Made by a program: the position numbers and the translations under genes. DNA of 63,132 nucleotides, counting the filler. It is 7 parts of 7 records of this genome, joined end to end, with 100 filler letters (N's around TTAATTAATTAA, not from the genome) between each part and the next. Parts side by side here need not be neighbours in the genome. Positions count along the whole stretch, not along the records: positions 49,924 to 57,751 come from SRR31156797_18831; 6 more parts are not named here. The stretch is one strand, 5' to 3'. The notes under the pieces are model-generated. The model ran no database searches. It was given only the letters and a program-made list of their open reading frames with translations, and was not told the origin of the DNA. This document shows positions 1-63,132 of this stretch, piece by piece. Positions within the stretch are counted from its first letter, which is position 1. Every line of letters begins with the position of its first letter.

Positions 1-1
1 G

Positions 2-214
2 CTTGTTATTGCCCACGAGGCGGTCAAGAGTTTCGGTATGGGTGCGGAAATATCGGCTGCCGTTTCCGAAGAGATCATGGATGAATTGGATGCCCCCATC
101 ATGCGGGTAGGGGCGCCCTTTGTTCCGGTCCCCTTTAGTCTGGAAAAGTCATATTTGCCCAATGGCGACCATATTATGACCGCCGTCAAGAAAACATTGG
201 AACGGACTTTTTAA
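2..214 (+). CDS. 2-oxoacid/acetoin dehydrogenase E1 beta subunit, C-terminal fragment (5' truncated)
   Basis: Manual translation LVIAHEAVKSFGMGAEISAAVSEEIMDELDAPIMRVGAPFVPVPFSLEKSYLP...TF*; typical transketolase-C/E1-beta terminus; E2-E3 gene downstream. Confidence 0.85.
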   Translation, partial: LVIAHEAVKSFGMGAEISAAVSEEIMDELDAPIMRVGAPFVPVPFSLEKSYLPNGDHIMTAVKKTLERTF

Positions 215-231
215 GTAAGGAGGAAAGGCCC

Positions 232-1284
232 ATGAAAGCTGCTTTGTGGCATCAAAAGGGTGATATACGCGTTGAGGATATGGAGATCGGGTCCCCGGGG
301 CCGGGCCGGGTTAAAGTCAAAATAAAGGCATGCGGTATTTGCGGTTCGGATTTACATGAATACCGGGAAGGTCCCTTTATCATTCCCACAAGGCCCCATC
401 CACTCACCCATCGGCAGGGGGGACCGGTTGTCTTGGGACACGAATTCTCAGGAGAAGTGGTGGCGCTTGGGGAGGGTGTGACGCAATTGGTTCCTGGCGA
501 CCGGGTGGTTGGGAACCCCCTTATCTATTGTGGGAAATGTCATTATTGCAAACTGGGCCGGCATATTATGTGCACAAAGCTGGGCACGGTGGGTTTCGCG
601 GCGGATGGCGCATTTGCGGAATACGGTATTTTTCATGACTATTCTCTCTTGAAATTGCCCGATTCGGTGACGGACGAGATGGGCGCATTCGTGGAGCCGT
701 TGGCGGTTGCCGTCCATGCCGTTAAGAGGAGCAGAATGAAGATCGGGGCTTCGGTGGCCATAATCGGTGCGGGCCCCATAGGGCTTCTTGTGATGCAGGC
801 CTGTCTTGCGGCAGGTGCCGGCAAGGTTTTTGTGGTGGAGCCCATGAAAGCCCGCCGGGAAATCGCGTGGGAGACCGGAGCTTATGCTGTCATAAACCCG
901 GCTGAAACAGACCCCGGCAAAGAAGTGGCAAAATTGACGGAAGGATTGAGGACTGACCTGGCCTTCGATTGCGTTGGAAATCAACCCGCCTTTGATACGG
1001 CGGTAAAGGTAACGGGAAGAAGGGGTGTCATATGCGTGGTCGGACTCTCCTTAAAACCGATTGAAGTCCCTTTCATCAGGCTATGGGGACACGAAAAAGA
1101 GATGACCTTCAGCAGCGGTTATGAAGACGAATTCCCGGCGGCCGTATCATATCTGGCCGATCGGCGGGTCAAGGTTGAAAGGCTTGTTTCAGCTTCCATC
1201 GGATTGGAGAACCTGGTTGAAAAAGGGATCATACCGCTGATTGAAGAAGGTGAGAAGCACGTAAAAATATTGGTCTATCCATAA
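232..1284 (+). CDS. Zn-dependent MDR alcohol dehydrogenase, 2,3-butanediol dehydrogenase-like
   Basis: CGICGSDLHEY, GHEFSG, CxxCxxC-x7-C structural Zn site, GAGPIG; AGGAGG RBS. Confidence 0.85.
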   Translation: MKAALWHQKGDIRVEDMEIGSPGPGRVKVKIKACGICGSDLHEYREGPFIIPTRPHPLTHRQGGPVVLGHEFSGEVVALGEGVTQLVPGDRVVGNPLIYCGKCHYCKLGRHIMCTKLGTVGFAADGAFAEYGIFHDYSLLKLPDSVTDEMGAFVEPLAVAVHAVKRSRMKIGASVAIIGAGPIGLLVMQACLAAGAGKVFVVEPMKARREIAWETGAYAVINPAETDPGKEVAKLTEGLRTDLAFDCVGNQPAFDTAVKVTGRRGVICVVGLSLKPIEVPFIRLWGHEKEMTFSSGYEDEFPAAVSYLADRRVKVERLVSASIGLENLVEKGIIPLIEEGEKHVKILVYP

Positions 1285-1306
1285 CGGTATCGAGGAGTGT
1301 CTATTC

Positions 1307-2080
1307 ATGAATCTTCCATATTTTGATTTGACCGGTAAAGTGGCCATTGTAACAGGCGGGGCCGCGGGAATTGGGAGGGGCATCGCCGAGGGGCTTGCAG
1401 ATGCGGGTGCAAGTATTGTGATTGCGGCCCGTCGTCTTGAAAATTGCCAAGCGGCATGCAGGGAAATCGCGGAAAGGACGGGGAATCCGGCTTTTCCATG
1501 CAGCTGCGATATCACCCATAGAAGTGGTGTCGCCGCCTTTGTGGATGATGTGATAAAGGAATTTGGACAGATCGATATCCTTGTCAATAACTCCGGTACG
1601 GGGGGAAGTGAAAAGCCTATTTTGAAGATGACCGATCAGGATTGGAGCAGCGTCATCGATACAAACCTGAAAGGCGTTTTTACCCTTTCCCGGGCGGTGG
1701 TCGGCAAGATGGTGGAACGGGGTACGGGTGGAAAGATCATCAACGTGGCATCCATCGGAAGCCTCATCGGTTGGCCGAATATGTCGGCATATTGCGCCAG
1801 CAAGGGGGGATGCCTGCAATTGACAAAAGTCATGGCCCTGGAATGGGTTCGGTATGATATCCAGGTAAACGCAATCCTGCCGGGGTATTTTGAAACACCC
1901 ATGAACAGGGAGTTTTTCGCCACCGAAGCAGGTGCCAAAGCCATCAAGAGCAGCATCCCCATGAAAAGGATTGCCCGGATTGAAGAGATGAAAGGGGTTG
2001 CCATCCTTCTGGCCTCACAGGCATCCAGTTTCATGACCGGATCCGCCGTTGTGGTGGATGGCGGCCATACCTGCTGGTAG
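1307..2080 (+). CDS. Short-chain dehydrogenase/reductase (gluconate 5-dehydrogenase/KduD-like)
   Basis: TGGAAGIG, NNSG, YCASK catalytic motif, VDGG. Confidence 0.9.
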   Translation: MNLPYFDLTGKVAIVTGGAAGIGRGIAEGLADAGASIVIAARRLENCQAACREIAERTGNPAFPCSCDITHRSGVAAFVDDVIKEFGQIDILVNNSGTGGSEKPILKMTDQDWSSVIDTNLKGVFTLSRAVVGKMVERGTGGKIINVASIGSLIGWPNMSAYCASKGGCLQLTKVMALEWVRYDIQVNAILPGYFETPMNREFFATEAGAKAIKSSIPMKRIARIEEMKGVAILLASQASSFMTGSAVVVDGGHTCW

Positions 2081-2096
2081 TTTTTGAGGAGAGGTT

Positions 2097-2879
2097 ATGA
2101 AGCCATACAATACCGTACGCTTGGAAAAGAAGAGAGGCATCGGTTATCTCACCTTGAACCGTCCTGAGGTGCGAAATGCCTTTAACCGGGAAATGATCCA
2201 TGAATTAAGGGATGCCCTAAGGATTGTCGATCGAGATCCGGAGATCGGGGTCCTGATTATTACCGGCGCGGGGAAGGCGTTTCAGGCCGGGGCCGATATT
2301 GCGGAGTTAAGTCTTATGACGCCCATGAAAATACTGCGCTGGAACGAGGGGATTGTGCGGATTAACGCGGCCCTTGAAAAAATGAGACAACCCGTCATCG
2401 CGGCCATAAACGGCGCTGCAATGGGGGGCGGTTTGGAGCTGGCCATATCCTGTACCCTAAGGGTCATTGCCGAATCCGCAAAAATGGCGCTTCCGGAGGT
2501 CAAGCTGGGCATTATCCCAGGGACCGGCGGAACACAGCGTTTGCCCCGTCTGATCGGAAAGGGTCGGGCTGCTGAATTCCTCCTTACCGGAGAGGTTATC
2601 GAGGCTCGGGACGCCTACCGTATGGGTCTGGTGAATAGGGTCGCATCCGATGGTGAGGTTCTGGAGGCGGCGGAAGAGCTGGCGCGCAAGATTATGGCCA
2701 ACGCCCCTATTGCCGTGGAGATGGCGAAAGACGCCCTGGAAATCGGCAAGGATTTGCCTCTGGAGCATGCGGTTCAATATTCCCAGAAGAATTGCGTCAC
2801 CTGTTTCAGCACTGAGGATATGAAAGAAGGCATGGGCGCGTTTTTGGAAAAGCGAAAGGCTGATTTTAAAGGAAAATAA
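2097..2879 (+). CDS. Enoyl-CoA hydratase (crotonase family)
   Basis: LNRPEVRNA, AGADI, GGGLELA and PEVKLG (both catalytic Glu), GGTQRLPRLIG. Confidence 0.92.
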   Translation: MKPYNTVRLEKKRGIGYLTLNRPEVRNAFNREMIHELRDALRIVDRDPEIGVLIITGAGKAFQAGADIAELSLMTPMKILRWNEGIVRINAALEKMRQPVIAAINGAAMGGGLELAISCTLRVIAESAKMALPEVKLGIIPGTGGTQRLPRLIGKGRAAEFLLTGEVIEARDAYRMGLVNRVASDGEVLEAAEELARKIMANAPIAVEMAKDALEIGKDLPLEHAVQYSQKNCVTCFSTEDMKEGMGAFLEKRKADFKGK

Positions 2880-2895
2880 CAAGAGAGATTCCGGG

Positions 2896-5493
2896 ATGCC
2901 AATAGATGTTGTAATGCCAAAACTCGGTCTGACCATGACCGAGGGCCTGATTGTCGAATGGAAGAAAAAAGAGGGGGACCCTGTCAAAAAGGGGGGGATC
3001 CTTTTTGTATTGGAAACCGAAAAGGTCACCTATGAGGTGGAATCACCGGAGGAGGGTGTGCTCGGTAAGATCCTCGTACAAGAAAATGAAACCGTACCGG
3101 TGGGTGCCTTGGTGGCTTATATCTTAAAACCGGGGGAGGATGCCGCCCATCTGGAAGGGGTAATGGCGAAGCCGCCGGAATCCCGGGTGAAAATTGAAGG
3201 GGTTGAACCCGGGGGTTTGCCCCTTGAAGAGCCCACGCCTTTGATGAAGGAGGCGCCGACAGCCGGTACAAGGATCAGCGCATCACCGTTGGCCAAAAAG
3301 ACCGCAAGGATGCACCATATGGATCTAAGGAAAATCAGCGGCACCGGTCCCGGCGGGATGATCATCAGGGAAGACGTGGAAAAAGCCAGGGAGGCGCCGG
3401 CCACGGGCCGGAGAGAGGTCCCCTTCACCGGCATGAGACGGGCAATCGCCAAGAAGATGTTGGCCAGCAAAGTGGAAACGGCCCAGACCTATATGAGTAA
3501 TACGGTGGATGCCGGGAAGATCCTGGCGTATCGGAAGGGTGTCCTCCCCGAGATCCAGAGGGATTTCGGCGTAAAAGTCACCATCACCGACTTAATGATG
3601 AAGATAACGGGGGCGGCCGTACGCGAACACCCCATTATGAATACCCGGTGGTCCGATAAGGGGATACTCTTTTTGGATGATGTCCACATGGGTATGGCCA
3701 TGGCCCTGGATGATGGCCTTATCGTCCCCGTGATCCGTGACGTTAACCGGAAAGATCTGGCACAAATTGCCAAAGATCGGATCCATCTGATCCAAAAGGG
3801 GAAAAACAATGCATTCCTGCCCGATGATATTTCCGGAAGCACCTTCACCCTGTCTGCAATGGGCATGTTCGGCGTGGAGCATTTCACTTCCAACATAAAT
3901 CTGCCGGAAAATGCCATTTTGGCGGTTGGGGCGATTATTGACAAACCCGTAGCCGTTGATGGCGAAGTGGTGATCAGGCCCATGATGAATGTCACCCTCT
4001 CCTATGATCATCGGTCCATTGATGGTGCGGAAGCGGGGAAGTTCATGGGAACATTGCAGGCCTTCATTGAAGACCCGATCCCTAGGCTTGAAGATCAACC
4101 AACTCAGGATGTTGCCGGAGGAAAAAGGATCACCATCATCGGCGGCGGCGTGGGCGGTTATCCCGCGGCCATCAAGGCTGCCCGGTTAGGCGCCGAGGTG
4201 ACGTTGATTGAAAAGGAGCACATGGGGGGGGTCTGTTTGAATCGTGGATGCATTCCAACCAAGACGCTGCTTCAATCCGGGCAGGTGATAAATACCATTC
4301 AAGAATCCGAAATATTTGGAATAAACTGCGGTGATTACGAAATTGATTTCGGCGCCATCATGAACCGCAAGAATGCCATTGTGGAAAAGCTTCGAAACGG
4401 CGTTCTGAAATTGCTGGCGGCTAAGAAAGTAAGGGTAATAAAAGGGACTGCTACGCTCCTTGATGCCTCAACGGTTAAGATCTTGGAGACCCGGGAGGAG
4501 ATCAAATCCGATAATATCATTATCGCAAGCGGATCAAGACCCGGGGAGTTGAGTATTGACGGGGCCGATTCACAGGAAGTTTGGGACAGTGACCGGTTCC
4601 TCGATATGGAGCGTCTTCCAAGCACGGTCGCCATTGTGGGAGGGGGCTTTATCGGTGTGGAATTTGCTCAGATCCTGAACCGAATGGGCGTTGATGTAAC
4701 CATTCTGGAAATGATGGATACCCTTATTTCAGGGGCTGACGGGGAGATTGCCAAGGCCCTTGAAAAATGCCTGGTGGACGAGGGGATCAAGGTATTCACC
4801 AACGTGGACATCAAAGACATCAAACATGGTAAAACAAAAAGCGCGGTGCATTTCCTGTTAAATGGTGCGCTTGAAAAATGTGAAGCGGGTAAAGTCATTT
4901 TGTCCGTTGGACGAAAGCCCGATTTGTCATGGTTGGATATAAACGGGATGGGCTTGGCAACCAGGCGGGGCGCTCTCCATGTGGATGAACGTATGGAGAC
5001 GAATATCCCCGGCGTTTATGCAGTTGGAGACGCGGCGGGAGGCATCATGCTGGCGCATGTTGCCACGGCCGAAGGGGAATGCGCGGCAAAAAATGCAATG
5101 GGTAAAAAGTCAGTCATGAACTATGACGCCATACCCTCCTGTATTTACACCTCTCCCGAAGTGGGTTCCGTCGGTATGAGTGAGGAAAAAGCAGCAGAAA
5201 ATTTTGATATTCAGGTGGGACGATTTCCGTTTCATGGTTGTGGAAAGGCACTGGTTCTGAATGAGACTTATGGGATGGTGAAAATCATTTCGGAAAAGGG
5301 TTCGGGCGTTGTCCTGGGTGTCCATATCCTTGGACCCCATGCCACGGATATGATTGCAGAAGCCGTATTGGGGATGTCCATGGGTATGACGGTGAATCAA
5401 TTGGCCCATGCCATACATCCCCACCCCACACTGTCGGAAGCCGTCATGGAGTCGGCCTTAACGCTCTGTGGCGGGGCTATTCACATGCCTTAG
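2896..5493 (+). CDS. Fused dihydrolipoamide acyltransferase (E2) - dihydrolipoamide dehydrogenase (E3)
   Basis: Lipoyl domain (MPKLG, ETEKV), PSBD (ASPLAKK...GTGPGG), E2 catalytic DHRSIDG, then GGGVGG, GGVCLNRGCIP, GGGFIG, HPHPTLSE in one uninterrupted 865-aa ORF. Confidence 0.93.
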   Translation: MPIDVVMPKLGLTMTEGLIVEWKKKEGDPVKKGGILFVLETEKVTYEVESPEEGVLGKILVQENETVPVGALVAYILKPGEDAAHLEGVMAKPPESRVKIEGVEPGGLPLEEPTPLMKEAPTAGTRISASPLAKKTARMHHMDLRKISGTGPGGMIIREDVEKAREAPATGRREVPFTGMRRAIAKKMLASKVETAQTYMSNTVDAGKILAYRKGVLPEIQRDFGVKVTITDLMMKITGAAVREHPIMNTRWSDKGILFLDDVHMGMAMALDDGLIVPVIRDVNRKDLAQIAKDRIHLIQKGKNNAFLPDDISGSTFTLSAMGMFGVEHFTSNINLPENAILAVGAIIDKPVAVDGEVVIRPMMNVTLSYDHRSIDGAEAGKFMGTLQAFIEDPIPRLEDQPTQDVAGGKRITIIGGGVGGYPAAIKAARLGAEVTLIEKEHMGGVCLNRGCIPTKTLLQSGQVINTIQESEIFGINCGDYEIDFGAIMNRKNAIVEKLRNGVLKLLAAKKVRVIKGTATLLDASTVKILETREEIKSDNIIIASGSRPGELSIDGADSQEVWDSDRFLDMERLPSTVAIVGGGFIGVEFAQILNRMGVDVTILEMMDTLISGADGEIAKALEKCLVDEGIKVFTNVDIKDIKHGKTKSAVHFLLNGALEKCEAGKVILSVGRKPDLSWLDINGMGLATRRGALHVDERMETNIPGVYAVGDAAGGIMLAHVATAEGECAAKNAMGKKSVMNYDAIPSCIYTSPEVGSVGMSEEKAAENFDIQVGRFPFHGCGKALVLNETYGMVKIISEKGSGVVLGVHILGPHATDMIAEAVLGMSMGMTVNQLAHAIHPHPTLSEAVMESALTLCGGAIHMP

Positions 5494-5556
5494 AAATGTT
5501 TTGAATGATCAAGCCGGAATTCGGCTTCATATGTTTTACAGAGGAGGGTGCGCCAT

Positions 5557-6738
5557 ATGGACTTTGGTTTCACAAAGGATGAGCAGGCATTTAGAGAAAG
5601 GCTCAGTGATTTTCTGGACAAGGAATTGACTGAGGAGATTGCCCGGCAGAACTGGGAGGATTTGGGGGTTAAATCCGAAGCGCGGGAGTTCAGCCTGAAG
5701 CTGGCGGCCTACGGATTTCTGGGATTGAGTTGGCCGAAAGAATACGGTGGTAAGGGTCTTCCGCCCACCTACGATTTCATCCTTTTGGATGAACTGGGGA
5801 AAAGATGGGGTGCCCATGTACCCCTTGATGTGGGTTACACCATGGTGGGGCCGACCATCTTGCGACGAGGCGGCGAGGACCTCAAGAAAGAGTTCTTGCC
5901 CAGGATCATCAACGGTGAAATAGAATTCTGTCTGGGTTATACGGAGCCGAACGCCGGTTCCGATCTGGCCTCCATGGGGATGCGGGCAGTTGATGAAGGG
6001 GATTGTTATGTCATTAACGGTCAAAAAACATTCAACACCGAATGCCATTATTCCGAGTATCACTGGCTGGCGGCGAGGACGGATGCCGACCCCGATATCC
6101 CGAAACACAAAGGGGTAAGCCTGTTTGTGGTCGATATGGACAGCCCCGGCATCACCATTCGGCCTCTCTGGACCATGTCGGGGGAAAGGACGAACGAGGT
6201 CTATTACGAAGATGTAAAGGTCCCCAAGAGCCGCCTGGTGGGAGAAGAGAACAAAGGATTTTATTATATGATGGAGGCCCTGGGATCCGAACGTAATCAG
6301 GTCTTTGTTCCCGGGAGATTGATCCCGATTCTCCAGGAACTCATCCAATACGTAAAAGAGACGGAGTTTGAGGGAAAACCTATGTCCAAGGACCCCTTGA
6401 TCCGCCATAAGCTGGCCCAGGCGAGCATCGAACTGGAGGTGGCCACCGTGCTGGCGGATCATTCCAGATGGCTTGAAAGCAATGATCTACCCATGGCTTA
6501 TCAGGCTGAAATAACGAAAGTGTTTACCTCGGAACTGGAACAGAGACTGGTCAATTCGGGAATGGAGATCCTGGGCCTTTTCAGTCAACTGACGGAAGAC
6601 TCCAAATGGGTTCCTTCGAGAGGGAGGATTTCTTGGTATTTCCTCCATTCCTTTATGACGACCATCGGAGCCGGCACAAGCGAGGTGGGCAGAAGCGTGA
6701 TTGCCCAGCGGGGACTGGGGCTGCCGAGGGCCTACTAA
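5557..6738 (+). CDS. Acyl-CoA dehydrogenase, catalytic subunit of a probable heteromeric pair
   Basis: YTEPNAGSD, INGQKTF, ALGSER, IGAGTSE; ATG after GAGGAGG. Confidence 0.9.
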   Translation: MDFGFTKDEQAFRERLSDFLDKELTEEIARQNWEDLGVKSEAREFSLKLAAYGFLGLSWPKEYGGKGLPPTYDFILLDELGKRWGAHVPLDVGYTMVGPTILRRGGEDLKKEFLPRIINGEIEFCLGYTEPNAGSDLASMGMRAVDEGDCYVINGQKTFNTECHYSEYHWLAARTDADPDIPKHKGVSLFVVDMDSPGITIRPLWTMSGERTNEVYYEDVKVPKSRLVGEENKGFYYMMEALGSERNQVFVPGRLIPILQELIQYVKETEFEGKPMSKDPLIRHKLAQASIELEVATVLADHSRWLESNDLPMAYQAEITKVFTSELEQRLVNSGMEILGLFSQLTEDSKWVPSRGRISWYFLHSFMTTIGAGTSEVGRSVIAQRGLGLPRAY

Positions 6739-6779
6739 CAATCATATTTCATCTTCACCTGAGGGGGGAGTATCAGATT

Positions 6780-7916
6780 ATGGATTTTCATTTTACGGAA
6801 GAGCAAAGGATCCTTCAAAAGACTGCTCGAGATTTTCTTCAGGCCGAATGTCCGAGTTCATTTGTCCTGGAAATGGAAGATGATGAGAAAGGTTACACCC
6901 AAGAGCTGTGGCATAAGATGGCGGAGTTGGGGTGGATGGCCCTGATTATCCCGGAGGAATATGACGGGGTGGGAGGAAGTCTGCTGGATCTGGTGGTGAT
7001 GCTGGAAGAGATGGGACGGTTCTGTCTGCCGGGGCCATTTTTCTCGACGGTTGTCTTCGGTTGTCTGGGTGTATTGGAGGCTGGAAGTGAGGAACAGATG
7101 AGGGATTTTTTGCCCGGGATAGGGACGGGAGAACTGGTATTGACCATGGCCCTCTCCGAACCTCAAAATAGAAAGTATGACCCATTCCGGGTGGGGGTTG
7201 AAGCCGAGGCCGGGAACAATGATTTCATAATCAACGGCACCAAACTTTTTGTGCCGGATGCCCATGTGGCGGACTACATCCTATGTACGGCAAGGACATC
7301 AGGCAGCCAAGGGTCCAAGGAGGGGATCACGCTCTTTATGGTTAATTCAAAAAGTCCCGGTATTCATATGACACCCATGAAAACATTGGCGGGCGACAAG
7401 CAATTTGAAGTTGATTTCAAAGGGGTCCCGGTTCCAAAGGATCATGTGCTCGGTCAAATAGGCCGGGGAGGGGAAATCCTGGAAAAAATCCTCCAAAAGG
7501 GCGCCATCTGTAAATGCGCGGAGATGTTGGGCGGTTCCCGGAAAGTATTGGAAATAGCCACCGAATATGCCAAGGAAAGGGAACAGTTCGGAAGGCCCAT
7601 CGGCAGTTTTCAGGCGGTTCAACACCACTGTTCCAATATGCTCATGGACATTGAGGGGAGCCGGTATATCACGTACAAGGTCGCATGGTTACTGGGGGAG
7701 GGCATCCCGTGCACGAAACAGGTCTCTGCCGCAAAGGCCTGGACTTCTGAAGGGTACAAAAGGGTTGCGGGTCTTGGACATCAGATCATGGGTGCCACGG
7801 GGTACATCATTGAACATGATATGCCCCTTTACTCCAGAAGGGCCAAGATCGCTGAGCTGGCCCTGGGAGATGCCGGTTACCATCGCGACGTGGTCGCCAG
7901 AGAATTAGGCCTTTAG
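6780..7916 (+). CDS. Acyl-CoA dehydrogenase, partner (probably non-catalytic) subunit
   Basis: MDFHFTEEQ start, INGTKLFV, REQFGRPIGSFQAVQH; no obvious catalytic Glu; start reassigned from ORF-track 6606. Confidence 0.88.
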   Translation: MDFHFTEEQRILQKTARDFLQAECPSSFVLEMEDDEKGYTQELWHKMAELGWMALIIPEEYDGVGGSLLDLVVMLEEMGRFCLPGPFFSTVVFGCLGVLEAGSEEQMRDFLPGIGTGELVLTMALSEPQNRKYDPFRVGVEAEAGNNDFIINGTKLFVPDAHVADYILCTARTSGSQGSKEGITLFMVNSKSPGIHMTPMKTLAGDKQFEVDFKGVPVPKDHVLGQIGRGGEILEKILQKGAICKCAEMLGGSRKVLEIATEYAKEREQFGRPIGSFQAVQHHCSNMLMDIEGSRYITYKVAWLLGEGIPCTKQVSAAKAWTSEGYKRVAGLGHQIMGATGYIIEHDMPLYSRRAKIAELALGDAGYHRDVVARELGL

Positions 7917-7961
7917 CTGAGAGCAGCCTATTTTCGGCGTTGGATTGCCTGGAGGAGGAAT

Positions 7962-8477
7962 ATGGATTTAGACAAACTGGACGGATATGCCGGAAAATCA
8001 GAATTTGTGGAGGATTTGCGGAAGAGGACCTTTGATACGGAAATGAAATGTCACGGATGCGCCCAGGTGATTGTTCAGTCCTTTCTGGATATTTTTGAGG
8101 AGAATAACACCCCCGTATCCATGGCTGCCAGTCCCTTTGCAGCGGGCATGGCGCTGACGGGAAATAACTGCGGTGCCCTTATCGGCGGTCTCATGATTTT
8201 GGGTCTGGTATTCGGCCGAAAGGATGTCAACGAAGGGATGGAGGGTATCCTTGCGGGGATCCGTCCCATGAGAAAACTGGTGAAATATTTTGAAGAGACC
8301 TGCCACAAGGTGAATTGCCGTGATATCACCCTGTCGGATCTGGCCGATCCGAAAGAAGCGACAGCATACTTCCAAGGGGGCGGCCTTGAGAAGTGCGCCG
8401 GCATCATGGCGGACGTGGCCGGTTTCGTGGGTGCGATCATTTACGAGGAAAAGGAAAAGAGATCCGAAGAATCGTAA
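7962..8477 (+). CDS. C_GCAxxG_C_C family putative redox-active protein
   Basis: CHGCAQ...AAGMALTGNNCGA...NCRDI...KC pattern. Confidence 0.85.
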   Translation: MDLDKLDGYAGKSEFVEDLRKRTFDTEMKCHGCAQVIVQSFLDIFEENNTPVSMAASPFAAGMALTGNNCGALIGGLMILGLVFGRKDVNEGMEGILAGIRPMRKLVKYFEETCHKVNCRDITLSDLADPKEATAYFQGGGLEKCAGIMADVAGFVGAIIYEEKEKRSEES

Positions 8478-8528
8478 TGGTGTAATTGGGGATGGGGTAG
8501 AAGTCCCTGAGTTCAAAGGAGGGTCATT

Positions 8529-10130
8529 ATGGGTATTCTGAATACAAAAAACGCCACGATTCTCGGGCGCAATATGAATTTGAGAAAATTATTGGAGCGT
8601 AAGGTCCGTCAGCATGGAGACAAGCCTTTCATTATTTTCGTGGACAAGGACCGGAAAGAGGAGATCTTAACATATGCGCAGTTTGACGAAACAGTGAACA
8701 GACTTGCCAACTGGCTTCTCCAAAAAGGGATCCGAAAAGGCGACTTCGTGCTGACACATCTTCCAAACTCATCGGGATTCGCCGTTGCAACCCACGCCTG
8801 CACAAAGATTGGGGCGGTCATGATCCCTTCGATCATTTTTGATGTTGGCGAGGATCTTGAATACAAACTCAATTTTTCAGAAGCCAAAATGGTTATAACG
8901 GATGGAGAGTATTATCCCATGTTTGAAAGCATCCTTTCCAAGTTCCCCTCCGTTAAGGATATCTTAATCTATCGATCAGAAGGCAAAATTCCGGGAACGC
9001 ATGCTTGGAATGACATCCTTGAAAGCGCTTCCCCCGAACTGGATCATTTTGAAATCGATCCCCTTGATACAGCCCAGATGCTGTTCACTTCCGGGACAAC
9101 AGCACGGCCCAAAGGGGTCTCTTTGACCCATGCCAATTTCCTCTATATCGGTGAAACCTGCGCAAAAAGCTTTGCGGTTACCCCGGATGATCGTTACCTG
9201 TTGGTTTTGCCTCTCTTCCATGTGAATGCCCAATGTATCTCCTACTGGCCGTGCCTGACGGCCGGCGCGAGCATGGTGATTTGCGAGACCTTCAGCGCCA
9301 CCCATTTCACGTCTCTGATTCGAAAGTATGATTGTACGCTATGTTCCCTTGTGTCCGCAACGCTCCGCATGATTCTGGCGCAACCGGAGCATCCCCTTGA
9401 CGGTGAAAATAAAATGTGGCGATGCCCCTACGCCATTGCCATTTCAGACGAGGAGTGGGACACATTTGAAAGAAGATTCAACACGATCCTGATCGACCTG
9501 TATGGTTTAACCGAGACCTTGGCTCCGTGTACCATAATGCCCATATGGGGAGAGCATCGAAGGGGTTCCGTGGGTTGGCCGAATCCGGGCATGGAAGTAA
9601 AGATCGTGGATGATCATCGTAACGAAGTTCCCATAGGGGAAACCGGAGAGATTGCCGTAAAAGGGGAACCGGGGATTTCCCTGTTCAAGGAATATTACAG
9701 GAATCCCGAGGCCACTGCACGGGATCTTGTGGATAAATGGTTCTTCTCCGGAGATTACGGAAAGCTGGATGAAGATGGTTATGTATATTTTCTCGATCGT
9801 AAAAAGGATGTGATTCAAAGGGCCGCGGAAAACATTTCCGCACCCGAGGTGGAGCGCGTTTTAAACGACCATCCGGCGGTCGAGGAGTCCTGCGTCATTG
9901 CCGTCCCGGATCCTGTCCGGGATGAAGCCGTATTGGCCTTGGTCAAATTTAGGGAAAGCGCCGGTGCAACGGAAGAAGAACTTACGGAATTCTGCAAGGA
10001 AAGGATGGCCAAATTCAAGGTCCCCCAATACTACATTTTTCAGGAGGGCGAATTTCCGAAAACTTCCATCGGAAAACTCCGTAAGAATATTATCAGAGCT
10101 GAAGTGCTGAAAACTTGGGAGGCTTCTTAG
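8529..10130 (+). CDS. AMP-forming acyl-CoA ligase, crotonobetaine/carnitine-CoA ligase (CaiC)-like
   Basis: FTSGTTARPKG, YGLTET, SGDYG, DRKKD, PKTSIGK; GEPGISLFKEYY is CaiC-like. Confidence 0.88.
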   Translation: MGILNTKNATILGRNMNLRKLLERKVRQHGDKPFIIFVDKDRKEEILTYAQFDETVNRLANWLLQKGIRKGDFVLTHLPNSSGFAVATHACTKIGAVMIPSIIFDVGEDLEYKLNFSEAKMVITDGEYYPMFESILSKFPSVKDILIYRSEGKIPGTHAWNDILESASPELDHFEIDPLDTAQMLFTSGTTARPKGVSLTHANFLYIGETCAKSFAVTPDDRYLLVLPLFHVNAQCISYWPCLTAGASMVICETFSATHFTSLIRKYDCTLCSLVSATLRMILAQPEHPLDGENKMWRCPYAIAISDEEWDTFERRFNTILIDLYGLTETLAPCTIMPIWGEHRRGSVGWPNPGMEVKIVDDHRNEVPIGETGEIAVKGEPGISLFKEYYRNPEATARDLVDKWFFSGDYGKLDEDGYVYFLDRKKDVIQRAAENISAPEVERVLNDHPAVEESCVIAVPDPVRDEAVLALVKFRESAGATEEELTEFCKERMAKFKVPQYYIFQEGEFPKTSIGKLRKNIIRAEVLKTWEAS

Positions 10131-10182
10131 CCAAGGAAGTAAGCGCTTTGCGTGTTTCTAGGATTTGTGGTGAGGAGATGTT

Positions 10183-10935
10183 ATGTTGAGGCTCGTTAAT
10201 TCGGAAAAATTGAAACGTTTTGTTCGTGAAGACGACTGGGAAGATCTCGGCATTTCCACGCCTGATATGATCGTGAAGGCCATCCATCAGGGGCGCTATG
10301 ACGAGGCCAAAGCCCTTGCCGGATATTTTATTCCTGAAGGAAAGGCCCTGCATGACCTGTTTTGTGATTGGATCTGGGATATCTTTACCAAAATATCCGA
10401 ACAGCAAGGTGAAGAAGCGGTTTATGCGTTATGCCGTTCCACCCAGGAAACCTGGATGATGCGGCGGACATGGAAAGGGCTTTCGAGGATGTCGGTGGAG
10501 GAAAGGGTCCATCTGAATGCGGAGGTCATGAGGTCCCATCGTTGCGGCCCGAAACAGGATGGGGGTATTGACATTATTGAGGAAGAAGACCGCTACAGCA
10601 TCAAGATGGATCCCTGCGGGAGCGGGGGAAGGATGCGAAGGGGAGATCCCGTGGATGGGACACCATCCAGACTGGAAGCTCCCTATCATTTCGGGACGAC
10701 AAAAAAAGCCTATTTCTGGAGTTGGGGCCGGAAAAATGTGCCTTACTACTGTATCCATTGTGCCATCAACGAGATCCTTCCCATTGAATGGGGCGGTTAC
10801 CCTCTCTGGGTGACAGGCTATTCTGATGATGCCCAAAAGCCCTGCTACTGGCACTTTTACAAGCGGCCGGACCTGGTTCCCGAAGAGAATTTCACCCGAC
10901 TGGGATTTAAAAAACCTATGCGGGGACGTTCTTGA
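10183..10935 (+). CDS. Uncharacterised Cys-rich protein (DPCGSGG...CIHC...PC)
   Basis: 250-aa ORF with GAGGAG RBS, co-directional with operon; no function recognised. Confidence 0.75.
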   Translation: MLRLVNSEKLKRFVREDDWEDLGISTPDMIVKAIHQGRYDEAKALAGYFIPEGKALHDLFCDWIWDIFTKISEQQGEEAVYALCRSTQETWMMRRTWKGLSRMSVEERVHLNAEVMRSHRCGPKQDGGIDIIEEEDRYSIKMDPCGSGGRMRRGDPVDGTPSRLEAPYHFGTTKKAYFWSWGRKNVPYYCIHCAINEILPIEWGGYPLWVTGYSDDAQKPCYWHFYKRPDLVPEENFTRLGFKKPMRGRS

Positions 10936-10951
10936 TTTATTGACTTTCCGA

Positions 10952-11051
10952 NNNNNNNNNNNNNNNNNNNNNNNNNNNNNNNNNNNNNNNNNNNNTTAAT
11001 TAATTAANNNNNNNNNNNNNNNNNNNNNNNNNNNNNNNNNNNNNNNNNNNN
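10952..11051. other. Artificial contig linker (Ns + TTAATTAATTAA)
   Basis: 100-bp N spacer with six-frame stop; composition and gene content change across it. Confidence 0.99.
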
Positions 11052-11318
11052 GTCGGGAGAGAAGCCGGAAAACTCATCGGTCACTCCATTCACAGACTCC
11101 GGCGAGGGTTCTCCATGAACCTCACAGACGAGAACCTCAAACCCCGCATCTTTCAGCCTTTTCAGATACTCCGCCCCATATGGCCCGGCCATGAAGCTGG
11201 GTGCGGCCACAAGACCGAGGCGTCCGCCTGTTACCGGTATATACTTCTCCAGTTTTAAACGGGCTCCGGCACCGGAAACGAGGAGCCGATTGAAGGCGAA
11301 GGTAAAACTTCCTACCAT
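11052..11318 (-). CDS. Iron-containing alcohol dehydrogenase family, N-terminal fragment (3' truncated)
   Basis: MVGSFTF...VSGAGA...EVHGEPSPESVN resembles the Fe-ADH N-terminus (GEP motif); AGGGGAG RBS. Confidence 0.6.
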
Positions 11319-11536
11319 GTATTCTCCCCTTCAGGACAACGGGCCGTAGAATTCCTGAATAAGAAATCATCTTCCAACCCTTCTTTCACTTGCACATCAA
11401 CAGCATAGACAAGCATCAGAGCCCTCCTTTTTGACAACGGTTTCCGCTTTTCTCTGTTTTCAGATCTTCAGTATAACGGGAATTCAGGGAAAAATCGATT
11501 GTCTTTTGTTTCGGCGGTTATTATTTTATAGGACGT

Positions 11537-12253
11537 ATGAATAAGAGTCGACTCACAAACCTAATCGCCCTGCTTATTGTAATAGGCGGGTATTTCAGTC
11601 CCTGGTATTCCAAACAGATCTTCACCCTGGGCATTTTTGCACTGTCCGGAGCCCTCACAAACTGGCTTGCCATCCATATGCTTTTTGAAAAAGTTCCCCT
11701 CCTGTATGGATCCGGTGTTATCCCCGCCCACTTTCAGGATATTAAAACCTGGATCAAGGATCTGATTATGGTCCAGTTTTTCACCGAAGAGAATCTGGAG
11801 AAATACATCACCCAGGGACAGGAAGCCCTTATGGATCGAATCGACATCGAAGCCACCCTGAACGGTTTTGACTACAACGGGATCTTCGATCTGGTCAAAC
11901 AGGAGATCCTGAATTCCAAACTCGGCGGCATGCTTTCCATGTTCGGCGGGGAAGGGTTTATAGAAAACTACCGTCCGGCTTTTATAATGCGGATCAAAGA
12001 TTACCTGAGGACAGAACTCAGCAAACCGGGCTTCCTTTCATCCCTTATAGGACAGAGCGGGGTCGATATTCCCGGCCTGATCCAGGAGAAGGTCAGTGAA
12101 ATAGTGGAAATGCGACTGGAGGAACTGACTCCGGCCATGATCAAGGAGATCATTCAGGAAATGATCCAGAAACACCTGGGCTGGCTGGTTGTCTGGGGTG
12201 GAGTTTTCGGCGGTCTTATCGGCCTTGTGATGAGTTTTATACCGGGAGTTTAA
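11537..12253 (+). CDS. DUF445-family membrane protein
   Basis: GALTNWLAIHMLFEKVPLLYGSGVIP and HLGWLVVWGGVFGGLIG motifs. Confidence 0.8.
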   Translation: MNKSRLTNLIALLIVIGGYFSPWYSKQIFTLGIFALSGALTNWLAIHMLFEKVPLLYGSGVIPAHFQDIKTWIKDLIMVQFFTEENLEKYITQGQEALMDRIDIEATLNGFDYNGIFDLVKQEILNSKLGGMLSMFGGEGFIENYRPAFIMRIKDYLRTELSKPGFLSSLIGQSGVDIPGLIQEKVSEIVEMRLEELTPAMIKEIIQEMIQKHLGWLVVWGGVFGGLIGLVMSFIPGV

Positions 12254-12256
12254 TAC

Positions 12257-13990
12257 TCACGAGCTCCAGTTTCCCCGATCGGCTAAAAGGGCCTGCAGAA
12301 ACCAGGCGGCGTGTGGTATCCACTGTTCACTCCAACGCCAGCGGTGATCTCCGCTGGCGGCCGCTTCATCCGGAAGAAAATCAAGATCCTTCTCATCCTC
12401 GAATCCGCCGGTTATTCCGTTGCAGATACCACCGGGAGCATTTGGATAATGCTCTTCATAGGCAGGATTGTTCCGGCCGTGTCCCTGAAGCATGCAGACA
12501 TCGAAGGGATTCAGTCCCAGAATCCAGTCCAGCTGAGCCAGGGCATAACGTTCGGCCCTGATGGAAAGCTGCTTATCCCCCAGAAGACGGGAGGCCTCCC
12601 GGGCAGCAGCGGCCAGAGAAGCCAATCGTGCATTCTCCCCCTGCCACCAGTACCCTGATTCATTGTCATGGGGGATAAAGAAGGAGTCAAAGGCCGCACC
12701 ATTCACCGGCTTTACCCTTTGCCGGGCAAGGGAAAAAGGATTCCCTTCAGCGGCTTCGGTCCTGTCCAGTTCGGATAGTAACCCCGTTTTAATCAGAGTC
12801 AAACAGTCGGCTTTCCGATCAGTCTCCTCTTCTATCCGGCAGTAGGCACAGAGTGACAGAAGCGGCATTCCCGCATCCGAAGCATGGAAGAAGGGTCGGT
12901 CAGAAGAGGATTCCACCATAAAGGCCTTCTCCTCTTCGTTAAAGCAGCCCCTCAGAAATTCCGCCCAGCGCCGGGACTCTTCAAGATAGAATCCCTTTCC
13001 GGTTGTCCGGAACAGCTCCACCGCCGCCGTTAAACCGCAGTAGAAATCAATAATATTCTCCCGGCCGTTATCCAGATACTCCCGGTTCTTCTCAAGGAGG
13101 TGTCGATAGCCCTTCTCTGCAGCTTCTATATAGGCATCGGCGGAATAAGAACCAAGGCTCTCCCCCACGGTCCGGGAGGTTCGGGAGGCCGCCGCCAGAG
13201 CGGCAATACTCAGACCGCCCCCCTGTCGAAAACCGGCCTGAAACTCACTCAGCCGAAGCCCTTCCTTGCCCCTGTAGGCACAGACCATCCGTTTTTCCGG
13301 ATCCTTGTCCCACTGATCAAAGACGGTCATATAAAAAAACCCCGTCTCATCCTGCATCCGCATCAGAAAATCGGCTCCCCAGAGCCCCTCTTCGGCGGCC
13401 CGGTCCTGAAGCAGGGTTCCCCGACTGCGGCTGTTTTCTCCGAGACCCTCAAAAAGACTCAGAAGAGTCAGAACGACCAGAGGAGTCTGCTGAGGATTCA
13501 GATAGTTTGCATAGGAGAGGTGAGAGAGGTACTTGGAATAATCCCCGGAAGCATCATACCAGCCTCCCCGAAGATCGGCAGTCCCGGCCCTCTCCCCGAA
13601 GAAGGGAACCGCCCGGTCAAACGCCTCCCACCGGCCGGAACAGCGCTGAGACTTATAATAGAAAAGAATGTCCGAGATACAGGCTTCCGCCGGCAGGCCC
13701 TCGGCGATCCGGAAAGGAAAGGAGGGAGGGATGTGGGAGGAGGGAATTTCCACACGGAAGACTCCGGGCACACAGAGCCGAGAGAAATCCATGGGATAGA
13801 AAATCCGCCCCCTCCAGCCGGAGACCTCTTCAGCCTCCCCGAGTCTCCCGGAAAAGGCAGTTTCCCCGGTCAGGGTATTGATAAGAGAGTACTCCCGGCC
13901 TGAAAAGATAGAATCGGCCGTCCTGCACTCCAGGACAGCCGATTTGGATCCGCCAGAGGCGTATCCGATATGATTGATAAGAATCTGCAT
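12257..13990 (-). CDS. Glycoside hydrolase family 9, exo-beta-glucosaminidase-like, cytoplasmic
   Basis: N-terminal Ig-like (INHIGY), GGWYDASGD, SHLSYANYLNPQQ, YWWQGENARL, WSEQWIPH; no signal peptide. Confidence 0.85.
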   Translation of the reverse strand: MQILINHIGYASGGSKSAVLECRTADSIFSGREYSLINTLTGETAFSGRLGEAEEVSGWRGRIFYPMDFSRLCVPGVFRVEIPSSHIPPSFPFRIAEGLPAEACISDILFYYKSQRCSGRWEAFDRAVPFFGERAGTADLRGGWYDASGDYSKYLSHLSYANYLNPQQTPLVVLTLLSLFEGLGENSRSRGTLLQDRAAEEGLWGADFLMRMQDETGFFYMTVFDQWDKDPEKRMVCAYRGKEGLRLSEFQAGFRQGGGLSIAALAAASRTSRTVGESLGSYSADAYIEAAEKGYRHLLEKNREYLDNGRENIIDFYCGLTAAVELFRTTGKGFYLEESRRWAEFLRGCFNEEEKAFMVESSSDRPFFHASDAGMPLLSLCAYCRIEEETDRKADCLTLIKTGLLSELDRTEAAEGNPFSLARQRVKPVNGAAFDSFFIPHDNESGYWWQGENARLASLAAAAREASRLLGDKQLSIRAERYALAQLDWILGLNPFDVCMLQGHGRNNPAYEEHYPNAPGGICNGITGGFEDEKDLDFLPDEAAASGDHRWRWSEQWIPHAAWFLQALLADRGNWSS

Positions 13991-14004
13991 CTTCTTCTGG
14001 TTCC

Positions 14005-15120
14005 CTATCCCTTGAGAGCTCCGCCGACAACACCCTGAGCCAGACGGTCCTGGAAGGAGAAGTAGACGGCCATAGCAGGAATCGTGGCAATGACCAGAGC
14101 GGCCAGCTGCCAGCCCAGCTGGGTCCCTGTCAAACTGGAGAAGGAGTAGACTCCGACGGGCAGGGACTTGGTAAACTCCGAAGAGGCGAGAACAAGAACA
14201 AGGATGAATTCATTCCAGATACCCAGAATACTGATGATACCTACGGTGATCAGTACAGGCCGGGCCATGGGCAGAATAATGGAGCGAAAGGCCCGAAAGG
14301 GGGATGCCCCGTCTATATAGGCCGATTCAACCAGAGAACCCGGCAGCCCCCGCATAAACTGGGTACAGAGGAGTACCGAAAGGGGCATGCCGAAGGCTGT
14401 GTAGACAAGGATTATTCCCAGATGTGTATCGGTCAGTCCAATCTTGGTCAGCATCAGGAAGAGGGGGATGATCACCGACTGGATACTCAAAAGGTACCCC
14501 AACCCGATAACTCCCATTACCACCGTAGAAATCTTCTTGAACGGCATCTTCGCCAGAGCAAATCCAATCATAGCTCCCAGAAGAAGTATAAAGAAGGTTG
14601 AAACCGACGAATAGACAATACTGTTTATAAACTTTGCCGCCAGTCCACCGCGGATAAAGGCGGATGTGTAGTTAAACCAGATCGTATCCCAGCTGATCTT
14701 CCGGGCCATCCCCCGCGGCAGCTGATCGAGAGTGAGTGTATCCCCGAAATCAAGGGCCAATATCTCGGGAGGAAGTTTCTCTTCCAGGAGAAAATGGATC
14801 ATCAGTCTCCTGGTCGGAGCAATGGTCGTCGATTCGATAATCATCCGGGGTCGGGTATCGACCTTCGGATCATAGGGATAAATAATATTGAGCTGGGGTT
14901 TTACAACGATATACTCATCATACTTGTTGTCAAAAAGAGCGTGGGGCAGAGCGTAGATGTCGAGATTGAGTTCCTCGTTGGATTTGAATGATGAGTAGAG
15001 CATCCAGACCAGAGGCAGCATGGTGATCAGAACCCAGATAGTGAGGACAGTATAAGAAATAATCTTCCCGATCTGTCCCCCCAGTGTTTTGCCGGCGCCG
15101 GCGTTCGGAGTAGTTTCCAT
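14005..15120 (-). CDS. Carbohydrate ABC transporter permease (MalG-like) with a large loop insertion
   Basis: SSFKS, ESAYIDGAS EAA-like motif, WNEF; about 100 extra residues after TM1. Confidence 0.9.
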   Translation of the reverse strand: METTPNAGAGKTLGGQIGKIISYTVLTIWVLITMLPLVWMLYSSFKSNEELNLDIYALPHALFDNKYDEYIVVKPQLNIIYPYDPKVDTRPRMIIESTTIAPTRRLMIHFLLEEKLPPEILALDFGDTLTLDQLPRGMARKISWDTIWFNYTSAFIRGGLAAKFINSIVYSSVSTFFILLLGAMIGFALAKMPFKKISTVVMGVIGLGYLLSIQSVIIPLFLMLTKIGLTDTHLGIILVYTAFGMPLSVLLCTQFMRGLPGSLVESAYIDGASPFRAFRSIILPMARPVLITVGIISILGIWNEFILVLVLASSEFTKSLPVGVYSFSSLTGTQLGWQLAALVIATIPAMAVYFSFQDRLAQGVVGGALKG

Positions 15121-16043
15121 TATTCCTCCACCTCCCCGGCGTTCAATTTTCTACCTATAAAGTTACTCAGAACAATCAATCCTATGGAAATAAGGACGAT
15201 CATATTGGAAATAGCCGAACCGTAGGCAAACCGGAGGGGATTCCGGTAATCCTGAAAGGCCGTCTGATACATGAATATGGGAAGGACCATCGCATTATTC
15301 CGCTGAAGGCCCCTTGTTGTCATGGCAAAGATAAGATCAAACCCCTTAAGAGACCCGGCAATGGCCAGGATCGACGAGGTCAGGATAGCTCCCGAGAGGA
15401 GGGGGAGAATAACCCGGACAAAAATCTGGGGTTCCGTGGCGCCGTCAATCTTGGCGGCCTCGATCATGGAGGTGTTCATCTTCTGCAGGTTTGCCAGAAA
15501 GATAATCATATAGAAACCCGTGTACATCCAGATGAGGGCAAAGCCAATGGGATACATAACAGAACTGGCATCCAGCATGGCCGTAAACTGGGCCGTCGGA
15601 TCCCCGGAAAAAAGCTGGATAATCCGGGAGACCGGACCATCGGCGGCAAACATCCGCCTCCAGAGGATACCGATAACAATGGTCGATAGGAACTGAGGAA
15701 GGAACACCATGGATTGGAAAAAATTCGTATGCCTGACCATTTTCCGGAAGAGGATGTAGGCCAGCATAAAGCCAATAGGGATCTGTCCCAGTACAGAGAC
15801 AAGAACGACTATCATATTGTTCTTCAGGGCATGCCAGAAATTCGGGTCCTGAAACATCGTTTTATAATGCTCAAGCCCCATGAAAAGAGAAGCACCCCCC
15901 ATATTGGGATTGTAGTCGGTGAGACTGAGCACGACGGAAAATCCGACAGGGTAGGCTGCTATAAGAAGATAGAGAAGCAGGCCCGGCGCCACGAACAAGA
16001 GATATGTACCAAGCGCCCTTCGGTCGCGCGTAATCATATACAA
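15120..16043 (-). CDS. Carbohydrate ABC transporter permease (MalF-like)
   Basis: EAAKIDGA motif, multiple TM segments, YGSAIS. Confidence 0.92.
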   Translation of the reverse strand: MYMITRDRRALGTYLLFVAPGLLLYLLIAAYPVGFSVVLSLTDYNPNMGGASLFMGLEHYKTMFQDPNFWHALKNNMIVVLVSVLGQIPIGFMLAYILFRKMVRHTNFFQSMVFLPQFLSTIVIGILWRRMFAADGPVSRIIQLFSGDPTAQFTAMLDASSVMYPIGFALIWMYTGFYMIIFLANLQKMNTSMIEAAKIDGATEPQIFVRVILPLLSGAILTSSILAIAGSLKGFDLIFAMTTRGLQRNNAMVLPIFMYQTAFQDYRNPLRFAYGSAISNMIVLISIGLIVLSNFIGRKLNAGEVEE

Positions 16044-16058
16044 CTCCTTGAAAAAGTT

Positions 16059-16089
16059 AAAAAAAGGGGGAGGAAAATCCCTCCCCCTT
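16059..16089 (-). terminator. Stem-loop with U-tract between the SBP and permease genes
   Basis: AAGGGGGAGG/CCTCCCCCTT inverted repeat followed by a T-run on the minus strand. Confidence 0.7.
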
Positions 16090-16105
16090 AATATAGATAA
16101 GTCTA

Positions 16106-17401
16106 TTAGTTTCTTAAGAGATTCTCAACCTTCTCAGCGATTTCCTGAGCGGTAGCTTTTCCAGCAGCAATTTCCTGCATACCGGCATTAAGAGCATCGT
16201 TGGGAGCACCGGAGAGGAAGGAGTCAATAACATTGGAAGCCACCAGATTCTGAGCCAGAACGACCTTCTGCTTCAGGATCTCGGGGATGTCTTCGGGAAT
16301 GTCAAAATCGTTCAGTACGGGAGCAATAATAGCACCGTCTCTAAGTCTCTGTTCAGATTCAGCATGGCTGTAGAAGTAGTTGATAAACTTGAGAGCAGCA
16401 TCCCGAACGGCAGGATCTTCGGCACCGGATTTGGTTACACCATAACCAACGGAAGGAGCGGCAGCGATGGAACCGGCCATATTGGCTTTTTCACCGGGAA
16501 GTTCCGGCCAGGCAATCATCTTGGAAGTTTCAAGAACTGCAGGTTCGATTCCGCCGGCAGCCCAGTGGCCCTGGACAACAAAGAGAGCTTTCTTGTTGGA
16601 GTAGTTGGAAAGGTTTGTACCATAATCAACAAGGACGGCTTTTTCGGAAATAACACCGTCTTCAACCATTCTGGTAATCATACCCAAAGAGTCGACAAAA
16701 ACCTGATCGGTGAACTTGTTTTCACCGTCCACAGCCTTGGAAACCCAGTTGGGATCACCGGAGAGTCTGGCGATAATGGCAGACATGTAGCAGGAACCCC
16801 ATGCCCATCCGTCGGCACCGTCAATGGAAACAACTTCAATTCCGGCGGCCTTGGCTGCGGGAACCATGGCAACCATGTCTTCGTAGGTCTCCGGAGCGGA
16901 AAGTCCGAGTTCAGCAAGAAGAGCTTCGTTCATAAAGAGAACGGTGCACATGTTGGAAGCCTGCAGGGGAATCTCAAAGATTTCTCCATTGGGTCCGTGA
17001 TCGGGGATCATACTCATGTCGTAGTAGCTGGTATCGATGTAATCGCTGTGATCCCACTGCTGACCGGCTTCGATCCAGGGAGCGGCCCATCGGGCATCGG
17101 CACCCATGTAGGCAAGATCAGGGACGTCGTTGGCAGCAATTCGGGCAACAACTTTCTCATGATAGGCCTGATCGTAAAGTAATTCATCCTGGATATCGAT
17201 GTTCGGGTTTTCGGCTTCAAAGGATGCTACAATTCTCTTCCAGCTGATACCTTCCTGATTGGAATTGTCGCCATACCCCATAGTATTAACAACAATAACT
17301 TCATCCGCGGAATCCGCAGCTTCCTGTCCGCCTCCGGCGAAAACAGCCAAAGGAAGAACGGCCAGAACCATTACCAGAACCAGTAATTTCTTCATACTCA
17401 T
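16106..17401 (-). CDS. Carbohydrate ABC transporter substrate-binding protein
   Basis: Spirochaete-type leader (AVFAGGGQE), SBP family 1 features (FEAENPNI, PETYED). Confidence 0.88.
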   Translation of the reverse strand: MSMKKLLVLVMVLAVLPLAVFAGGGQEAADSADEVIVVNTMGYGDNSNQEGISWKRIVASFEAENPNIDIQDELLYDQAYHEKVVARIAANDVPDLAYMGADARWAAPWIEAGQQWDHSDYIDTSYYDMSMIPDHGPNGEIFEIPLQASNMCTVLFMNEALLAELGLSAPETYEDMVAMVPAAKAAGIEVVSIDGADGWAWGSCYMSAIIARLSGDPNWVSKAVDGENKFTDQVFVDSLGMITRMVEDGVISEKAVLVDYGTNLSNYSNKKALFVVQGHWAAGGIEPAVLETSKMIAWPELPGEKANMAGSIAAAPSVGYGVTKSGAEDPAVRDAALKFINYFYSHAESEQRLRDGAIIAPVLNDFDIPEDIPEILKQKVVLAQNLVASNVIDSFLSGAPNDALNAGMQEIAAGKATAQEIAEKVENLLRN

Positions 17402-17588
17402 TTCTTACAACCTCCATTTTTTTCTCTTTCCTCTCAACGGAGAACCTCTCCAGGAAAGAGTTCATTGATGATTTACACCTGCCGTTCCCCATGAACGGCA
17501 GCTCTGTAAGAGAAAAGAAACCGAACAACACAGGTTTTCTGTTTCCCTCGCAGAGAAAAATCTCTGCCTCACACCCTGCTATAGTCCT

Positions 17589-18752
17589 CTAAAAGACCCG
17601 GAATCCCTCACGATGGGCCCGAAATCCGGGTTGATCCTCCATTATCTCGATATCACTGAAGAGCCTGTTCAAGACCATACCGGCGGCCCCGTAGGCCACA
17701 GCCTGATCCCCGAAGGAGGAAAGCCAGATGTTTTTCTTTACCTCGTAGGGATAAGGATAGGGCCAGTTCTTTCGGATCTCCTCGTCAAAAATACGCAGAA
17801 CCTCCTGGTCATAACGCTCGAAACTGCCGCCGAGAATCACATGGGTCAGATTGAAGGTGTTAACCAGAAGCCCCACATGAGCGCCCAGTTCGTGGAGAAA
17901 CTTTTCCCGGATCTCCGGATACCCCTCCATCTCCCTCTGCTCCCCTTCGTTCAAGGCGAACTGCCCCAGGGAGTCACCCTTTCTCATGATGGAACGAAAC
18001 TCACCGGCTGAATAATCGTGTCCGTAATGGACATTGCCGTTTATAACGAGACCGATACCAAGACCAACCCTGTCACGAAGAACACTATCCGCGTCAATCT
18101 CCCGCAGTTCCAGAAGCAGAAAAATAAAATCCTTTAAATCCTTGCGCCGGTGAAAGGCCAGCTCACCCCAGACACAGGCGTTGGCATCATTGTCTATAAA
18201 TACAGGGACATCAAACCGATGCCCTATTTCATCGTAGAAACGATAATCTTCGGTGATTTCCAGGGGTATCGAGTACTTGATTATCCCCTCATTAGAGTTA
18301 ACAACACCGGAGACACCGACACCGACACCCAGAAGGGAAAGCTCCTTCCGTTCCAGTTCGGCGGTAAGCATATCCACGATTTCCCCGAACCGCTCCAGAA
18401 AACAGGCACCGTTCACATGCATCTTCTCAAACCGGGAGTAGAGAACCTCCCCTTCCAGATCAACCGCCACGGCGGTGAATGATTCAGGCCCAATCTCAAG
18501 ACCCAGAACACAGCCGAAATTCTTGTTAAGCTTGATATGAACCGGTTTTCGACCGCCCTGGGGCCCCGAGGTCCCTTCGGAAGACTCGACAATCACCCCC
18601 ATCTCCAAAAGTTCGTTCACATTATTGGAGATCGTTGATTTATCAAGGCCCAGGGAGCGGGCTATATCAATACGGGAGATCTCGCGATTCACCCAAATCT
18701 CCCTCATGATGCGTGCTCTATTAATTATTTTTGTTCGTTTAATAACTGCCAT
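17589..18752 (-). CDS. ROK family transcriptional regulator (NagC/XylR-like)
   Basis: N-terminal wHTH (ISRIDIARSLGLDKSTIS), GGRKP, IDNDANAC, SAGEF. Confidence 0.9.
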   Translation of the reverse strand: MAVIKRTKIINRARIMREIWVNREISRIDIARSLGLDKSTISNNVNELLEMGVIVESSEGTSGPQGGRKPVHIKLNKNFGCVLGLEIGPESFTAVAVDLEGEVLYSRFEKMHVNGACFLERFGEIVDMLTAELERKELSLLGVGVGVSGVVNSNEGIIKYSIPLEITEDYRFYDEIGHRFDVPVFIDNDANACVWGELAFHRRKDLKDFIFLLLELREIDADSVLRDRVGLGIGLVINGNVHYGHDYSAGEFRSIMRKGDSLGQFALNEGEQREMEGYPEIREKFLHELGAHVGLLVNTFNLTHVILGGSFERYDQEVLRIFDEEIRKNWPYPYPYEVKKNIWLSSFGDQAVAYGAAGMVLNRLFSDIEIMEDQPGFRAHREGFRVF

Positions 18753-18778
18753 GATGCTCCGGTTTCAAGTTAGTTGAT

Positions 18779-18878
18779 NNNNNNNNNNNNNNNNNNNNNN
18801 NNNNNNNNNNNNNNNNNNNNNNTTAATTAATTAANNNNNNNNNNNNNNNNNNNNNNNNNNNNNNNNNNNNNNNNNNNN
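18779..18878. other. Artificial contig linker
   Basis: Ns + TTAATTAATTAA. Confidence 0.99.
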
Positions 18879-18930
18879 TCAGTATTTCCAGCTGGAAATA
18901 CTGACCCGTTTAATGTCTTATGTGACCCGC

Positions 18931-20163
18931 TTAATTTCTTGCAGCAATCTCAGTAAAAGCGTCAATCTCTTTTTCCAATTGGTCTTTTTCAACCAGCCCA
19001 TTAATCAAATCTTCAGGAATCTCATCGGTTATAGCACCCACAAGCAAACCCAACACCATTCCACGATGCACATTGTCACCTCCGATGTTCACATTTTTCA
19101 AGAGTGAGGTTTTAAAATCGAAATTGTTCATCCATGCGGTATGCAACAAAAGTGGAGTTCCATGTTCCAGGTAGCAGGCTATCGAGAATATCTTTTTCTG
19201 AACTTTGGCTTCACTGTTTTCCTCAGCAAACTTTTCAATATTCCAGGCTTCTTTTTGATATGCTGTATGTAATTCCCACATCGCATCCTTCGGGACCTTA
19301 GGCATACCACCGTGTTTTTCATATTCACGCCACAACTCCAGGCCGGTATATTTGGGGAGATGCATTTTTGCCGTATTAGATTTAAAGGTGTCAACGGGAT
19401 CAAAACCTTTGAGAAGCTGGCTGAACAATGGCACCAGCACCGAAAGTGAAGATGCTATATTTTCGGATCGATGAGTCAGGTTTTGATGTTCAAGGGCAAA
19501 CCCGAGGCCCTTTAAATCATCATCATAAAGTAACGATAAAACCAACGGCCTGATCAATCCACCCAAACCATTTATTCCGGGATTGTTGTATTGATTGGCT
19601 GCACAGGCATAAGCCGGATAGCCTTTCGAGTAATTTTCGAACCAGGCACGAATGTAACCTTCCGTGTAAGGATCTTTTACGTTATCCTGAGTGGTCATAA
19701 ACCCAACAAATTCTTCTAAAAACCTGACCTGATCGTATTTTCCGTTTAAAATTATATGACGCATGAGCAACCGCACCAAATGGGCATTCAACGTATTTTC
19801 GCCTGCCTCCAGGCCATGATGGTAATGATAGCGGTCTTTTTCGGCAATCATGCCCTTTTCATCCTTTTCAAATCCTGACGATTCAAAATCGGTGTAGGAG
19901 GTGTTGTAGAATTTTGCATGTTCGTGGAGGATATCATATTTCCGGTTGTGTTTTTTCGCTGTATCAACATCGGGTTTATAGCTCGCTCCCACCATAAAAG
20001 CCCCCACATGTGGATGCTTTGGGGCTTCATATTTTTCAATAGGCCCACCAAAAGTTTTTGGGATAAGGGTTACATTGTAATACCAGTGTGCTGGCATGGC
20101 CAACGCGTCACCAATGAACAAACCCCACAGGGCATTTTTAATTCGCTGTTTATCGACTTGCAT
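18931..20163 (-). CDS. ADP-ribosylglycohydrolase family protein, non-canonical
   Basis: IGDALAMPAHWYY, LTHR, GGDNVHRG. Confidence 0.8.
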   Translation of the reverse strand: MQVDKQRIKNALWGLFIGDALAMPAHWYYNVTLIPKTFGGPIEKYEAPKHPHVGAFMVGASYKPDVDTAKKHNRKYDILHEHAKFYNTSYTDFESSGFEKDEKGMIAEKDRYHYHHGLEAGENTLNAHLVRLLMRHIILNGKYDQVRFLEEFVGFMTTQDNVKDPYTEGYIRAWFENYSKGYPAYACAANQYNNPGINGLGGLIRPLVLSLLYDDDLKGLGFALEHQNLTHRSENIASSLSVLVPLFSQLLKGFDPVDTFKSNTAKMHLPKYTGLELWREYEKHGGMPKVPKDAMWELHTAYQKEAWNIEKFAEENSEAKVQKKIFSIACYLEHGTPLLLHTAWMNNFDFKTSLLKNVNIGGDNVHRGMVLGLLVGAITDEIPEDLINGLVEKDQLEKEIDAFTEIAARN

Positions 20164-20268
20164 GATTTTGAATTTATTGACTTGTTATCTCTTGGTCAAA
20201 CAAACCAATAAAATCATACAATGTTTAGAATTCGCAGGGTTGGGATCAATAAAATGCCGAAAAGGAAA

Positions 20269-20835
20269 TCAGGAAATAATCAGGTCATCCAAACTCCTTT
20301 TGGGTACATGATGAACACTATTTTTATCACGCCAGTATTTGATATCGCCGTTTTCGCTCTGCTCTAGCATAACAGATTCCTTTGGTTTGCCAAGGGCGAT
20401 TACCAGAGAGATATCTAAATGTTCAGGCAGATTGAGCATTGATTTAAGTTTCGCCCGATTTACGGAGCCGATTATACAACCACCTAATCCTTCCTCAACT
20501 GCTCCGAGCAGCATACTTTGGGCTGCAATTCCCTGGTCGTGCTTAACCTGTTCTTTGATGGTTTTATCTACCAAAACCACGATATAAGCTGATGGCCGCT
20601 CTCCATCTTCCGGGCCGGGCCAGTCTTTTAGGTAGCCTGCCCACGAAAGACACGAAAATATTTCTGCATTTCTCTTATTCTGATTGGAGATATAAAATTT
20701 CAACGGTTGTAAATTTCCACCTGATGGCGATAGCCTTGCCAGTTCAATAAGCCCAAGCATTGTTTTACGGTCAATGGTAACGTCCTGAAAAAACCGCCTG
20801 TAACTTCTGTTTCTTGTGATTAATTCCTCTATCAT
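20269..20835 (-). CDS. Nitroreductase family protein
   Basis: NRSYRRF, SPSGGNLQP, DQGIAAQSMLLGA, VPKR. Confidence 0.9.
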   Translation of the reverse strand: MIEELITRNRSYRRFFQDVTIDRKTMLGLIELARLSPSGGNLQPLKFYISNQNKRNAEIFSCLSWAGYLKDWPGPEDGERPSAYIVVLVDKTIKEQVKHDQGIAAQSMLLGAVEEGLGGCIIGSVNRAKLKSMLNLPEHLDISLVIALGKPKESVMLEQSENGDIKYWRDKNSVHHVPKRSLDDLIIS

Positions 20836-20844
20836 GAAGATGTA

Positions 20845-21255
20845 TTATTTAAATATTGATTCCGAAACAGTGATGGTAAACATGGGTTTATCCCTGAACT
20901 TATCCTGCCCGACCATGATCTCATACTCCCAGCCACCTTTATCAAACACCAGCTTATAGTAAGTTTTGCCGCCGGTTGTATCCACAAGAAATTTATGCCC
21001 CAATTTTCTTTCATAAAAAACAGGTACGCTGTCGCGGATTTCAACAGTAAATGAAACGGAAGCGGGTTCGGTCTTTCGGGGGATTTCCCGGTCGCGGTCA
21101 TCGGTAAAAAATAAAACCATTTCGGATCCGGGGTAAATGGGAATATTCAGGAATCTTTCCAAACGCTCGGTTTCGGTGAGGTTTTCGTTATAAGAATTAC
21201 AGGAAAGTAATATAGATAAAAATACTAGCGCAAACAATTTAACCTTTGGTTTCAT
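20845..21255 (-). CDS. Hypothetical lipoprotein
   Basis: Bacteroidota lipobox LLSC after a hydrophobic leader; IPIYPGS motif. Confidence 0.7.
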   Translation of the reverse strand: MKPKVKLFALVFLSILLSCNSYNENLTETERLERFLNIPIYPGSEMVLFFTDDRDREIPRKTEPASVSFTVEIRDSVPVFYERKLGHKFLVDTTGGKTYYKLVFDKGGWEYEIMVGQDKFRDKPMFTITVSESIFK

Positions 21256-21298
21256 ATTTCAGTTTTTGAAATACGAAAATAGTGATTTTGCGGATTGG

Positions 21299-21360
21299 GA
21301 GTGATGAGTTGTGAGTTACAACGATGACAACAATGATAACAACGAAAACCCGACAACAAC
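21299..21360. repeat. Short imperfect tandem repeats (TGAGTTG-like and ACAACGATG-like units)
   Basis: gagtgatgagttgtgagttacaacgatgacaacaatgataacaacg...acaacaac. Confidence 0.5.
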
Positions 21361-21371
21361 CCTCTTATCCG

Positions 21372-23339
21372 CTATTTGGCAGCGCTTAGTTCCTCCAGTT
21401 TTTCGTGTAGCATCTCCCAGTTTTCCATTTCTTCTTCCAGCTTTTTTTTGAGTGCATCATAGTCCTGATAAATTTCTCCCGAGGTAAGCTTTTCATTATT
21501 AGGGTCAGGATTGGATAGCAGTTCATCGATATCTGCGATTTTTTCTTCCAGTCCGGCAATCCTGGTTTCTGATTTTTCAATGCGGGTTTTCATCTTACGC
21601 TGATCACGCTCATTTTCCTTGCGGCGCTCATAGTCCAGTTTATTTTGGGAAGGTGCTTCACCCTCTTTCCTTGAAGCATCAGATTTTTTCTGTTCCAACT
21701 CATTCAGGTGCTCCAGCTTGCGATGATTCAAAAACTCATGAACATCACCGATGTACTGGCGAATGCCTTTGTTACGAAACTCAAAAACCTTTTCGGTAAG
21801 CCCGGTAAGGAAATCACGGTCGTGGGAGACAATTACCAAAGTGCCGTCAAATTGCAGGAGTGCATTTTTGAGGATATCCTTGGAGCGCATGTCGAGGTGG
21901 TTGGTCGGCTCATCGAGGATCAGGAAGTTGGTAGGTGTGAGCAGCATTTTAGCCAGGGCAAGCCGGGATTTCTCACCACCCGAAAGCACCTTTACTTTCT
22001 TGTCGAGATCTTCACCCCGAAACAGGAAACTGCCCAGCAGTCCCTTCACCTTTGGGCGCCAATCCCCAGTAGCTTCATCATCAATGGTTTCAAAAACCGT
22101 TTTATCCATATCCAGGGTTTCGTGCTGGTTTTGGGCGTAATAACCTATCTGCACCAGGTGGCCGATTTCCAGGTTTCCATCATATGGCAGTTCACCCACC
22201 ATCATTTTTGACAGGGTGGACTTGCCCTCACCATTCCGGCCCACAAAAGCTACTTTTTCACCTTTTTCGATATCAAATTCAAGGTCTTTAAGCACGAGGT
22301 GTTGGCCATAACTCTTTGATAGTTGGTTACCCCTAACCGTAACTTTACCTGAATGCGGCGCAGGCGGAAACCTGAAACTGATGGTTGCTTTATCGGTTTC
22401 GCTGAGCTCCACCTTATCCATTTTTTCCAGCATTTTCACCTTCGATTGCACCTGCTTGGCCTTGGTGTTTTTATACCGAAACCTTTCAATAAACCTTTCG
22501 ATCTGTGCAATTTGCTGCTGCTGGTTGTTGAAACTAGATTTCTCTTTGTCCAGCCGCTGTGCCTGCAGAGTCTCAAATTCGGAATAAGCTGCTTTGTAAT
22601 CGAATATCTTCCCCAGCGACATTTCGATGGTACGTTTGGTTACATTGTCGAGGAAAGCACGGTCGTGGGATACCAGCACCACAGCCCCGGGATAGTTGAT
22701 CAGAAAATCCTCAAGCCACTGGATGGATTCGATGTCGAGGTGGTTGGTAGGCTCATCAAGGAGCAAAACATCCGGCATGCGGAGCAGGATTTTGGCCAGT
22801 TCCACACGCATCTGCCATCCACTGCTGAATTCGTTGAGGGGCCTCACAAAATCCTTGCGCTCAAAACCCAATCCCATCAGAATGCGTTCGGTATTTTCAT
22901 CCATTTTATGGCCACCAAGCAGCGAAAACCGGTCGTTGGCATCGTTGAGGCGGGTAACCAGCTTCAGGTAATCCGCCGAATGAAAATCCTCCCGGTGAGA
23001 AATTTCTTCGGTGAGCTTTTTAATTTCGGCGTCCAGCGCAAGGTGCTCGGCAAAAGCCTGTCTGGCTTCTTCCATCACATTTCGCCGGCTGTTGGGATTC
23101 ATATCCTGCTTCAGATACCCGATGGTTTGTTCGGTAGGAAAAGCCACATCACCTTTTTCGGGTTCCATCTCACCGGCGATGATGTTGAGCAGCGTGGTTT
23201 TGCCGGCTCCATTCTTCCCGACAAGGCCAATGCGGTCACGGTCGGTAATCAAAAACGAAACATCATTGAAGATGTAATCGCCGGTAAAATGCACAGAAAT
23301 GTTGTTAATGGATACCACACTGATAATTTTGGCTGGCAA
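21372..23339 (-). CDS. ABC-F family ATPase (YheS-like)
   Basis: Two NBDs (GKNGAGKTT/FSSGW/LDEPTNHLD; GRNGEGKST/LSGGE), no TM segments, C-terminal coiled coil; true start may lie a few codons downstream. Confidence 0.93.
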   Translation of the reverse strand: MPAKIISVVSINNISVHFTGDYIFNDVSFLITDRDRIGLVGKNGAGKTTLLNIIAGEMEPEKGDVAFPTEQTIGYLKQDMNPNSRRNVMEEARQAFAEHLALDAEIKKLTEEISHREDFHSADYLKLVTRLNDANDRFSLLGGHKMDENTERILMGLGFERKDFVRPLNEFSSGWQMRVELAKILLRMPDVLLLDEPTNHLDIESIQWLEDFLINYPGAVVLVSHDRAFLDNVTKRTIEMSLGKIFDYKAAYSEFETLQAQRLDKEKSSFNNQQQQIAQIERFIERFRYKNTKAKQVQSKVKMLEKMDKVELSETDKATISFRFPPAPHSGKVTVRGNQLSKSYGQHLVLKDLEFDIEKGEKVAFVGRNGEGKSTLSKMMVGELPYDGNLEIGHLVQIGYYAQNQHETLDMDKTVFETIDDEATGDWRPKVKGLLGSFLFRGEDLDKKVKVLSGGEKSRLALAKMLLTPTNFLILDEPTNHLDMRSKDILKNALLQFDGTLVIVSHDRDFLTGLTEKVFEFRNKGIRQYIGDVHEFLNHRKLEHLNELEQKKSDASRKEGEAPSQNKLDYERRKENERDQRKMKTRIEKSETRIAGLEEKIADIDELLSNPDPNNEKLTSGEIYQDYDALKKKLEEEMENWEMLHEKLEELSAAK

Positions 23340-23490
23340 AAATAGTGAAAAGGTTCAGTGCTGCAAGATATTTGGAATCTAAAGAAAAAGCGCTTGGGAT
23401 CAATACATGATATGTAATCAAAAGTGCACCGGATTTCTTTTAGAGCACATTTCAAGTTAGATTCCTAAAACTATTAAATTTATTGTTTAA

Positions 23491-23743
23491 AGACCTCTCA
23501 GTCCCCCGAAGTTTCGGGGTCCATCGAGGTGACATTGGCTACATTATAATTTGAATGTAGCTGTCTCAAAAGTCCAATATTGAAGAAAATGCCACAAAGA
23601 GACCAAAACGCACAAATCGCTGTTTTACTGTGATTTACACTTTAGTGAAATTTTTGTGCCTTCGTGTCTTCGTGGCGAAATCAACCTAATGAGACAGCCC
23701 CAACTGTCTAAATCAAAAATGGTCATTTCGCAGGGAGAAATCT
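23491..23743. repeat. Nested REP-like / MITE-like intergenic element
   Basis: GTCA-headed hairpins in opposite orientation (23491-23534, 23722-23743) flank GCTGTCTCA...TGAGACAGC inverted ends (23560, 23698), which enclose a GCCAC...GTGGC imperfect palindrome (23591-23676). Confidence 0.6.
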
Positions 23744-23784
23744 AAATTAACTTTAAGGCAACCGAGACGATTATGCTTTCTATT

Positions 23785-24969
23785 TTACTTTTTAACAAAC
23801 TTTCCTGTAAAAGATTCTTTCTGCGTTTTAACCCTAACAAAATAAACACCTTGCTCTAAAACTGTAAGATGCAGTTGATATATTTTCCCTGTTGCCACGT
23901 CATTTTCACAAAGGATTCCTTTAGCATCAAAAACTTCAATGGAGGCCATTTCAATCTCTGAATGAATAAAAACGATTGATTGTGCCGGATTCGGAGAAAT
24001 GGATAATGGTGAAGGCTTTTCAGATACCTCCTCAATACCCACGTAGTAATCATAGCTGAAATAAACGCCTTCATCTGTTGAAACGAAAATGGCCGGGGCG
24101 CTCATGGTGGGGTTTACCTGGATGTTATTGATGTTTTGATTGGGCGGATTATTTTGCAGCAATGTTATTCCTGAACCCGGAACATATGTTCCAAGCCCCT
24201 CTCCATCGAAACCTACGAAAACCTGAGAAAACACCTCATAACATACACAGGTCAGATTATCTTGGTAAACTTCAACTGCCCATGTGTTGCCATAATCCGT
24301 TGATTTCCACAAACCGGACGAATTGGAATAGCCCGGGAAAACACCCAACAGGTCTCCATTATAATGAAAAGCCATACTTGAAAATCCGGGAGCCATCTCA
24401 GCAGGATACCAGTTTTCGCCACCATCGTCTGACCAGTAGCCATTGGTAAGATCACTGATGACCTGAACCACAAGATTTTGATCCAGGGAAGTCATTGTCA
24501 TGCAGGGAAAAGTACTGAACATCTCAACTTCATTCCATGTGGTACCATATTCAGAAAACCACAACCCACCCCAATCGCTGCCAACCCAAAAGCCGATACT
24601 GAAAAAATCATAGTGTAAAAATGTTGGCCAAACAATGTACTCCACTACCTCAAACTGATGGGCATAGATGTCAAAAGTATAAATCCCATCTGACCAGCTC
24701 CCGTCACCCATTGTGATCAGGATTTTATCGTTGTTGAAATAAGCAGCCCCGGTCACGGGTAATCCACCATTGGTGAAGTACTCATAGGTATTGTTTCCGT
24801 AGTGATACAGGTAAAAACCATCATCGGCGCAAAGCACATGATATTGTAGAGCCACCGAAAAATCTATTCGGGAGATGTTGGCCGTATCAGGCCCGAGGAG
24901 GTTCCAGGTTTGGGAGGTTCCGAATAGCGGCAAAGCCAGAATTAGTGTAATGAAGATTTGCTTTTTCAT
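23785..24969 (-). CDS. T9SS type A sorting domain protein with BNR/beta-propeller-like repeats
   Basis: Signal peptide, SDDGGENW and STDYGNTW Asp-box motifs, CTD SPNPA...GVYFVRV...KFVKK. Confidence 0.85.
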   Translation of the reverse strand: MKKQIFITLILALPLFGTSQTWNLLGPDTANISRIDFSVALQYHVLCADDGFYLYHYGNNTYEYFTNGGLPVTGAAYFNNDKILITMGDGSWSDGIYTFDIYAHQFEVVEYIVWPTFLHYDFFSIGFWVGSDWGGLWFSEYGTTWNEVEMFSTFPCMTMTSLDQNLVVQVISDLTNGYWSDDGGENWYPAEMAPGFSSMAFHYNGDLLGVFPGYSNSSGLWKSTDYGNTWAVEVYQDNLTCVCYEVFSQVFVGFDGEGLGTYVPGSGITLLQNNPPNQNINNIQVNPTMSAPAIFVSTDEGVYFSYDYYVGIEEVSEKPSPLSISPNPAQSIVFIHSEIEMASIEVFDAKGILCENDVATGKIYQLHLTVLEQGVYFVRVKTQKESFTGKFVKK

Positions 24970-24994
24970 TTTGTATTTTGAAAGTTTCAGAAGT

Positions 24995-25068
24995 GAACAC
25001 GGATGACACTAATTTGACAGATTTTCACAAATCAGTGTTTATCCGTTTTATCCGTGCAATTCGCGTTC
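24995..25068. repeat. Imperfect palindrome built from ~9-nt units (AACACGGAT / ATCCGTG)
   Basis: gaacacggatgacact...agtgtttatccgttttatccgtgcaattcgcgttc. Confidence 0.55.
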
Positions 25069-25075
25069 CATTTTG

Positions 25076-27121
25076 TTATTGTACCACCACCTTCCGCACA
25101 ACCACACCCTTCTCTGTTTCCAGGTGCAGTGTGTAAATGCCGGGTCTGAATTGGGAGGTGTTGATTTGAATTTTATTGGCCGCAAGTTTATCAGCATAAA
25201 CAATTAATCCATTCATATCGAGAATTGTGTGTTCATGAATTTTGATTTTCGCATCAATCGTGAGAAAATCATCTGATGGATTTGGAAATAAGTGGATGCA
25301 TACCTTTTGTTCTATAATACCCGGAGCAACTACTGTAACATGGTTTGATGTATCTGATTCTCCGTTCTCATAAGAATATGCAGTAATATAATATTCTACT
25401 GGAAACTGGCTGGGAAAAGGATCATAAAATTCAGGGGCTTGGACACCTTCGACAATTATGCCATTCCGATACACATAATATACATCCAAAAGGCCTGGAT
25501 ACGGATGCTGCCAAAAGAGATGAATTGAATCATCTACAATTTCATATTGTAAATTTTGTGGAGGGCCCGGGGGCGGGGGCGGTCCACCTACAACAACAAC
25601 ATTTGAAGGATCAGATTCTGCACCTGTTTCATCTACTGCTGTAACATAGTATTCGTACCAGGCCCAACTAAGGTCTAAATCTATATATTCAGTTCCCAAA
25701 ATACCTGTAGCAATTTGATTGCTATTACGATACACGTTGAATGTAACCGATTCTTCTCCATCCGGGTCAAATATCGCAGGTGGATAAATTTTAATTGGGT
25801 TTATTGAAAGGTTTCCTTCATTTACTATTTTTTCATTCGTTGCAAGAATGGGCTCCAGCATTTCAGCCTCACCTACATACTCTATGTATCCCTCAATTGC
25901 CCAATTATAGGTAAGATTAGGATTCAGTGAGGTTAAGGTTACCCATTGGCCTTCCCAATACATCATGTTACTCCAACCCTCAAACTGAGGACCGTCATCG
26001 CAACCGGCAGGATAACCGCTGGTTGTATTGCAGTTAAAACCTATCCAGAGTTCCTGGTTATTATCAAAAGGAACCGGTATATCAAGTGGAACCTCGTTCC
26101 AGACGTCAGGTACAACATCAGATAACTCCTGACTATAAATCAAAGTTGGATTATCGTTACCCGACCAAACCTTGAGTGTGTAAGTGCAGATATCACCAGG
26201 CTCACCCGGAACAAAACCTATCCTGGTCACAGCACCATCGGTAAATTGTTCGAGGTCCTCACTCTCCCATCTTGCAGCTACATCGAAGTTCAATGGCTCA
26301 TCAAGACCAATAGAGTTGGTTACATTGTAACCCGAATAGGTGATCCACTGTGGCTCGAAGATTCCAGCATAATCCCAGAAAAGTATCACATCATTATCTT
26401 CAACTACTGCCTGAAGATTTGTTGGTGGATCAGGGATTGGGGGTATGTCAGCTTCAATGGAAATGTTATCAAAAAATGCCCTGGGCGTACCGGTTTCATC
26501 CCAGCCGTAAAAATTCAGGGCATGTAATTCGCTTAGCGTACCTGAACCGAAAGAACCGGTGCTCCATTGCCATTCCACGATCTGCTCATCATTGAAAAAC
26601 ATTTTGGCATGATCCGAATCCAGATCAATTTGCAATTGAACAGGGTACCAGGTATCATAATCATAGCTAAAAGACCCGGTTCCTTCTCCTCCGGCATCAA
26701 CACTTCCCTGACCATCGACATTAAAAAAGCATTGCATTCCCCATTCGGAATTTACTCCATCATAAAGCTGAAGGCAATTAAAGTATCCGGTTTTGCCTGA
26801 CGGAACCAGTATTTCGAAATTCACCTGGAACACTCCCTGATTATAATTCTGAGGCAGTTTCAGCACTGCATCATTTCCCTGCTGGATGACCATAGCATTA
26901 GAACCTGCAAAAGCCTGCTCATCCGAAACCATCGGATCTTCTTCGCTGCCGGGCTGCCCGCTCCAGGTGGTCCAGTATTCTTTTCCCTGCGAAACAGCTT
27001 GTTGCACAAGATAGTCATCAGCATTATAATCTTCGAAAGGTTCCAAAACGAGTGATTGTGAAGGGCTTATTGCAGATATCATAATAAATGCAACAAGTAT
27101 TATCAGGTTCATTTTTTTCAT
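25076..27121 (-). CDS. T9SS-secreted multidomain protein (lectin-like domain, FN3 repeats, CTD)
   Basis: Signal peptide, PPTNLQA/PPQNLQY and YYVTAV..GAESD FN3 motifs, CTD FPNPS...GIYTL...KVVVQ. Confidence 0.85.
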   Translation of the reverse strand: MKKMNLIILVAFIMISAISPSQSLVLEPFEDYNADDYLVQQAVSQGKEYWTTWSGQPGSEEDPMVSDEQAFAGSNAMVIQQGNDAVLKLPQNYNQGVFQVNFEILVPSGKTGYFNCLQLYDGVNSEWGMQCFFNVDGQGSVDAGGEGTGSFSYDYDTWYPVQLQIDLDSDHAKMFFNDEQIVEWQWSTGSFGSGTLSELHALNFYGWDETGTPRAFFDNISIEADIPPIPDPPTNLQAVVEDNDVILFWDYAGIFEPQWITYSGYNVTNSIGLDEPLNFDVAARWESEDLEQFTDGAVTRIGFVPGEPGDICTYTLKVWSGNDNPTLIYSQELSDVVPDVWNEVPLDIPVPFDNNQELWIGFNCNTTSGYPAGCDDGPQFEGWSNMMYWEGQWVTLTSLNPNLTYNWAIEGYIEYVGEAEMLEPILATNEKIVNEGNLSINPIKIYPPAIFDPDGEESVTFNVYRNSNQIATGILGTEYIDLDLSWAWYEYYVTAVDETGAESDPSNVVVVGGPPPPPGPPQNLQYEIVDDSIHLFWQHPYPGLLDVYYVYRNGIIVEGVQAPEFYDPFPSQFPVEYYITAYSYENGESDTSNHVTVVAPGIIEQKVCIHLFPNPSDDFLTIDAKIKIHEHTILDMNGLIVYADKLAANKIQINTSQFRPGIYTLHLETEKGVVVRKVVVQ

Positions 27122-27192
27122 GGTACAGTACTTTTAATTATTCTCTAAATTTTTTAATTCCAAATAGTTAGTGAGTTGTCTTGTTTTGTATT

Positions 27193-27303
27193 CGACCCAC
27201 GCCGGGGTCGTTTTTTATTCTGTTTATTATCATTTTACAGACATTTGACTCCAACGGAGTCTTATAATAGCAAACTCTGACAGGGTTTAAAACCCCATCA
27301 GCA
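27193..27303. repeat. Cluster of REP-like short hairpins
   Basis: CGACCC-ACGCCG-GGGTCG (27193-27210), GACTCC-AAC-GGAGTC (27247-27261), AAACTCTGACAGGGTTT (27272-27288). Confidence 0.55.
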
Positions 27304-27307
27304 TTTA

Positions 27308-29510
27308 TTACTTCACCACCACCTTCCGCACAACAATACCCTTTTCTGTTTGCATATGGAGGGTGTAGATGCCGGGTTTGAATTGGGAGGTGTTGATTTG
27401 GAAAGTATTTTTTGAGGGCTTTTCAGCATAAACCCTCAGGCCACTGATATTGAAAATCTCAACCTTGATAATCCTTGAAATTGATTCGATAGTAAGATTC
27501 TCATTTACAGGGTTTGGCCAAATATCTATGTCGTCTGATATTTCTTCTATGCTTTCGGCTTCTTCGTAAATCGTTGACCTTCCTGATTCGATCAACTGGT
27601 TGTTCCATTCATATACTGCGGTAGCATACCACATGTACCAGTAATCTATTGGGGGCCAACCAAAACAATATTCTGTTTCCTGTATATTTTCTGCCGACAA
27701 TTCCCATGGTGTGCCTAGTTCTATATCCCTGAAATATAAATTATAACCCGTGAAACTCGCATTTTTGTTTTTATTATCTGATATCGTGGGAATATCAAAA
27801 GGTTCAGGATTCCTGACTGGGGTGCCCTCGTTTTTGAATTGGGAAATTGGTGTTTTCAATTCATTGATTGATTTGAATCCATCCTGCCCGCTTTCAATAT
27901 AACCTTGGATTGCCCAGTTGTAGGTAAGCGCCTGGTTAAGGCTTGTTAAGGTTACCCATTCACCTTCCCAAAACATCATATTGCCATAACCTTCGGTCTG
28001 GGGGCCATCATCACATCCGGCAGGATAGCCTGATGCGGTGTTACAATTAAAGCCGATCCAAAGTTCTTCAGTAGGATCGATTGGCACCGGTGAAGCCAGT
28101 TCAACCTCGTTCCATTCATCCGCTAAAACATTGCTAAGTTCCTCATTATAAATTAAAACAGGATTGTTATCACCTCCCTGCCAGATTCGCAAAGAATAGG
28201 TACAAATGTCATCTGGTTCTCCCGGAACAAAATTAATTTTTGAAACTACTCCATTATAGAATCCGGCCAGCTCATCAGGTTCCCAGCGGGCTGCAACATC
28301 AAAACTTACCTCGCTGTTTGTACCGATCGAATTGTTGATTTCTTCATTGGAATAGGTAAGCCATTGCGGACTAAATGAGCCCGGCTCATCCCAGGTGAAA
28401 AACCATCCACTGCATCCGGGGGAATAATCGAACTGAAAATTTTGTGGTGGGAAAAATCCGGGCCATTCGCCTTCAACCATAATGATTTGGTCGTAGTATA
28501 TTTGGCCGTTTCCTGATACATTGCCTGAAAAATGCATAGCAGCCAATTGGTTGAGGTTTCCATTTCCAAATGCTCCCAGGCTCCATTGCCATTCATATAT
28601 GAATGCATCATTATAAAACAAACGGGCAAGATCATTATCCAGATCGATTTCCCCACGAAGCCTGTGCCCGTAATAATTATATCCGAGTATTATTTCTGTC
28701 GCATTCTCACCACCAGCATGGATAGTGGCATGATTCCATGTATCAAAGTGAATTTGAAGACCAGATATGGAGTTTTCTGCGTCAAACTTTTGCAGGATAT
28801 TAACTATTCCGTTACTGTAGCTCCAATCTTGTAAAAAAGAGAATTCAAAATTGTAGAGGCCTTCGGTATAGTTTTCCCCAAAATCCAACACCGGTTCATT
28901 GCCTTCTTCAGCCATCAATCCGGTTATACCTACAACGGCATCATAGGTAACGAGCGGGTCCTCTGCACCTCCCGGCTGGTTGTTCATGGTAGTCCAGTAA
29001 TCCTTACCCTGGGCAATGGCCTGTTGCACCAGTGGCTCGCCGGCTTCGTATTCCTCGAAAGTTTCGTAAAAAAGCAAAGAATTTGTGGTGCCGATAACTT
29101 CAAGAGAAACCGGAACCTCAACCACCGGATTTACCGTATCATTGCTTTCAATCATAATATCAGCCTGGTATAATCCGGCATTTAGATCTTCAGAATTAAA
29201 GGAAACCGCAACAACCTGAGAATCTCCGGGTTCAATAACACCATTAGTTAAATCTACCGAAATCCAATCGATGGACGGAATTGTACCAATACTTATTGTA
29301 TAGTCTTCCACTTCACCATATGAGGCGTTGCCACAGGGTTCCGGTGTTGAGTTATACGTCATTCGAATGCGCATCCTGTAATCACCGTTAGGCGTTCCGG
29401 CTGGAACCGCGATTTCACCAATAAAGGTTTCTCCTGTACCACCAACATTTTCGGTGAAGAACTCTTCGTTGGTTCCTACACCAAATTCATAATCCATATT
29501 CCAGTCAACC
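27308..29510 (-). CDS. T9SS-secreted protein with GEVED domain (5' truncated), paralog of the adjacent gene
   Basis: YRMRIR...YGEVEDY, Ig/BACON-like segment, shared WTT..QPG..EDP and FDVAARW...GYPAGCDDGP modules, CTD WPNP...KVVVK; frame runs to the contig edge. Confidence 0.85.
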
Positions 29511-29610
29511 NNNNNNNNNNNNNNNNNNNNNNNNNNNNNNNNNNNNNNNNNNNNTTAATTAATTAANNNNNNNNNNNNNNNNNNNNNNNNNNNNNNNNNN
29601 NNNNNNNNNN
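29511..29610. other. Artificial contig linker
   Basis: Ns + TTAATTAATTAA. Confidence 0.99.
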
Positions 29611-29611
29611 A

Positions 29612-29977
29612 GAAAGAGTAAAAATTGCAGAACAAGCTCATAAATATCCAAATCAATTATCAGGTGGGCAACAACAAAGGGTTGCAATTGCAAGATGTCT
29701 TTGTAATAACCCAGAAATAATGCTTTTTGATGAGCCTACTTCAGCACTAGACCCAGAGATGATTGGGGAAGTTCTTGATGTAATGGTTGAATTAGCAGAT
29801 GAAGGTATTACTATGGTTTGTGTTACGCATGAGATGGGGTTTGCAAAAAAGGTTGCAGATAGAGTTATCTTTATGGATGCAGGGCAAATTGTAGAAGAAA
29901 ATACCCCTGAAGAATTCTTTGAAAATCCTCAATCTGATAGATTAAAACTATTCTTAGAACAAATTTTAGATCACTAA
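29612..29977 (+). CDS. Polar amino acid ABC transporter ATP-binding protein (5' truncated)
   Basis: [38 protein letters not shown]. Confidence 0.92.
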
Positions 29978-29980
29978 AAC

Positions 29981-30013
29981 TTAATTCACAAAGAGTTTTT
30001 CTTTGTGAATTAA
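29981..30013. terminator. Bidirectional intrinsic terminator
   Basis: TTAATTCACAAAGA/TCTTTGTGAATTAA inverted repeat between convergent genes. Confidence 0.75.
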
Positions 30014-30014
30014 A

Positions 30015-30677
30015 CTATTTATTTCTTAACTTTATTCCATTTTTTTTCATAAAAATTAACCATAAAAACCAAAAAACAAATGTCACACCTAATGCTGCAT
30101 AAATAGCAGGCATAGGGTCATCAAGTTTAGAAATAGAACCTGCATATGCAATCACACATAAATATGGAATAGTTCCTAAAGACCAAGCAAAAAAGAATCT
30201 TTTAAAAGACATTTTGCAAGTTCCCGCTAAACATGAAGAGATTTCAGGAAGCATAGGAACAGCTCTTGAAAGAATTAAAACCAAAACTCCATATTTATTA
30301 AAAAGTTCTGTCATCTCTAACTTTTGTTCTTCATCACTTGAAAGTTTATCTAAAATCTTTTTACCATGTTTTCTTGATAAAAAGTAACCTGTAAAAGAAG
30401 CTGAAAAAAGTCCTAAAAAAGTATAAAACACAGCCAATTCAAAACCAATAAAATACCCTGCAAGGATAATAATTGTCATAGTTGGAACGGCAATAAATAA
30501 ATCTACAAAAAGAAGTAAAACAATTAAACCTCCCAAGATATAAGAAGGTTGTGACTTCAATGTAGCGAAGATTTCTTTTATATCTTCAACAGTTAAAACT
30601 CCACTAAACTTTATAACAAGAAGTGTTGTCATAAAAATAGTTGCTAAAATTAGAATAGATTTGATTAGTAGTTTCAT
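30015..30677 (-). CDS. VTT/TVP38-TMEM64 (DedA superfamily) membrane protein
   Basis: DLFIAVPT, LSRAVPMLPE, hydrophobic profile. Confidence 0.8.
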   Translation of the reverse strand: MKLLIKSILILATIFMTTLLVIKFSGVLTVEDIKEIFATLKSQPSYILGGLIVLLLFVDLFIAVPTMTIIILAGYFIGFELAVFYTFLGLFSASFTGYFLSRKHGKKILDKLSSDEEQKLEMTELFNKYGVLVLILSRAVPMLPEISSCLAGTCKMSFKRFFFAWSLGTIPYLCVIAYAGSISKLDDPMPAIYAALGVTFVFWFLWLIFMKKNGIKLRNK

Positions 30678-30684
30678 TTTATTC

Positions 30685-31317
30685 TTAACTAGAAGCTAGC
30701 CAAATTCCTATTCCTATCATCATAGTTCCTGCAATTTTATTTATTAGTTTTACATTATTACTATTTTGCAAAAGTTTTCTAAGAGTTGTTCCACCACTTG
30801 CATAGATAATCAAACACATAAACTCTAAGAACAGTATTATTAAAAGTAGAACTGAAAGCTGTGGAGCTAATTCTAAATTTTTATCGATAAAAGGAGGTAG
30901 TAAAGCAATAAAAAATGCCCAACCTTTTGGATTTGAAATTGCTGTTAAAAACCCTTGTAGGGCTAAGTTCTTTCTTGAAACACTATAAGAGCACTCATCT
31001 AAACTAACAGCCATTTTTCCCTTTGACATCCACATTTGAATACCAAGATAAGCTAAATAAGCTCCACCACCATACTTTAAAACTAAAAATATAGTTGGGT
31101 ATTTTAGCATTATGGTTGCAACCCCAATAACAGATGCACTTGCAACCAACCCTACTCCAATAAGTTCTCCATACATCATAAAAAATGTTCTTTTTAAACC
31201 AATACTCATTCCCATACTTAAAGCTAAGGTCATACACATACCAGGAGTAATAGAAACAATAAAAAATGTAGGAATAAAAACAGCTAATAATGTTAAGTTT
31301 AATAAGTCAAACAGCAT
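30685..31317 (-). CDS. LysE/RhtB family translocator
   Basis: SITPGMC, GGAYLAYLGI, ISNPKG. Confidence 0.9.
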   Translation of the reverse strand: MLFDLLNLTLLAVFIPTFFIVSITPGMCMTLALSMGMSIGLKRTFFMMYGELIGVGLVASASVIGVATIMLKYPTIFLVLKYGGGAYLAYLGIQMWMSKGKMAVSLDECSYSVSRKNLALQGFLTAISNPKGWAFFIALLPPFIDKNLELAPQLSVLLLIILFLEFMCLIIYASGGTTLRKLLQNSNNVKLINKIAGTMMIGIGIWLASS

Positions 31318-31366
31318 AAATCCTTTATAAAAAGGATATTATACTTAAAAAGTAATTTTCATTTAT

Positions 31367-31615
31367 TTAAGATTTTATATTAATTAGAGTTTGAGTCATC
31401 TCATCATGAGACTTCAATGCTTTTAATTGAGCTTCCGCAAGTCTTGCTGCAAAATCTTCTTCTACAAAAGCAGAGGTGAAATCAGCACTTTGCTGTGGTG
31501 TTATAGGATTTTCTTTATCGTAAGCTCTATAAAACCCTTCTTGTATTCTACCTTGTGCTTGCCCCATATAACTAAGACTATTTTGAAAACCTGAAAATAA
31601 ATCGTGATAACCCAT
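31367..31615 (-). CDS. Small protein with flagellar rod/hook C-terminal-like helix
   Basis: C-terminus AQLKALKSHDEMTQTLINIKS resembles Flg_bbr_C; GGAGA RBS. Confidence 0.55.
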   Translation of the reverse strand: MGYHDLFSGFQNSLSYMGQAQGRIQEGFYRAYDKENPITPQQSADFTSAFVEEDFAARLAEAQLKALKSHDEMTQTLINIKS

Positions 31616-31624
31616 TCTTTTCTC

Positions 31625-32107
31625 CTATGTTTCAACTTTAAGGATATATTCTTGACTTGTTTTATTATTGTGAATATCTAAAGACTTTAACATAACATCA
31701 GTAATATTTGTTTGAGTCTGAAGCTTCTTAAAACCTAATTGTCTTTTTCTACTATCTTTTATAGTATCTAATGCAAAATCAAATAAAGAGTCATATTTTT
31801 CAATTAGTTTTTCTTCATCCTCTGTAAAAGGAAGTTCATGATTTAGACTATTTTTATTTAGAATATGAAAATTGATAATATAAAGTTCATCCTCTTTTAG
31901 CCCTATTTCTTTTAAAACTTTAAGTGTCTCAAGGTGAGCTTGTTTTTCTAAATCACTCATCGTATCAAGGGTGTCATTTAGTAACTCTTGATAATTAACA
32001 TTTTCAAAAAAAGAAGAAAACTCCTCTTCATTTTTCTGTGAAATTTCTTCTTTTATTTTTTTATCAGGATTAAAAAAAGTATTAAATAAACCAGATACAA
32101 GACTCAT
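31625..32107 (-). CDS. Hypothetical protein
   Basis: 160-aa ORF with AAGGA RBS, 9 bp upstream of the next gene. Confidence 0.6.
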   Translation of the reverse strand: MSLVSGLFNTFFNPDKKIKEEISQKNEEEFSSFFENVNYQELLNDTLDTMSDLEKQAHLETLKVLKEIGLKEDELYIINFHILNKNSLNHELPFTEDEEKLIEKYDSLFDFALDTIKDSRKRQLGFKKLQTQTNITDVMLKSLDIHNNKTSQEYILKVET

Positions 32108-32142
32108 AATATAACTTATCCTTAAATATATAATACTATATA

Positions 32143-33105
32143 TTATGAAAATAAGTTTTTAAAGAAGCTTAAAAATCCTTTCTTTTCTTCGTTTAACATA
32201 TTATAGGCTTCATTTATTGAGTCAACTCTGTTTGCTGCAAATAGTAAAATAGCTACATTTAGCTTAGCTAATTTAATTGTTTCTTTATCAGGATTTTGAA
32301 TAAATGCTATTGCTTGCTCTAAAGAGATATCTTCAAATTTTCTTGTATAGTTGATATCTAATTGTTTTAAATCAACACTCTTTTCTTCGATTTTTCCATT
32401 TTCATTTACCCAATATTTGAAGTTAGAGAAAACTTCTGTTGTCCCTTCATTTCCTTTTAAAATTAAAAGGTTTTCATAGTTGCTTCCAAAAAGTTTTGTG
32501 TATTTTTCTACATATGGTTTATGAAAAGCTGATGTAATTGAGTATTTAGAGTTTGCAGGATTTAAAAGTTTTTCTGTTGTATTAAATACTGTTCTCATAT
32601 AAAGTTTTTTCCTAAGTTCAGTTAAATCAGACAACTCTTTGAAATAATCTTTTCTATCAAAGAAATGAATATTGTCTTCTAACTCAATATTTGTAGCAAT
32701 ATCTTTTACAGTAATTCCCTCTTTTGCTGGTTGACAGAAATCTCCACTAATTACAATATCAAGTGGTTTTATATGATTGTTTTTTTCAAAAAACTCTTTT
32801 AATATCTTTCCATATAAAGGGAAAAGATAAGGTTGTTTTGTTTTTCCATCATATGAAAAACCTAATTCAATAGATTCTGGAATATTTTCTCTTTTAATAT
32901 ATTTGTCAAAGGCTTGTAAACAACCAGCTAACTCTTCTTCACTTTCAAGTTTCACTCTTAAAAGCATTAAAAAAGCTGCAGCTTGTTCAGGTTCACATTT
33001 TTGTTCTAATATCCCTTGAATAGCTTCAATTATTTCTTCTTTTGTTAAATCTCTATTTGATTTTGGTCCCGTTCCAACGGCTTTTATATATTTAAAAAAA
33101 TTCAT
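32143..33105 (-). CDS. Glycosyltransferase family 3 / anthranilate phosphoribosyltransferase-like (YbiB-like) protein
   Basis: YIKAVGTGPKSNRDL, AFLMLLRVK, RTVFNTTEKLLNP, KGNEG. Confidence 0.8.
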   Translation of the reverse strand: MNFFKYIKAVGTGPKSNRDLTKEEIIEAIQGILEQKCEPEQAAAFLMLLRVKLESEEELAGCLQAFDKYIKRENIPESIELGFSYDGKTKQPYLFPLYGKILKEFFEKNNHIKPLDIVISGDFCQPAKEGITVKDIATNIELEDNIHFFDRKDYFKELSDLTELRKKLYMRTVFNTTEKLLNPANSKYSITSAFHKPYVEKYTKLFGSNYENLLILKGNEGTTEVFSNFKYWVNENGKIEEKSVDLKQLDINYTRKFEDISLEQAIAFIQNPDKETIKLAKLNVAILLFAANRVDSINEAYNMLNEEKKGFLSFFKNLFS

Positions 33106-33196
33106 AAATGTCCTAGATAAAATATTTTTTGTATTTTAACACAAAAAGTTAATTAAATCACAAAAAATATGCAATTATATTGTAGAATAAACCATT

Positions 33197-33571
33197 ATGA
33201 AAGTTTCATTATTACTATTAATACTTATTAGCTCAATTTTTGCCAACTCTAAAATTTATAATGCTTATGTTTTAGCCATTTATGATAAAGATGGAAACAA
33301 AGAAATTATAAAAAATAAAAGAGTTACCAATAAAGACTACAAAAATATTTGTATAACTGAAGTCTTTGTAAACTCTACATTTAAAACTGATATTCCCCAC
33401 GTAACTATTGGAAATTCAAGAGGTCATTATCAATCTTCAAAATCAGTTTACAATAAAAATAATATTAAAGTGGGAGAAATCATGAAGTTCAAGCACTATA
33501 ATGTCACAAAAGGTTATTTAATAATAACAATAAATAATAAAATATATGACCGCAAGACATACATAAAGTGA
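33197..33571 (+). CDS. Hypothetical exported protein
   Basis: Signal peptide MKVSLLLLILISSIFA; basic mature part. Confidence 0.6.
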   Translation: MKVSLLLLILISSIFANSKIYNAYVLAIYDKDGNKEIIKNKRVTNKDYKNICITEVFVNSTFKTDIPHVTIGNSRGHYQSSKSVYNKNNIKVGEIMKFKHYNVTKGYLIITINNKIYDRKTYIK

Positions 33572-33666
33572 TTATTTATAAAATATAACTAAAAACTAAC
33601 GTTTAATTTTGATTTTTATTTTTATTTTTTGTAGAATGTTTGATACAAAATATAAAAAGAGTAATA

Positions 33667-35658
33667 ATGGTCAATAAATTACAGTTAGAAAATCTAATAA
33701 ATGAAGCTAAAGACATCAAAGTTCTTTACGTAGAAGATGATTATGAAGTTAGGTTAAATATAGCAAAACTTCTAGAAACAATTTTTCCAACTGTTATACT
33801 AACTGAAAATGGTCAAGAAGCATTAGATATTTTTAAAGAAGACCCAACAATTGACTTAATTATTACAGATATAAATATGCCTGTGATGAACGGAATAAGT
33901 TTTATAAAAGAGGCTAGAAAAATAAACTTCAATATTCCATCGATTATAATAACTGCACATAATGACAAAGAACTTATCAATGATGCTATTATTGCAGGGA
34001 TAGATGGTTTTATACTAAAACCACTTGAACTAGACCAACTTTACAATGCCCTTTTAAATGTAATCAATAAATGTAATCTTATAAAAGAAAATGATAGAAA
34101 TATCGCCATACTAAATCAATATAAAGATATTACAAATAAAAGTTCTATTATTTCAAAAACTGACCCAACGGGAATGATAACTTATGTAAATGATAACTTC
34201 TGCGAAATCTCTGGTTACTCTGAAATTGAACTTGTAGGAAGACCACACAATATAGTTAGGCATCCTGATAATCCAAAAGAGCTTTTTGCAAGTCTATGGA
34301 AAACAATAAAAAAAGATAAAAAACCTTGGACAGGTATTATTAAAAACCTAACAAAAGATGGGAAGAGCTATTTTGTAAAATCTACTATAAAACCAATTTT
34401 TGATAATAGAGGTGAAATAGTTGAATATATGGCTTTAAGAGATGATATTACACAAATAATGAGTGAAAAGAAACAGCTTATTGCTAGTTTAGAATCATGT
34501 AGTAAATCATTTTTAGCTCTTATTCAAATTGAAAACTTTGATATTTTAGATAAGTTTTACGATACAAAAAGTGTTGAAAAGATAGAAACAACCTTAGCAA
34601 ATGCAATTGTAGCATTACTTCCAAAAGATGGGCAGGTTTTTGAGAAAATCTACAAACTTGGAGATGGGTTATTTGCTCTAAGTTGTGATTATACAAGATT
34701 AGATAAAGCACAAAAAAAGATAGAGAATATCTTAAGTGAACTAATTATAAATACAAAACAAGAAACAATAAAACTTGATAATATTGAGTACGATATCTCT
34801 TTAATAGTTAGCTACTGTGTAGGAGAAAAAAACCTATTTGAAAATGCTAAATATGGTATAGAAAGAGCTGTTGAAACAAATATGAATTTAATCTTTGCAA
34901 ATAATCTAGTAGATGAAGCTCAAAAGAATGCTCAAAAAAATATTGAGACTATTCATATGGTAAAAAAAGCCCTTGATAACTTCAAGATTATCTCATATTT
35001 TCAACCAATTATTGATAATCAAACAAAACAAACGATTAAATATGAATCTCTTGTAAGGCTTATCAATGAAGAAGGTGAAACAGTATCACCATTTTTCTTC
35101 CTTGATGTATCTAAAAAAGGTGCATACTACACAAAAATTACAAACAGAGTAATTGAGAGTTCATTTAATGTTTTAGATCATATTGAGCACAATGTAAGTA
35201 TTAATCTTTCTGTTTTAGATATTGAAAACAATGCTATTAGAAACAAACTAATAGAGCTTGTTTCAAAGGATAAATACAAAGGTAGAGTAACCTTTGAATT
35301 ACTAGAAGATGAAAATATTAAAGACTTCAATACAGTTAAAAACTTTATTTCAGATGTTAAGAAAGCTGGAGATGTAAAAATTGCAATTGATGACTTTGGA
35401 AGTGGTTATTCTAACTTTGAAAGACTTTTAGAATACACGCCTGATATTTTAAAAATCGATGGAAGTTTAATCAAAAATATTGAAACTGATAGTTTTAGTA
35501 GAAACCTAGTTGAAACTATAGTAACTTTTGCTAAAAAGCAAAATATTAAAACAATTGCAGAGTATGTAGAAAATGAAGAGATATACAATATCTTAAATGA
35601 AATCGGAGTTGATTACTCACAAGGTTACTATTTTGGTAAACCTGAGAAACTAATCTAA
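33667..35658 (+). CDS. REC-PAS-degenerate GGDEF-EAL c-di-GMP phosphodiesterase
   Basis: VEDD/ITDINMP/ITAH/KP receiver, PAS (VRHPD), LGDGLF degenerate GGDEF, YESLVR, DDFGSGYS, KIDG, AEYVE, QGY; alternative TTG start at 33640. Confidence 0.9.
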   Translation: MVNKLQLENLINEAKDIKVLYVEDDYEVRLNIAKLLETIFPTVILTENGQEALDIFKEDPTIDLIITDINMPVMNGISFIKEARKINFNIPSIIITAHNDKELINDAIIAGIDGFILKPLELDQLYNALLNVINKCNLIKENDRNIAILNQYKDITNKSSIISKTDPTGMITYVNDNFCEISGYSEIELVGRPHNIVRHPDNPKELFASLWKTIKKDKKPWTGIIKNLTKDGKSYFVKSTIKPIFDNRGEIVEYMALRDDITQIMSEKKQLIASLESCSKSFLALIQIENFDILDKFYDTKSVEKIETTLANAIVALLPKDGQVFEKIYKLGDGLFALSCDYTRLDKAQKKIENILSELIINTKQETIKLDNIEYDISLIVSYCVGEKNLFENAKYGIERAVETNMNLIFANNLVDEAQKNAQKNIETIHMVKKALDNFKIISYFQPIIDNQTKQTIKYESLVRLINEEGETVSPFFFLDVSKKGAYYTKITNRVIESSFNVLDHIEHNVSINLSVLDIENNAIRNKLIELVSKDKYKGRVTFELLEDENIKDFNTVKNFISDVKKAGDVKIAIDDFGSGYSNFERLLEYTPDILKIDGSLIKNIETDSFSRNLVETIVTFAKKQNIKTIAEYVENEEIYNILNEIGVDYSQGYYFGKPEKLI

Positions 35659-35664
35659 ATAAAA

Positions 35665-36009
35665 ATGAAGTATCTCTTTTTAGTTCTTCTTTTTTCTTTA
35701 TCTGCCAATGCTAATTCCTATGGAAGTTTACTTCTTGAAGGAAACTGTACAACATGTCATCACAAAACAAAAAGTATTTCAGCACCATCACTAAAGATAG
35801 TTGTTACTAGATACAAAGAAGCCTTTTCAGAGAAAAAAGAGTTTGTTTCATATATGAGTTCTTGGGTTTTAAAACCAAAAGAAGAGACCTCAATTATGTT
35901 AGATATGATAAAAAAATATGAGTTGATGCCTGAGTTAGGCTATGATAAAGATACACTTGAAATAATTTCAAGTTATCTTTATGATATGAAGTTTAATGAA
36001 GAAAATTAA
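35665..36009 (+). CDS. Monoheme c-type cytochrome
   Basis: Signal peptide, CTTCH, candidate distal Met (ELMP). Confidence 0.85.
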   Translation: MKYLFLVLLFSLSANANSYGSLLLEGNCTTCHHKTKSISAPSLKIVVTRYKEAFSEKKEFVSYMSSWVLKPKEETSIMLDMIKKYELMPELGYDKDTLEIISSYLYDMKFNEEN

Positions 36010-36014
36010 AGTTC

Positions 36015-36218
<204 letters not shown>

Positions 36219-36219
36219 T

Positions 36220-36319
36220 NNNNNNNNNNNNNNNNNNNNNNNNNNNNNNNNNNNNNNNNNNNNTTAATTAATTAANNNNNNNNNNNNNNNNNNNNNNNNN
36301 NNNNNNNNNNNNNNNNNNN
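36220..36319. other. Artificial contig linker
   Basis: Ns + TTAATTAATTAA. Confidence 0.99.
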
Positions 36320-36403
36320 TTCCACCCGGAATTCAAGTCCAATCCCATGCACGCACATCCGTTGTTCAGGGATTTCATCAAAGCTGCCTGCGACAATAAA
36401 TAA
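36320..36403 (+). CDS. pyrG: CTP synthase, C-terminal fragment
   Basis: FHPEFKSNPMHAHPLFRDFIKAA; canonical pyrG-kdsA order. Confidence 0.88.
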   Translation, partial: FHPEFKSNPMHAHPLFRDFIKAACDNK

Positions 36404-36416
36404 AAATTAACTTTGT

Positions 36417-37803
<1,387 letters not shown>

Positions 37804-38394
37804 ATGGGCCGTGTCGGCTTAGCTTTATATTTGATTCTGGCCCTGTCAGTTGGGGTCTGTGCCGGAACCTTGCTTGGGAAGAAGTACGGAACTTTTCCGC
37901 ATATGGCCCGTGGTCCGGTGGAAAATCCGTTGGTTGCCCATAAGAACCAATCCGATATCTCCGCTGAGGAGATTGAGTTGATTCAGGGCACTGGTGGCGA
38001 CATCGAATGGATTTTGCGGGCCGGAAGTGCTGATTACGATCAGGAAAAAGGGTTGGTCATTGCTGACAAGCCCCGGGTTACATATTATCTTGGCCGGGAC
38101 CGCAAGGAAGTTTTTGTCAGTGCCTTGCATGGTGAAGTCAGCCAGAAGGGTGAAGGTCTCAAGCTCTGGGATAATGTTAAAGGACATTATGGTGATATGG
38201 GGCTCCTGGCTGACCGCCTTGATTTTAAGCCCAAGGACAATCTGCTTTTCCTTGAAGGGAATGTAAGGGTGCAGAGTCCTGCTGTTTATATAACTTCCAA
38301 GCGGGTCAAGGTGGACCTTGTCACCCGTGAAATTATGATTGAAGACGGAATGGAAGCCCTGATTTCACCGGACATGGTGGTAATGCCTCAATAG
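37804..38394 (+). CDS. lptC: LPS export protein LptC
   Basis: N-terminal TM anchor, beta-jellyroll-like sequence, position between kdsC and lptA. Confidence 0.8.
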   Translation: MGRVGLALYLILALSVGVCAGTLLGKKYGTFPHMARGPVENPLVAHKNQSDISAEEIELIQGTGGDIEWILRAGSADYDQEKGLVIADKPRVTYYLGRDRKEVFVSALHGEVSQKGEGLKLWDNVKGHYGDMGLLADRLDFKPKDNLLFLEGNVRVQSPAVYITSKRVKVDLVTREIMIEDGMEALISPDMVVMPQ

Positions 38395-38408
38395 AAGCGA
38401 GCATTCAT

Positions 38409-40034
38409 TTGATTAATATATCTGAAAATAGTTCATTGTTGCGCGGTAGGTCCGTATTTGCGTCGTTTTCTCCCGCCATTGTCTGCGCGGTATTTTTCTT
38501 TGCCTTTGTTTTGGCTGGTCCTGTTGCCCATGCCTACGATAAATCCGAGTTGAAAATTGCCCGGACCATTGCCAATGTTCGTTCCAAACCCGATCTTAAG
38601 GGAGAGGTTGTCTGGGTTCTTTCTCCGGCGGAAAGCTTTCTGGTCGGCAAGGCCCAGGGTAGCTGGTTTCCGGTCTATCCCGTTTCCGCAAAAAAGGGTG
38701 CCGACCCTGTGGGCTATATTTCTCGAAAGGTTGTAGTTCCCGCTGCGGCAGACAGTCCTATGGCGGACTGGGCTGATATCCGTTATGTGGGTAAGGATTT
38801 GAAGTTCCATCTTGAGCGGACAGTGAAGTCTTCAACTGGCGGGATGATCAAGTCTGGTGATAAGATCAAAGTCGGTTTTCTCAAAGATGGCTGGTATGCA
38901 ATTTTCAACGCTGACGCTCTGGTAACTTCCGAGGCTGATGCTCTTGGTTATGTTAAAAAGGATGATGTGGATATCGTTTTGGATGATGCCCGTATCCGGT
39001 ATGCTGTTCGTAAAATTAATGTGATTGAAAAACCTGTGGCCACATCAAGGGCTGTAGGCGTACTCAGTCCCGGACACCGCGCGCAGGTGGGGGCAGAAAA
39101 GGGTGGTATGTATGCCCTTTATCGCGTTGATACCATGGTTAAAGATGACACTCCGGTCTGGGGTTATGCCTGGGGGCCTTTTCTTGCTCCTTATCCTAAA
39201 AATCTGGAAAAAGCTCAGATGGCCGGGATAGATGCCCGTAAAGCTGAGCTCAAGGCTGAAGAGGGGCGTAAGGCAAAGGCGGAAGTTAAGAGAGGCAGTG
39301 AGCTGGCCGCTATGGAAGAAGCCATGGATGAGATGTTGATGGCTCCGGTACAGACCAAGACCCTTTATGCTACTGCAGTGCTTAATATTCGCTCTGAACC
39401 TAACGCAAAGTCTTTGATCGTAGGTAAGCTTGAACTCGGAGAAGCTGTTAGCGTGGGTCAGGAAGAAGGCAAATGGTATCCTGTTTTCAAGTCGGGTAAA
39501 GATAAAGAGCTTAAGCGGGTGGGGTATGTTTTCGGTACTTATCTTAAAGCTGAAGCACCGGTCATTGAAAAGGAAAAACCGCGTAAAAAACGAGCCTCCG
39601 GCGGTCCCGATGAAGTGCCCATTAAGATTACCTCCACCAAGATGACTTTCAGCGAGAATCGTAACCGGATTACCTTTGCCGGTAATGTTAAGGTCGTGCG
39701 TCTTGATGTGACCCTTACTTCCGATACCTTGACTGCGCATCTGAGACCCGAGGGCGATTCTCTTTCCGATACTCAGGACAAGATTAAGAAGATCGTGGCC
39801 GGGGGTAATGTCAAAGTAGTCATGAAGAAGCGTAAAGGCCATTGTGACAAGCTGACCTATGTTGTGGGGGATTCCATCATTTATATGAATGGCAATGCAG
39901 AATTACAGGATGGTCCCAACCTTATTCAGGGGGATGAGATTAAATTTTACCTGAAGGATAACCGTGCTGAGGTCGTTGGCGGCAATAAGCCTATTGAGGC
40001 TATTTTCTACACCCCCAAAAATGTTTCTCCTTAG
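38409..40034 (+). CDS. lptA: LptA/OstA domain protein with four N-terminal SH3b-like domains
   Basis: C-terminal PIKITS...FAGNVKV...IVAGGNVKV...IQGDEIKFYL; repeated NVRSKP/NIRSEP...W..V...GY segments; lptC-lptA-lptB synteny. Confidence 0.82.
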   Translation: MINISENSSLLRGRSVFASFSPAIVCAVFFFAFVLAGPVAHAYDKSELKIARTIANVRSKPDLKGEVVWVLSPAESFLVGKAQGSWFPVYPVSAKKGADPVGYISRKVVVPAAADSPMADWADIRYVGKDLKFHLERTVKSSTGGMIKSGDKIKVGFLKDGWYAIFNADALVTSEADALGYVKKDDVDIVLDDARIRYAVRKINVIEKPVATSRAVGVLSPGHRAQVGAEKGGMYALYRVDTMVKDDTPVWGYAWGPFLAPYPKNLEKAQMAGIDARKAELKAEEGRKAKAEVKRGSELAAMEEAMDEMLMAPVQTKTLYATAVLNIRSEPNAKSLIVGKLELGEAVSVGQEEGKWYPVFKSGKDKELKRVGYVFGTYLKAEAPVIEKEKPRKKRASGGPDEVPIKITSTKMTFSENRNRITFAGNVKVVRLDVTLTSDTLTAHLRPEGDSLSDTQDKIKKIVAGGNVKVVMKKRKGHCDKLTYVVGDSIIYMNGNAELQDGPNLIQGDEIKFYLKDNRAEVVGGNKPIEAIFYTPKNVSP

Positions 40035-40064
40035 GGCTTTGAATATTTAATTTACAGGAATTGT

Positions 40065-40787
40065 ATGTCTTCGATTATCGCCAAAAAACTGGTCAAAAAT
40101 TATGGGCCTAAAGAGGTTGTCCGTGGAATCGGGCTGACTGTGCGCGAGGGCGAGGTTGTGGGACTGCTCGGCCCAAACGGGGCCGGCAAGACTACAACAT
40201 TTTACATGCTTGTAGGCGTAGTTAAGCCCACGTTCGGGGACGTTTATTTCAATAAACAGCCGATCACTACGTTGCCCCTGCATGAACGGGCGCGTTTGGG
40301 GCTTAGTTATCTACCGCAGGAAAGTTCCATTTTTAAAAAGCTCTCCGTGCGTAAGAATCTTGAGATTATCATCGAGCACACCGGGCTTTCCGGTAAAGAT
40401 GTACCTAAAAGAGCGGACGAGTTGCTGGATCAGCTTGGCATTCTCCGTCTTGCGGACCAAAAGGCTATGTATCTTTCCGGTGGTGAACGCCGCAGGCTTG
40501 AGATTGCCCGGGCCATGATCAATAACCCTAAGTTCATCCTGCTTGATGAACCGTTTGCAGGTATCGACCCTATTGCGGTAATTGATATTCAGGATATTAT
40601 TTCCACGCTTAAAGATATGGGACTTGGTATTCTTATTTCCGACCATAACGTGCGTGAGACCCTTTCCATCTGTGACCGTGCTTATCTCGTTTATGAGGGC
40701 AGGGTGATTCTCAATGGTTCGCCGGAGAATATCGTGAAAAACACCAAGGCGCGCAGGCTTTATTTGGGAGATAGTTTTAGCCTGTAG
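40065..40787 (+). CDS. lptB: LPS export ABC transporter ATP-binding protein
   Basis: GPNGAGKTT, YLPQE, LSGGERRRLE, DEPFAGIDP, DHNVRET, YLG. Confidence 0.96.
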   Translation: MSSIIAKKLVKNYGPKEVVRGIGLTVREGEVVGLLGPNGAGKTTTFYMLVGVVKPTFGDVYFNKQPITTLPLHERARLGLSYLPQESSIFKKLSVRKNLEIIIEHTGLSGKDVPKRADELLDQLGILRLADQKAMYLSGGERRRLEIARAMINNPKFILLDEPFAGIDPIAVIDIQDIISTLKDMGLGILISDHNVRETLSICDRAYLVYEGRVILNGSPENIVKNTKARRLYLGDSFSL

Positions 40788-40812
40788 TTTTATGTGCTGA
40801 AATTTAAATTGT

Positions 40813-40853
40813 ACAAGCCGGAACTCTTTGGGGGGTTCCGGCTTGTTTTTTTT
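40813..40853 (+). terminator. Intrinsic terminator after lptB
   Basis: ACAAGCCGGAAC/GTTCCGGCTTGT stem plus T-run. Confidence 0.8.
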
Positions 40854-41120
40854 GGTACAAAGTTTGATGAATTTTGTCATTGTAGATTTACAGTTGAGCC
40901 GAACATTGGTACACTTTTTTCATATGCATCTCTTTTTTACAAAAAATCCTTAAATTTCAGACAAATCAGAGGTCTTTCTTGCATCTTGCAACGGGATGTG
41001 GCATAGTTAAATCAAGCTCGGATTAATAGATTGAGAAAAAAATGATTAGTCCGGCATCTAATGTAGAAATAAATCTGAATCTGAAAATATACGAATCAAT
41101 TTACAAGGTGGCCTGAATAT

Positions 41121-42536
41121 ATGGGGTTGGAACTTAGACAACAATTAAAGCTTACTCAACAGCTGGTAATGACTCCTCAGCTGCAGCAGGCGATCAAGTT
41201 GTTGCAGCTTTCCCGCTTGGAGCTGTTGGATTCCGTCCATCAGGAACTCATGGAGAATCCTATCCTTGAAGAAGCTGAAGCACAGGAACGGACAGATTCT
41301 CCTGATGCTGACGCAGGCACCGCTACTGCCGAAGAAGCACAAATTTCAAAGGAAGCCGAGTGGGAAAACTATCTCGGTGAATTTTCCAGCACATCAAAGC
41401 AGTCCGCTTCCCGCGAGTCTGAATCATATGAAGAAGGGACTTCTTTTGAAGCCCGTCTGACCAAGTCAGCATCTCTTGAAGGACATCTGCATTGGCAGAT
41501 GAGCCTCTCCGATTTTACCGAGGAAGAAAAGGTCATCGGCGAATGCCTTATGGGTAATTTGAGTTCAGGAGGTTTTTTACGGATAGACTTGGAAGATGTA
41601 TGTGAAACGTGCTATGCTGAAATCGAAGATGTAGAAAAGGTTTTACATCGTATCCAGCGATTTGATCCGGTAGGCGTGGCGGCAAGGACTCCGCAGGAAT
41701 GTCTGCTTATCCAGTTGGAAGCATTAAAGCTTGACGATGATCCAATTCTGGTTTCGCTGGTCCGGGATCATCTGGATGACCTTGAAAAGAAGCGTTATAA
41801 GCCTCTGGCAAGGAAGTTCAAGCTCAGCATGGAGGATTTGAAGAGTTATCTGGATTTGATGCAGACACTTGATCCCTTGCCCGGAGCAAGTTTTTCAAGC
41901 GGAGACTCTTTCTATGTCAGCCCTGATGCTTATGTTTATGAATATGACGGTGATTTTGTCATAGTTCTGAACGAAGATGGTCTTCCTAAATTGCAGATGA
42001 ATGCTTTTTATGTGGAGACCCTTGAATCAACCAAGGGAGATGACAAAGAATATTTTCAGGATAAGATGCGTTCCGCACAATGGCTGATGAAGAGCCTGTA
42101 TCAGCGGCAGCGTACCTTATATAAAGTTCTTGAATCCATAGTGAGATTTCAGCGCGATTTTTTCGCCCAAGGTGTCACCAAGTTAAAACCGCTTATTCTT
42201 AAGGAGGTTGCGGAAGACATCGAAATGCATGAATCCACTGTGAGCCGAATTACTACTAATAAGTATGTTTCTACTCCGCATGGAATCTATGAACTAAAAT
42301 TCTTTTTTAATAGTGCTCTCGGTCTGGATGACGGTTCTCAGGTCGGTTCCGAGTCCGTCAAGGCGACGATTAAGAAATTGATCGGTGAAGAAGACGGAAA
42401 GAAACCCCTCAGCGACGAAAAGATAGCTGAGATTCTCAAAGAGAAACTGGAAGTCAATATAGCCAGAAGGACCGTAGCTAAGTATAGGACTGCAATGGGG
42501 ATTCTCTCCTCATCCAAGAGGAAAAAGGTATTCTAA
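41121..42536 (+). CDS. rpoN: RNA polymerase sigma-54 factor
   Basis: MTPQLQQAIKLLQL, HESTVSR, RpoN box ARRTVAKYR. Confidence 0.98.
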   Translation: MGLELRQQLKLTQQLVMTPQLQQAIKLLQLSRLELLDSVHQELMENPILEEAEAQERTDSPDADAGTATAEEAQISKEAEWENYLGEFSSTSKQSASRESESYEEGTSFEARLTKSASLEGHLHWQMSLSDFTEEEKVIGECLMGNLSSGGFLRIDLEDVCETCYAEIEDVEKVLHRIQRFDPVGVAARTPQECLLIQLEALKLDDDPILVSLVRDHLDDLEKKRYKPLARKFKLSMEDLKSYLDLMQTLDPLPGASFSSGDSFYVSPDAYVYEYDGDFVIVLNEDGLPKLQMNAFYVETLESTKGDDKEYFQDKMRSAQWLMKSLYQRQRTLYKVLESIVRFQRDFFAQGVTKLKPLILKEVAEDIEMHESTVSRITTNKYVSTPHGIYELKFFFNSALGLDDGSQVGSESVKATIKKLIGEEDGKKPLSDEKIAEILKEKLEVNIARRTVAKYRTAMGILSSSKRKKVF

Positions 42537-42587
42537 TGTAGTCCGGAGAAATCAAAGCATATTCACCCTTTACTAAGGAGGCTCTTT

Positions 42588-43124
42588 ATGAACGTAGCAT
42601 TTACTTTTAAGAATTTCGACGCATCCGAACATCTTAAGGAATATGCGAACAGCCGTTTCTCCAAGTTGGTAAAGTACGTTAGCAATCCCGATAACACTGA
42701 TATGCAGGTGAATCTGTCAGTTGATAAGTTCAGGCATGTTGCGGAAGTTGTTTTCAGCTCTGATCATCTTCATGTCTCAGCTTACGAAGTGTCCGAGGAC
42801 ATGTATTCCACCGTGGATATGGTTCTGGACAAGCTTGAAGCCCAGCTTCGCCGCGCAAATGAAAAGATGAGAAGCCATAGGCGTAAGGAGGCAGCTCCTG
42901 CCCGTATGGATATTCTCAGCTACGGAGAGGAACAGTACAGAGAGCCTGTGATTGTGGAATCCGACTCTTTTGTTCCTAAGCCCATGAGTGTTGATGAAGC
43001 TGCTGAACAGCTTCAGACCCTCGACCATGAATTCCTCGTATTTCGTAACGCGGATAACGAAGCCATAAACGTAATATACCGCCGCAATAACGGCGACTTC
43101 GGTTTAATTGACCCAGGATACTAA
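42588..43124 (+). CDS. hpf: Ribosome hibernation promoting factor, long form
   Basis: DMYSTVD, KPMSVDEAA, VIYRRNNGDFGLI; follows rpoN. Confidence 0.92.
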   Translation: MNVAFTFKNFDASEHLKEYANSRFSKLVKYVSNPDNTDMQVNLSVDKFRHVAEVVFSSDHLHVSAYEVSEDMYSTVDMVLDKLEAQLRRANEKMRSHRRKEAAPARMDILSYGEEQYREPVIVESDSFVPKPMSVDEAAEQLQTLDHEFLVFRNADNEAINVIYRRNNGDFGLIDPGY

Positions 43125-43127
43125 CTG

Positions 43128-43577
43128 ATGAATATAACTGATAATCTGGCGAAGGATCTTGTTGTTCATGAACTGCAGGCCTCTGATAAGAGTGAAGTTC
43201 TGAAAGAAATGGTTTCCACCCTAAAGGACGCAGGTCTGGAAGTGGATGTGGAAAATGCCTTAAAGGTCCTTAATGATCGTGAAAAACTTGGAACAACCGG
43301 AATCGGGGATGGCATAGCTATCCCCCACGGTAAACTGGAATGTCTTGAAGAGATTGTAGTGGTCGTCGGCCGATCAAGTGAGGGAGTCGATTTCGAATCT
43401 CTGGACATGCAGCCATGTAAGATATTCTTTATGGTACTGGCCCCCGAGCAGGGGGCCGGTGCTCATTTGAAGGTGCTGGCGCAGATTTCCCGGCAACTTA
43501 AAGATGAAGCATTTCGGCAGGCATTTATAGAGACAGAGGACAAGCAGGAATTGCTTAAACTCCTCGGTCTCAGCTAG
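43128..43577 (+). CDS. ptsN: PTS IIA(Ntr)-type protein
   Basis: REKLGTTGIGDGIAIPHG, HLKVLAQISR. Confidence 0.92.
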   Translation: MNITDNLAKDLVVHELQASDKSEVLKEMVSTLKDAGLEVDVENALKVLNDREKLGTTGIGDGIAIPHGKLECLEEIVVVVGRSSEGVDFESLDMQPCKIFFMVLAPEQGAGAHLKVLAQISRQLKDEAFRQAFIETEDKQELLKLLGLS

Positions 43578-43652
43578 AGCCGGATTTTTTCAAATTATTG
43601 AAAGTTAGATTAGCAATGAACTTGGGTCATTGCTAATTTTGTTTGTAGGCTA

Positions 43653-44555
43653 TTGCGCAAGGAGGATGTTGGGGTGGTCGATGTAGATTCCTTTCCTGTT
43701 ATTGTTGTGAGCGGTCTTTCCGGGGCCGGTAAATCTACTGTTCTGAAGGTTTTTGAGGATCTGCGTTTTTTCTGTGTGGATGGACTGCCAGCTAGTATGC
43801 TTCCGCGTTTGGTCGAACTGTTTAATACCCGTGACAATGCTTATCGTGGTTTGGTGCTGGGCATGGATCTACGCCAGTTGGAATTCAGCGTCGACTGGGA
43901 GGCTACCCGTGAAGAACTTACATCCAAGGGATATCGCCCAAGTATTCTTTATCTTGAAGCCCGGTTGCCGGAGCTTGTACGCAGATATGCTACTACCCGC
44001 CGCTTGCATCCTCTCGAATCCAAGAATATAGGATTGGAGCAAGCGCTTGAAAAAGAGAAGGAAGCTCTTGGCGAAGTTCGTCAGCAGGCCGATTTGGTTA
44101 TTGATACGACGACTTACTCAATTCATGATCTGCGTCGTCGAATTCAGGAAAAATGGGCAGAGCTTAGTGAAAAGACGCGTGGATTGCGCGTGCATGTTAT
44201 GTCTTTTGGCTTTAAGCACGATGTTCCAACCGCAGCGGATATGGTCATGGACCTCCGTTTTTTGCCTAATCCATATTTCGAAGAAGAGCTCCGTCCGCTT
44301 TCCGGTCAGGATAAAGCTATTTCAGATTATGTTTTAGGTACCGAACCGGGCTCAATTTTTATTGAGAAATATCTCGATTTCCTTCAATATGTCCTTCCTC
44401 TTTACGAGGCGGAAGGAAGATACAGGCTAACCATTGCCGTAGGTTGTACCGGCGGACGCCATCGCTCCGTTGCCACGGCTGAAAGGATATTTGCAACTCT
44501 TAAAGATAATGGTTATTCTGTCTCACTTGAGCATAAGCACATTCATTTGAAATAG
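43653..44555 (+). CDS. rapZ: RNase adapter / P-loop protein RapZ
   Basis: GLSGAGKS, TTRRLHP, SFGFK, RFLPNP, GCTGGRHRSV; start may be the GTG at 43674. Confidence 0.95.
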   Translation: MRKEDVGVVDVDSFPVIVVSGLSGAGKSTVLKVFEDLRFFCVDGLPASMLPRLVELFNTRDNAYRGLVLGMDLRQLEFSVDWEATREELTSKGYRPSILYLEARLPELVRRYATTRRLHPLESKNIGLEQALEKEKEALGEVRQQADLVIDTTTYSIHDLRRRIQEKWAELSEKTRGLRVHVMSFGFKHDVPTAADMVMDLRFLPNPYFEEELRPLSGQDKAISDYVLGTEPGSIFIEKYLDFLQYVLPLYEAEGRYRLTIAVGCTGGRHRSVATAERIFATLKDNGYSVSLEHKHIHLK

Positions 44556-44584
44556 TTTTATAGTTGAATATATCGGGAATTTTG

Positions 44585-45013
44585 ATGGGCATAGAATCTA
44601 GCAAAAACGGAATTGTTCTCGTTACCCATGGTAACTTCGGACAGGCGCTTATTGAAGCGGGTGAATTGATTGTCGGTCCTCAGGAGGGAGTGCTTTCCCT
44701 TAGTGTCGATGTCTCTCAGGGCATTGATGCGGCAGTGGACTCCTTGAAAAGCAATATTGCCGAAGTGAATAACGGGAACGGAGTTCTCATTCTTACAGAT
44801 ATGTTCGGCGGAACACCCACGAACCTTAGTCTTTCCCTTTTGCAGGGTGATGATATTGAAGTTGTCACCGGGGTCAGCCTGCCTATGCTTCTGAAAGCTT
44901 TTCAGATGCGTAACGAGTCTTTGCAGAAGATGGCCGAAGAGGTTAGTAAAGCCGCGGCTAAAGGTATTGTAATTGCCGGCGAAATGCTGCGAAAACGAAC
45001 TTCCAAAGGGTAG
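44585..45013 (+). CDS. PTS mannose-family IIA component
   Basis: LVTHG, LTDMFGGTP, GVSLPML. Confidence 0.92.
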   Translation: MGIESSKNGIVLVTHGNFGQALIEAGELIVGPQEGVLSLSVDVSQGIDAAVDSLKSNIAEVNNGNGVLILTDMFGGTPTNLSLSLLQGDDIEVVTGVSLPMLLKAFQMRNESLQKMAEEVSKAAAKGIVIAGEMLRKRTSKG

Positions 45014-45014
45014 C

Positions 45015-45476
45015 ATGATGTGGGTGAGAATTGATAACCGTCTTGTTCATGGGCAGATTATTGAAACATGGCTTCCGTACACCCACGCAAAACATATAAT
45101 CGTGGCCAACGATGCCGTTGCCGGGGATGATTTGCAGCAGCAGATTATGTCACTGGCAATTCCGCAGTCAGTGAGCTGTTTTTTTTGTTCGGTAGAAGAT
45201 TTGAATGAGAAGATTCCTGCCCTGACCAACGGTAATGGGAGTACTATTATTCTGTTCTCGTCCTGTGCTGATGTGCGTAGGGCTTTGGATTCCGGCTTCA
45301 GGTTCAGTTCGGTCAATATCGGTAATATTCATTATGGTCCCGGTAAAAAACAGATTTCCCCCAGCGTGGCTTTGAGTTCTGATGATGAATCCTGTCTACA
45401 TTATTTTAAAGGGCAGGGCATAGAACTTGATTTTCGCTGTGTTCCTAATGATCCTGTACAGGTGAGGTTTTCATGA
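45015..45476 (+). CDS. PTS mannose/sorbose-family IIB component
   Basis: RIDNRLVHGQI, VNIGNIH. Confidence 0.92.
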   Translation: MMWVRIDNRLVHGQIIETWLPYTHAKHIIVANDAVAGDDLQQQIMSLAIPQSVSCFFCSVEDLNEKIPALTNGNGSTIILFSSCADVRRALDSGFRFSSVNIGNIHYGPGKKQISPSVALSSDDESCLHYFKGQGIELDFRCVPNDPVQVRFS

Positions 45477-46188
45477 GTCTGTTTCAAGGATTAGCTTTGT
45501 CCTTTCCCGTCTGGGTAGCTCTGATCGGTTTTTTTTTGCGATTTTTTCGCTTTTCCGTTTCACAATAAATCCCGGCCTTCTTGAACGGCCCCTTGTGGTA
45601 GGTGCCCTTTGGGGCGCTGTTACCGGCGATGTGGCTACGAGTCTCAAGATTGCCGTTTTTTTTGAGCTTTTCTGGCTGGATAACATTCCGGCTGGAACCT
45701 ACATTCCTCCCCATATTTTGGCCCCTACATTTGCCGCGTTAGCGTTAGCCACTTCTTTTGCATTTACCGAAGCACGTCAGGTTATGGTAATTCTGCTGGC
45801 TTGTTTGCCTTTGGCACGCATTGGAGCGTGGATGGATTATTCCCTCAGGCAATGGCACAACAGGGGATATAACAAACTTATCGGCTGGGCCCGTAAGGGT
45901 AAGGCGGGTGATCAACTCCCGCAAAAGCTGGTTTTTCGCTCTATTTTAAGAACTTTTGTTACTTCTTGGCTTTTTTTCTGGACAAGCACCATCATCCTTC
46001 ATTATATCCTTTGTATATTTTTTCACAAATGGGGACCGTTGGTCGCCGGAGTGGATATGAAATGGTCTTTTCTATGGATTGCAGCAAGCCTTGGAGGTCT
46101 TCTGGCCCTCAGACTGCGGAAAGCCTATGCCACTTTTGTCTTCGGAGTGGTCTTTTTCGGCTTTTTTATCCTTGCCGGGATTATATAG
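45473..46188 (+). CDS. PTS mannose-family IIC component, split by a -1 frameshift at a T9 tract (45529-45537)
   Basis: ATGA-coupled start gives MSLFQGLALSFPVWVALIGFF then stops after 31 codons; the -1 frame continues AIFSLFRFTINPGLLERPLVVG...ELFWLDNIPAGTYIPP. Confidence 0.7.
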
Positions 46189-46263
46189 ACTTGGCATAGA
46201 AAAAAGATTGTGATAGAAGACACAAGCTCAATTAGCTACCATATTTCTTAGGAGGAAATCATT

Positions 46264-47184
46264 ATGGCTATTATCGCAGTAGGACACAAAAACCCCGATA
46301 CCGATACCATTGCATCCGCAATCGCAATTGCTGACCTCTGGTCCAAAGCAAAAGAAGAAACCAAAGCTGTTGCACAGGGCGAACTTGCTCCTGAAACCGC
46401 TTTTGTTCTTGAAAAATTCGGTTGCGTTGCTCCCGAAATCATGACCGATGCTACCGATCAGAAAGTTATCCTCGTTGACCACTCTGACATTGCTCAGTCC
46501 ATGGACAACCTTGATAAGGGTGAAGTTGTAGCAGTAGTTGATCACCACAAACTTGGTGACGTAACTACCCCCAACCCCCTCGAAATGTGGGTATGGCCTG
46601 TAGGCTGCACCGGTACCGTTATCAACGCAATGTACAAGTTCTACAATGTAGAAATCCCCAAGAACATTGCTGGCGTACTTCTCTGTGCAATCCTGTCTGA
46701 CACCGTTATGTTCAAGTCCGTAACCTGCACCGAAGCTGACAAAGAAGCTGTTGCAGAACTGGCTAAGATTGCAGGTGTTGAAGACGTTATGGCTCTCGGA
46801 ATGGAAATGTTCAATGTTAAGTCCGCAGTTGCCGGTGCTTCCATGAATGAACTCATCTTCCGTGACTACAAAGATTTCGACATGTCCGGCAAAAAAGTTG
46901 GCATCGGCCAGCTTGAAGTTGTTGATCTGTCCGTTTTTGATAATATTAAAGATGACCTTTACGCTGAACTTGAAAAAGTTAAAGCTGACGGCCGTCACAG
47001 CTGCTTCCTGCTGCTGACCGACATCATGAAAGAAGGCTCTGAAATGCTCATCGTTTCCGACGACGCTTCTGTTGTTGAAAAAGCATTCGGCGTTGCTCCT
47101 GAAGGTACCAAAGTATACCTCGAAGGCGTAATGTCCCGCAAAAAGCAGGTTGTACCTAACTTTGAGAAAGCTTTCTCCGCATAA
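46264..47184 (+). CDS. ppaC: Manganese-dependent inorganic pyrophosphatase (family II)
   Basis: GHKNPDTD, VDH, DHH, ILSDT, SRKKQVVP. Confidence 0.96.
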   Translation: MAIIAVGHKNPDTDTIASAIAIADLWSKAKEETKAVAQGELAPETAFVLEKFGCVAPEIMTDATDQKVILVDHSDIAQSMDNLDKGEVVAVVDHHKLGDVTTPNPLEMWVWPVGCTGTVINAMYKFYNVEIPKNIAGVLLCAILSDTVMFKSVTCTEADKEAVAELAKIAGVEDVMALGMEMFNVKSAVAGASMNELIFRDYKDFDMSGKKVGIGQLEVVDLSVFDNIKDDLYAELEKVKADGRHSCFLLLTDIMKEGSEMLIVSDDASVVEKAFGVAPEGTKVYLEGVMSRKKQVVPNFEKAFSA

Positions 47185-47208
47185 GTTAAGTTAACATCGC
47201 TTCTTTAG

Positions 47209-47241
47209 GTCCGGCAGGTTAAGTCCTGCCGGACTTTTTTT
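47209..47241 (+). terminator. Intrinsic terminator after ppaC
   Basis: GTCCGGCAGG/CCTGCCGGAC stem plus T-run. Confidence 0.85.
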
Positions 47242-47347
47242 ATGTCGACGAAGGGCAGGGTGTTGCGTTACTAATTGTTTTTTCTTACATTTTAAATTCG
47301 TGATTCGGCTGGCTCGATTGGAGTTTATTAATATACAATGAGGTTTT

Positions 47348-47575
47348 ATGAAGATTACCTTGCTCTGTTATGCAACCTTTGCTGTTAAAAGCCCTGAAAA
47401 TTCTGAGGCATATCCTATTTCAGAAGGCGAAACTGTCTCAGATGTACTTGAAAGGGTGGGTATTCCAATTGACGAGGTAAAGATCGTTTTTGTTAACGGA
47501 GTGTCCTCAAAATTTGATATGCCACTTCAGGATGGTGATCGTGTTGGAGTTTTTCCTGCGGTCGGTGGTGGCTGA
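47348..47575 (+). CDS. MoaD/ThiS family sulfur carrier
   Basis: 75 aa, FVNG, GDRVGVFPAVGGG C-terminus. Confidence 0.9.
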   Translation: MKITLLCYATFAVKSPENSEAYPISEGETVSDVLERVGIPIDEVKIVFVNGVSSKFDMPLQDGDRVGVFPAVGGG

Positions 47576-47602
47576 TTATTTTTTTGTAATGGGGAGGTAG
47601 GG

Positions 47603-48109
47603 ATGAATTTTTTTGCACGAATAATGATTCTGAGTATGCTGTTGACGGCTCTCTTGGTCTCAGCCGTTGGTGCGGCGACTATCAACGGGAAAAATTGGTA
47701 TAATGAATCTCCGGGTGTGCATACAATGCAGATCTGGGTAGTTGAGCCGGATGTTTCCATTAAGAATGTTAAGTTCAAGAATGGGGAAAGCTCTTCATGG
47801 TCATGGCAATACGTGGATTCCACAAAGCAATCCGTTATCATGAGCGGGCCTAAGGCTTCTGGGGTTAACGCGATTAGACCTGATTTTCAGTTTACTTCGC
47901 CGCATAAAAAATACGATTTTTCAGTTGAATGGGCTGAGTTAAGTCAGGGGAATACCCTCACCGGGACAAATTTCTACATCAATAAAAAATGGCAATATAC
48001 TAAAGGTGATATCTCTCACGCGCCTACGCCTATTCCCGGAGCGGTCTTGTTATTTGCTGCTGGGCTTTCTGTGCTGGCTTTTCTGCGGCGTAAGATGTTC
48101 CATTCATAG
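47603..48109 (+). CDS. PEP-CTERM/VPLPA-CTERM-type exosortase substrate
   Basis: Signal peptide; C-terminal TPIPGAVLLFAAGLSVLAFLRRK. Confidence 0.8.
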   Translation: MNFFARIMILSMLLTALLVSAVGAATINGKNWYNESPGVHTMQIWVVEPDVSIKNVKFKNGESSSWSWQYVDSTKQSVIMSGPKASGVNAIRPDFQFTSPHKKYDFSVEWAELSQGNTLTGTNFYINKKWQYTKGDISHAPTPIPGAVLLFAAGLSVLAFLRRKMFHS

Positions 48110-48279
48110 CTTTTTTATCACAGGTTCCTAAAGAGTGGATAGCGTTTGCTTTTTAGAAAGTTGTTTAGTGGTGGTGTTTTTACAAAAATAAAAGCGACGT
48201 TTATAGTGTTGATAATCTATTGTGCTCGTGGTATCGGCATATCGTTCAGGAAAATTAAATACTCCTGAAGGAGGAAAAT

Positions 48280-48630
48280 ATGGGCAGTAGATGCCTTTTG
48301 AAGTCGAAAATTCACAGAGCAACCATTACCGACGCTAATGTCGATTATGAAGGTTCTATTTCAATTGATGTGAATCTGCTTGAAAAAGCAGGAATCCTTC
48401 CCTTTGAACGAGTCGATGTTCTCAATGTCGATAATGGGGAAAGGCTCACCACTTACGCCATTGAGGGCGGTCCTGGTGAGTTTTGTCTGAATGGTGCAGC
48501 AGCACATAAGGGCGAGGCCGGACAGAAAATTATTATCTGCTCCTATACATGGCTGGATGAAGACGAACTTGGGCTTCATAAGCCACAAGTTGTCCTTCTC
48601 GGTGACGGAAATAAGGTCAAGAAAGCATAA
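48280..48630 (+). CDS. panD: Aspartate 1-decarboxylase
   Basis: KSKIHRA, YEGSI cleavage site, NGERLTTYAI, LNGAAAH. Confidence 0.96.
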   Translation: MGSRCLLKSKIHRATITDANVDYEGSISIDVNLLEKAGILPFERVDVLNVDNGERLTTYAIEGGPGEFCLNGAAAHKGEAGQKIIICSYTWLDEDELGLHKPQVVLLGDGNKVKKA

Positions 48631-48640
48631 TAGCTCTATC

Positions 48641-48670
48641 AAAAAGGCGCGGTAAACCGCGCCTTTTTTT
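48641..48670 (+). terminator. Intrinsic terminator after panD
   Basis: AAAAAGGCGCGG-TAAA-CCGCGCCTTTTT. Confidence 0.85.
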
Positions 48671-48716
48671 ATTTCTATATATTATGTATACAGAAGGCAG
48701 CAAAAGGGAGGATGTA

Positions 48717-49727
48717 ATGAAAAAAAGATTTCTAGCTATATTGTGCGGTTTGGTTCTGGTATCTGGTTGCGCTCCGGTAATTAAGACCCAGTCTATACCT
48801 GTCTCGACGAATCCCATGGGTGCCACTGTTTATACTGACGGTAAAGTCGCCTGTACTTCTCCGTGTACTGTTGATCTTCCCCGCAACGCCGATCATATCA
48901 TTACGGTGAAGAAAGACCAGTACCGTCAGCAGGATGTGATAATTAAGCGTGTCTATCAGCAGGAAAAGGTTATGATGAAGGCTGTGTCGCAGGGCATGCA
49001 GTCATCTTCCATGGCTGTAGGTAGCGGCGGCGATAAAACAGCATGGGGAATGATGCAGGGAGTTAATTCCATTGATTCACAGGAGGAGACAGGAGATGCA
49101 TATGTGCTGGCTCCTTCGGCCGTATCTGTGCGTCTTGTTCCTTTAACAGCCCAAGCTCAGTATGAAATGACTGGGTCAACCGCACCGGATATTCAAAGTC
49201 TGACATCAACTGACCGTGCTCAAATCAGTTATATCCTGGAAACCATGAAGTCCGGTACTGATTTTAATTGGGCTAATTCCCAGACTGGGATTAAATATGA
49301 TTTACACGCAGGTCCTGCGCTTCCTGGTTATGATGCACCGACTCGTGCATTTATATTAAAGATGACCGCTCACGGTCAGACATCTAAATACGATGCTAAG
49401 GCCAGCAGAGTGGGGGAAGGAAAATGGAGTATACTCGGTAATGGAGCTTCGACATCCATGGTTACTGATGATGGTAGCGGAGTGCATGTTTCACAGCCTG
49501 CGACAATGAATTCCGATACATTTGTAAAGGATGCAGTTAAGGCGGGAGCTATGGCTGCTCCGACAATTCACGGTGGTGTGACAGCTAAAGGAGCTTCATC
49601 AAGCGAAGGATGGGACGGGGATACCTATACGAAGAAGTCTTCGTCTACCAAGGTGAAAGCGGGTGTGAGTGTTAATCCTGCGCAAGCTTTGGAAGTTCTG
49701 GACATGATTACTAATGATAAGAAGTAG
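48717..49727 (+). CDS. PEGA-domain lipoprotein
   Basis: Lipobox VSGC, VSTNPMGATVYTDG...TSP PEGA-like; ATG after GGGAGG. Confidence 0.75.
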   Translation: MKKRFLAILCGLVLVSGCAPVIKTQSIPVSTNPMGATVYTDGKVACTSPCTVDLPRNADHIITVKKDQYRQQDVIIKRVYQQEKVMMKAVSQGMQSSSMAVGSGGDKTAWGMMQGVNSIDSQEETGDAYVLAPSAVSVRLVPLTAQAQYEMTGSTAPDIQSLTSTDRAQISYILETMKSGTDFNWANSQTGIKYDLHAGPALPGYDAPTRAFILKMTAHGQTSKYDAKASRVGEGKWSILGNGASTSMVTDDGSGVHVSQPATMNSDTFVKDAVKAGAMAAPTIHGGVTAKGASSSEGWDGDTYTKKSSSTKVKAGVSVNPAQALEVLDMITNDKK

Positions 49728-49752
49728 TGTTTGAAAGGCGATAATATGTTTT

Positions 49753-49780
49753 AGGGCAGAGGGTGATTCTCTGCCTTTTT
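49753..49780 (+). terminator. Intrinsic terminator
   Basis: GGCAGAG/CTCTGCC stem plus T-run. Confidence 0.7.
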
Positions 49781-49823
49781 ATTACAGAGATAACTTAATC
49801 CTCTCCAGCCCGCACTATTAAGC

Positions 49824-49923
49824 NNNNNNNNNNNNNNNNNNNNNNNNNNNNNNNNNNNNNNNNNNNNTTAATTAATTAANNNNNNNNNNNNNNNNNNNNN
49901 NNNNNNNNNNNNNNNNNNNNNNN
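49824..49923. other. Artificial contig linker
   Basis: Ns + TTAATTAATTAA. Confidence 0.99.
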
Positions 49924-49924
49924 T

Positions 49925-50209
49925 CTGGTGGATGCTGAGTTTCATCTCCAAATTGCGTCAATCACGCGGAATGGATCGCTTGAGAATATGTTGAGGATAA
50001 ATCTTGAACATGTAAACCTCCGGTTCCGTTTGGATCATTGCGATGCCGGCAGGATGCCGACGGCGCTTCAAGAGCATCGGGATTTGGTTAAAGCCATAAA
50101 GCAGAAGGATGTACTGAAAAGCATTGACATTGTGAGGATGCACGTACGAAGGGGAAGAGATACTTGTATCAATTGCCTTTCGACGGATGAAGATACGATT
50201 AATCTGTAG
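49925..50209 (+). CDS. GntR family regulator, FCD C-terminal fragment (5' truncated)
   Basis: DAEFHLQIA...N..L...EHRDLVKAI...HV pattern. Confidence 0.85.
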   Translation: MVDAEFHLQIASITRNGSLENMLRINLEHVNLRFRLDHCDAGRMPTALQEHRDLVKAIKQKDVLKSIDIVRMHVRRGRDTCINCLSTDEDTINL

Positions 50210-50246
50210 AAAACAACAGTTTCTCGGTTGTTGGGGGTAGTCATAT

Positions 50247-51923
50247 ATGGGTTCGGGCGATATACAAAAGGCTTTCGAAAAATGGCAAGGCACAACACTC
50301 AAAAGAGTGCTTGATAAATCTGCGGAAAGAGAAAAGGCCTTTGCTACCGAAAGCGGCATTCCTGTTAAGAGACTTTATACGCCTTCAGACCTCGAGCATA
50401 CGGATTACAACAAGGATCTCGGTTTCCCCGGGGAAGAACCCTATACGAGAGGCGTCTATCCCACCATGTATCGCGGACGTCTCTGGACCATGAGAAACTA
50501 CGCGGGGTTCGGGACTGCCGAGGATACGAACAAGCGATTTCGTTACCTCCTGGAGCAGGGCATGCCGGGATTGTCGGTGGCATTTGATCTCCCCACCCAG
50601 CTTGGATATGACTCAAATGATCCCGTGGCCGAGGGTTCTGTTGGGAGGGTGGGAGTTGCGGTAGACACATTGGCTGACATGGAAATAATTTTCAAAGACA
50701 TTCCTTTGGACAAAGTTTCCACCTCCATGACAATCAATGCGCCGGCTACGGTCCTTCTGGCCATGTATATGGTGGTGGGAGAGAAGCAAGGCATTCCAAA
50801 AGAAAAACTAACAGGCACAACCCAGAATGATATCCTGAAAGACTTCATCGCCCGAGGCACCTACATTTTCCCCCCCGAACCGAGCATAAGACTCTGCCTG
50901 GACATTATTGAATATTGCTACAGACATGTTCCCAGATGGAATACGCTGAGCATAACGGGATATCATATCAGAGAAGCTGGTGCCAATGCCATACAAGAAC
51001 TGGCCTTTACCCTTGCAAATGCAATCACTTACATAGAAAAGGCCCAAGAGAGGGGCCTCCATGTGGACGAATTTGCTCCCCGATTGTCATACAGCCTTGG
51101 ATGTCATAGAGACCTTTTTGAGGAAGTGGCGAAATATCGTGCGGCCAGAAGATTGTTTGCAAAGATCATAAAGAAGCGTTTTAAGGCAAAAAATCCCAAA
51201 AGTTTTCTTTTCAGGACCTATAGCGGATCGTGCGGCTCTACCCTGATTACACAGCAACCGTTAAATAACATCGCTCGGGTGACCATGCACGCGCTTATGG
51301 GGATCCTTGGCGGGCATCAGGCGATTCATACCGCCTGCTGGGACGAGGGGTATGCCATCCCCACCGAAGATTCGGCCATGATTGCGCTTAGGACCCAACA
51401 GATCCTGGCCCATGAAAGCGGTCTCACCAAAACCATCGATCCATTGGCAGGTTCATACTATGTGGAATCCCTGACCGATGAAATTGAGAAGAGGGCATCC
51501 GAATATCTTGAGAAAATAGACCGGATGGGGGGGATGCTCAAGGCCATAGAAAACGGATTTGTATTCCAGGAAATTCAGGAATCAAGTGTTCAATTTCAGA
51601 AGGAAGTGGATAGCGGTGAAAAGGTTATCGTGGGTCTGAATAAATTTACCATTCCGGAAGAGGAAGACTTTGAGGAACAGGATATTTTTGAAACAGACTC
51701 AAGAGTTGAGAACTTGCAGAAAGAAAAACTCGAAAAGGTGAAGGCTGAAAGGAATGGAGAAGATGTTGAATCGGCCATGGGTGAATTAAAAAAGGCCATC
51801 GACAGTGACGAGAATCTCATGCCCTTCATTATTGAGGCGGTGAAACATTATGCCACTCTCGGGGAGATCTGTCAGGTGATGAGAGAAAAGTGGGGAGAGT
51901 TCAAGCCCACTACCTATATCTAA
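50247..51923 (+). CDS. B12-dependent acyl-CoA mutase, large (substrate-binding) subunit, methylmalonyl-CoA mutase family
   Basis: PYTRG, GLSVAFDLPTQ, SMTIN, QNDILK, ARGTY, GYHIREAG, ALRTQQI, DPLAGSY. Confidence 0.93.
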   Translation: MGSGDIQKAFEKWQGTTLKRVLDKSAEREKAFATESGIPVKRLYTPSDLEHTDYNKDLGFPGEEPYTRGVYPTMYRGRLWTMRNYAGFGTAEDTNKRFRYLLEQGMPGLSVAFDLPTQLGYDSNDPVAEGSVGRVGVAVDTLADMEIIFKDIPLDKVSTSMTINAPATVLLAMYMVVGEKQGIPKEKLTGTTQNDILKDFIARGTYIFPPEPSIRLCLDIIEYCYRHVPRWNTLSITGYHIREAGANAIQELAFTLANAITYIEKAQERGLHVDEFAPRLSYSLGCHRDLFEEVAKYRAARRLFAKIIKKRFKAKNPKSFLFRTYSGSCGSTLITQQPLNNIARVTMHALMGILGGHQAIHTACWDEGYAIPTEDSAMIALRTQQILAHESGLTKTIDPLAGSYYVESLTDEIEKRASEYLEKIDRMGGMLKAIENGFVFQEIQESSVQFQKEVDSGEKVIVGLNKFTIPEEEDFEEQDIFETDSRVENLQKEKLEKVKAERNGEDVESAMGELKKAIDSDENLMPFIIEAVKHYATLGEICQVMREKWGEFKPTTYI

Positions 51924-51951
51924 AAGTCTTTGAAAACCTGGGAAATACGTA

Positions 51952-52353
51952 ATGAAAAAACGAAAAATAAGAATATTAATTGCAAAGGCCGGACTTGACG
52001 GCCATGACCGCGGGGCCAAAATTGTAGCCCGGGCATTGAAAGATGCGGGTATGGAAGTTATTTATACGGGCCTCAGACAATCCGTGGATCAAGTGGTTAG
52101 CGCAGCGGTTCAGGAAGATGTGGATGTGGTGGGCCTCAGTTTCCTTTCAGGGGACCATCTGATCTTGCTTCCGAAAGTGGTTCAGCGGCTGAAAGAACAG
52201 GGGAAAGGGGACGTTACTATTCTGGCGGGTGGCATAATATTAAAACGCCACATACCGGACCTTGAAAAGATTGGGGTGAAAAAGGTTTTTTTACCTGGCA
52301 CGTCTCCAGGAAAGATCGTTGGGTACATTGAGGATAATGTCTACCGGTCATGA
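51952..52353 (+). CDS. Acyl-CoA mutase small subunit (cobalamin-binding domain)
   Basis: [18 protein letters not shown]. Confidence 0.95.
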
Positions 52354-52434
52354 GGTGATTACCCAATCTTAAAGATGCAATCTGTTGGTGCGGATTGTTC
52401 CTTTTTCGGCCAAAAACAAAAGGGAGGTCGGTTT

Positions 52435-53562
52435 ATGTATTCTTTGCCATTTTCCTCGGAGGAATACGGGGAAAGACTTAAGAAAGTCAGACAGCGGATG
52501 TGGGAGGAGGGGTTAGACGCCATCATCCTTACCAGGGCTCAGAACATCTATTGGGTGGGGGGATACCGGGCGGCCGTCATGAACTGGACCCTCCCGCTCC
52601 TGGCGCTGGTCATCCCTCAAAAAGGTGAGATGCGTTTCCTGACCCGCGTCATTGAAAGCGCTACTGCTGATACCCAGTTGGCCCCAAACCCGAGGAAGTA
52701 CAAGGATCATGAGAAACCATATGACATCCTGGCCGAGCTTGTCCGGGAATGTGTGGCGGAATCGGATACTGTGGGTGTGGAAGAGTCCTTTATGACCGTT
52801 TCGCAGCTGAATCTGATGAAACAGGCCCTCCCTGATGCCAATTTCAAGGACGTCAGTTGGCTTGTGGAAAATATAAGGATTACGCTATCGGAACAGGAGG
52901 TCGCCTATTTCAGAAGGGCAGCCGAAGTCACGAATATCGGATTTTCACGGGGTCTTGAACTCATGAAGGCGGGGGTGTACCCCTATGAAATGATCGGGGA
53001 GATGCAAAATGCCATGTATCAGGCAGGTCAATCCGATGTGGAGGTTCCCAAAATGTGGATCTGGTCGGGGCCGGAAGGGGGCTTGATGCACGACACCGCC
53101 GTCAACCGCCGGATAAAAAAGGGAGACCTGGCCACCATGGAAGTTTGGGGGACGGACTGTCAGTACCTGGTGGGCGCCCAAGGGACCGTTTTTCTTGGAG
53201 ACGCGCCCGGTATGGAAGTTTTGGACGAACAAAAACTCGTGTCGGAGATGTATCTGGCGGCAAAAGAGGTTTTGAAGCCGGGGGCCGTTTCCGGAGATGC
53301 GTATGGGGCCGCCAACAAGGTCTACCGGTCTGCCAAGGGTGAAGATTACTGGCGAAGGGTAGGGGCGAACATGGGGTTGACATTCGGCCCTGTGGATATG
53401 GGTATGACGGGAGATCACATTCTTGAGCCCTGGACCCCGTTTATTCTTCAGATAGTAGAGGTGAAGCCGGTCTTGGCAACCTGTTGCAGTACCCTTCTTG
53501 TGACTGAGTCCGGTTGTGAGGAACTGACCCCGCCTCTGCTCGAGCTAAAATGTCTCGCCTGA
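52435..53562 (+). CDS. M24/creatinase-fold hydrolase (ectoine hydrolase/creatinase-like)
   Basis: FSSEEYGERL creatinase N-terminal domain, pita-bread domain (MHD..NRRIKKGD, LLVTESGCEELT); ATG after GGGAGG. Confidence 0.82.
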   Translation: MYSLPFSSEEYGERLKKVRQRMWEEGLDAIILTRAQNIYWVGGYRAAVMNWTLPLLALVIPQKGEMRFLTRVIESATADTQLAPNPRKYKDHEKPYDILAELVRECVAESDTVGVEESFMTVSQLNLMKQALPDANFKDVSWLVENIRITLSEQEVAYFRRAAEVTNIGFSRGLELMKAGVYPYEMIGEMQNAMYQAGQSDVEVPKMWIWSGPEGGLMHDTAVNRRIKKGDLATMEVWGTDCQYLVGAQGTVFLGDAPGMEVLDEQKLVSEMYLAAKEVLKPGAVSGDAYGAANKVYRSAKGEDYWRRVGANMGLTFGPVDMGMTGDHILEPWTPFILQIVEVKPVLATCCSTLLVTESGCEELTPPLLELKCLA

Positions 53563-53660
53563 AAACCACGACCCAAAGTTTGATAACACTTTTAAATTGT
53601 ATGATGAATGACAAACGAAACCATTTTAGCTTCTAATTCTTAGTGAGGGAGGTAGGAAAA

Positions 53661-54347
53661 ATGAGTCAGAAGGCCTGGCAAAAAGGGCTTGAGAAAATTC
53701 CTCAAGCAGTGGGGGAATTCCCCGTGGATCCGAAAAACATGGCCCTGCTGGTGATCGACATGCAGTATTACGTTGCTCATCCCGATTACGGCGTATTGAA
53801 GAACTTTATTGAGGCAGACCCCGAATCAGCGCAGTATTATTGCGATCGGTTGAAAATAGCGGTTCCCAACTGCGCCAAACTCCTTGATTGTTTCCGAAAA
53901 AACAAAATGCGCATCTTTTACGGCGCCTATGGCGCTTCGCTGCTTGACGGAAGCGATCTACACCCCCTCCGGCAGGCGAGGCTGAAGGAAGTTCCGTCCT
54001 TTACGACGGAGGACTTTGAATTCAAGGTCCTGGAAGAAGTCAAACCCCAGCGAGGGGAGTTGGTGGTTCCGAAATCGACCCGCAGCGCCTTTACGGGTAC
54101 CTCCCTTGACCACAGGATGAGAATGAGCGGCATCGAGACCGTTGTGGTGGTCGGCGTCGCCACGGACGTATGTGTTAGCAGCACCGCCAGAGGGGCCTGG
54201 GATCTTGGGTTCAAGGTCATTCTGATTGACGATGCTTCCGCGACCTTTACCGAGGAAGATCAGGTTTACACCATGAGAAACTGGGCTGCGTTCTTCGGCA
54301 AGGTCATGGACACGGACGAACTCGCTTCGATCCTCAATGAGCAGTAA
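53661..54347 (+). CDS. Isochorismatase-family cysteine hydrolase (amidase)
   Basis: Asp-Lys-Cys triad: VIDMQ, PKSTRSAF, GVATDVCV. Confidence 0.9.
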   Translation: MSQKAWQKGLEKIPQAVGEFPVDPKNMALLVIDMQYYVAHPDYGVLKNFIEADPESAQYYCDRLKIAVPNCAKLLDCFRKNKMRIFYGAYGASLLDGSDLHPLRQARLKEVPSFTTEDFEFKVLEEVKPQRGELVVPKSTRSAFTGTSLDHRMRMSGIETVVVVGVATDVCVSSTARGAWDLGFKVILIDDASATFTEEDQVYTMRNWAAFFGKVMDTDELASILNEQ

Positions 54348-54380
54348 ACGCCAACTCTTAATTTTTCAGGAGGCAAAAAA

Positions 54381-54701
54381 ATGATTTATCTGCATGTTAC
54401 GGTTCAGGTTCACCGCGGCAAGATGAACGAGTGGACCAAGATTTTCCGGGAACACCTGCTGCCGGCCATGGAGAAACACGGGCAAAGGCTGGTGGCGGCA
54501 TGGAAGACCAGCGTAGGCCTTTATGACGAGGTGACGGATCTTTACGCCTTTGAAGATTTTACCGAGTTCCAGAAGATTCGGGAAAAGCTCTTCAATGAAC
54601 CGGAAGTTCAGAAATGGTTGCCGATTATCTATGAAATCACGGGGAAAGAGGAAAGCAAGATCCTTTCCCCTTTGGGGTATGGCGAAATGACCAAAGAATA
54701 G
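54381..54701 (+). CDS. NIPSNAP family protein
   Basis: 106-aa ferredoxin-like pattern GKM..W...G.RLVAAW...G..DEV..LY...ESKILSP. Confidence 0.75.
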   Translation: MIYLHVTVQVHRGKMNEWTKIFREHLLPAMEKHGQRLVAAWKTSVGLYDEVTDLYAFEDFTEFQKIREKLFNEPEVQKWLPIIYEITGKEESKILSPLGYGEMTKE

Positions 54702-54721
54702 AAGCGGGGTCTTAAATAAGG

Positions 54722-54757
54722 GAACGCCCCGCCTTCCCTTGGTAAGGCGGGGCGTTT
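54722..54757. repeat. GC-rich intergenic hairpin
   Basis: AACGCCCCGCCTT/AAGGCGGGGCGTT inverted repeat inside the operon. Confidence 0.65.
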
Positions 54758-54780
54758 CGTCCAGTCAATTGCGTGGAGGG

Positions 54781-56310
54781 ATGAAGATGCATTTACGGGA
54801 AGTTCTGCTTCGTGAGGCCCGTCGGAACTCGCGGATGGATGCCTTTGTCTATGGGGATCGAAGAATCACTTTCTCACAGCTCAAAGAGAGGGCGTGCAGA
54901 TTGGCCAATGCACTCTCCACTTTGGGAGTCGGGAGAGGGGACCGTGTCGGCATCCTTCTTTTTAACTGCTTAGAGTATCCTGAAATTTTGTGGGCCAATT
55001 TTCTATTGGGGTCCGTGGCCGTCACCCTCAATTTCCGGCTTGTTTCCGAAGAGATTGTTTATGTGCAGGACGTGGCCCAGTTGAAGGTACTAATCCTGGG
55101 GACCGAATTTCTGGACAGGGTCGACCCGGTAAGAGACCGTCTTCCCGGCATTGAAAAATATGTCTGCCTCGGAAAAGAGAAATCACAAGGGACCCTCGAC
55201 TACCATGAATTGGTGGAAAAAGGGAGTGTAATCCTTCCACCTGTTTTGGGCGACGACCGGGATGCCGCCGTAGTCCTGTTCACTTCCGGCACAGCGGCAT
55301 TCCCCAAGGCTGTTGTTCTCACTCACCAAAACCTCATAACGGCGGGCCTCGTCTGGGCCACGGACGTGGGCATAAGGCATGGGGATAACTGCCTTGTGGT
55401 CACCCCCTTCTATCACATCGGGGCCGTGGGCTACCATGTGGCCCACGCCATGTGCGGCGCATCTACCACCTGTTTCCCCCAGCCGAACTGGGATCCTGAG
55501 CTTTTTCTCAGAACCGTGGAGAAAGAAAAAGTTACCTACCTGTATATAACCCCCGGCATGTATCGTCAGGTTTTTTCGGTGCCGGATTTCAGGGAATATG
55601 ATCTCCGTTCATGGCGGGTATGCATAACGGGATCGGAACCTGTTCCCAGGGCAACCGTGGAAGAGATGGCCGAGAACCTTCCCTACGGCAGGATCTATAA
55701 TGAATACGGTTTGACCGAGGCTTCGGGTCCCACGGTATCGGTTGCCAAGCACGAGATGGCCATTGCCAAGGCCCCTTCCGTGGGACGGCCCTTTATTAAT
55801 ACGGACATCCGGATTATGGATGAAAGCGGCCATGAATGCGAGATAGGCCAGGTGGGGGAGATCGTTGTAAAAGGGGATCAGGTGATGAAAGAATATCTGA
55901 ATGATCCCGATACAACCGCGAAAACCCTCAAGGACGGCTGGCTTTATACGGGCGATCTGGGAGAAATGGATGACGAAGGGTTCCTGTACGTGGTGGACAG
56001 GAAAAAAGACATCATCATCAGCGGTGGTGAAAATATCTCATCGGTTGAGGTGGAGTCCACCCTCTATAAGCATCCCAAGATCATGGAGGCCGCCGTCATA
56101 GGCGTACCCGATCCGAAGTTCGGAGAAGGGGTGTGCGCGGTTGTTGTGTCGCGGGAAGGGGAGCGTATTTCGGAGCAGGAGGTCGTGGATTATTGTAAAG
56201 AATATCTTGCGAGCTTCAAAAAGCCCAGAAAGGTTATTTTCACGGATGCCTTGCCTCGAAATCCCTCGGGAAAAGTCCTTAAAAGGGATCTAAGAAAAGC
56301 ATATGCATAA
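54781..56310 (+). CDS. AMP-forming acyl-CoA ligase
   Basis: FTSGTAAFPK, YGLTEA, TGDLG, DRKKD, SGGENI, PRNPSGKV. Confidence 0.92.
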   Translation: MKMHLREVLLREARRNSRMDAFVYGDRRITFSQLKERACRLANALSTLGVGRGDRVGILLFNCLEYPEILWANFLLGSVAVTLNFRLVSEEIVYVQDVAQLKVLILGTEFLDRVDPVRDRLPGIEKYVCLGKEKSQGTLDYHELVEKGSVILPPVLGDDRDAAVVLFTSGTAAFPKAVVLTHQNLITAGLVWATDVGIRHGDNCLVVTPFYHIGAVGYHVAHAMCGASTTCFPQPNWDPELFLRTVEKEKVTYLYITPGMYRQVFSVPDFREYDLRSWRVCITGSEPVPRATVEEMAENLPYGRIYNEYGLTEASGPTVSVAKHEMAIAKAPSVGRPFINTDIRIMDESGHECEIGQVGEIVVKGDQVMKEYLNDPDTTAKTLKDGWLYTGDLGEMDDEGFLYVVDRKKDIIISGGENISSVEVESTLYKHPKIMEAAVIGVPDPKFGEGVCAVVVSREGERISEQEVVDYCKEYLASFKKPRKVIFTDALPRNPSGKVLKRDLRKAYA

Positions 56311-56346
56311 GTGAGAAATGAGAATGTCCGAAAAGGTTTGATGATT

Positions 56347-57714
56347 ATGAATGGGGGAATCAAAAAACTGTTTGAACCTGAATCCATCGCCATGGTGGGC
56401 GTGTCCGGCGAACCAAACAAGATGAGCCACTGGCTCATTCGGAACGTTGCGGAGGCGGGGTTCGAGGGGGCTGTCTACCCTATTAGCCGCAGGGGCGGTC
56501 AAAACCTCGGTTATAGGGTGTACGGAGATTTGAATGAAGTTCCCGAGCCGGTGGATCTTGTACTGGTGAGTGTTGCCAGCAAATTTGTAAAAGATACCAT
56601 TGAAGAAGCAGCCCAAAACAAGGCAGGCGCCGCGGTTATACTCAGTTCGGGGTTCGGGGAGATTCGAGACAAGGCCGGGAAGATTCTCGAGGAAGAGATC
56701 CGGCAGATTGCACGCGAAAACAACATGCGGATTATGGGGCCCAATTGCCTTGGCGTTTATAATGCACACAAACGATTGAACGGAACATACTTTGCCAAGA
56801 CGCCTAAACATAAAGGTAAAATATCTTTGGTTTCGCAGAGCGGGGCTTACGCCGGGGTGCTTGTTGATGAAATGAACCGGCGAGGCATGGGCTTAGGAAA
56901 AATGGCCAGTATCGGGAACCAGATGGATGTCCGGCATCAGGACGTTGTCGAATACCTGGCGGATGACCCGGATACCGACGTTATCGGCCTTTTTGTGGAA
57001 GGGGTCAAGGACGGTTCCGGTTTCCTTTCGGTTGTCAAAGCGGTTTCCAGGATCAAGCCCATCGTTATCCTGAAGGGGGGCCGCACCGATGCGGGTTCAA
57101 GGGCCGTTGTCTCCCATACGGGATCTCTGGCGGGAGATTTCAGGGTGGCCAAGGCCGCTTTTGCTCAGGCCGGCGCTCTTGTGGCAGAAACCACTGAGGA
57201 TTTTCTGGACTATCTGTTTGCCCTTTCCCATAACCGTCAACAACTGCCGGGGGACGAGAGATTGGCCATCGTAACCATTTCAGGAGGACCTTGCGTTGCC
57301 GCCAGCGACTATTGTGAGGAACTGGGCCTTAAAGTACCCGAGTTGGGTGAGGACACCAGAGAGAAACTCCGGGAATACATCCCCTTTTTCGCAGCGGATT
57401 CAAATCCTGTGGATATGACCGTCGGTATCCCCTTGGAGAATATCGGCCCGTGCGTGGATGCGGTAATTTCCGATCCTGATATTTCAGGGGCCATCGCCAT
57501 TAACTGGGGATGGGATGTGAAGGAATTCGCCGATGCTTTTGTTGATGCATCAAAAAGACACAAAAAACCTGTCCTTGCCTTTGCAAGTGAGAATCCAACG
57601 GTCCAGGACATCTTTCGCAGGGGCGGCATTATTAATTTCCCCGCACCTGAAAGAGCTGTAAAGGCCTATTGGGGTCTCCTACAGTACCGAAAAGTGATCG
57701 ATAAAAAATCATAG
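56347..57714 (+). CDS. ADP-forming acyl-CoA synthetase alpha subunit (AcdA-like)
   Basis: CoA-binding domain, GPNCLG, SQSG, SHTG phospho-His, ISGG, NPVD; start uncertain (56311-56347). Confidence 0.88.
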   Translation: MNGGIKKLFEPESIAMVGVSGEPNKMSHWLIRNVAEAGFEGAVYPISRRGGQNLGYRVYGDLNEVPEPVDLVLVSVASKFVKDTIEEAAQNKAGAAVILSSGFGEIRDKAGKILEEEIRQIARENNMRIMGPNCLGVYNAHKRLNGTYFAKTPKHKGKISLVSQSGAYAGVLVDEMNRRGMGLGKMASIGNQMDVRHQDVVEYLADDPDTDVIGLFVEGVKDGSGFLSVVKAVSRIKPIVILKGGRTDAGSRAVVSHTGSLAGDFRVAKAAFAQAGALVAETTEDFLDYLFALSHNRQQLPGDERLAIVTISGGPCVAASDYCEELGLKVPELGEDTREKLREYIPFFAADSNPVDMTVGIPLENIGPCVDAVISDPDISGAIAINWGWDVKEFADAFVDASKRHKKPVLAFASENPTVQDIFRRGGIINFPAPERAVKAYWGLLQYRKVIDKKS

Positions 57715-57725
57715 AAGGAGGTTTT

Positions 57726-57751
57726 ATGAAAAAGTTCGATTATTATCAACC
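57726..57751 (+). CDS. Start of next gene, possibly a xanthine-dehydrogenase-family FAD-binding subunit
   Basis: AAGGAGG RBS then MKKFDYYQ(P); only 8 codons visible. Confidence 0.45.
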
Positions 57752-57851
57752 NNNNNNNNNNNNNNNNNNNNNNNNNNNNNNNNNNNNNNNNNNNNTTAAT
57801 TAATTAANNNNNNNNNNNNNNNNNNNNNNNNNNNNNNNNNNNNNNNNNNNN
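57752..57851. other. Artificial contig linker
   Basis: Ns + TTAATTAATTAA. Confidence 0.99.
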
Positions 57852-58951
57852 AACCTGTCTGGATCGGCCGGAATGATATCGTCCGGCACTTTGGGGCCGT
57901 TTGTTAAAAATGACACCGGCTTCTTCGATTTTATCAGGTTGTTGATGACGTTTCCATAACGTTGTGTCTCATCGATTTTAGAAATTATCAGGCTTTCAAC
58001 CGGCAGACCGGCCGACATGCCGATAGCGGCGGCTATATCCCGGTCTTTTGTAACCGCGGACAACACCAACATGATTTCAATTTCTTTAATATCCTTAACA
58101 AGCTCGGCCAATTCGTCCCGATCCGAATCGCGGGAAAGGCGCCTGCTGCTGGTGTCCATGAGCACCACGTCCATGTTTTCGAATAGCTCTATCGCCTGTT
58201 TTAATTCATTTTTATCCTGTACTATCATTACGGGCAAGCCAATAATTCGAGCGAATGTTTTCAATTGTTCCGCCGCTCCCAGTTTTATGTCGTCCAGGCT
58301 GATCAAACCGACCTTTTTCTGCTCTTTTACCGAAAGAAGGGCGGCCAGCTTGGCCAGGGTCGTGGTCTTGCCGACTCCGCTGGGGCCGACCAGGGCTATA
58401 TACCGGGGATTACGTCCGGAAATGCGCTCAAAGGGACGGCTTGTTCTGAGAAGCCTGGCCAGCCTTTGTTCCAGGGCCTTTACCGGGTTGACTCCCCGGC
58501 CATTGGATTCGGCGGCTTTTTCAACAAGGGTTCGGGCAATGGACGGCTCCAACTCATTGTCCAGTAAATCCCGATACAATCTTAACAGGTCTTTTCTGTC
58601 CCTGATGCGTTCGGAAAGGCTGGACCGGTGGGTCAGGTCCATAAGCATATTTTTTATTTCAGCCAGCCCTCCTTCCAGGGCGGACAAATCAGGACCCGGG
58701 GCGGCCTTTTCCTTTTTGACCGCGGGAGAAGGCTTGTCTCGTTTTACTTTCCGGACTTCAGGCTTTTCGGCAGGTTTGGCCGCGGGTTCGGCCTGGTAGC
58801 CGACGCCGGCCGTCACCTCGACCATGGGCCCCCATTCTTCAGCATCCTTGATTTCCCTCGTGGAAAGGATTACAGCCTCGGAGCCCAGTTCATCCTTGAT
58901 CATTTGCAAGGCGGTTTTTATGTCTTTGGCCCTGTATCTTTTAATTCGCAT
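57852..58951 (-). CDS. flhF: Flagellar SRP-type GTPase FlhF (3' end truncated)
   Basis: MRIKRYRA...ELGSEAVILS, GPSGVGKTTTLAKLA, SKIDET, GPKVPDDI; follows flhA. Confidence 0.9.
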
Positions 58952-61046
58952 GGGCGAACCCCACTTCTCCCAAAACCTTCAGCTGCACCGTGGGCGTCAG
59001 TTCATTATGACTGAGTATAACAAGGTTGGGAATAAACCTTTCCGTAAGTTTTCTCAGATGCCTGCGCACAACCGGCGAACAGAGCAGTACGGGCTGATAG
59101 TTCATCCGGCTGTGGACTTCCAGAGAATTGTTCAGAGCGGTCAGGATCCTTTGGCCGACTTCCGGGTCGATGGACAGGTAAGACCCCCGGTCCGTGTCCG
59201 TGATCGACTTGGTCATAATGTCTTCAATATCCGCGGCCAGGGTGATGAGCGGCAATTCGCCGTCCTGGGTTTCATGCTGACGCACAATGCTGCGGGCCAG
59301 CTTCTGGCGGACGAACTCGGTCAATAGTTCCGGGTCTTTTACCATTGGAGCGTGGTCGGCCAGTGTTTCCAGTATGGTTTGCAGGTCGCGGATGGATACG
59401 CGTTCGCGCAAAAGGTTTTGCAGCACTTTTTGCACGCTGCCGATGTTCAACAGGCCCGGAACCAGTTCTTCCACGACCTTGGCGTTGGTCTGGGCCACGG
59501 TTTCCACAAGCTTTTGTACGTCCTGGCGGCTTAAAAGCTCATCCGCGTAATTCCTGATGATTTCGGTAATGTGCGTGGCAATGACCGTGGAAAGGTCCAC
59601 CACGGTGTACCCGGCCAATTGGGCTTCGTCTTTTTTCTTTTCGCCAATCCACAGGGCGGGCAGGCTGAAAGCCGGTTCAAAAGTATCTATGCCGTCAATT
59701 TTCAACTTGGCGTCTCCCGGGTCCATGGCCAGAAGATGACCGATCATCATTTCCGATCGGGCCACTTCAATACCCTTGATTAATACCGCGTATTCGCCCG
59801 GTTTGAGCTGCAGGTTGTCCCGAACGTGCATGGGCGGTACAATGAAGCCCATTTCAAGGGCGAACTGCCGCCTTATGGAGCGGATTCTTTCCAGCAGTTC
59901 TCCATCCTGTTCTTCATCCACCAGAGGGATGAGTCCGTACCCCACTTCCAGCTCCAGAACATCCAGGGGCAACAGGGCTTCCACTCGTTCCGGGGGAGGC
60001 GGCGCGGCCGCGGTTTCCCTTTCCGCTTCTTCTTCAGCTATTATTTCTTCGGCTTTTGACCGCCTGGAAATCATAAAGCCGGCAAAGGCCAGGCCGCCGC
60101 CCAGCAGCATGAAAGATAATTTTGGCAGGCCGGGCAATATGCCGAACATGAAAATAATGCCGCCGCCCAGCATGAAAGCCCTGGGCTGGAGCATAAACTG
60201 GCGGCTGAATTCCTTGCCCATGGTGGTTTCGCTGCCGGCCCGGCTGACAATGATACCGGCTGATGTGGAGATTATCAGGGCCGGGATCTGGCTGACCAGG
60301 CCGTCGCCGACGGTTAAAACAGTGTAGGTCTGGGCCGCGGTCATAAGGTCCATGCCTTGCTGCACCACGCCGATGATAAGGCCGGCCACGATATTGATCA
60401 GGGTGATTATGATGCCTGCGATCGCATCCCCGCGCACGAATTTGGAGGCGCCGTCCATGGCCCCGTAAAAATCCGCTTCGCGGGATATTTCGGATCGTCT
60501 GGCCCTTGCTTCGGGTTCGTCTATCAACCCGGTGTTCAAATCGGCGTCAATAGCCATCTGCTTGCCGGGCATGGCATCGAGGGTGAACCTGGCCGCGACT
60601 TCGGCGATTCGGCCGGAACCCTTGGTAATGACCATGAAATTGATAATTACCAGAATTACAAAAACAATAATGCCGACAACATAATTACCTCCGACCACAA
60701 AACTGCCGAAGGCCTTGATCACTTGTCCGGCCGCGGCGGTTCCCTCGCCGCCCCTTAAGAGGATCAGCCTTGTCGAAGCAACGTTAAGGGACAGCCTGAA
60801 CAAGGTCAAAATGAGAAGCAAAGACGGAAATATACTGAATTCCAAAGGCTTAAGCGTGTACATTGAAGTCAGCAACACGATTATGCCGAAAGTTACGTTG
60901 AAAGTCAGCATAAGGTCGAGAAAAACCGTTGGCACCGGCAGGATCATGACCATTAAAATGGCTACTACGCTGATGCCGAGGATGATCTCGCTGCTGTCGG
61001 GCAGGGAGAGCGGTTTGAAAGGTTTTGCTACATTCTGGTCAGCCAT
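58941..61046 (-). CDS. flhA: Flagellar export gate protein FlhA
   Basis: RIAEVAARFTLDAMPGKQMAIDADL, FYGAMDGASKFVRGD. Confidence 0.98.
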   Translation of the reverse strand: MADQNVAKPFKPLSLPDSSEIILGISVVAILMVMILPVPTVFLDLMLTFNVTFGIIVLLTSMYTLKPLEFSIFPSLLLILTLFRLSLNVASTRLILLRGGEGTAAAGQVIKAFGSFVVGGNYVVGIIVFVILVIINFMVITKGSGRIAEVAARFTLDAMPGKQMAIDADLNTGLIDEPEARARRSEISREADFYGAMDGASKFVRGDAIAGIIITLINIVAGLIIGVVQQGMDLMTAAQTYTVLTVGDGLVSQIPALIISTSAGIIVSRAGSETTMGKEFSRQFMLQPRAFMLGGGIIFMFGILPGLPKLSFMLLGGGLAFAGFMISRRSKAEEIIAEEEAERETAAAPPPPERVEALLPLDVLELEVGYGLIPLVDEEQDGELLERIRSIRRQFALEMGFIVPPMHVRDNLQLKPGEYAVLIKGIEVARSEMMIGHLLAMDPGDAKLKIDGIDTFEPAFSLPALWIGEKKKDEAQLAGYTVVDLSTVIATHITEIIRNYADELLSRQDVQKLVETVAQTNAKVVEELVPGLLNIGSVQKVLQNLLRERVSIRDLQTILETLADHAPMVKDPELLTEFVRQKLARSIVRQHETQDGELPLITLAADIEDIMTKSITDTDRGSYLSIDPEVGQRILTALNNSLEVHSRMNYQPVLLCSPVVRRHLRKLTERFIPNLVILSHNELTPTVQLKVLGEVGFAHAN

Positions 61047-62109
61047 TTACGGTTTTACCTTTCAGGCGATATACATAAGACAGGATTTCAGCAACTGCCT
61101 GATAAAACAGGACCGGTATCTCTTCATCTACTTCCACTGCCTTGTACAAGGCGCGGGCCAGGGGTTTGTCCTCCATGATCGGCACATCGTGCTCTTTTGC
61201 GATTTCTTTTATTCTTTCCGCCAGTGCGCCCTGTCCCTTGGCAACCACCATGGGGGCTTCCGATTTTTCCGCCTGGTACAGCAGCGCAATAGCCAAATGG
61301 GTCGGGTTGGTAACCACGACATCGGCTTCGGGCACGGCGGCCATCATCCTTTTTCTGGCCATTTCCCGCTGGATGGACCTGATCCTGGATTTTACCTTGG
61401 GATCGCCCTCGGTCTGTTTCATGTCCTCCTTGACTTCCTGCTTGGTCATTTTCATGTCCCGCATGTGCTGCCATTTCTGGAATGCATAGTCGATGGCCGC
61501 CATAACGGTTAGAGCCCAAATGGTTTTGAGGAAAATTTCGAAAGAAAGAGACATGGTAAAATGCCCGATTTGGGCCGGGGTCATGTCTCCGAGAACGATA
61601 ATCGTATCAAAATCGCTTTTAATGGTCTGATAGGCGACCGTCGCGATAATGCTGATTTTAAATATTGATTTGAACAACTCCACAAAAGAACGGGCCGAGA
61701 ACAACTTGGAAAAACCGGAAATGGGGTTGATTTTTGAAAGCTTGGGCTGTAAGGGCTCAACCGTGAAAAGCGCTCCGACCTGTAAAAAGTTGCTCAACAG
61801 GCCGATGGCCGGAACAATTATTAAAATAGGGGCCATGATCAGGGCCATGTATTTAACTTTTTGGATGAAAAAGGAAAAAAGGTCCGCTCCTTCTATGGAC
61901 GTCTGGGCAACAGTCGAAAGGCTGCCGGCCATCATTTGACTGATCATTTCATACATGTAAGACGCCGAGAAAAGCATGGTGAACAAGGCCGCCATCAACA
62001 CGGCGCAGGTGTTCACTTCCATACTTTTAGCTACCTGACCCTTTTGGCGGGCCTGGCTTAGCCGCCTCGGGGTCGGCGCTTCGGTTTTGCTGCTTTTGTC
62101 TTCCGGCAC
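61039..62109 (-). CDS. flhB: Flagellar export switch protein FlhB
   Basis: KTEAPTPRR, EGDP, NPTH autocleavage motif; GTG start. Confidence 0.97.
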   Translation of the reverse strand: MPEDKSSKTEAPTPRRLSQARQKGQVAKSMEVNTCAVLMAALFTMLFSASYMYEMISQMMAGSLSTVAQTSIEGADLFSFFIQKVKYMALIMAPILIIVPAIGLLSNFLQVGALFTVEPLQPKLSKINPISGFSKLFSARSFVELFKSIFKISIIATVAYQTIKSDFDTIIVLGDMTPAQIGHFTMSLSFEIFLKTIWALTVMAAIDYAFQKWQHMRDMKMTKQEVKEDMKQTEGDPKVKSRIRSIQREMARKRMMAAVPEADVVVTNPTHLAIALLYQAEKSEAPMVVAKGQGALAERIKEIAKEHDVPIMEDKPLARALYKAVEVDEEIPVLFYQAVAEILSYVYRLKGKTVNG

Positions 62110-62116
62110 AAATACC

Positions 62117-62893
62117 TCACATGGCGCTTAACACTTTAAAAAGGGACGTGTTGACGTCATGGACCGCCCTTCCGAGAATGGGAACGAAAAAGGCGAGCGA
62201 GAAACTGAATACGATCAGCCCGATAATGATGTACATGGGCATGCCCACAAAAAGCACGTTCATCTGGGGTACGGTCTTGGCGATAATGCCCATGGAAACC
62301 TTGGTGCAGAATAAAATGGCCAGGGCCGGAGCGCCTATTTTCACAGCCACCACAAACATCCTGGTCACTGAAGCGAGCATTTCATGATACACGGTCTGAT
62401 GGAAGACGACATGCCCCGGAGGGGCCAACTCGAAGCTTTCTACCATGGCCCTGATGACCATGTAATGCCCGTTTACGGCCAAAAAGATCAAAAGGGCTAT
62501 GATATAGCTTATTTGAGACAAGACGGAGGCCTGGGTTCCTGTCTGCGGATTGACCACGTTGACGATGGCAAAGCCCATTTGGTAACCGATGTATTGCCCG
62601 GCCAGCTGCACGGCTTCCAATATCAGCCTGATCATCAGGGCAATGGTCATGCCGACGAAAAGCTCGCTGAGAAGCAGGGGGACAAATGAATAAATTTCCA
62701 CCGGAAAAACGCTGCCGTCCACTTTTATGGTTTGAAAAAGAACAAAGGACATTGTCAGGGACAGGGCTATCTTGACATTGGCCGCCAAAAGATTGCTCCC
62801 GAATATGGGCGCCATAAACATAATAAGGGAAACCCGCACCAAAATGAGCACAAATGCGGTGAATTCCGCGGGATTTATGGCCGGGGGCGTCAT
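62117..62893 (-). CDS. fliR: Flagellar biosynthesis protein FliR
   Basis: AGQYIGYQMGF, NGH, PQMNVLFVGMP. Confidence 0.95.
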   Translation of the reverse strand: MTPPAINPAEFTAFVLILVRVSLIMFMAPIFGSNLLAANVKIALSLTMSFVLFQTIKVDGSVFPVEIYSFVPLLLSELFVGMTIALMIRLILEAVQLAGQYIGYQMGFAIVNVVNPQTGTQASVLSQISYIIALLIFLAVNGHYMVIRAMVESFELAPPGHVVFHQTVYHEMLASVTRMFVVAVKIGAPALAILFCTKVSMGIIAKTVPQMNVLFVGMPMYIIIGLIVFSFSLAFFVPILGRAVHDVNTSLFKVLSAM

Positions 62894-62900
62894 GGACCTG

Positions 62901-63131
62901 TCACCTTACGTAATTGGGAATGTTTATGATAAGGTTTTGGGTGAAACTGACTATTTTCTGCAGCATCCATGGAGAAAACACTATCAGGGCGGTCATTATG
63001 GCCAGGATTTTGGGTATGAAGGTCAGCGTCATTTCCTGTATTTGAGTTGTCGCCTGAAAAACGCTGACCATCAGACCCACGGCCAGGCCGAGACCCAGCA
63101 TGGGCATGGCCAGAAGCAATGTTATTTCTAT
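62901..63131 (-). CDS. fliQ: Flagellar biosynthesis protein FliQ (5' truncated by window edge)
   Basis: FQATTQIQEMTLTFIPK. Confidence 0.95.
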   Translation of the reverse strand: MEITLLLAMPMLGLGLAVGLMVSVFQATTQIQEMTLTFIPKILAIMTALIVFSPWMLQKIVSFTQNLIINIPNYVR

Positions 63132-63132
63132 G

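Follow-up and report, generated by a model that had tools for sequence, protein, structure and literature searches.

A putative LptA with an arm of four SH3b-like repeats, encoded between lptC and lptB in Desulfovibrionaceae

The locus and the layout of its long middle gene

The window, by which we mean the whole stretch of DNA analysed here, extends over 63,132 nucleotides and consists of seven metagenomic contigs that were chained end to end. On its plus strand it carries the gene order kdsA-kdsC-lptC-X-lptB-rpoN-hpf-ptsN-rapZ, as read from Pfam matches of the neighbouring genes, where X is the subject of this study and is referred to below as the SH3b-LptA gene. The upstream part (36441..37803) contains a kdsA-like gene (DAHP_synth_1) and a kdsC-like gene (HAD phosphatase), recognised by Pfam and named from family and position. 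They are followed by lptC (37804..38394), which encodes a protein of 196 aa with an N-terminal membrane anchor and matches PF06835 (E 4.2e-10) and TIGR04409 (54 bits, cut-off 38). On the other side of X lies an ABC ATPase gene (40065..40787; PF00005, E 2.2e-34) which is named lptB from its position, and then rpoN, hpf, ptsN (EIIA-2) and rapZ (41121..44555; Pfam), which constitute the classical lptB-rpoN cluster. The neighbours had been assigned to LptC and LptB in a first-pass annotation made from the sequence, and the Pfam matches agree with this.

The SH3b-LptA gene itself occupies positions 38409..40034 of the plus strand, starts with a TTG codon and encodes 541 aa plus the stop, with neither a stop nor a frame change between its ends; the assignment draws on the list of open reading frames, Pfam, NCBIfam and homologues. 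Its product is composed, in order, of a putative signal peptide, SH3b-like repeats 1 to 3, a charged helix of 47 residues, repeat 4, a short linker of basic character and, at the C-terminus, a jellyroll. The putative signal peptide (residues 1-42; 38409..38534) was read from the translation and from an AlphaFold2 model, with a hydrophobic helix at residues 16-36 and the motif A-H-A ahead of Y43, and it is the least conserved part of the protein (mean identity 0.35). The Glu/Lys/Ala-rich segment between repeats 3 and 4 (residues 266-311; 39204..39341) is predicted to form a single helix over residues 264-310, and the Lys/Pro-rich linker ahead of the jellyroll (residues 383-402; 39555..39614) has a pI of 9.5 and a pLDDT below 50 at residues 387-403. 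For the whole protein the mean pLDDT of the AlphaFold2 model is 66.8, and the model contains beta-domains at 48-111, 122-183 and 317-380, the helix, and the jellyroll at 406-523. Pfam and NCBIfam matches, hhalign comparisons and AlphaFold2 thus bear out the anatomy first described for the gene in the lptA slot, that of three repeats, a charged helix and a fourth repeat ahead of a jellyroll of about 140 aa. An internal start that would yield a short secreted LptA was also considered and rejected, since, by eye, a second hydrophobic signal-like segment is absent before the jellyroll.

The jellyroll and its predicted docking on LptC

Residues 403-541 (39615..40031, plus strand) are assigned to the LptA/OstA beta-jellyroll by Pfam, NCBIfam, Foldseek and a complex model. 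The Pfam family PF03968 (LptD_N/LptA) covers residues 406-518 with an E-value of 1.4e-16 and a score of 61.2 bits (cut-off 20.4). The NCBIfam model TIGR03002 (outer_YhbN_LptA) spans residues 402-534 at 61.1 bits, which is under its equivalog cut-off of 71.7. Among 151 Desulfovibrionaceae genomes, 115 yield a match to TIGR03002 although just 22 reach or exceed the equivalog cut-off; the threshold is therefore too strict for this family, and a score below it does not point to another function.

In structural searches the jellyroll aligns with E. coli LptA (2r19/2r1a) at target TM scores of 0.76-0.80 and E-values of 5e-9 to 4e-7. When P. aeruginosa LptH (4uu4) is considered together with E. coli LptA (YhbN), the C-terminal 139 residues correspond to the same OstA/LptA jellyroll at target TM scores of 0.72-0.80, while sequence identity to the solved chains amounts to just 14-28%. 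The gene position between lptC and lptB and the predicted edge-strand docking are likewise shared with these proteins. The solved LptA and LptH chains, however, are single-domain proteins of 131-143 residues, whereas SH3b-LptA carries 360 further residues ahead of the jellyroll, at the end that docks on LptC.

The expectation that this protein would bind the adjacent LptC was examined with a complex model of LptC residues 35-196 and LptA residues 312-541, an input in which repeat 4 was the only repeat included. The model gave an ipSAE of 0.68, against 0.00 for the best control, and passed a docking mark that 51 of 78 solved complexes also pass, against two of 108 mismatched pairs. At least 49% of the contacts recur across the runs, and the pLDDT of the partner is at least 72. 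The modelled interface brings LptC residues 174-192 together with LptA residues 401-417; residues of repeat 4 are absent from it, and in the same model repeat 4 also makes no contact with the jellyroll. The N-terminal edge of the jellyroll is thus predicted to dock on the C-terminal edge of LptC in textbook fashion, leaving the SH3b arm free. LptC and LptA are a textbook pair, and the pass may for this reason reflect likeness to, or memory of, solved structures.

A separate canonical lptA was sought in three complete related genomes. PF03968 gave exactly one match in each at E<=0.01, namely the SH3b-LptA gene, and the jellyroll of the window, used as a query at E<=1, again returned a single match per genome; in one of the three, the jellyroll is 99% identical to that of the window. 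In these relatives, from which the case for a sole copy is drawn, no second lptA was therefore found (3/3). LptD was found in all three genomes, and since PF03968 misses the N-terminal jellyroll of LptD in them, a very divergent second LptA could escape such a search.

The repeats, their distribution and their conservation

Scanned as a whole, SH3b-LptA matches SH3_3 (PF08239) at 58 bits against a cut-off of 27 (E 1.1e-15) over two stretches, the best being residues 324-380, and SH3_4 is matched as well. Repeat 4 (residues 312-382; 39342..39554, plus strand), as a separate piece, reaches 40 bits and E 4.6e-10 with SH3_3, above the gathering score, and E 2.7e-4 with SH3_4. Repeat 1 (residues 44-115; 38538..38753) scores 19.6 bits (E 1.1e-3) and repeat 3 (residues 193-265; 38985..39203) 12.8 bits (E 0.14), both under the gathering score, and repeat 2 (residues 116-192; 38754..38984) has no Pfam match when scanned alone. 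These three also lie on the plus strand. Profile comparison with hhalign relates all four repeats to one another with probabilities of 86.7-98.3% and E-values of 4e-6 to 2e-14; repeats 1 and 2 match repeat 4 at 98.3% and 97.4%, respectively, and repeat 3 matches the other repeats at 90-94%.

Repeat 2, which is further supported by its alignment and by the model, is of the type that occurs in the one- and two-repeat LptA proteins of other genera. SH3_3 is matched by 17 of the 22 members of this subfamily on their own, and the subfamily profile finds the tandem SH3_3 pair of the endolysin 4krt (E 4.2e-7), with weaker matches to 2krs and 2kq8. A recurring motif of the form W-G-E-I-R ... K-V-D-F-L-x-D-G-W-Y-A-V-F ... 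A-L-G-Y characterises the subfamily.

The proposal that the repeats would model as SH3 folds holds for three of them. Repeats 1, 2 and 4 take the form of SH3-type barrels in the AlphaFold2 model, with block pLDDT values of about 64-87 (strands over residues 48-111), 70-85 and about 65-83, respectively, and a Foldseek search with the model of SH3b-LptA returned the multi-SH3b proteins 9a7d, 4krt, 6biq and 4r0k. It does not extend to repeat 3, which lacks a confident model (pLDDT 29-60 within the whole protein and a mean of 43 when modelled alone with the family alignment), such that the model was unusable for fold search; this repeat is classed as SH3b-like on sequence profiles only. Taking the sequence comparisons together, it is likely, and we hold it with good confidence, that all four repeats are homologous SH3b domains.

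At 52-92% identity, 26 homologues of SH3b-LptA were found, of which 24 are full-length (496-550 aa) and two are shorter fragments. The full-length homologues, at least 24 in number, come from independent assemblies, and one of the relatives, a protein of Maridesulfovibrio salexigens, likewise of 541 aa, is 92% identical to that of the window. The reading frame is uninterrupted in all seven related loci that were compared, three of which are titled as complete chromosomes or sequences. In one relative the gene is split by a one-base frameshift.

The length of LptA across Desulfovibrionaceae had been put forward as a survey, and open-frame length proved a misleading proxy for a long LptA. It yielded 39 genomes with best-match frames of at least 300 aa, and in GC-rich genomes most of these frames are stop-free nonsense that precedes a normal short LptA equipped with a signal peptide; this criterion was rejected, and the presence of the head, that is of the N-terminal SH3b part, was scored across the family by domain-level scanning. 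On this basis SH3b-LptA occurs in 21 of the 151 Desulfovibrionaceae species sampled, with one, two or four repeats: one in Pseudodesulfovibrio and Salidesulfovibrio and four in Maridesulfovibrio. Part of the Desulfovibrionaceae shares it as a clade-wide trait. The design is consequently not unique to the window, as the absence of a characterised example might have suggested, and it is already annotated automatically as LptA in databases. That part of the earlier statement which concerned characterisation stands, in that full-text literature searches, covering the leading matches and openly accessible papers, found no published study of an SH3b-bearing LptA.

In a tree of LptA sequences, 32 of the 35 head-less rows fall into one clade, and the head-less label requires two changes against a mean of 20 after shuffling, with none of 500 shuffles as low. 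The head motif is kept across genera, where overall identity to the repeat of the window is just 14-36% outside its own genus. The one- and two-repeat forms, of about 264-430 aa, share the head subfamily and the head-spacer-jellyroll order with the protein of the window, and those that were located sit at the LptA match of their genome. Their head starts at the mature N-terminus and is joined to the jellyroll by a disordered, low-complexity Ala/Pro-rich linker whose length ranges from tens of residues to about 180, whereas the genus of the window has four repeats and a charged helix.

Estimates of dN/dS lie between 0.04 and 0.13 for every mature part of the protein and indicate purifying selection throughout, the values being rough because dS is saturated. 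The jellyroll is the most constrained part (0.039), with repeat 3 on a par with it (0.044); repeat 3 is also the most conserved repeat (mean pairwise identity 0.83), and repeat 1 has a value of 0.125. The isoelectric points of the four repeats are mixed (5.2 to 9.8), and when the repeats are taken together with 22 heads they range from 4.7 to 10.0 in a patternless manner that gives no hint of a binder of an anionic wall.

In four of the five SH3b-LptA genomes searched, the same head subfamily also occurs on another secreted protein, whose gene immediately follows skp; it was found in none of the five searched genomes whose LptA is head-less. In a metagenomic relative, repeats of this kind are joined to an outer-membrane beta-barrel. 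The C-terminal domain of the skp-linked protein gave no family match: the Atlas gives only clusters of 'hypothetical protein', and Pfam only SH3_3.

Standing of the gene and possible roles of the arm

A chained window of metagenomic contigs, and the frameshifted gene of one relative, might raise the suspicion that two genes have been wrongly joined by assembly or annotation, an idea flagged at the outset. It is already contradicted by the unbroken frame in 7/7 loci, by the 541-aa protein of M. salexigens, and by a single putative signal peptide, at the N-terminus, on a frame that is continuous throughout, and we give it virtually no credence. That the gene might be a paralogue with another job, with the true lptA elsewhere in the genome, could be argued from the TIGR03002 score and from the use of relatives' genomes to establish the sole copy; yet the gene fits exactly into the slot between lptC and lptB, three different queries find no other match in 3/3 complete related genomes, and its jellyroll is under the strongest constraint and is predicted to dock on LptC, so that this explanation appears highly improbable. 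SH3b-LptA is very probably the working LptA of the organism, its part in LPS transport following from homology and locus.

As we picture it, SH3b-LptA would form the soluble central part of the LptB2FGC-LptA-LptDE lipopolysaccharide bridge, with a long arm at its N-terminal end. Once the signal peptide is removed, the first beta-strand of the jellyroll would pair with the last strand of LptC, and its last strand presumably with LptD, and LPS would then move along the groove of the jellyroll as in E. coli. The arm, consisting of three SH3b repeats, a helix of about 7 nm and the fourth SH3b, would exit from the jellyroll via the flexible linker of 20 residues at the LptC-LptA joint without taking part in the joint. 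Our favoured, if tentative, reading is that it serves as a tether to peptidoglycan or another landmark of the envelope. The SH3b domains would bind peptidoglycan in the form of stem peptides or glycan of an A2pm-type sacculus; LptA would thereby stay at the wall, to which the bridge would be coupled.

Peptidoglycan is our tentative choice of ligand for the arm, by analogy with the roles of its nearest SH3b relatives: those with solved structures are found in cell-wall hydrolases, as SH3_3 domains. A binding module would also fit the head and linker of the one- and two-repeat forms, the head on the skp-linked protein and the metagenomic relative with a beta-barrel. Proteins, metals and other glycans are ligands of SH3b domains too, and in a working LptA the arm might instead recognise a protein of the machinery for outer-membrane biogenesis (LptD/E, LptF/G, BAM or Skp clients), an LPS or O-antigen sugar, or a second copy of itself; its role would then lie in assembly, avidity or regulation. 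The mixed isoelectric points would agree with this, and so would repeat 3, which is conserved like the jellyroll yet gives no confident fold when modelled alone, as expected for an interface domain; a domain dependent on a protein partner would behave likewise. The head on a protein always encoded beside skp, the gene of an outer-membrane-protein chaperone, would be equally compatible with a common protein or outer-membrane partner and with a common site on the wall. Against a non-peptidoglycan ligand, which we regard as less likely, stand the hydrolase relatives and the lack of contact of repeat 4, the one repeat in the complex model, with LptC or the jellyroll. An arm with no specific ligand, acting as a spacer, as bulk or as a solubility element, for example by limiting uncontrolled head-to-tail polymerisation of LptA or by adapting to the width of the periplasm, would accommodate the differences between genera in repeat number (1, 2 or 4) and linker type (Ala/Pro-rich coil or charged helix), as well as the large clade of the same family that manages with a head-less LptA. 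Purifying selection on every repeat, the head motif kept across genera and the strong clustering of the trait on the LptA tree speak against it, and one would hardly expect an element that is only a spacer to retain an SH3b fold or to reappear on a second protein; we consider it improbable. A bolder and rather doubtful proposal is that heads of the W-G-E-I-R type are a shared address tag, which would dock LptA and the skp-linked protein onto the peptidoglycan sacculus or another fixed landmark of the envelope.

The tandem SH3_3 domains of cell-wall hydrolases, among them the endolysin Psm of phage phiSM101 (4krt), T. vaginalis NlpC (6biq/6bim), Bacteroides dipeptidyl-peptidase VI (4r0k/3npf) and a model of B. 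subtilis YrvJ (9a7d), share the SH3b fold and the tandem arrangement with SH3b-LptA. In the hydrolases these domains are joined to a wall-cutting enzyme, whereas the payload here is a lipid-transport jellyroll and no hydrolase, and repeats 2 and 3 are diverged, with scores under the Pfam threshold. The fold, the tandem arrangement and the link to a wall-cutting enzyme are also those of the DvLysin SH3b-NlpC/P60 enzymes (PMC4600125).

A different kind of comparison is offered by wall tethers of the OmpA/Pal type, in which an envelope protein is connected by an Ala/Pro-rich hinge to a wall-binding module and wall binding is proven. The logic of hinge plus module resembles that of SH3b-LptA, the hinge being matched by the Ala/Pro-rich linker of the one- and two-repeat forms, but the fold is OmpA_C-like there and SH3b here, and wall binding is hypothetical here. 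To our knowledge no Lpt component is known to touch the cell wall, and we know of no wall-anchored site of outer-membrane assembly for any Lpt system.

The placement of the Lpt bridge in the periplasm, its passage through the peptidoglycan mesh and the number of LptA units that it contains are all unsettled. In a whole branch of cultivable sulfate reducers, with named matches in Maridesulfovibrio, Pseudodesulfovibrio and Salidesulfovibrio species, the only detectable LptA bears an arm of a binding type on its LptC-docking end. If the arm binds peptidoglycan, these organisms would provide a natural experiment in which LPS export is coupled to the wall, with a simple handle on it; if it binds something else, it would point to an unknown partner in outer-membrane biogenesis that is shared with the skp-linked protein. 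Were the address-tag proposal true, LPS bridges in this branch of the Desulfovibrionaceae would be assembled at the wall, with a mechanical coupling between the two.

For annotation the protein has a practical side as well. The one- and two-repeat forms carry the database name 'LptA/OstA family protein', mostly with PF03968 as the only precomputed match and the head unannotated, and in most one-repeat forms it is missed altogether.

Genomic context and domain anatomy

Each of the spacers joining the seven contigs of the window (10952-11051, 18779-18878, 29511-29610, 36220-36319, 49824-49923 and 57752-57851) consists of two 44-N runs around a TTAATTAATTAA linker, and the contig carrying the SH3b-LptA gene extends over positions 36320-49823. 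The GC content is about 25-29% just left of this contig and about 42-55% elsewhere in the window. The pieces probably derive from different source organisms and gene context across a spacer is therefore meaningless. Within the contig, Pfam matches gave the gene order DAHP_synth_1 (KdsA-type), HAD phosphatase (KdsC-type), LptC (37804-38394), the SH3b-LptA open reading frame of 541 aa (38409-40034, + strand), an ABC ATPase (40065-40787) which is LptB by position, sigma-54, HPF, EIIA-2 (PtsN-type) and RapZ. This is the classical lptC-lptA-lptB-rpoN cluster and, as the first-pass annotation had claimed, the 541-aa gene occupies the lptA slot, flanked by LptC and the ABC ATPase.

The claim that the LptA jellyroll is confined to the C-terminal end was borne out by Pfam (LptD_N/LptA, residues 406-518, E 1.4e-16), TIGR03002 (LptA, residues 402-534, 61.1 bits) and an AlphaFold2 model (residues 406-523). 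Pfam also matched SH3_3 in two stretches of the protein (E 1.1e-15), as well as SH3_4. When the repeats of the N-terminal arm were scored as separate pieces, SH3_3 matched repeat 4 (E 4.6e-10), repeat 1 (E 1.1e-3) and repeat 3 (E 0.14), and repeat 2 yielded no Pfam match. Four repeat profiles, cut from the alignment of the protein family, were then compared with hhalign, giving 98.3% for repeats 1 and 4, 97.4% for 2 and 4, 93.7% for 3 and 4, 91.1% for 1 and 3, 90.1% for 2 and 3 and 86.7% for 1 and 2, and the four are therefore mutually homologous. In the repeat-2 subfamily (A5, 22 sequences), 17 members match SH3_3 individually and the A5 profile matches the two C-terminal SH3_3 domains of the endolysin 4krt (E 4.2e-7). 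Judged by sequence, the arm is of the SH3_3 type; Pfam assigns the whole protein and repeat 4 to it, and repeats 1 to 3 join through profile homology.

Built from a 24-row alignment and with a mean pLDDT of 66.8, the full-length AlphaFold2 model comprises a signal-peptide helix (residues 16-36), three beta-domains (48-111, 122-183 and 317-380), one long helix (264-310) and a low-confidence linker (387-403) preceding the jellyroll. For repeat 3, pLDDT was 29-60 within the full-length model and 43 for the repeat modelled by itself, and we infer its fold from profiles only. Thus, of the four SH3b-like repeats and helix proposed earlier, the helix, the homology of all four repeats and the beta-domains of repeats 1, 2 and 4 stand, but repeat 3 lacks a confident fold.

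Foldseek searches of the PDB placed E. coli LptA (2r19/2r1a) as the top match (target TM 0.76-0.80) and also retrieved the multi-SH3b proteins 9a7d, 4krt, 6biq/6bim and 4r0k/3npf. Fold, Pfam score and locus all place the jellyroll in the LptA family; only the NCBIfam equivalog cut-off for LptA lies above its score, as it does for 129 of the 151 family genomes. Automatic annotation already shows the architecture, and hundreds of similar genes exist. A full-text literature search found no publication on the combination of SH3b and LptA, which is new as a described system.

Authenticity, constraint and docking

A word-indexed search yielded 26 homologues with 52-92% identity, 24 of them of 496-550 aa and two shorter fragments. 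The named homologues, annotated as LptA, are mostly from Maridesulfovibrio (M. salexigens, 92%). One full-length homologue (P0003, 86% identity) is labelled Marinifilum sp. JC120, a genus of the Bacteroidota, and every other named match is from the Desulfovibrionaceae; the assembly is probably mislabelled or contaminated. The same unbroken frame, with lptC directly upstream, recurred in all seven genomic loci fetched which, together with the 24 homologues of similar length, argues against the misjoined pair of genes considered in the first-pass annotation.

A separate canonical lptA, also envisaged there, was not found in three complete related genomes: PF03968 gave exactly one match in each, the SH3b-LptA gene, and the jellyroll of the window protein as query gave one match in each even at E<=1, although a very divergent extra LptA could escape this search since, in three Maridesulfovibrio-type genomes, PF03968 misses the jellyroll at the N-terminus of LptD although PF04453 and LptD_2 match. 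To judge by sequence, the LptA-docking end of LptD is divergent in these genomes. LptD itself (778 aa) was detected in the relatives, and the Lpt machine therefore has an outer-membrane end; in G001, whose LptA is 99% identical to the window protein over the jellyroll domain, it lies at L047:580-2916 (+) and matches both PF04453 and LptD_2.

Nei-Gojobori dN/dS ratios were estimated from eight DNA sequences, with saturated pairs removed so that 13-27 of 28 pairs were left per segment, and they are rough because dS exceeds 1. They amounted to 0.46 for the signal peptide, 0.125, 0.10, 0.044 and 0.109 for repeats 1 to 4, respectively, 0.113 for the helix, 0.13 for the linker and 0.039 for the jellyroll. 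Each mature part is clearly under constraint, with repeat 3 held to the same degree as the jellyroll.

Modelling with the adjacent LptC, suggested earlier as a check, was performed with LptC residues 35-196 and LptA residues 312-541, which span repeat 4, the linker and the jellyroll. The median ipSAE reached 0.68, versus 0.00 for the best of three controls; of the reference pairs, 51 of the 78 solved complexes and 2 of the 108 mismatched ones attained that mark. The runs shared at least 49% of contacts, and the partner pLDDT was at least 72. The confident interface joins LptC 174-192 with LptA 401-417, and the residue pairs 185-407, 179-412 and 177-414 define an antiparallel edge-strand pairing, the head-to-tail mode of E. 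coli LptC-LptA. Repeat 4, the only repeat included, contributes no residues to the interface. In this prediction the jellyroll docks as anticipated, but the score may reflect resemblance to solved structures because LptC-LptA complexes have already been solved; the model shows likeness to the known mode and not binding. It does show that the N-terminal fusion leaves room for the canonical joint, since the arm exits via the flexible linker at residues 383-402.

By homology and locus, the jellyroll would carry LPS from LptC to LptD. The arm may bind peptidoglycan, by analogy with related domains. By a rough estimate from the model, three repeats, the helix of 47 residues (0.15 nm per residue, about 7 nm in all), the fourth repeat and the 20-residue linker could span about 20 nm or more, which would allow the arm to extend from the LptC-LptA joint to the wall or either membrane. 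Isoelectric points were uninformative on the ligand, and the strong conservation of repeat 3, coupled with its lack of a confident fold when modelled alone, would be equally consistent with a protein partner.

Distribution and history of the SH3b head

The survey of LptA length across the Desulfovibrionaceae, proposed in the first-pass annotation, covered 151 species genomes and TIGR03002 matched in 115 of them. Domain-level checks with HMMs derived from the family alignment were made for 56 genomes, comprising the 30 best-scoring loci, 25 with the best match in an open frame of at least 300 aa, and G001; in the remaining 59 the open frames fell short of 300 aa, and a one-repeat form could lie concealed in a few of them (230-280 aa). 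SH3b-LptA occurred in 21 of the 56, with four repeats in G001, G011, G124 and G079, two in G046, G038, G101, G036, G049 and G140, and one in G130, G087, G021, G078, G007, G123, G039, G135, G026, G091 and G104; the other 35 carry an ordinary short LptA. Long open frames proved a poor sign of a long LptA in head-less genomes, many being GC-rich nonsense upstream of the normal start. The four-repeat gene of G079 (L038 = G079:C1:1223864-1227265, minus strand) is split, at the conserved W-G-Y-A-W-G / P-F-L-A motif of repeat 3, by a one-base frameshift which could be a sequencing error or mark a pseudogene.

Where LptA carries one or two repeats, the head is of the repeat-2 type, begins directly after the signal-peptide cleavage site and is connected to the jellyroll by a low-complexity segment rich in Ala and Pro, tens to about 180 residues long. 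With these forms as query, a profile search retrieved 165 proteins at E<=1e-10; among the matches listed (120 of 165), lengths range from 264 to 404 aa, names are all LptA or hypothetical, mostly with PF03968 alone precomputed, and the sources include Pseudodesulfovibrio aespoeensis, pelocollis, cashew, sediminis, nedwellii, portus and others, and Salidesulfovibrio onnuriiensis. Desulfovibrio aminophilus carries a 415-aa form with one SH3_3 match N-terminal to the jellyroll (Pfam), and the ESM Atlas contains clusters of 279-356 aa, with 55-72 members, auto-named LptD_N plus SH3_3.

A maximum-likelihood tree was built from 61 distinct jellyroll domains, leaving aside duplicate loci, identical sequences and the 59 genomes outside the domain check. 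The four-repeat forms constitute a single clade (support 100/100), as do 32 of the 35 head-less forms (98/94), and those with one or two repeats are arranged as a grade. On this tree the head-less label required 2 changes versus a shuffled mean of 20, and none of 500 shuffles was as low. The midpoint root, on a long branch, is compatible with a single gain or a single loss of the head and, whichever rooting applies, the head is an old trait that has been inherited vertically, not a fusion that arose sporadically. One very long branch leads to a 341-aa frame of G055, a genome from the same family (L022:901-1923, +), with matches to LptC at 48-133 and LptA at 207-314, possibly a fusion of LptC and LptA or else a read-through.

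Heads on other envelope proteins

The A5 profile matched in all five of the searched genomes with a headed LptA, which doubles as a positive control, and in none of the five searched with a head-less LptA. Four of the headed set, G123, G038, G130 and G049, carry a second gene with A5-type heads (L073:4074-5489 (+), L074:3110-4723 (+), L075:3548-5005 (+) and L076:3525-4562 (-)), in every case directly downstream of skp/OmpH; the same search found no such paralogue in G001. Its product has a signal peptide, two to three heads starting at the mature N-terminus, a linker of Ala/Pro type and, at the C-terminus, a conserved domain (about 110 aa) for which no known family was found. A metagenomic protein of 696 aa (P0035) combines SH3b repeats like repeats 2-3 with a C-terminal OMP_b-brl outer-membrane beta-barrel, and resembles an anchor in the outer membrane that holds SH3b domains in the periplasm. 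Given its occurrence on LptA, the skp-linked protein and P0035, the head acts like a transferable module for the targeting of proteins of envelope biogenesis.

Apart from its LptA, G001 yielded a single SH3_3 protein, a 597-aa ORF (L042:46-1839, -) whose N-terminus resembles that of a lipoprotein. It carries an SH3_3 match (the genome scan gave two) and a long C-terminal region without a known family; its neighbour, read from translation, is a putative UppS-like gene. Unusual LptA architectures were also encountered in P0049 (430 aa), where a 4HB_MCP and CZB sensor-type N-terminus precedes the LptA domain, P0075 (489 aa), with two LptA domains in one chain, and P0113 (589 aa), which joins LptC and two LptA domains in one chain.

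Follow-up and report, generated by a model that had tools for sequence, protein, structure and literature searches.

The contig described here is best read, from the protein families it encodes, as the opening two thirds of a catabolic operon from an anaerobic member of the Desulfobacterota. By the same evidence and by analogy with known pathways, we lean towards a role of this operon in the anaerobic breakdown of a carboxylic acid with a nitrogen-containing ring (or a cyclic amide or imide), as the somewhat more probable reading; the route would follow the logic of the anaerobic indoleacetate (iaa) pathway with other ring hydrolases. The window analysed is a stretch of 63,132 nucleotides in which several contigs are chained via N44-TTAATTAATTAA-N44 linkers, and the finding occupies exactly one whole contig, 49925-57751 (7.8 kb), with assembly linkers at both ends. 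The flagellar genes past position 57852 belong to a different contig and are not neighbours of the operon. The carriers of the operon are uncultured relatives of sulfate reducers.

Gene content of the contig and of related loci

The co-directional run of eight genes listed in an earlier sequence-only reading of this DNA is confirmed by ORF calling and by Pfam and NCBIfam matches: all eight are present on the + strand, tightly spaced, each where that reading had placed it. The contig start truncates the first gene, leaving the 3' part of a GntR/FCD regulator (49925..50209, +; PF07729 FCD at 49928-50209, E 1.1e-10) that aligns only with residues 135-228 of the 228-aa GntR orthologue in the related locus L011 (77.7% identity); both the GntR HTH and the FCD domain are present in full-length orthologues. 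At the other end the contig cuts the last gene (57726..57751, +) after eight codons and two bases.

Of the 80 metagenome loci, 30 belong to clade A; together with the genome contig G172:C296 and the window contig itself, the clade numbers 32 loci, among which the long loci (>=8 kb; n=17) are 16 relatives plus the window contig. L011, a metagenome contig, is colinear with the window contig and 88.5% identical to it in DNA, with 95% identity in the M24 hydrolase. Within the 17 long loci, the isochorismatase-family amidase and the NIPSNAP protein each occur in 16, the mutase large and small subunits and the ligase in 14 each, the Mo, FAD and 2Fe-2S subunits of a molybdenum hydroxylase and a CoA-transferase in 12 each, the GntR regulator in 10, an epimerase in 8, and a carboxyltransferase and the ADP-forming synthetase alpha subunit in 5 each. 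Three distinct gene orders around the M24 orthologue (M24 identity 68-95%) hold the same families, which indicates a linkage beyond chance. Failure to find a conserved neighbourhood had been named beforehand as a possible refutation; instead, the gene set recurs in clade A, across its 17 long loci. The sequence-only reading had further noted the lack of epimerase, carboxylase and MeaB genes, which is correct within the fragment, but relatives carry the epimerase (8/17) and the carboxyltransferase (5/17) beside the same genes, so that both are missing here because the contig is short. No MeaB gene was found in the 33 loci searched (the 32 of clade A and the adjoining G172 stretch, L010) or in the window contig.

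Enzymes of the upper and lower modules

The M24 hydrolase (52435..53562, +; 375 aa from its likely start in an ORF that opens at 52375; Creatinase_N and Peptidase_M24 domains) is proposed, from its relatives, to be a ring-opening C-N hydrolase. Its best NCBIfam match is ectoine hydrolase (118 bits versus a cut-off of 575) and its best solved relative DoeA (6twk; E 3e-18, about 69 bits), with creatinase next; the family includes 56 clusters at E<=1e-20, full-length members being mostly 374-377 aa long. Immediately 3' of the M24 gene, in 22 of the 23 loci with room for it, lies the gene for the cysteine amidohydrolase of the isochorismatase family (53643..54347, +; 234 aa, or perhaps 228 if the second Met is the start; PF00857, 126 bits), whose best NCBIfam matches, RutB (75 bits) and BiuH (70 bits), are both far under cut-off. 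Aligned with RutB (8bkd), the amidase spans the positions of Asp (VIDMQ), Lys (VPK) and Cys (ATDVCV). It is followed by the small NIPSNAP-family protein (54381..54701, +; 106 aa; PF07978, 53 bits), possibly an isomerase or tautomerase.

The same layout appears in the ectoine hydrolase and deacetylase DoeA-DoeB (EutD-EutE), where a creatinase-fold M24 enzyme cleaves a ring or amidine C-N bond and a second hydrolase removes the amide. Furthermore, the canonical Asp-Asp metal ligands, which are replaced in DoeA and creatinase, are apparently replaced in the cluster M24 enzyme too, as read from the alignment. Compared with DoeA-DoeB, the partner is an isochorismatase-family cysteine hydrolase rather than a deacetylase, the setting is CoA-dependent and anaerobic, and the score to DoeA is only about 69 bits. 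In a distant soil clade, a type I asparaginase gene adjoins the M24 orthologue in 23 of 48 loci, five of these asparaginase loci additionally having a TRZ/ATZ-type heterocycle deaminase; by family assignment, this context is once more a pairing of a predicted ring enzyme with an amidase.

The truncated last gene, beginning MKKFDYYQP, had been suspected of encoding a molybdo-flavoenzyme subunit, and its L011 orthologue bears this out: it is the FAD-binding subunit of a CoxMSL/XDH-family molybdenum hydroxylase (beginning MKKFDYYQPETLKEA; 286 aa, PF00941 and PF03450), followed in L011 by the 2Fe-2S subunit (181 aa), the Mo subunit (797 aa) and a family III CoA-transferase. The three-subunit Mo/FAD/2Fe-2S architecture is that of HcrABC and of the furoyl-CoA and nicotinate dehydrogenases (XDH family), and in the furoate pathway, as in the cluster, the Mo enzyme has a CoA ligase as its partner. 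Among known enzymes, the Mo subunit comes nearest to the alpha subunit of 4-hydroxybenzoyl-CoA reductase, HcrA (PDB 1rm6, 350 bits versus 217 for the next match), its further relatives being CoxL and nicotinate dehydrogenase; the G172 orthologue scores 692 bits against TIGR03194 (HcrA) versus 617 against XdhA, yet misses the TIGR03194 cut-off of 995, and a similarity to HcrA below cut-off is no proof that the substrate is a CoA ester. The FAD subunit and the 287-aa CutM align over their whole lengths, and nothing in the former corresponds to the additional N-terminal stretch of HcrB; since this HcrB-specific insertion is missing, the enzyme probably acts as a hydroxylase and not as a reductive dehydroxylase. 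Some relatives, unlike HcrABC, also have a CoxG gene.

The B12-dependent acyl-CoA mutase is split into a large, substrate-binding subunit (50247..51923, +; 558 aa; PF01642, 703 bits; TIGR00641, 751 bits) and a small B12-binding subunit (51952..52353, +; 133 aa; PF02310, 85 bits; TIGR00640, 150 bits versus a cut-off of 57). The small subunit reads LDGHDRG, which fits the DxHxxG motif, presumably that of the cobalt ligand. Among solved structures, the large subunit scores best against HCM (4r3u, 562 bits); human MCM scores lower, at 495 bits. All 15 cluster mutase copies keep the equivalents of Tyr89 and Arg207, which bind the carboxylate in methylmalonyl-CoA mutase, and all 15 share the motifs YSGSCG and HTA(S)CWDE where others have H(C/T)QT and HTN: MCM, HCM and the ICM-type paralog have R(A/F)H(C/T)QT and LHTN in common, the cluster mutase RTYSGSCG and IHTA/SCWDE. 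Since H.QT and HTN are shared by these three enzymes, the differing motifs may concern the cofactor pocket rather than the substrate. The G172 genome has eight mutase matches (one partial); two of them, encoded elsewhere, are a canonical MCM adjoining MmdA/OAD-beta and an ICM-type enzyme accompanied by MeaB. The cluster mutase is, as judged from these features, a predicted distinct subfamily and not the housekeeping enzyme. The predicted fold of the cluster mutase is that of MCM and of the HCM-like ethylmalonyl- and hexylmalonyl-CoA mutases (PDB 1req, 2xij, 4r3u; PMC5719088), and it shares with the HCM-like class, for which split enzymes acting on hexylmalonyl-CoA have been proposed (PMC5719088), the division into large and small subunits; its partner is likewise a methylmalonyl/ethylmalonyl-CoA-type epimerase. 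The residues for the free carboxylate are kept throughout, and what sets the cluster mutase apart is its altered motifs, the lack of a nearby MeaB gene and the separate encoding of a canonical MCM in the same genome.

The AMP-forming acyl-CoA ligase (54739..56310, +; 523 aa as listed; AMP-binding and AMP-binding_C) is of the FadD type (PRK06187, 476.3 bits versus a cut-off of 476; best solved relatives FadD13, FadD5 and feruloyl-CoA synthetase). A G+C-rich palindrome with a 13-bp stem, seen in the sequence between the NIPSNAP and ligase genes (54723..54756), overlaps the TTG at 54739, so that the ATG at 54781 is the likelier ligase start. In arrangement B the ligase is, by gene layout, co-transcribed with a Liv-type ABC transporter. 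The next gene encodes an ADP-forming acyl-CoA synthetase alpha subunit of the acetate-CoA ligase type (56311..57714, +; 467 aa; CoA_binding_2, Succ_CoA_lig and Ligase_CoA_2), with 401 bits against TIGR02717 (cut-off 567); no beta (ATP-grasp) subunit was seen in the clade-A loci. From the earlier interpretation, hydroxylation, two hydrolyses, CoA activation and B12 rearrangement survive as a coherent conserved set. The ATP-yielding CoA release does not, as it rests on an alpha subunit present in only 5 of the 17 long loci, with no beta subunit seen; nor does the order that placed hydroxylation before CoA activation, because a Mo subunit most like that of 4-hydroxybenzoyl-CoA reductase and a ligase placed beside the transporter indicate that CoA activation probably comes first.

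The relatives' epimerase exceeds the methylmalonyl-CoA epimerase cut-off (127.9 versus 115), their carboxyltransferase belongs to the mmdA subfamily, and thiolase, MaoC, SDR and ACAD genes adjoin the two. Among 209 genomes of the order, 12 carry the mutase subfamily and 2 the M24 hydrolase. Sister clusters combine this mutase subfamily with epimerase, carboxyltransferase, thiolase, SDR and ACAD, but their upper part is a different one, with Amidohydro_2, a nitroreductase-family protein and a TRAP transporter.

Proposed route and its alternatives

In the proposed pathway, the ring acid would be taken up (by a Liv-type ABC system in some relatives) and converted by the FadD-type ligase to its CoA thioester, to which the Mo-FAD-2Fe2S enzyme related to 4-hydroxybenzoyl-CoA reductase, in the role of a hydroxylase, would add an oxo group beside the ring nitrogen. 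The M24 enzyme would then open the resulting lactam or imide without ATP, and the cysteine amidase would split off the nitrogen, either as ammonia or in a carbamoyl or amide fragment, the NIPSNAP protein perhaps isomerising its product. The family III CoA-transferase would move CoA to the right carboxyl of a branched di- or tricarboxylate, the B12 mutase would convert a substituted succinyl-CoA to a substituted malonyl-CoA, and the epimerase and MmdA-type carboxyltransferase would achieve decarboxylation before the beta-oxidation genes complete the route; the GntR/FCD protein is the likely regulator. Candidate substrates are pyridine or pyrrole carboxylates (of the nicotinate or isonicotinate type), cyclic imides and indoleacetate-like acids. 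Against this reading, every single candidate leaves some gene unexplained, nicotinate-type substrates have no obvious need for a mutase, the mutase Tyr/Arg specificity residues are those of ordinary methylmalonyl-CoA mutase, and the epimerase and MmdA-type carboxyltransferase are also needed by the plain propionyl/methylmalonyl-CoA route; moreover, the core set lacks a reductase for ring reduction and the ADP-forming synthetase a nearby beta subunit.

Nicotinate fermentation in Eubacterium barkeri shares with the proposal an anaerobic Mo hydroxylation, a hydrolytic ring opening with loss of ammonia and a B12-dependent carbon-skeleton rearrangement; unlike the cluster, it uses free acids, an enamidase of the amidohydrolase fold and 2-methyleneglutarate mutase, an enzyme outside the acyl-CoA mutases. 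In the iaa pathway, IaaC is an XDH-family Mo enzyme like that of the cluster, and IaaA/E carry out the hydrolytic opening of the oxidised N-ring. In place of their hydantoinase A/B pair, the cluster is predicted to use an ATP-independent creatinase/DoeA-like M24 enzyme with a cysteine amidase and a NIPSNAP protein, and it differs further in its GntR/FCD regulator and FadD-type ligase. By the published scheme, the iaa pathway of Aromatoleum aromaticum, with predicted operons in sulfate reducers, comprises a CoA ligase for the imported acid, the family III CoA-transferase IaaL, the mutase IaaGH and the decarboxylating step IaaF (PMC8360864). The cluster matches this outline in its ligase, its CoA-transferase, a two-subunit B12 mutase for substituted succinyl/malonyl-CoA, decarboxylation, beta-oxidation and a periplasmic binding protein, and departs from it in having an epimerase and MmdA-type carboxyltransferase rather than the decarboxylating dehydrogenase IaaF (PMC8360864). 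The coupling of ring hydrolysis to a B12 rearrangement, which the sequence-only reading had called undescribed, thus has a precedent in the iaa scheme, where Mo hydroxylation and ring hydrolysis lead to a B12 mutase (PMC8360864).

We consider it unlikely that the cluster instead serves an oxidative pyrimidine route, in which the Mo enzyme would hydroxylate uracil or thymine to (5-methyl)barbiturate, the M24 enzyme would open the ring to give an acyl-urea, the amidase would free urea or ammonia to leave malonate or methylmalonate, and, after activation by the ligase or CoA-transferase, the mutase would act as an ordinary methylmalonyl-CoA mutase with the epimerase and carboxyltransferase. This agrees with the retained Tyr89/Arg207, the epimerase score and mmdA-type carboxyltransferase, the RutB and biuret hydrolase families at the top of the amidase matches, the tetrahydropyrimidine ring opened by the nearest solved M24 relative, and weak matches of the ABC-system binding protein to urea-binding proteins. 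However, a canonical MCM with MmdA/OAD-beta is already encoded in the genome that carries the cluster, and the cluster mutase departs from MCM, HCM and the ICM-type paralog at motifs which those three have in common. Moreover, C3/C4 products would not require the beta-oxidation genes found next to the carboxyltransferase, the Mo subunit is nearer to a CoA-ester enzyme than to XdhA, and the co-transcription of ligase and transporter points to an acid as the imported compound; the known barbiturase, too, has a different fold. Improbable as well is a substrate with no heterocycle, such as an open-chain amide, guanidino or N-carbamoyl compound (creatine-like or an N-carbamoyl amino acid), with the Mo enzyme as an aldehyde oxidoreductase and the mutase set disposing of downstream propionyl-/methylmalonyl-CoA. 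Creatinase (M24) and N-carbamoylsarcosine amidase (isochorismatase family), both open-chain enzymes, are indeed among the solved relatives, the XDH family includes aldehyde oxidoreductases, and the hydrolase family scores are all far under curated cut-offs; but the Mo subunit is most like 4-hydroxybenzoyl-CoA reductase, with CoxL and nicotinate dehydrogenase next in line, the soil clade has M24 with heterocycle-type deaminases, and a dedicated CoA ligase, a CoA-transferase and a non-canonical mutase would be elaborate machinery for so small a compound as an amide of this kind.

An alternative indoleacetate (auxin) cluster is quite unlikely. Here the substrate would be indole-3-acetate or a close relative, M24 would replace the ATP-dependent hydantoinase-like lactam hydrolase, the amidase would serve indoleacetamide or conjugates, and the mutase would be a (2-aminophenyl)succinyl-CoA mutase. 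Opening of oxindole, however, gives an arylamine and not an amide, which would leave the strictly linked amidase (22/23) and the NIPSNAP protein without a role; in addition, neither an IaaF/ETF pair nor aminobenzoyl-CoA genes were seen in the loci, and the ligase is of the FadD rather than the phenylacetate-CoA-ligase type. In favour of this alternative are the one-to-one correspondence with the published iaa scheme, in which ligase, Mo enzyme, ring hydrolase, family III CoA-transferase and two-subunit mutase as well as decarboxylation and beta-oxidation all have their counterparts, the reported presence of iaa operons in sulfate reducers such as Desulfatiglans (PMC8360864), and an indolepyruvate-oxidoreductase-like gene 2 kb away in L033. 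That unrelated genes, with no common pathway, merely lie together on a short contig is very improbable: the contig is only 7.8 kb long and comes from a fragmented bin with contigs of widely differing G+C, and promoter- or terminator-like sites are not commoner than in shuffles, but the genes are tightly spaced and co-directional, and the same families stay together in three gene orders over 68-95% M24 identity in 17 long loci. Under the preferred reading, the breakdown of a nitrogen-ring acid, the operon probably encodes a new and as yet undescribed route by which such acids would be degraded without oxygen.

Gene content of the contig and its occurrence in relatives

Six artificial joints (N44-TTAATTAATTAA-N44 linkers at 10952-11051, 18779-18878, 29511-29610, 36220-36319, 49824-49923 and 57752-57851) make the window a chain of seven contigs rather than one genome stretch, and gene neighbourhood across the joints is meaningless. 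Positions 49925-57751 are exactly one 7.8-kb contig, bounded by two of these joints. The gene run that the sequence-only reading had described there is confirmed by ORF calls with Pfam and NCBIfam, all on the + strand: the C-terminal 94 residues of a GntR/FCD regulator (49925-50209, aligning with residues 135-228 of a 228-aa orthologue), the large subunit of an acyl-CoA mutase (50247-51923, 558 aa), a B12-binding small subunit (51952-52353, 133 aa), a Creatinase_N plus M24 protein, here called M24 (likely start 52435, end 53562), an isochorismatase-family cysteine hydrolase, here the amidase (53643-54347), a NIPSNAP protein (54381-54701, 106 aa), an AMP-forming ligase (start 54739 or 54781, end 56310), the alpha subunit of an ADP-forming acyl-CoA synthetase (56311-57714) and, from 57726, a gene starting MKKFDYYQP, which the contig end cuts after eight codons and two bases. 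Intergenic gaps on this contig are 11-81 bp.

The flagellar genes after 57852 are ruled out as neighbours of the cluster and are uninformative about it, because they lie on another contig. No Mo hydroxylase, CoA-transferase, epimerase or carboxyltransferase gene was found on the window's other contigs, and a promoter and terminator scan gave counts no different from those of shuffled sequences. Between the NIPSNAP and ligase genes lies a perfect, G+C-rich palindrome with a 13-bp stem (54723-54756, overlapping the listed TTG start of the ligase), which may be an intra-operon RNA hairpin at a sub-operon boundary. The contig before the cluster carries unrelated housekeeping genes (48280-48630, 46264-47184), namely panD (aspartate 1-decarboxylase), a manganese-dependent inorganic pyrophosphatase and a PEGA-domain lipoprotein-like gene. 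The contig at 29611-36219 has about 25-29% G+C, compared with 42-55% for the other window contigs, and may have been mis-binned from another organism; its gene content is unremarkable (VTT-domain and LysE membrane proteins, a glycosyl transferase family 3 protein and a response-regulator-PAS-EAL protein).

A reference-genome scan with the M24 protein returned one locus, a Desulfobacteraceae MAG contig of 5.1 kb ending just past M24; the genome of that MAG (1.7 Mb, incomplete) has nothing closer to the synthetase alpha subunit than a 36% identical match, and thus no orthologue of it. Among 209 genomes of the same order, a six-frame search found two with an M24 orthologue. The protein collection yielded 56 M24 clusters at E<=1e-20, every one of metagenome or MAG origin and some labelled Deltaproteobacteria or Desulfatiglandales, while the ESM Atlas returned unnamed M24 clusters only, mostly from Actinomycetota. 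When metagenomes were scanned with 26 aligned M24 proteins from the protein collection as query, 80 loci were returned; ORFs were called in all of them, grouped by BLAST and labelled from Pfam and NCBIfam.

Closest of all is locus L011, whose M24 protein is 95% identical to that of the window and whose DNA is colinear with the whole contig, at 88.5% identity and with the same gene order. Past the position of the cut it continues with a 286-aa FAD subunit starting MKKFDYYQPETLKEA (PF00941 and PF03450), a 181-aa 2Fe-2S subunit and a 797-aa molybdopterin subunit, with a family III CoA-transferase on the opposite strand. The earlier guess that the cut gene encodes a molybdo-flavoenzyme subunit is thus borne out by its orthologue in L011.

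Loci with an M24 protein 68-95% identical were taken as clade A (n=32, including the window contig and contig C296 of genome G172), of which the 16 relatives of at least 8 kb, together with the window contig (7.8 kb), form a set of 17 long loci. The isochorismatase and NIPSNAP genes are each present in 16 of the 17, both mutase subunits and the ligase in 14 each, the Mo, FAD and 2Fe-2S subunits and the CoA-transferase in 12 each, and GntR in 10; absences fall mostly at contig ends. The amidase gene lies directly 3' of M24 in 22 of the 23 loci with room for it, the sole exception (L020) having a long antisense ORF at that position in a crude gene call. At least three gene orders are seen: that of the window; a second, with a Liv-type ABC transporter and the ligase transcribed divergently from M24-amidase-NIPSNAP and with the Mo enzyme and mutase on the other strand; and further shuffled orders in G172:C296 and in locus L033. 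This persistence of linkage through rearrangement is good evidence for a common function, and it answers in the affirmative whether the neighbourhood recurs in other genomes. The pathway proposed from the sequence is thereby supported in part: its conserved gene set and Mo-enzyme gene stand; the apparent lack of an epimerase and a carboxylase does not, since an epimerase-like glyoxalase protein occurs in 8 of the 17 long loci and a carboxyltransferase in 5, and the synthetase alpha subunit, on which ATP-yielding CoA release had been placed, is likewise found in only 5. In L033, about 2 kb beyond the GntR end, there is an indolepyruvate:ferredoxin-oxidoreductase-alpha-like gene (19214-21004; POR_N, TPP_enzyme_C, Fer4), seen in this one locus.

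The B12 mutase and its partner genes

The closest solved relative of the mutase large subunit is 2-hydroxyisobutyryl-CoA mutase (HCM, 562 bits), ahead of the human and P. shermanii methylmalonyl-CoA mutases (MCM, 495 and 451 bits). The residues at the specificity-setting positions are nevertheless MCM-like rather than HCM-like: Tyr in RNYAGF (Ile in HCM), Arg in IARGTYIFPP (Gln in HCM) and Ala (Asp117 in HCM). The two motifs of the window mutase align with RQYAGF and MVRNTYIYPP of 1req, and the equivalents of Tyr89 and Arg207 (P. shermanii numbering), presumably the carboxylate ligands of the substrate, are present in 15 of 15 cluster copies. These residues imply that the substrate should carry a free carboxylate. 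Three motifs common to MCM, HCM and an isobutyryl-type (ICM-type) paralog are nonetheless altered, again in 15 of 15 copies: ..SFF(W/F).. becomes SYSL, H(C/T)QT(S/A)G becomes YSGSCG and LHTN becomes IHT(A/S). The window mutase reads RTYSGSCG and IHTACWDE, where G172 contigs C414 (MCM type) and C273 (ICM type) and the PDB sequences have the canonical R.H(C/T)QT(S/A)G and LHTN. The small subunit contains LDGHDRG, which fits DxHxxG, presumably the His-on B12-binding motif, and scores 150 bits against TIGR00640 (cut-off 57).

The 5.1-Mb Desulfobacterales genome G172 has eight matches to the mutase large subunit, one of them partial. A single copy has canonical MCM motifs and lies beside MmdA and an OAD-beta sodium-pump subunit; another is of ICM type (Phe/Gln) and adjoins MeaB; the remainder are the cluster copy, two close paralogs of it (78-80% identical) and three other divergent copies, one adjoining a Mo hydroxylase, a ligase and a CoA-transferase. 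Identity of the cluster mutase with the housekeeping MCM is rejected, because canonical MCM and ICM-type copies are found elsewhere in the same genome. A tblastn search with the G172 MeaB found no match at E<=1e-5 in 33 loci (the 32 of clade A and the adjoining G172 stretch L010) or the window contig. The mutase represents a distinct acyl-CoA mutase subfamily, which may be new. Besides the cluster, the G172 mutases lie on contigs C414, C273, C265, C37, C220, C7 and C199 (L099-L105). Those of neither MCM nor ICM type belong to catabolic gene clusters. One such cluster includes a Mo hydroxylase, a UbiX-like flavoprotein, Amidohydro_2 and a ligase; a second has PrpD, an old-yellow-enzyme reductase and a fusion of a mutase small subunit with a DUF35-type OB fold; and a third has an acyl-CoA dehydrogenase (ACAD) and ETF.

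Among the partner genes, the glyoxalase-fold protein scores above the methylmalonyl-CoA epimerase cut-off (127.9 versus 115), the carboxyltransferase is of the mmdA subfamily (734 bits, cut-off 999) and the CoA-transferase is nearest, weakly, to succinate-glutarate and succinyl-CoA:mesaconate transferases. Genes for a thiolase, a MaoC hydratase, an SDR and PimC/PimD-like ACADs lie alongside in G172 (near C296) and in loci L014 and L015. A beta-oxidation set beside a decarboxylating carboxyltransferase is meaningful only when decarboxylation leaves a product of at least four carbons, and this would favour a substituted succinyl/malonyl-CoA, rather than methylmalonyl-CoA, as what the mutase acts on.

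Of the 209 genomes in the order, 12 encode a member of the mutase subfamily (at least 75% identical), six times the number with M24. The subfamily is the centre of a sister cluster found in five further contexts (L117, G177:C8; L118, G023:C252; L119 and L120, both in G173; L121, G171:C27) and at two G172 paralog loci (L099, L100), in which ACAD-SDR-thiolase-carboxyltransferase-epimerase genes diverge from GntR-mutase-Amidohydro_2-nitroreductase-family protein-small protein-ligase-TRAP transporter. In one case (G173:C738) Mo-hydroxylase subunits are attached; in G171:C27 a FAD-subunit-like gene alone follows the ACAD, where the stretch examined ends; and the sister locus on G172:C199 is without the Amidohydro_2 gene. 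Since the mutase keeps the same partners in these clusters, the mutase, epimerase, carboxyltransferase and beta-oxidation genes form a shared lower module, and M24, amidase, NIPSNAP, CoA-transferase and ABC system are one of several interchangeable upper modules. The sister cluster is possibly a counterpart for oxygen heterocycles or aromatic acids.

The Mo enzyme, ligase and hydrolases

The top PDB match of the Mo subunit from L011 is the alpha subunit of 4-hydroxybenzoyl-CoA reductase (1rm6_A, 350 bits, compared with 217 for the next, CoxL), and the best family for its G172 orthologue is TIGR03194, at 692.5 bits and below the cut-off of 994.55 (XdhA, 617). The FAD subunit (286 aa) aligns end to end with CutM (residues 3-278 with 5-281 of 287); its alignment with HcrB (324 aa) is limited to 111-275 against 152-316 and excludes the extra stretch of HcrB, which we take to be the additional Fe-S-binding insertion of the 4-hydroxybenzoyl-CoA reductase beta subunit. 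A reductive HcrABC enzyme is rejected on these grounds, and the sequences point to a hydroxylase, possibly of a CoA ester, rather than a reductive dehydroxylase. The ligase is of FadD type, and its transcription with the transporter in the second arrangement suggests that the imported compound is a carboxylic acid, activated first. The synthetase alpha domains are present (TIGR02717, 401 bits versus a cut-off of 567); no beta-like (ATP-grasp) ORF is annotated in the arrangement-A loci, and a beta subunit could be encoded elsewhere in the genome.

M24 has the Creatinase_N and pita-bread domains (PF01321, 75 bits; PF00557, 52 bits). Its top curated family is ectoine hydrolase (NF038259, 118 bits, below the cut-off of 575), its score against TIGR02993 is 96 bits (cut-off 613), and its closest solved relatives are DoeA (E 3e-18) and then creatinase. 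These comparisons place it among the non-peptidase C-N hydrolases of this fold, outside both named families. When the amidase is aligned with RutB (8bkd), VIDMQ, VPK and ATDVCV fall at the Asp, Lys and Cys positions, presumably those of the cysteine-hydrolase catalytic triad. Its best families are RutB (75 bits, cut-off 378) and BiuH (70 bits, cut-off 370), with no equivalog-level match, and it scores 28.5 bits against PncA-type nicotinamidase (cut-off 174).

In a distant M24 clade from soil and other metagenomes (L039-L090, 48 loci, 39-47% identical), a type I asparaginase gene comes after M24 in 23 of the 48 loci. Accompanying genes encode a TRZ/ATZ-type amidohydrolase (guanine- or 8-oxoguanine-deaminase-like; 5 loci), a ligase (8 loci) and a Mo subunit (4 loci), and this M24-asparaginase set is another undescribed N-compound cluster. 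In both clades M24 thus lies between an enzyme making an oxo-heterocycle and an amidase, and among the arguments from context for ring opening to an amide by M24 this is the strongest. The soil clade is often also flanked by an unassigned binding protein, a TRZ/ATZ-type deaminase and a set of ligase, hotdog thioesterase and MmgE/PrpD genes, and its Atlas neighbours are mostly Actinomycetota.

A candidate route for N-heterocyclic acids

Gene families and context suggest a route in which an acid would be taken up, ligated to CoA and hydroxylated beside the ring nitrogen by the Mo enzyme; M24 would then open the ring without ATP and the cysteine amidase de-amidate the product, which NIPSNAP would perhaps isomerise. 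After shuffling of CoA by the family III transferase, a B12 rearrangement would convert a branched dicarboxylyl-CoA to a substituted malonyl-CoA, to be epimerised, decarboxylated and passed to beta-oxidation. We consider this general mechanism somewhat probable. Any single named substrate is improbable: each candidate considered (nicotinate, isonicotinate/citrazinate, pyrrole carboxylates, tetrapyrrole-derived maleimides, thymine/barbiturate, imidazole acetate) leaves one or more conserved genes unexplained or lacks a needed enzyme.

The anaerobic indoleacetate (iaa) pathway has a Mo enzyme and an ATP-dependent, hydantoinase-like ring hydrolase (IaaA/E, hydantoinase A/B), and its IaaF is a decarboxylating benzylmalonyl-CoA dehydrogenase, used with ETF in strict anaerobes. 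A published account assigns CoA ligation to IaaB, family III CoA transfer to IaaL, the mutase step to IaaGH and decarboxylation to the dehydrogenase IaaF, and has iaa operons predicted in Desulfatiglans and other sulfate reducers (PMC8360864). At the level of protein families, the present cluster likewise combines a CoA ligase, an XDH-family Mo enzyme, a family III CoA-transferase and a two-subunit B12 mutase, and by analogy it follows the logic of the indoleacetate pathway. That it is a true indoleacetate cluster is nevertheless unlikely: the proposed ring hydrolase here is the M24-amidase pair, the decarboxylation device is different, and no hydantoinase family is found among the annotated ORFs of the loci, the three Hydantoinase_B genes of G172 being on contigs without a mutase. 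Furthermore, the strictly linked amidase would be jobless if the ring nitrogen ended as an arylamine, so that indoleacetate is less likely than a monocyclic ring or an imide.

Two other readings keep the hydrolases in a common pathway and carry slightly more weight than indoleacetate, though we still doubt both: an oxidative pyrimidine route ending in (methyl)malonate, and the breakdown of an open-chain amide or guanidino compound, in which the Mo enzyme would act as an aldehyde oxidoreductase. A chance neighbourhood is very improbable, since the linkage survives rearrangement across clade A. A more specific form of the proposed route, which we advance tentatively and as a whole, is an ATP-sparing mineralisation of monocyclic N-heterocyclic acids (pyridine or pyrrole carboxylates, cyclic imides) in uncultured relatives of sulfate reducers. 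CoA activation, HcrA-like Mo hydroxylation, ring opening by a creatinase-fold 'lactam/imidase' and cysteine-amidase de-amidation would yield a branched polycarboxylyl-CoA, straightened by a new specificity class of B12 mutase (Tyr/Arg kept, YSGSCG/HTA) that would also serve the sister cluster with its Amidohydro_2 enzyme, perhaps for oxygen heterocycles.

Mo hydroxylation and ring hydrolysis feeding a B12 mutase in anaerobes are already known from the indoleacetate pathway and, in another form, from nicotinate fermentation; the pairing of a creatinase-fold ring hydrolase with a cysteine amidase may be new. In the literature searched, which contained few subscription papers, neither the gene set nor CoA-dependent catabolism of pyridine or pyrrole acids (nicotinoyl-, citrazyl-, picolinoyl-, pyrrole-2-carboxyl-CoA) is described, and nothing relevant was found on nicotinate in sulfate reducers or on barbiturase/ureidomalonase cluster genes.

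To our knowledge, little gene-level information exists on what becomes of N-heterocycles (vitamins, alkaloids, nucleobase and pigment fragments, pollutants) in anoxic sediments, and few anaerobic routes are defined. If the proposal is true, the cluster's genes could serve as markers of such a route in sulfate-reducing communities, and creatinase-fold hydrolases would gain a new class of substrate. It would also offer a candidate new specificity among the B12 acyl-CoA mutases, whose new members (HCM, ECM, PCM) have each been of mechanistic and biotechnological interest. The reuse by one lineage of a mutase, epimerase, carboxyltransferase and beta-oxidation module behind varied ring-opening modules would be a testable design rule for anaerobic degradation.

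Follow-up and report, generated by a model that had tools for sequence, protein, structure and literature searches.

The window analysed here is a stretch of 63,132 nucleotides made up of seven contigs with N44-TTAATTAATTAA-N44 linkers between them, and the true context of the genes described below is therefore limited to positions 49924-57751. The DNA upstream of the linker at 49824..49923 belongs to another contig, as do flhF and the genes that follow the linker at 57752..57851. Rfam gave no match in the whole window, and a cobalamin riboswitch was not found in it.

All of the genes on this 7.8-kb contig lie on the plus strand, and comparisons are made with 60 loci from elsewhere (designated L). 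At the left end (49928..50209) a GntR/FCD-family regulator gene (PF07729 FCD, E 1.1e-10) is represented by its 3′ part, 93 codons long. A pseudogene or truncated gene was considered here and rejected, as the contig start cuts the reading frame and full-length orthologues (224–275 aa; 237 aa in L001) occupy the same site in 21 loci. To the right are the genes for the large, catalytic subunit of an acyl-CoA mutase (50247..51923, 558 aa) and, beginning 29 bp downstream, its B12-binding small subunit (51952..52353, 133 aa). Next is a gene at 52375..53562, probably starting at the Met codon at residue 21, for an M24 ‘pita-bread’ hydrolase of the creatinase/ectoine-hydrolase type (PF01321 and PF00557), which among PDB sequences is closest to DoeA (6twj, E 2e-18) and creatinase (1chm) and has orthologues in L001, L006, and L023 and a contig-cut match in L002. 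An isochorismatase-family cysteine hydrolase of the amidase type follows (53643..54347; PF00857, 125.7 bits), with an Asp39-Lys144-Cys177 triad whose columns match in the alignment to RutB (8bkd). Further right are a NIPSNAP-domain protein (54381..54701; PF07978, E 4.1e-14; orthologues with 82–83% identity in L002, L006, and L023) and an AMP-forming acyl-CoA ligase (54739..56310; PF00501 and PF13193; NF004837 at 476.3 bits with a cut-off of 476; orthologues with 75–77% identity in L002 and L035). The last complete gene (56311..57714) encodes the alpha part of an NDP-forming acyl-CoA synthetase (467 aa, ending in a real stop; PF13380, PF13607, and PF19045), and in L035 and L019 the homologue is a fused protein of 690–691 aa; truncation of the 467-aa form was entertained, and rejected once the contig linkers were recognized. 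The first eight codons of one more gene, preceded by an AAGGAGG site, occupy 57726..57751 before the contig end cuts it, and this gene probably encodes the ATP-grasp beta part of the synthetase. No epimerase, carboxyltransferase, molybdenum hydroxylase, or MeaB gene is present on the contig.

The large subunit translates without stops and matches PF01642 (703.1 bits over residues 34–550) and TIGR00641 (751.4 bits, cut-off 303.8), and it contains all of the motifs quoted in a preliminary description of this DNA. Among these are MRNYAGF (Tyr85), TTQNDILKDFIARGT (Gln193 and Arg203), and TGYHIRE (His240), together with PRLSYSLGCH, FRTYSGSCGSTL, and GGHQAIHTACWDE. In the alignment with Propionibacterium shermanii methylmalonyl-CoA mutase (MCM; 1req_A), IRQYAGF is paired with MRNYAGF, TIQNDILKEFMVRNT with TTQNDILKDFIARGT, and GYHMQE with GYHIRE, such that Tyr85, Gln193, Arg203, His240, and Glu367 fall on Y89, Q197, R207, H244, and E370; the carboxylate and radical residues are thus kept, as had been proposed. 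The small subunit matches PF02310 (85.2 bits) and TIGR00640 (150.2 bits), and its DGHDRG fits the DxHxxG motif, with a cognate B12-binding subunit carrying DxHxxG accompanying 36 of 37 orthologues. The P. shermanii numbering is anchored by 5req_A, which has Phe where 1req_A has Tyr and whose PDB title reads ‘Y89F mutant’; the P. shermanii number is the large-subunit residue plus four up to about residue 311 and plus three thereafter, because of a one-residue gap in 1req. The assignments F287S, H328Y, Q330G, and N366A of the preliminary description are correct on this basis. The structural model of the large subunit is confident (pLDDT 94.1, pTM 0.93) and superimposes on HcmA (4r3u) with TM 0.97 and rmsd 1.2 Å, and on the human and P. 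shermanii MCMs with TM 0.94. From sequence and model, the gene pair is predicted to be an intact split B12-dependent acyl-CoA mutase. The large subunit scores 623.4 bits against the MCM equivalog NF006944 (cut-off 876), a model that describes the fused 721-residue form and with which a canonical-motif split protein (L064) reaches only 669 bits, and 307.8 bits against the IcmF model NF045497 (cut-off 1500).

The departures from MCM lie in the barrel. Canonical Phe287, His328, Gln330, Thr331, and Asn366 are replaced by Ser283, Tyr325, Gly327, Ser328, and Ala363, with PRLSFFWGIG, RTHSQTSGWSL, and QSLHTNSLDE of 1req_A aligned to PRLSYSLGCH, RTYSGSCGSTL, and QAIHTACWDE, and the rewritten motifs of the preliminary description are thus borne out. 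The replacements are strongly conserved: PRLSYSL[GSA] and TTQNDILK[DE]FIARG occur in 121 of 121 sequences (the studied protein and its 120 best database relatives, with 77–87% identity) and AIHT[ASG][CS]W in 119 of these, and SYSL, GSCGS, and QAIHT[AS][CS]W are common to the studied protein and all 44 related genome loci (65–92% identity). A comparison of 42 clade rows with 33 canonical representatives yields twelve discriminating positions (own numbering: 282 F>Y, 283 F>S, 304 W>F, 327 Q>G, 328 T>S, 351 A>M, 352 A>G, 359 S>A, 360 L>I, 363 N>A, 368 A>G, and 447 A>S), although those at 327, 328, and 363 follow in part from the way the canonical set was assembled, since it was chosen by its R.H.QT and LHTN motifs and shares His328, Gln330, and Asn366 by construction. 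Beside the twelve, position 325 changes from H to Y or F. Residues 282–283, 325–328, and 359–363 are in or just after model strands E280-286, E324-328, and E359-361, placing the changed residues on barrel strands β6–β8 of the confident model, and Tyr85, Gln193, and His240 are placed likewise with respect to β1, β4, and β5, at the strand end or immediately behind it. By residue volume, the net change is from large to small, as had been stated.

Among the 64 family representatives of the Tyr/Arg type, 35 lack the canonical His/Gln/Asn triad, and the other 29 retain it (the class being defined that way) along with the canonical barrel residues; because non-canonical strands are this common, the pattern alone indicates no single substrate. 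Moreover, the suggestion in the preliminary description that these positions set specificity among MCM, isobutyryl-CoA mutase (ICM), and 2-hydroxyisobutyryl-CoA mutase (HCM) does not hold for His328, Gln330, and Asn366, which are identical in the P. shermanii and human MCMs, HcmA, and IcmF-type proteins; only a presumptive ethylmalonyl-CoA mutase (ECM) linked to ccr differs in these segments among the comparators. The human counterparts of Tyr325 and Gly327 in the alignment are His350 and Gln352 (the human chain number plus ten). The genotype table of PMC9490190 includes a mut0 patient who carries p.His350Tyr in trans with a second allele, and PMC6998079 gives p.Q352R as a variant presumed to be deleterious.

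The studied mutase falls in a monophyletic clade of 43 of the 68 tree rows (SH-aLRT 100, stem length 0.46), apart from four proteins scoring above the cut-off of the MCM equivalog NF006944 (1222–1244 bits against 876) and from one IcmF above that of NF045497. A clade of their own (SH-aLRT 100) unites the equivalog-passing MCMs, and the studied protein does not lie inside it, the placement that the preliminary description had named as counting against its reading. Judged on its sequences, the clade is a distinct, well-conserved, and uncharacterised branch of the acyl-CoA mutases; in the acyl-CoA mutase literature from 2018 on, the titles and abstract openings among the matches listed describe no such clade. 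A canonical-motif MCM is also present in each of the five relatives' genomes checked, and the clade member is therefore an extra paralogue; these five genomes have 6–10 PF01642 matches each, which are matches rather than genes, some genes being split in pieces. In the scanned genome collection the clade occurs only in metagenome-assembled genomes (MAGs), whose 51 loci comprise 49 clade members, one broken copy, and one fragment. Many of the carriers are Desulfobacterales, and the clade is found too in Burkholderiales, Ramlibacter, and Rhodoblastus MAGs. Its spread is sporadic: of 401 genomes sampled from the class of one carrier, three have a member, and this fits an accessory catabolic trait. 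The plasmid collection yielded 432 matching records, the best with 57.7% identity, and no clade member.

Two gene contexts emerge from the relatives. The first is a conserved module of carboxyltransferase, mutase, amidohydrolase, nitroreductase-like protein, and a 175-aa protein without an assigned family, which spans Desulfobacterota, Burkholderiales, and Alphaproteobacteria and which in many relatives is accompanied by epimerase and β-oxidation genes. By tblastn across 61 sources (the 60 loci and the studied stretch), the carboxyltransferase is found in 37, a nitroreductase-family protein in 35, Amidohydro_2 and the 175-aa protein in 34 each, an SDR in 27, the epimerase in 26, GntR in 21, and thiolase in 17. 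The one epimerase tested passes TIGR03081 (126 bits, cut-off 115), and the carboxyltransferase is mmdA-like, at 695.6 bits under a cut-off of 998.8. The 175-aa protein has no match in Pfam or NCBIfam, and Atlas links it only weakly to the ATC-hydrolase family (score 0.90). The second context contains a molybdenum hydroxylase resembling 4-hydroxybenzoyl-CoA reductase, with CoxG, FAD, and 2Fe-2S subunits, plus a family-III CoA-transferase, M24 hydrolase, cysteine hydrolase, NIPSNAP, and ligase; it is seen in L002, L006, and L023, with parts of it in the studied contig, L001, L035, and L044. One genome carries two clade copies, one in each context (L069/L013 and L072/L023). MeaB-like genes with 34–43% identity to archaeal MeaB are present at clade loci L019, L025, L033, and L055, as well as at L058 (a broken clade-like copy) and the non-clade L048. 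Literature searches found no description of the module (mutase, nitroreductase, amidohydrolase, epimerase, and carboxyltransferase, in sulfate reducers), and searches of the sequence-similarity-network and nicotinate literature, as well as one on MCM residue numbers, found nothing relevant. An epimerase passing TIGR03081 and an mmdA-like carboxyltransferase are also what a plain methylmalonyl-CoA pathway needs, an observation that runs against a substituted substrate.

Comparison with known mutases places the protein more precisely. With MCM (P. shermanii 1REQ/4REQ and human MMUT 2XIJ/2XIQ) it has in common the fold, the equivalents of Tyr89, Gln197, Arg207, His244, and Glu370, and the base-off/His-on B12 motif, here in the small subunit, whereas it differs in being split in two genes, in its 41–43% identity (Foldseek), in eight fixed differences beyond F287S, H328Y, Q330G, T331S, and N366A, and in forming a separate clade whose genomes carry canonical MCM too. 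Its best match by both sequence (E 9.6e-168) and structure (46% identity at the TM given above) is HcmAB (4R3U), which has the same split architecture. However, HcmA has Ile, Asp, and Gln (Ile90, Asp117, and Gln208, in agreement with the 4r3u_A chain index minus 11) where the studied protein has Tyr85, Ala112, and Arg203, and it keeps the canonical FF, H.Q, and HTN that the studied protein has lost. IcmF (4XC6) belongs to the same superfamily (TM 0.84), but in IcmF-type paralogues the Tyr and Arg positions are occupied by Phe and Gln, and the canonical H.Q and HTN are retained. The comparator for ECM comes from a MAG (L084/L091 in genome G005) and is a gene split over two frames and labelled by synteny only, with a ccr beside it that scores 610.8 bits against TIGR01751 (cut-off 378.55). 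Like the studied mutase, it keeps Tyr and Arg and departs from MCM in the β7/β8 segments, but it reads RYGVQVNSLG and QLPAWNE where the studied mutase reads RTYSGSCGST and QAIHTACWDE, and it is fused to its B12 domain rather than split.

Two further systems, likened here by description only, act or are proposed to act on bulky substrates. IaaGH of Aromatoleum, converting 2-arylsuccinyl-CoA to arylmethyl-malonyl-CoA, catalyses the type of reaction proposed below. The indoleacetate pathway in which it operates reportedly includes a xanthine-oxidase-family hydroxylase and a ring-opening hydrolase. It differs from the clade in using a decarboxylating acyl-CoA dehydrogenase, IaaF, where the clade relatives have an epimerase and a carboxyltransferase, and the hydrolases near the clade are of the M24, cysteine-hydrolase, and Amidohydro_2 types. 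PMC8360864 describes IaaGH as a benzylmalonyl-CoA/phenylsuccinyl-CoA mutase of anaerobic indoleacetate degradation, and names a CoA ligase and a family-III CoA-transferase in that pathway. ActD/MatBQ, according to PMC5719088, is a split HCM-like mutase proposed to convert hexylmalonyl-CoA to 2-pentylsuccinyl-CoA in actinonin/matlystatin biosynthesis; it resembles the present proposal as a split mutase for a bulky substrate, but it is biosynthetic, of actinomycetes, and linked to CCR and an epimerase, whereas the clade loci are without ccr. Homologues on Streptomyces plasmids are about 50% identical to the studied protein, and the one inspected (Streptomyces canus) has no CCR nearby. An alkylsuccinyl-CoA mutase step had likewise been proposed already (PMC7701123). 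Since bulky-substrate mutases have been described or proposed, the idea of such an enzyme is not new. The preliminary description, whose observations are confirmed, is partly supported in its interpretation: the retained residues, the altered strands, the separate clade beside a canonical-motif MCM, and the net change in residue size speak for it, but its novelty was overstated given IaaGH and ActD/MatBQ.

We favour, with a probability of roughly 0.55, a split AdoCbl-dependent mutase that acts on a 2-substituted succinyl-CoA or (substituted-methyl)malonyl-CoA in the catabolism of a nitrogen-containing acid. Retention of the Tyr/Arg clamp points to a substrate with a free carboxylate, as for MCM and ECM, and the rebuilt β6–β8 wall indicates that the physiological substrate is probably not methylmalonyl-CoA; from these we infer the reaction class. 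The enzyme would catalyse a reversible 1,2-shift of the thioester group, HOOC-CH2-CH(R)-CO-SCoA <-> (R-methyl)malonyl-CoA, and in the relatives an epimerase would act on the product before the carboxyltransferase decarboxylated it and β-oxidation took over. The C-N hydrolases, molybdenum hydroxylase, and CoA-activating enzymes nearby suggest a nitrogen-containing source, and the R-succinate may arise when a heterocyclic, imide, or amide carboxylic acid undergoes ring opening or deamidation. Solved structures offer only distant matches to the Amidohydro_2, nitroreductase-like, M24, and cysteine-hydrolase proteins, so that the argument for a nitrogen-containing acid is one of family-level chemistry. 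Any naming of R or of the growth substrate is speculative, candidates for R being carboxymethyl (of the tricarballylyl-CoA type), aminoalkyl, or aryl. It is doubtful, though conceivable, that three more specific propositions hold jointly: that the reaction is a B12 rearrangement undescribed so far (e.g. tricarballylyl-CoA, which is 2-carboxymethyl-succinyl-CoA, or 2-(aminoalkyl)succinyl-CoA to the corresponding substituted malonyl-CoA); that it is the shared central step of a widespread pathway, represented to date by uncultured organisms only, through which sediment and groundwater bacteria mineralise pyridine-carboxylate-type compounds or cyclic imides; and that at least two interchangeable feeder modules supply it, one with Amidohydro_2, the nitroreductase-like protein, and the 175-aa protein, the other with the molybdenum hydroxylase, M24 hydrolase, and cysteine hydrolase.

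A second MCM isozyme, serving a catabolic operon that ends in propionyl-CoA or succinyl-CoA, would account for the intact clamp and radical residues, for the TIGR03081-type epimerase (26/61 sources) and mmdA-like carboxyltransferase (37/61), and for the name ‘methylmalonyl-CoA mutase’ on every database relative seen. We consider it unlikely, however, because His328, Gln330, and Asn366, identical in MCM, HcmA, and IcmF-type proteins, are all replaced and the replacements fixed, because all five genomes already have a canonical-motif MCM, because the clade is rare (3/401 genomes), and because the same His-to-Tyr change is listed as a mut0 patient allele of human MCM in the genotype table of PMC9490190. 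An ECM-like enzyme with a small alkyl substrate (ethyl- or propyl-malonyl-CoA to methyl- or ethyl-succinyl-CoA) is suggested by the ccr-linked ECM, which also combines Tyr/Arg with altered β7/β8 strands, and the TIGR03081 model may cover ethylmalonyl-CoA epimerases. The replacement residues are nevertheless unlike those of that comparator, and ccr is absent from all 60 loci, the sole hit, with 24% identity, being on an unrelated contig of the window, which leaves this reading quite unlikely.

The order of steps proposed for alkylsuccinates in PMC7701123 (mutase, epimerase, carboxyltransferase, β-oxidation) and the prevalence of Desulfobacterales among the carriers raise the alternative of a (1-methylalkyl)succinyl-CoA or cycloalkylsuccinyl-CoA mutase in anaerobic hydrocarbon degradation by fumarate addition. 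Yet none of the loci encodes a glycyl-radical enzyme, the neighbours are C-N hydrolases and not hydrocarbon genes, and the clade extends to Burkholderiales, Ramlibacter, and Rhodoblastus MAGs. Glycyl-radical enzymes are present in four of five carrier genomes, with no PFL-like match in the fifth, and of the eight PFL-like matches seven were scanned; these are most similar to hydroxyproline dehydratase, CutC, and sulfopropanediol dehydratase types, and none resembles an X-succinate synthase, no such enzyme appearing among their listed NCBIfam matches, provided that NCBIfam models one. A role in hydrocarbon degradation is accordingly highly improbable. Least credible of all is a relic that is non-catalytic or differently catalytic, whether with a regulatory role or as an enzyme acting on a carboxylate-free substrate: residues universal in characterised mutases have indeed been lost, but members of the clade share 65–92% identity with fixed motifs, the clamp and the His244 and Glu370 equivalents are kept, the B12-binding subunit with DxHxxG accompanies 36 of 37 orthologues, and MeaB-like genes are near some members (9/61 sources, non-clade loci included).

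Acyl-CoA mutases are prized because they rearrange carbon skeletons in ways that would otherwise be impossible, be it in catabolism, in natural-product synthesis, or in synthetic CO2 fixation. To our knowledge few specificities have been characterised, namely those of MCM, ICM/IcmF, ECM, HCM and its thermophilic relative, PCM, and an engineered lactyl-CoA mutase. With its 65–92% internal identity, its gene module conserved in Desulfobacterota, Burkholderiales, and Alphaproteobacteria, and its confinement to MAGs in the scanned collection, the clade is a clean target, and its substrate, once found, would add a new B12 reaction and make sense of a catabolic route in sulfate reducers of sediments. 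The 35 non-canonical members among the 64 Tyr/Arg-type representatives suggest, as far as sequence can tell, that many database entries named ‘methylmalonyl-CoA mutase’, and indeed a large part of them, are probably something else.

The window encodes an intact AdoCbl mutase whose carboxylate clamp is kept and whose β6–β8 wall is remodelled, in a setting of catabolic operons with CoA-activating enzymes. The large-subunit reading frame (50247–51923, plus strand) translates cleanly into 558 aa and matches PF01642, the catalytic domain of methylmalonyl-CoA mutase, from end to end (703 bits, residues 34–550) as well as TIGR00641 (751 bits). Beginning 29 bases downstream, the small-subunit gene (51952–52353) specifies a B12-binding protein of 133 aa (PF02310, TIGR00640) whose motif DGHDRG is of the base-off/His-on type. 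An AlphaFold2 model of the large subunit, with a 61-sequence alignment as input, has a mean pLDDT of 94.1 and a pTM of 0.93, and the structures closest to it are HcmA (TM 0.97, rmsd 1.2 Å) and the human and P. shermanii methylmalonyl-CoA mutases (MCM; TM 0.94). Alignment to 1req_A equates window residues Tyr85, Gln193, Arg203, His240 and Glu367 with Tyr89, Gln197, Arg207, His244 and Glu370. All of the motifs quoted in the preliminary description are present in the translation, and its F287S, H328Y, Q330G and N366A fall, in the same alignment, at window Ser283, Tyr325, Gly327 and Ala363; 5req, a 'Y89F mutant' by its title, has Phe in the Tyr89 column, which anchors the numbering, and the P. shermanii positions named there are therefore correct.

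Seven contigs (1–10951, 11052–18778, 18879–29510, 29611–36219, 36320–49823, 49924–57751 and 57852–63132) are concatenated in the window, a pseudo-molecule in which they are divided by six N44-TTAATTAATTAA-N44 linkers (10952–11051, 18779–18878, 29511–29610, 36220–36319, 49824–49923 and 57752–57851), and gene adjacency across these is meaningless. The mutase sits on the sixth contig, of 7.8 kb, and the genes for the PEGA lipoprotein, panD and flhF are not its neighbours because the linkers place them on other contigs. The genes of this contig, from a partial GntR/FCD regulator to an NDP-forming CoA synthetase, form one tightly spaced, co-directional row. The regulator ORF (49928–50209) is the 93 codons that the contig start leaves of a full gene; in L001, a 92%-identical locus, the orthologue is 237 aa. 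Directly after the small subunit come an M24 hydrolase of the creatinase/ectoine-hydrolase type, an isochorismatase-family cysteine hydrolase with an Asp-Lys-Cys triad, a NIPSNAP protein, an AMP-forming CoA ligase and the NDP-forming synthetase (56311–57714), which ends in a real stop codon; a further gene starts at 57726 and runs off the end of the contig.

A comparison of 42 rows of the window mutase clade with 33 representatives picked for the canonical H.Q and HTN motifs reveals twelve columns that are fixed differently in the two groups, namely (canonical/clade, window numbering) 282 (F/Y), 283 (F/S), 304 (W/F), 327 (Q/G), 328 (T/S), 351 (A/M), 352 (A/G), 359 (S/A), 360 (L/I), 363 (N/A), 368 (A/G) and 447 (A/S), with the contrasts at 327, 328 and 363 built in by the motif-based choice of representatives. 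At position 325 the canonical proteins have His, and the clade has Tyr or Phe. In the model, residues 282–283 lie in strand E280–286, residues 325–328 in E324–328, and residues 359–363 comprise E359–361 and its exit; these strands are predicted to be barrel strands β6, β7 and β8, with the known catalytic residues Tyr85, Gln193 and His240 likewise at or just past the ends of β1, β4 and β5. From this modelled barrel topology, 282–283, 325–328 and 359–363 would line the substrate channel. The proposal that such positions set specificity among MCM and the isobutyryl- and 2-hydroxyisobutyryl-CoA mutases does not hold, as they are the same in the P. shermanii and human MCMs, HcmA and IcmF-type paralogues. 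A presumptive ethylmalonyl-CoA mutase (ECM), which adjoins a crotonyl-CoA carboxylase/reductase gene (ccr; TIGR01751, 610.8 bits) in a Rhodoblastus MAG, does differ at the clade-remodelled positions, with residues other than those of the clade. We note that its gene (L084/L091, 8484–10470, minus strand) is split over two reading frames, by a frameshift or an assembly error.

Judged by side-chain volumes, the four changes named in the preliminary description presumably remove about 170 Å3, which would suit a substituent with several heavy atoms. In the alignment, human His350 is the counterpart of window Tyr325, and Gln352 that of Gly327 (chain index +10); the same offset also gives human Tyr110 and Arg228. 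A mut0 patient is listed with p.His350Tyr as one of the alleles (PMC9490190), and p.Q352R has been reported as a presumed deleterious variant (PMC6998079). These variants lend weak support to the view that changes of the H350/Q352 type are ill-suited to methylmalonyl-CoA turnover. Among the 150 best family representatives, 113 are gap-free at nine test positions and 64 of these keep the Tyr and Arg; the canonical His/Gln/Asn triad is absent in 35 of the 64, and the pattern is not unique to the clade.

The 120 best matches in a set of 5.8 billion proteins are 77–87% identical to the window protein and have its unusual motifs in common, and those with names are all called 'methylmalonyl-CoA mutase', their sources being MAGs of Deltaproteobacteria or Desulfobacteraceae. 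Among species-representative genomes, scanning yielded 60 loci, all MAG records, of which 49 hold clade members at 67–92% identity, one a broken copy (L058) and one a fragment (L060); the carriers are Desulfobacterales, Desulfomonile, Syntrophobacteraceae, Desulfobulbales-type organisms, Burkholderiales, Ramlibacter and Rhodoblastus. Near-invariant in the window and 44 loci (65–92% identity) are R[NQ]YAGF, TTQNDI[LM]K[DE]FIARG and GYH[IF]RE, together with PRLSYSL[GS]C[HYF], [FL]R[TI][YF][ST]GSCGS[TS]L and QAIHT[AS][CS]WDE. In a maximum likelihood tree of 68 rows (LG+G4, quick search), which omits rows covering <440 residues of the window protein and six duplicates of loci already included, a single clade holds 43 rows (SH-aLRT 100, stem length 0.46), separate from four proteins that score above the NCBIfam MCM equivalog cut-off of 876 (1222–1244 bits). 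IcmF, with one protein passing NF045497, and an archaeal split group also lie outside it; long branches were flagged elsewhere in the tree, and the clade's own are short. The best match in a 50%-identity representative library is 52–53% identical and none of the representatives listed has the clade motifs; at this level of clustering the clade seems to have been merged with a neighbouring cluster.

The clade mutase is rare, and in its carriers it is an additional paralogue. Each of five carrier genomes contains 6–10 PF01642 matches (matches rather than genes, some genes being in pieces), and in all five a canonical-motif MCM stands beside the clade copy: three pass the equivalog model, one is split with canonical motifs, and one has a canonical α gene apparently fragmented in assembly. 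A clade-level match (E ≤ 1e-220) was found in three of 401 sampled genomes of one carrier's class, with the three best candidates scored per genome, and no clade member was found among the plasmid records searched. One genome (G003) has two clade copies in differing contexts (L013/L069 and L023/L072), one with an Amidohydro_2/nitroreductase-like module and the other with a molybdenum hydroxylase/M24/cysteine-hydrolase module. L058 has the full neighbour module at 69–87% identity, and its mutase match (about 10042–11651) reaches only 52–53% with no long ORF; the copy is probably broken or full of errors.

Neighbours were counted by tblastn with representative proteins (minimum 30% identity and 60% coverage) in 61 sources, the 60 loci and the window. 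An mmdA-like carboxyltransferase occurs in 37 sources, a nitroreductase-family protein in 35, an Amidohydro_2 protein and a 175-aa protein of no family in 34 each, an SDR in 27, a glyoxalase-fold epimerase in 26 (the example scored reaches 126 bits with TIGR03081, above the cut-off of 115), a GntR/FCD regulator in 21 and a thiolase in 17; further recurring neighbours are acyl-CoA dehydrogenases, enoyl-CoA hydratase, CoA ligase, and TRAP or MFS transporters. As a rule the row opens with carboxyltransferase and epimerase genes, which are divergent in Desulfobacterota, and continues with GntR or IclR, the large and small mutase subunits, Amidohydro_2, nitroreductase-like protein, 175-aa protein, and ligase or transporter. 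A second context is seen in several members of the window subclade (nine tree rows, support 87) and in L035 and L044, fragment loci too short for the tree. Here L002, L006 and L023 have a molybdenum hydroxylase resembling 4-hydroxybenzoyl-CoA reductase (TIGR03194, 692 bits, below cut-off), together with CoxG, FAD and 2Fe-2S subunits; they also have a family-III CoA-transferase, epimerase, NIPSNAP, cysteine hydrolase and M24 hydrolase, and the window's ligase is found at 75–77% identity in L002 and L035; L003 and L004, also of this subclade, have a divergent version of the first module. The mutase thus looks like a shared central step fed by exchangeable peripheral modules, both rich in C–N hydrolases. 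Methyltransferase/corrinoid systems adjoin the module in three loci, which may be incidental: L010 (16159–19278) has an MttB-family gene as three consecutive ORFs (305, 327 and 162 aa), reflecting in-frame stops or at least two genes, with a corrinoid protein and a class-III aminotransferase, and L025 (about 17900–20563) and L058 (17976 onwards) have a URO-D-type methyltransferase, a corrinoid protein and a pterin-binding methyltransferase.

We infer that the mutase converts a 2-substituted succinyl-CoA into the corresponding (substituted-methyl)malonyl-CoA and back, ECM catalysing the case of R = methyl, and that in the relatives the epimerase, carboxyltransferase and β-oxidation enzymes would then convert the product to acetyl-CoA and R-CO-SCoA. 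We speculate that R-succinate could arise from an N-heterocyclic or imide-type acid that is hydroxylated, reduced and opened by hydrolysis, routes that would yield a carboxymethyl, aminoalkyl or aryl R. One literature parallel is pyridine-ring catabolism, with its cyclic-imidase and amidase steps. The indoleacetate pathway (PMC8360864) is the other.

A plain MCM isozyme would suit the epimerase and carboxyltransferase neighbours, but is unlikely given that otherwise invariant residues are lost and the loss fixed, that a canonical MCM coexists, and that the clade is rare. A short-alkyl mutase resembling ECM is less likely again, no ccr being linked in any of the 60 loci and the residues being different, and the hydrocarbon alkylsuccinyl-CoA mutase is very improbable, with no X-succinate synthase linked to the loci or recognisable among the seven (of eight) PFL-like matches scanned in five carrier genomes, and the clade present in MAGs labelled Ramlibacter and Rhodoblastus. 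That the protein is a relic, or not a mutase, is contradicted by its conservation and scarcely credible. Mutases for bulky substituted malonyl- or succinyl-CoAs have precedents, either as proposals or as partly characterised enzymes, in IaaGH, ActD/MatBQ and the alkylsuccinate step, and the kind of enzyme is therefore known. No description of the clade or its gene module was found in the literature searched; the clade is a new, well-defined variant among the sequences compared.

Several other features of the window and the carrier genomes were observed. T9SS sorting domains of the Por_Secre_tail type, typically found in Bacteroidota, occur in two proteins of the third contig (18879–29510), and the fourth (29611–36219) has a G+C content of 25–29%, compared to 42–55% elsewhere. 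The bin may mix organisms, and not every contig need come from the mutase's host. A single 865-aa ORF (2896–5493, plus strand) contains lipoyl, E3-binding and 2-oxoacid dehydrogenase E2 catalytic domains together with a full dihydrolipoamide dehydrogenase, and is an E2–E3 fusion whose E3 part consists of Pyr_redox_2 and a dimerisation domain. Four of the five carrier genomes encode a second uncharacterised mutase clade (L074 in G004, L077 in G002, L081 in G003 and L082 in G001; SH-aLRT 100), which also keeps the Tyr and Arg (TRQY[TS]GF, [IV]GRGAWI[FY], CGYHIRE) and has a glycine-rich β7 (LRGLFGGGG[SF]GL), with AQTTALCSFDE replacing QSLHTN.
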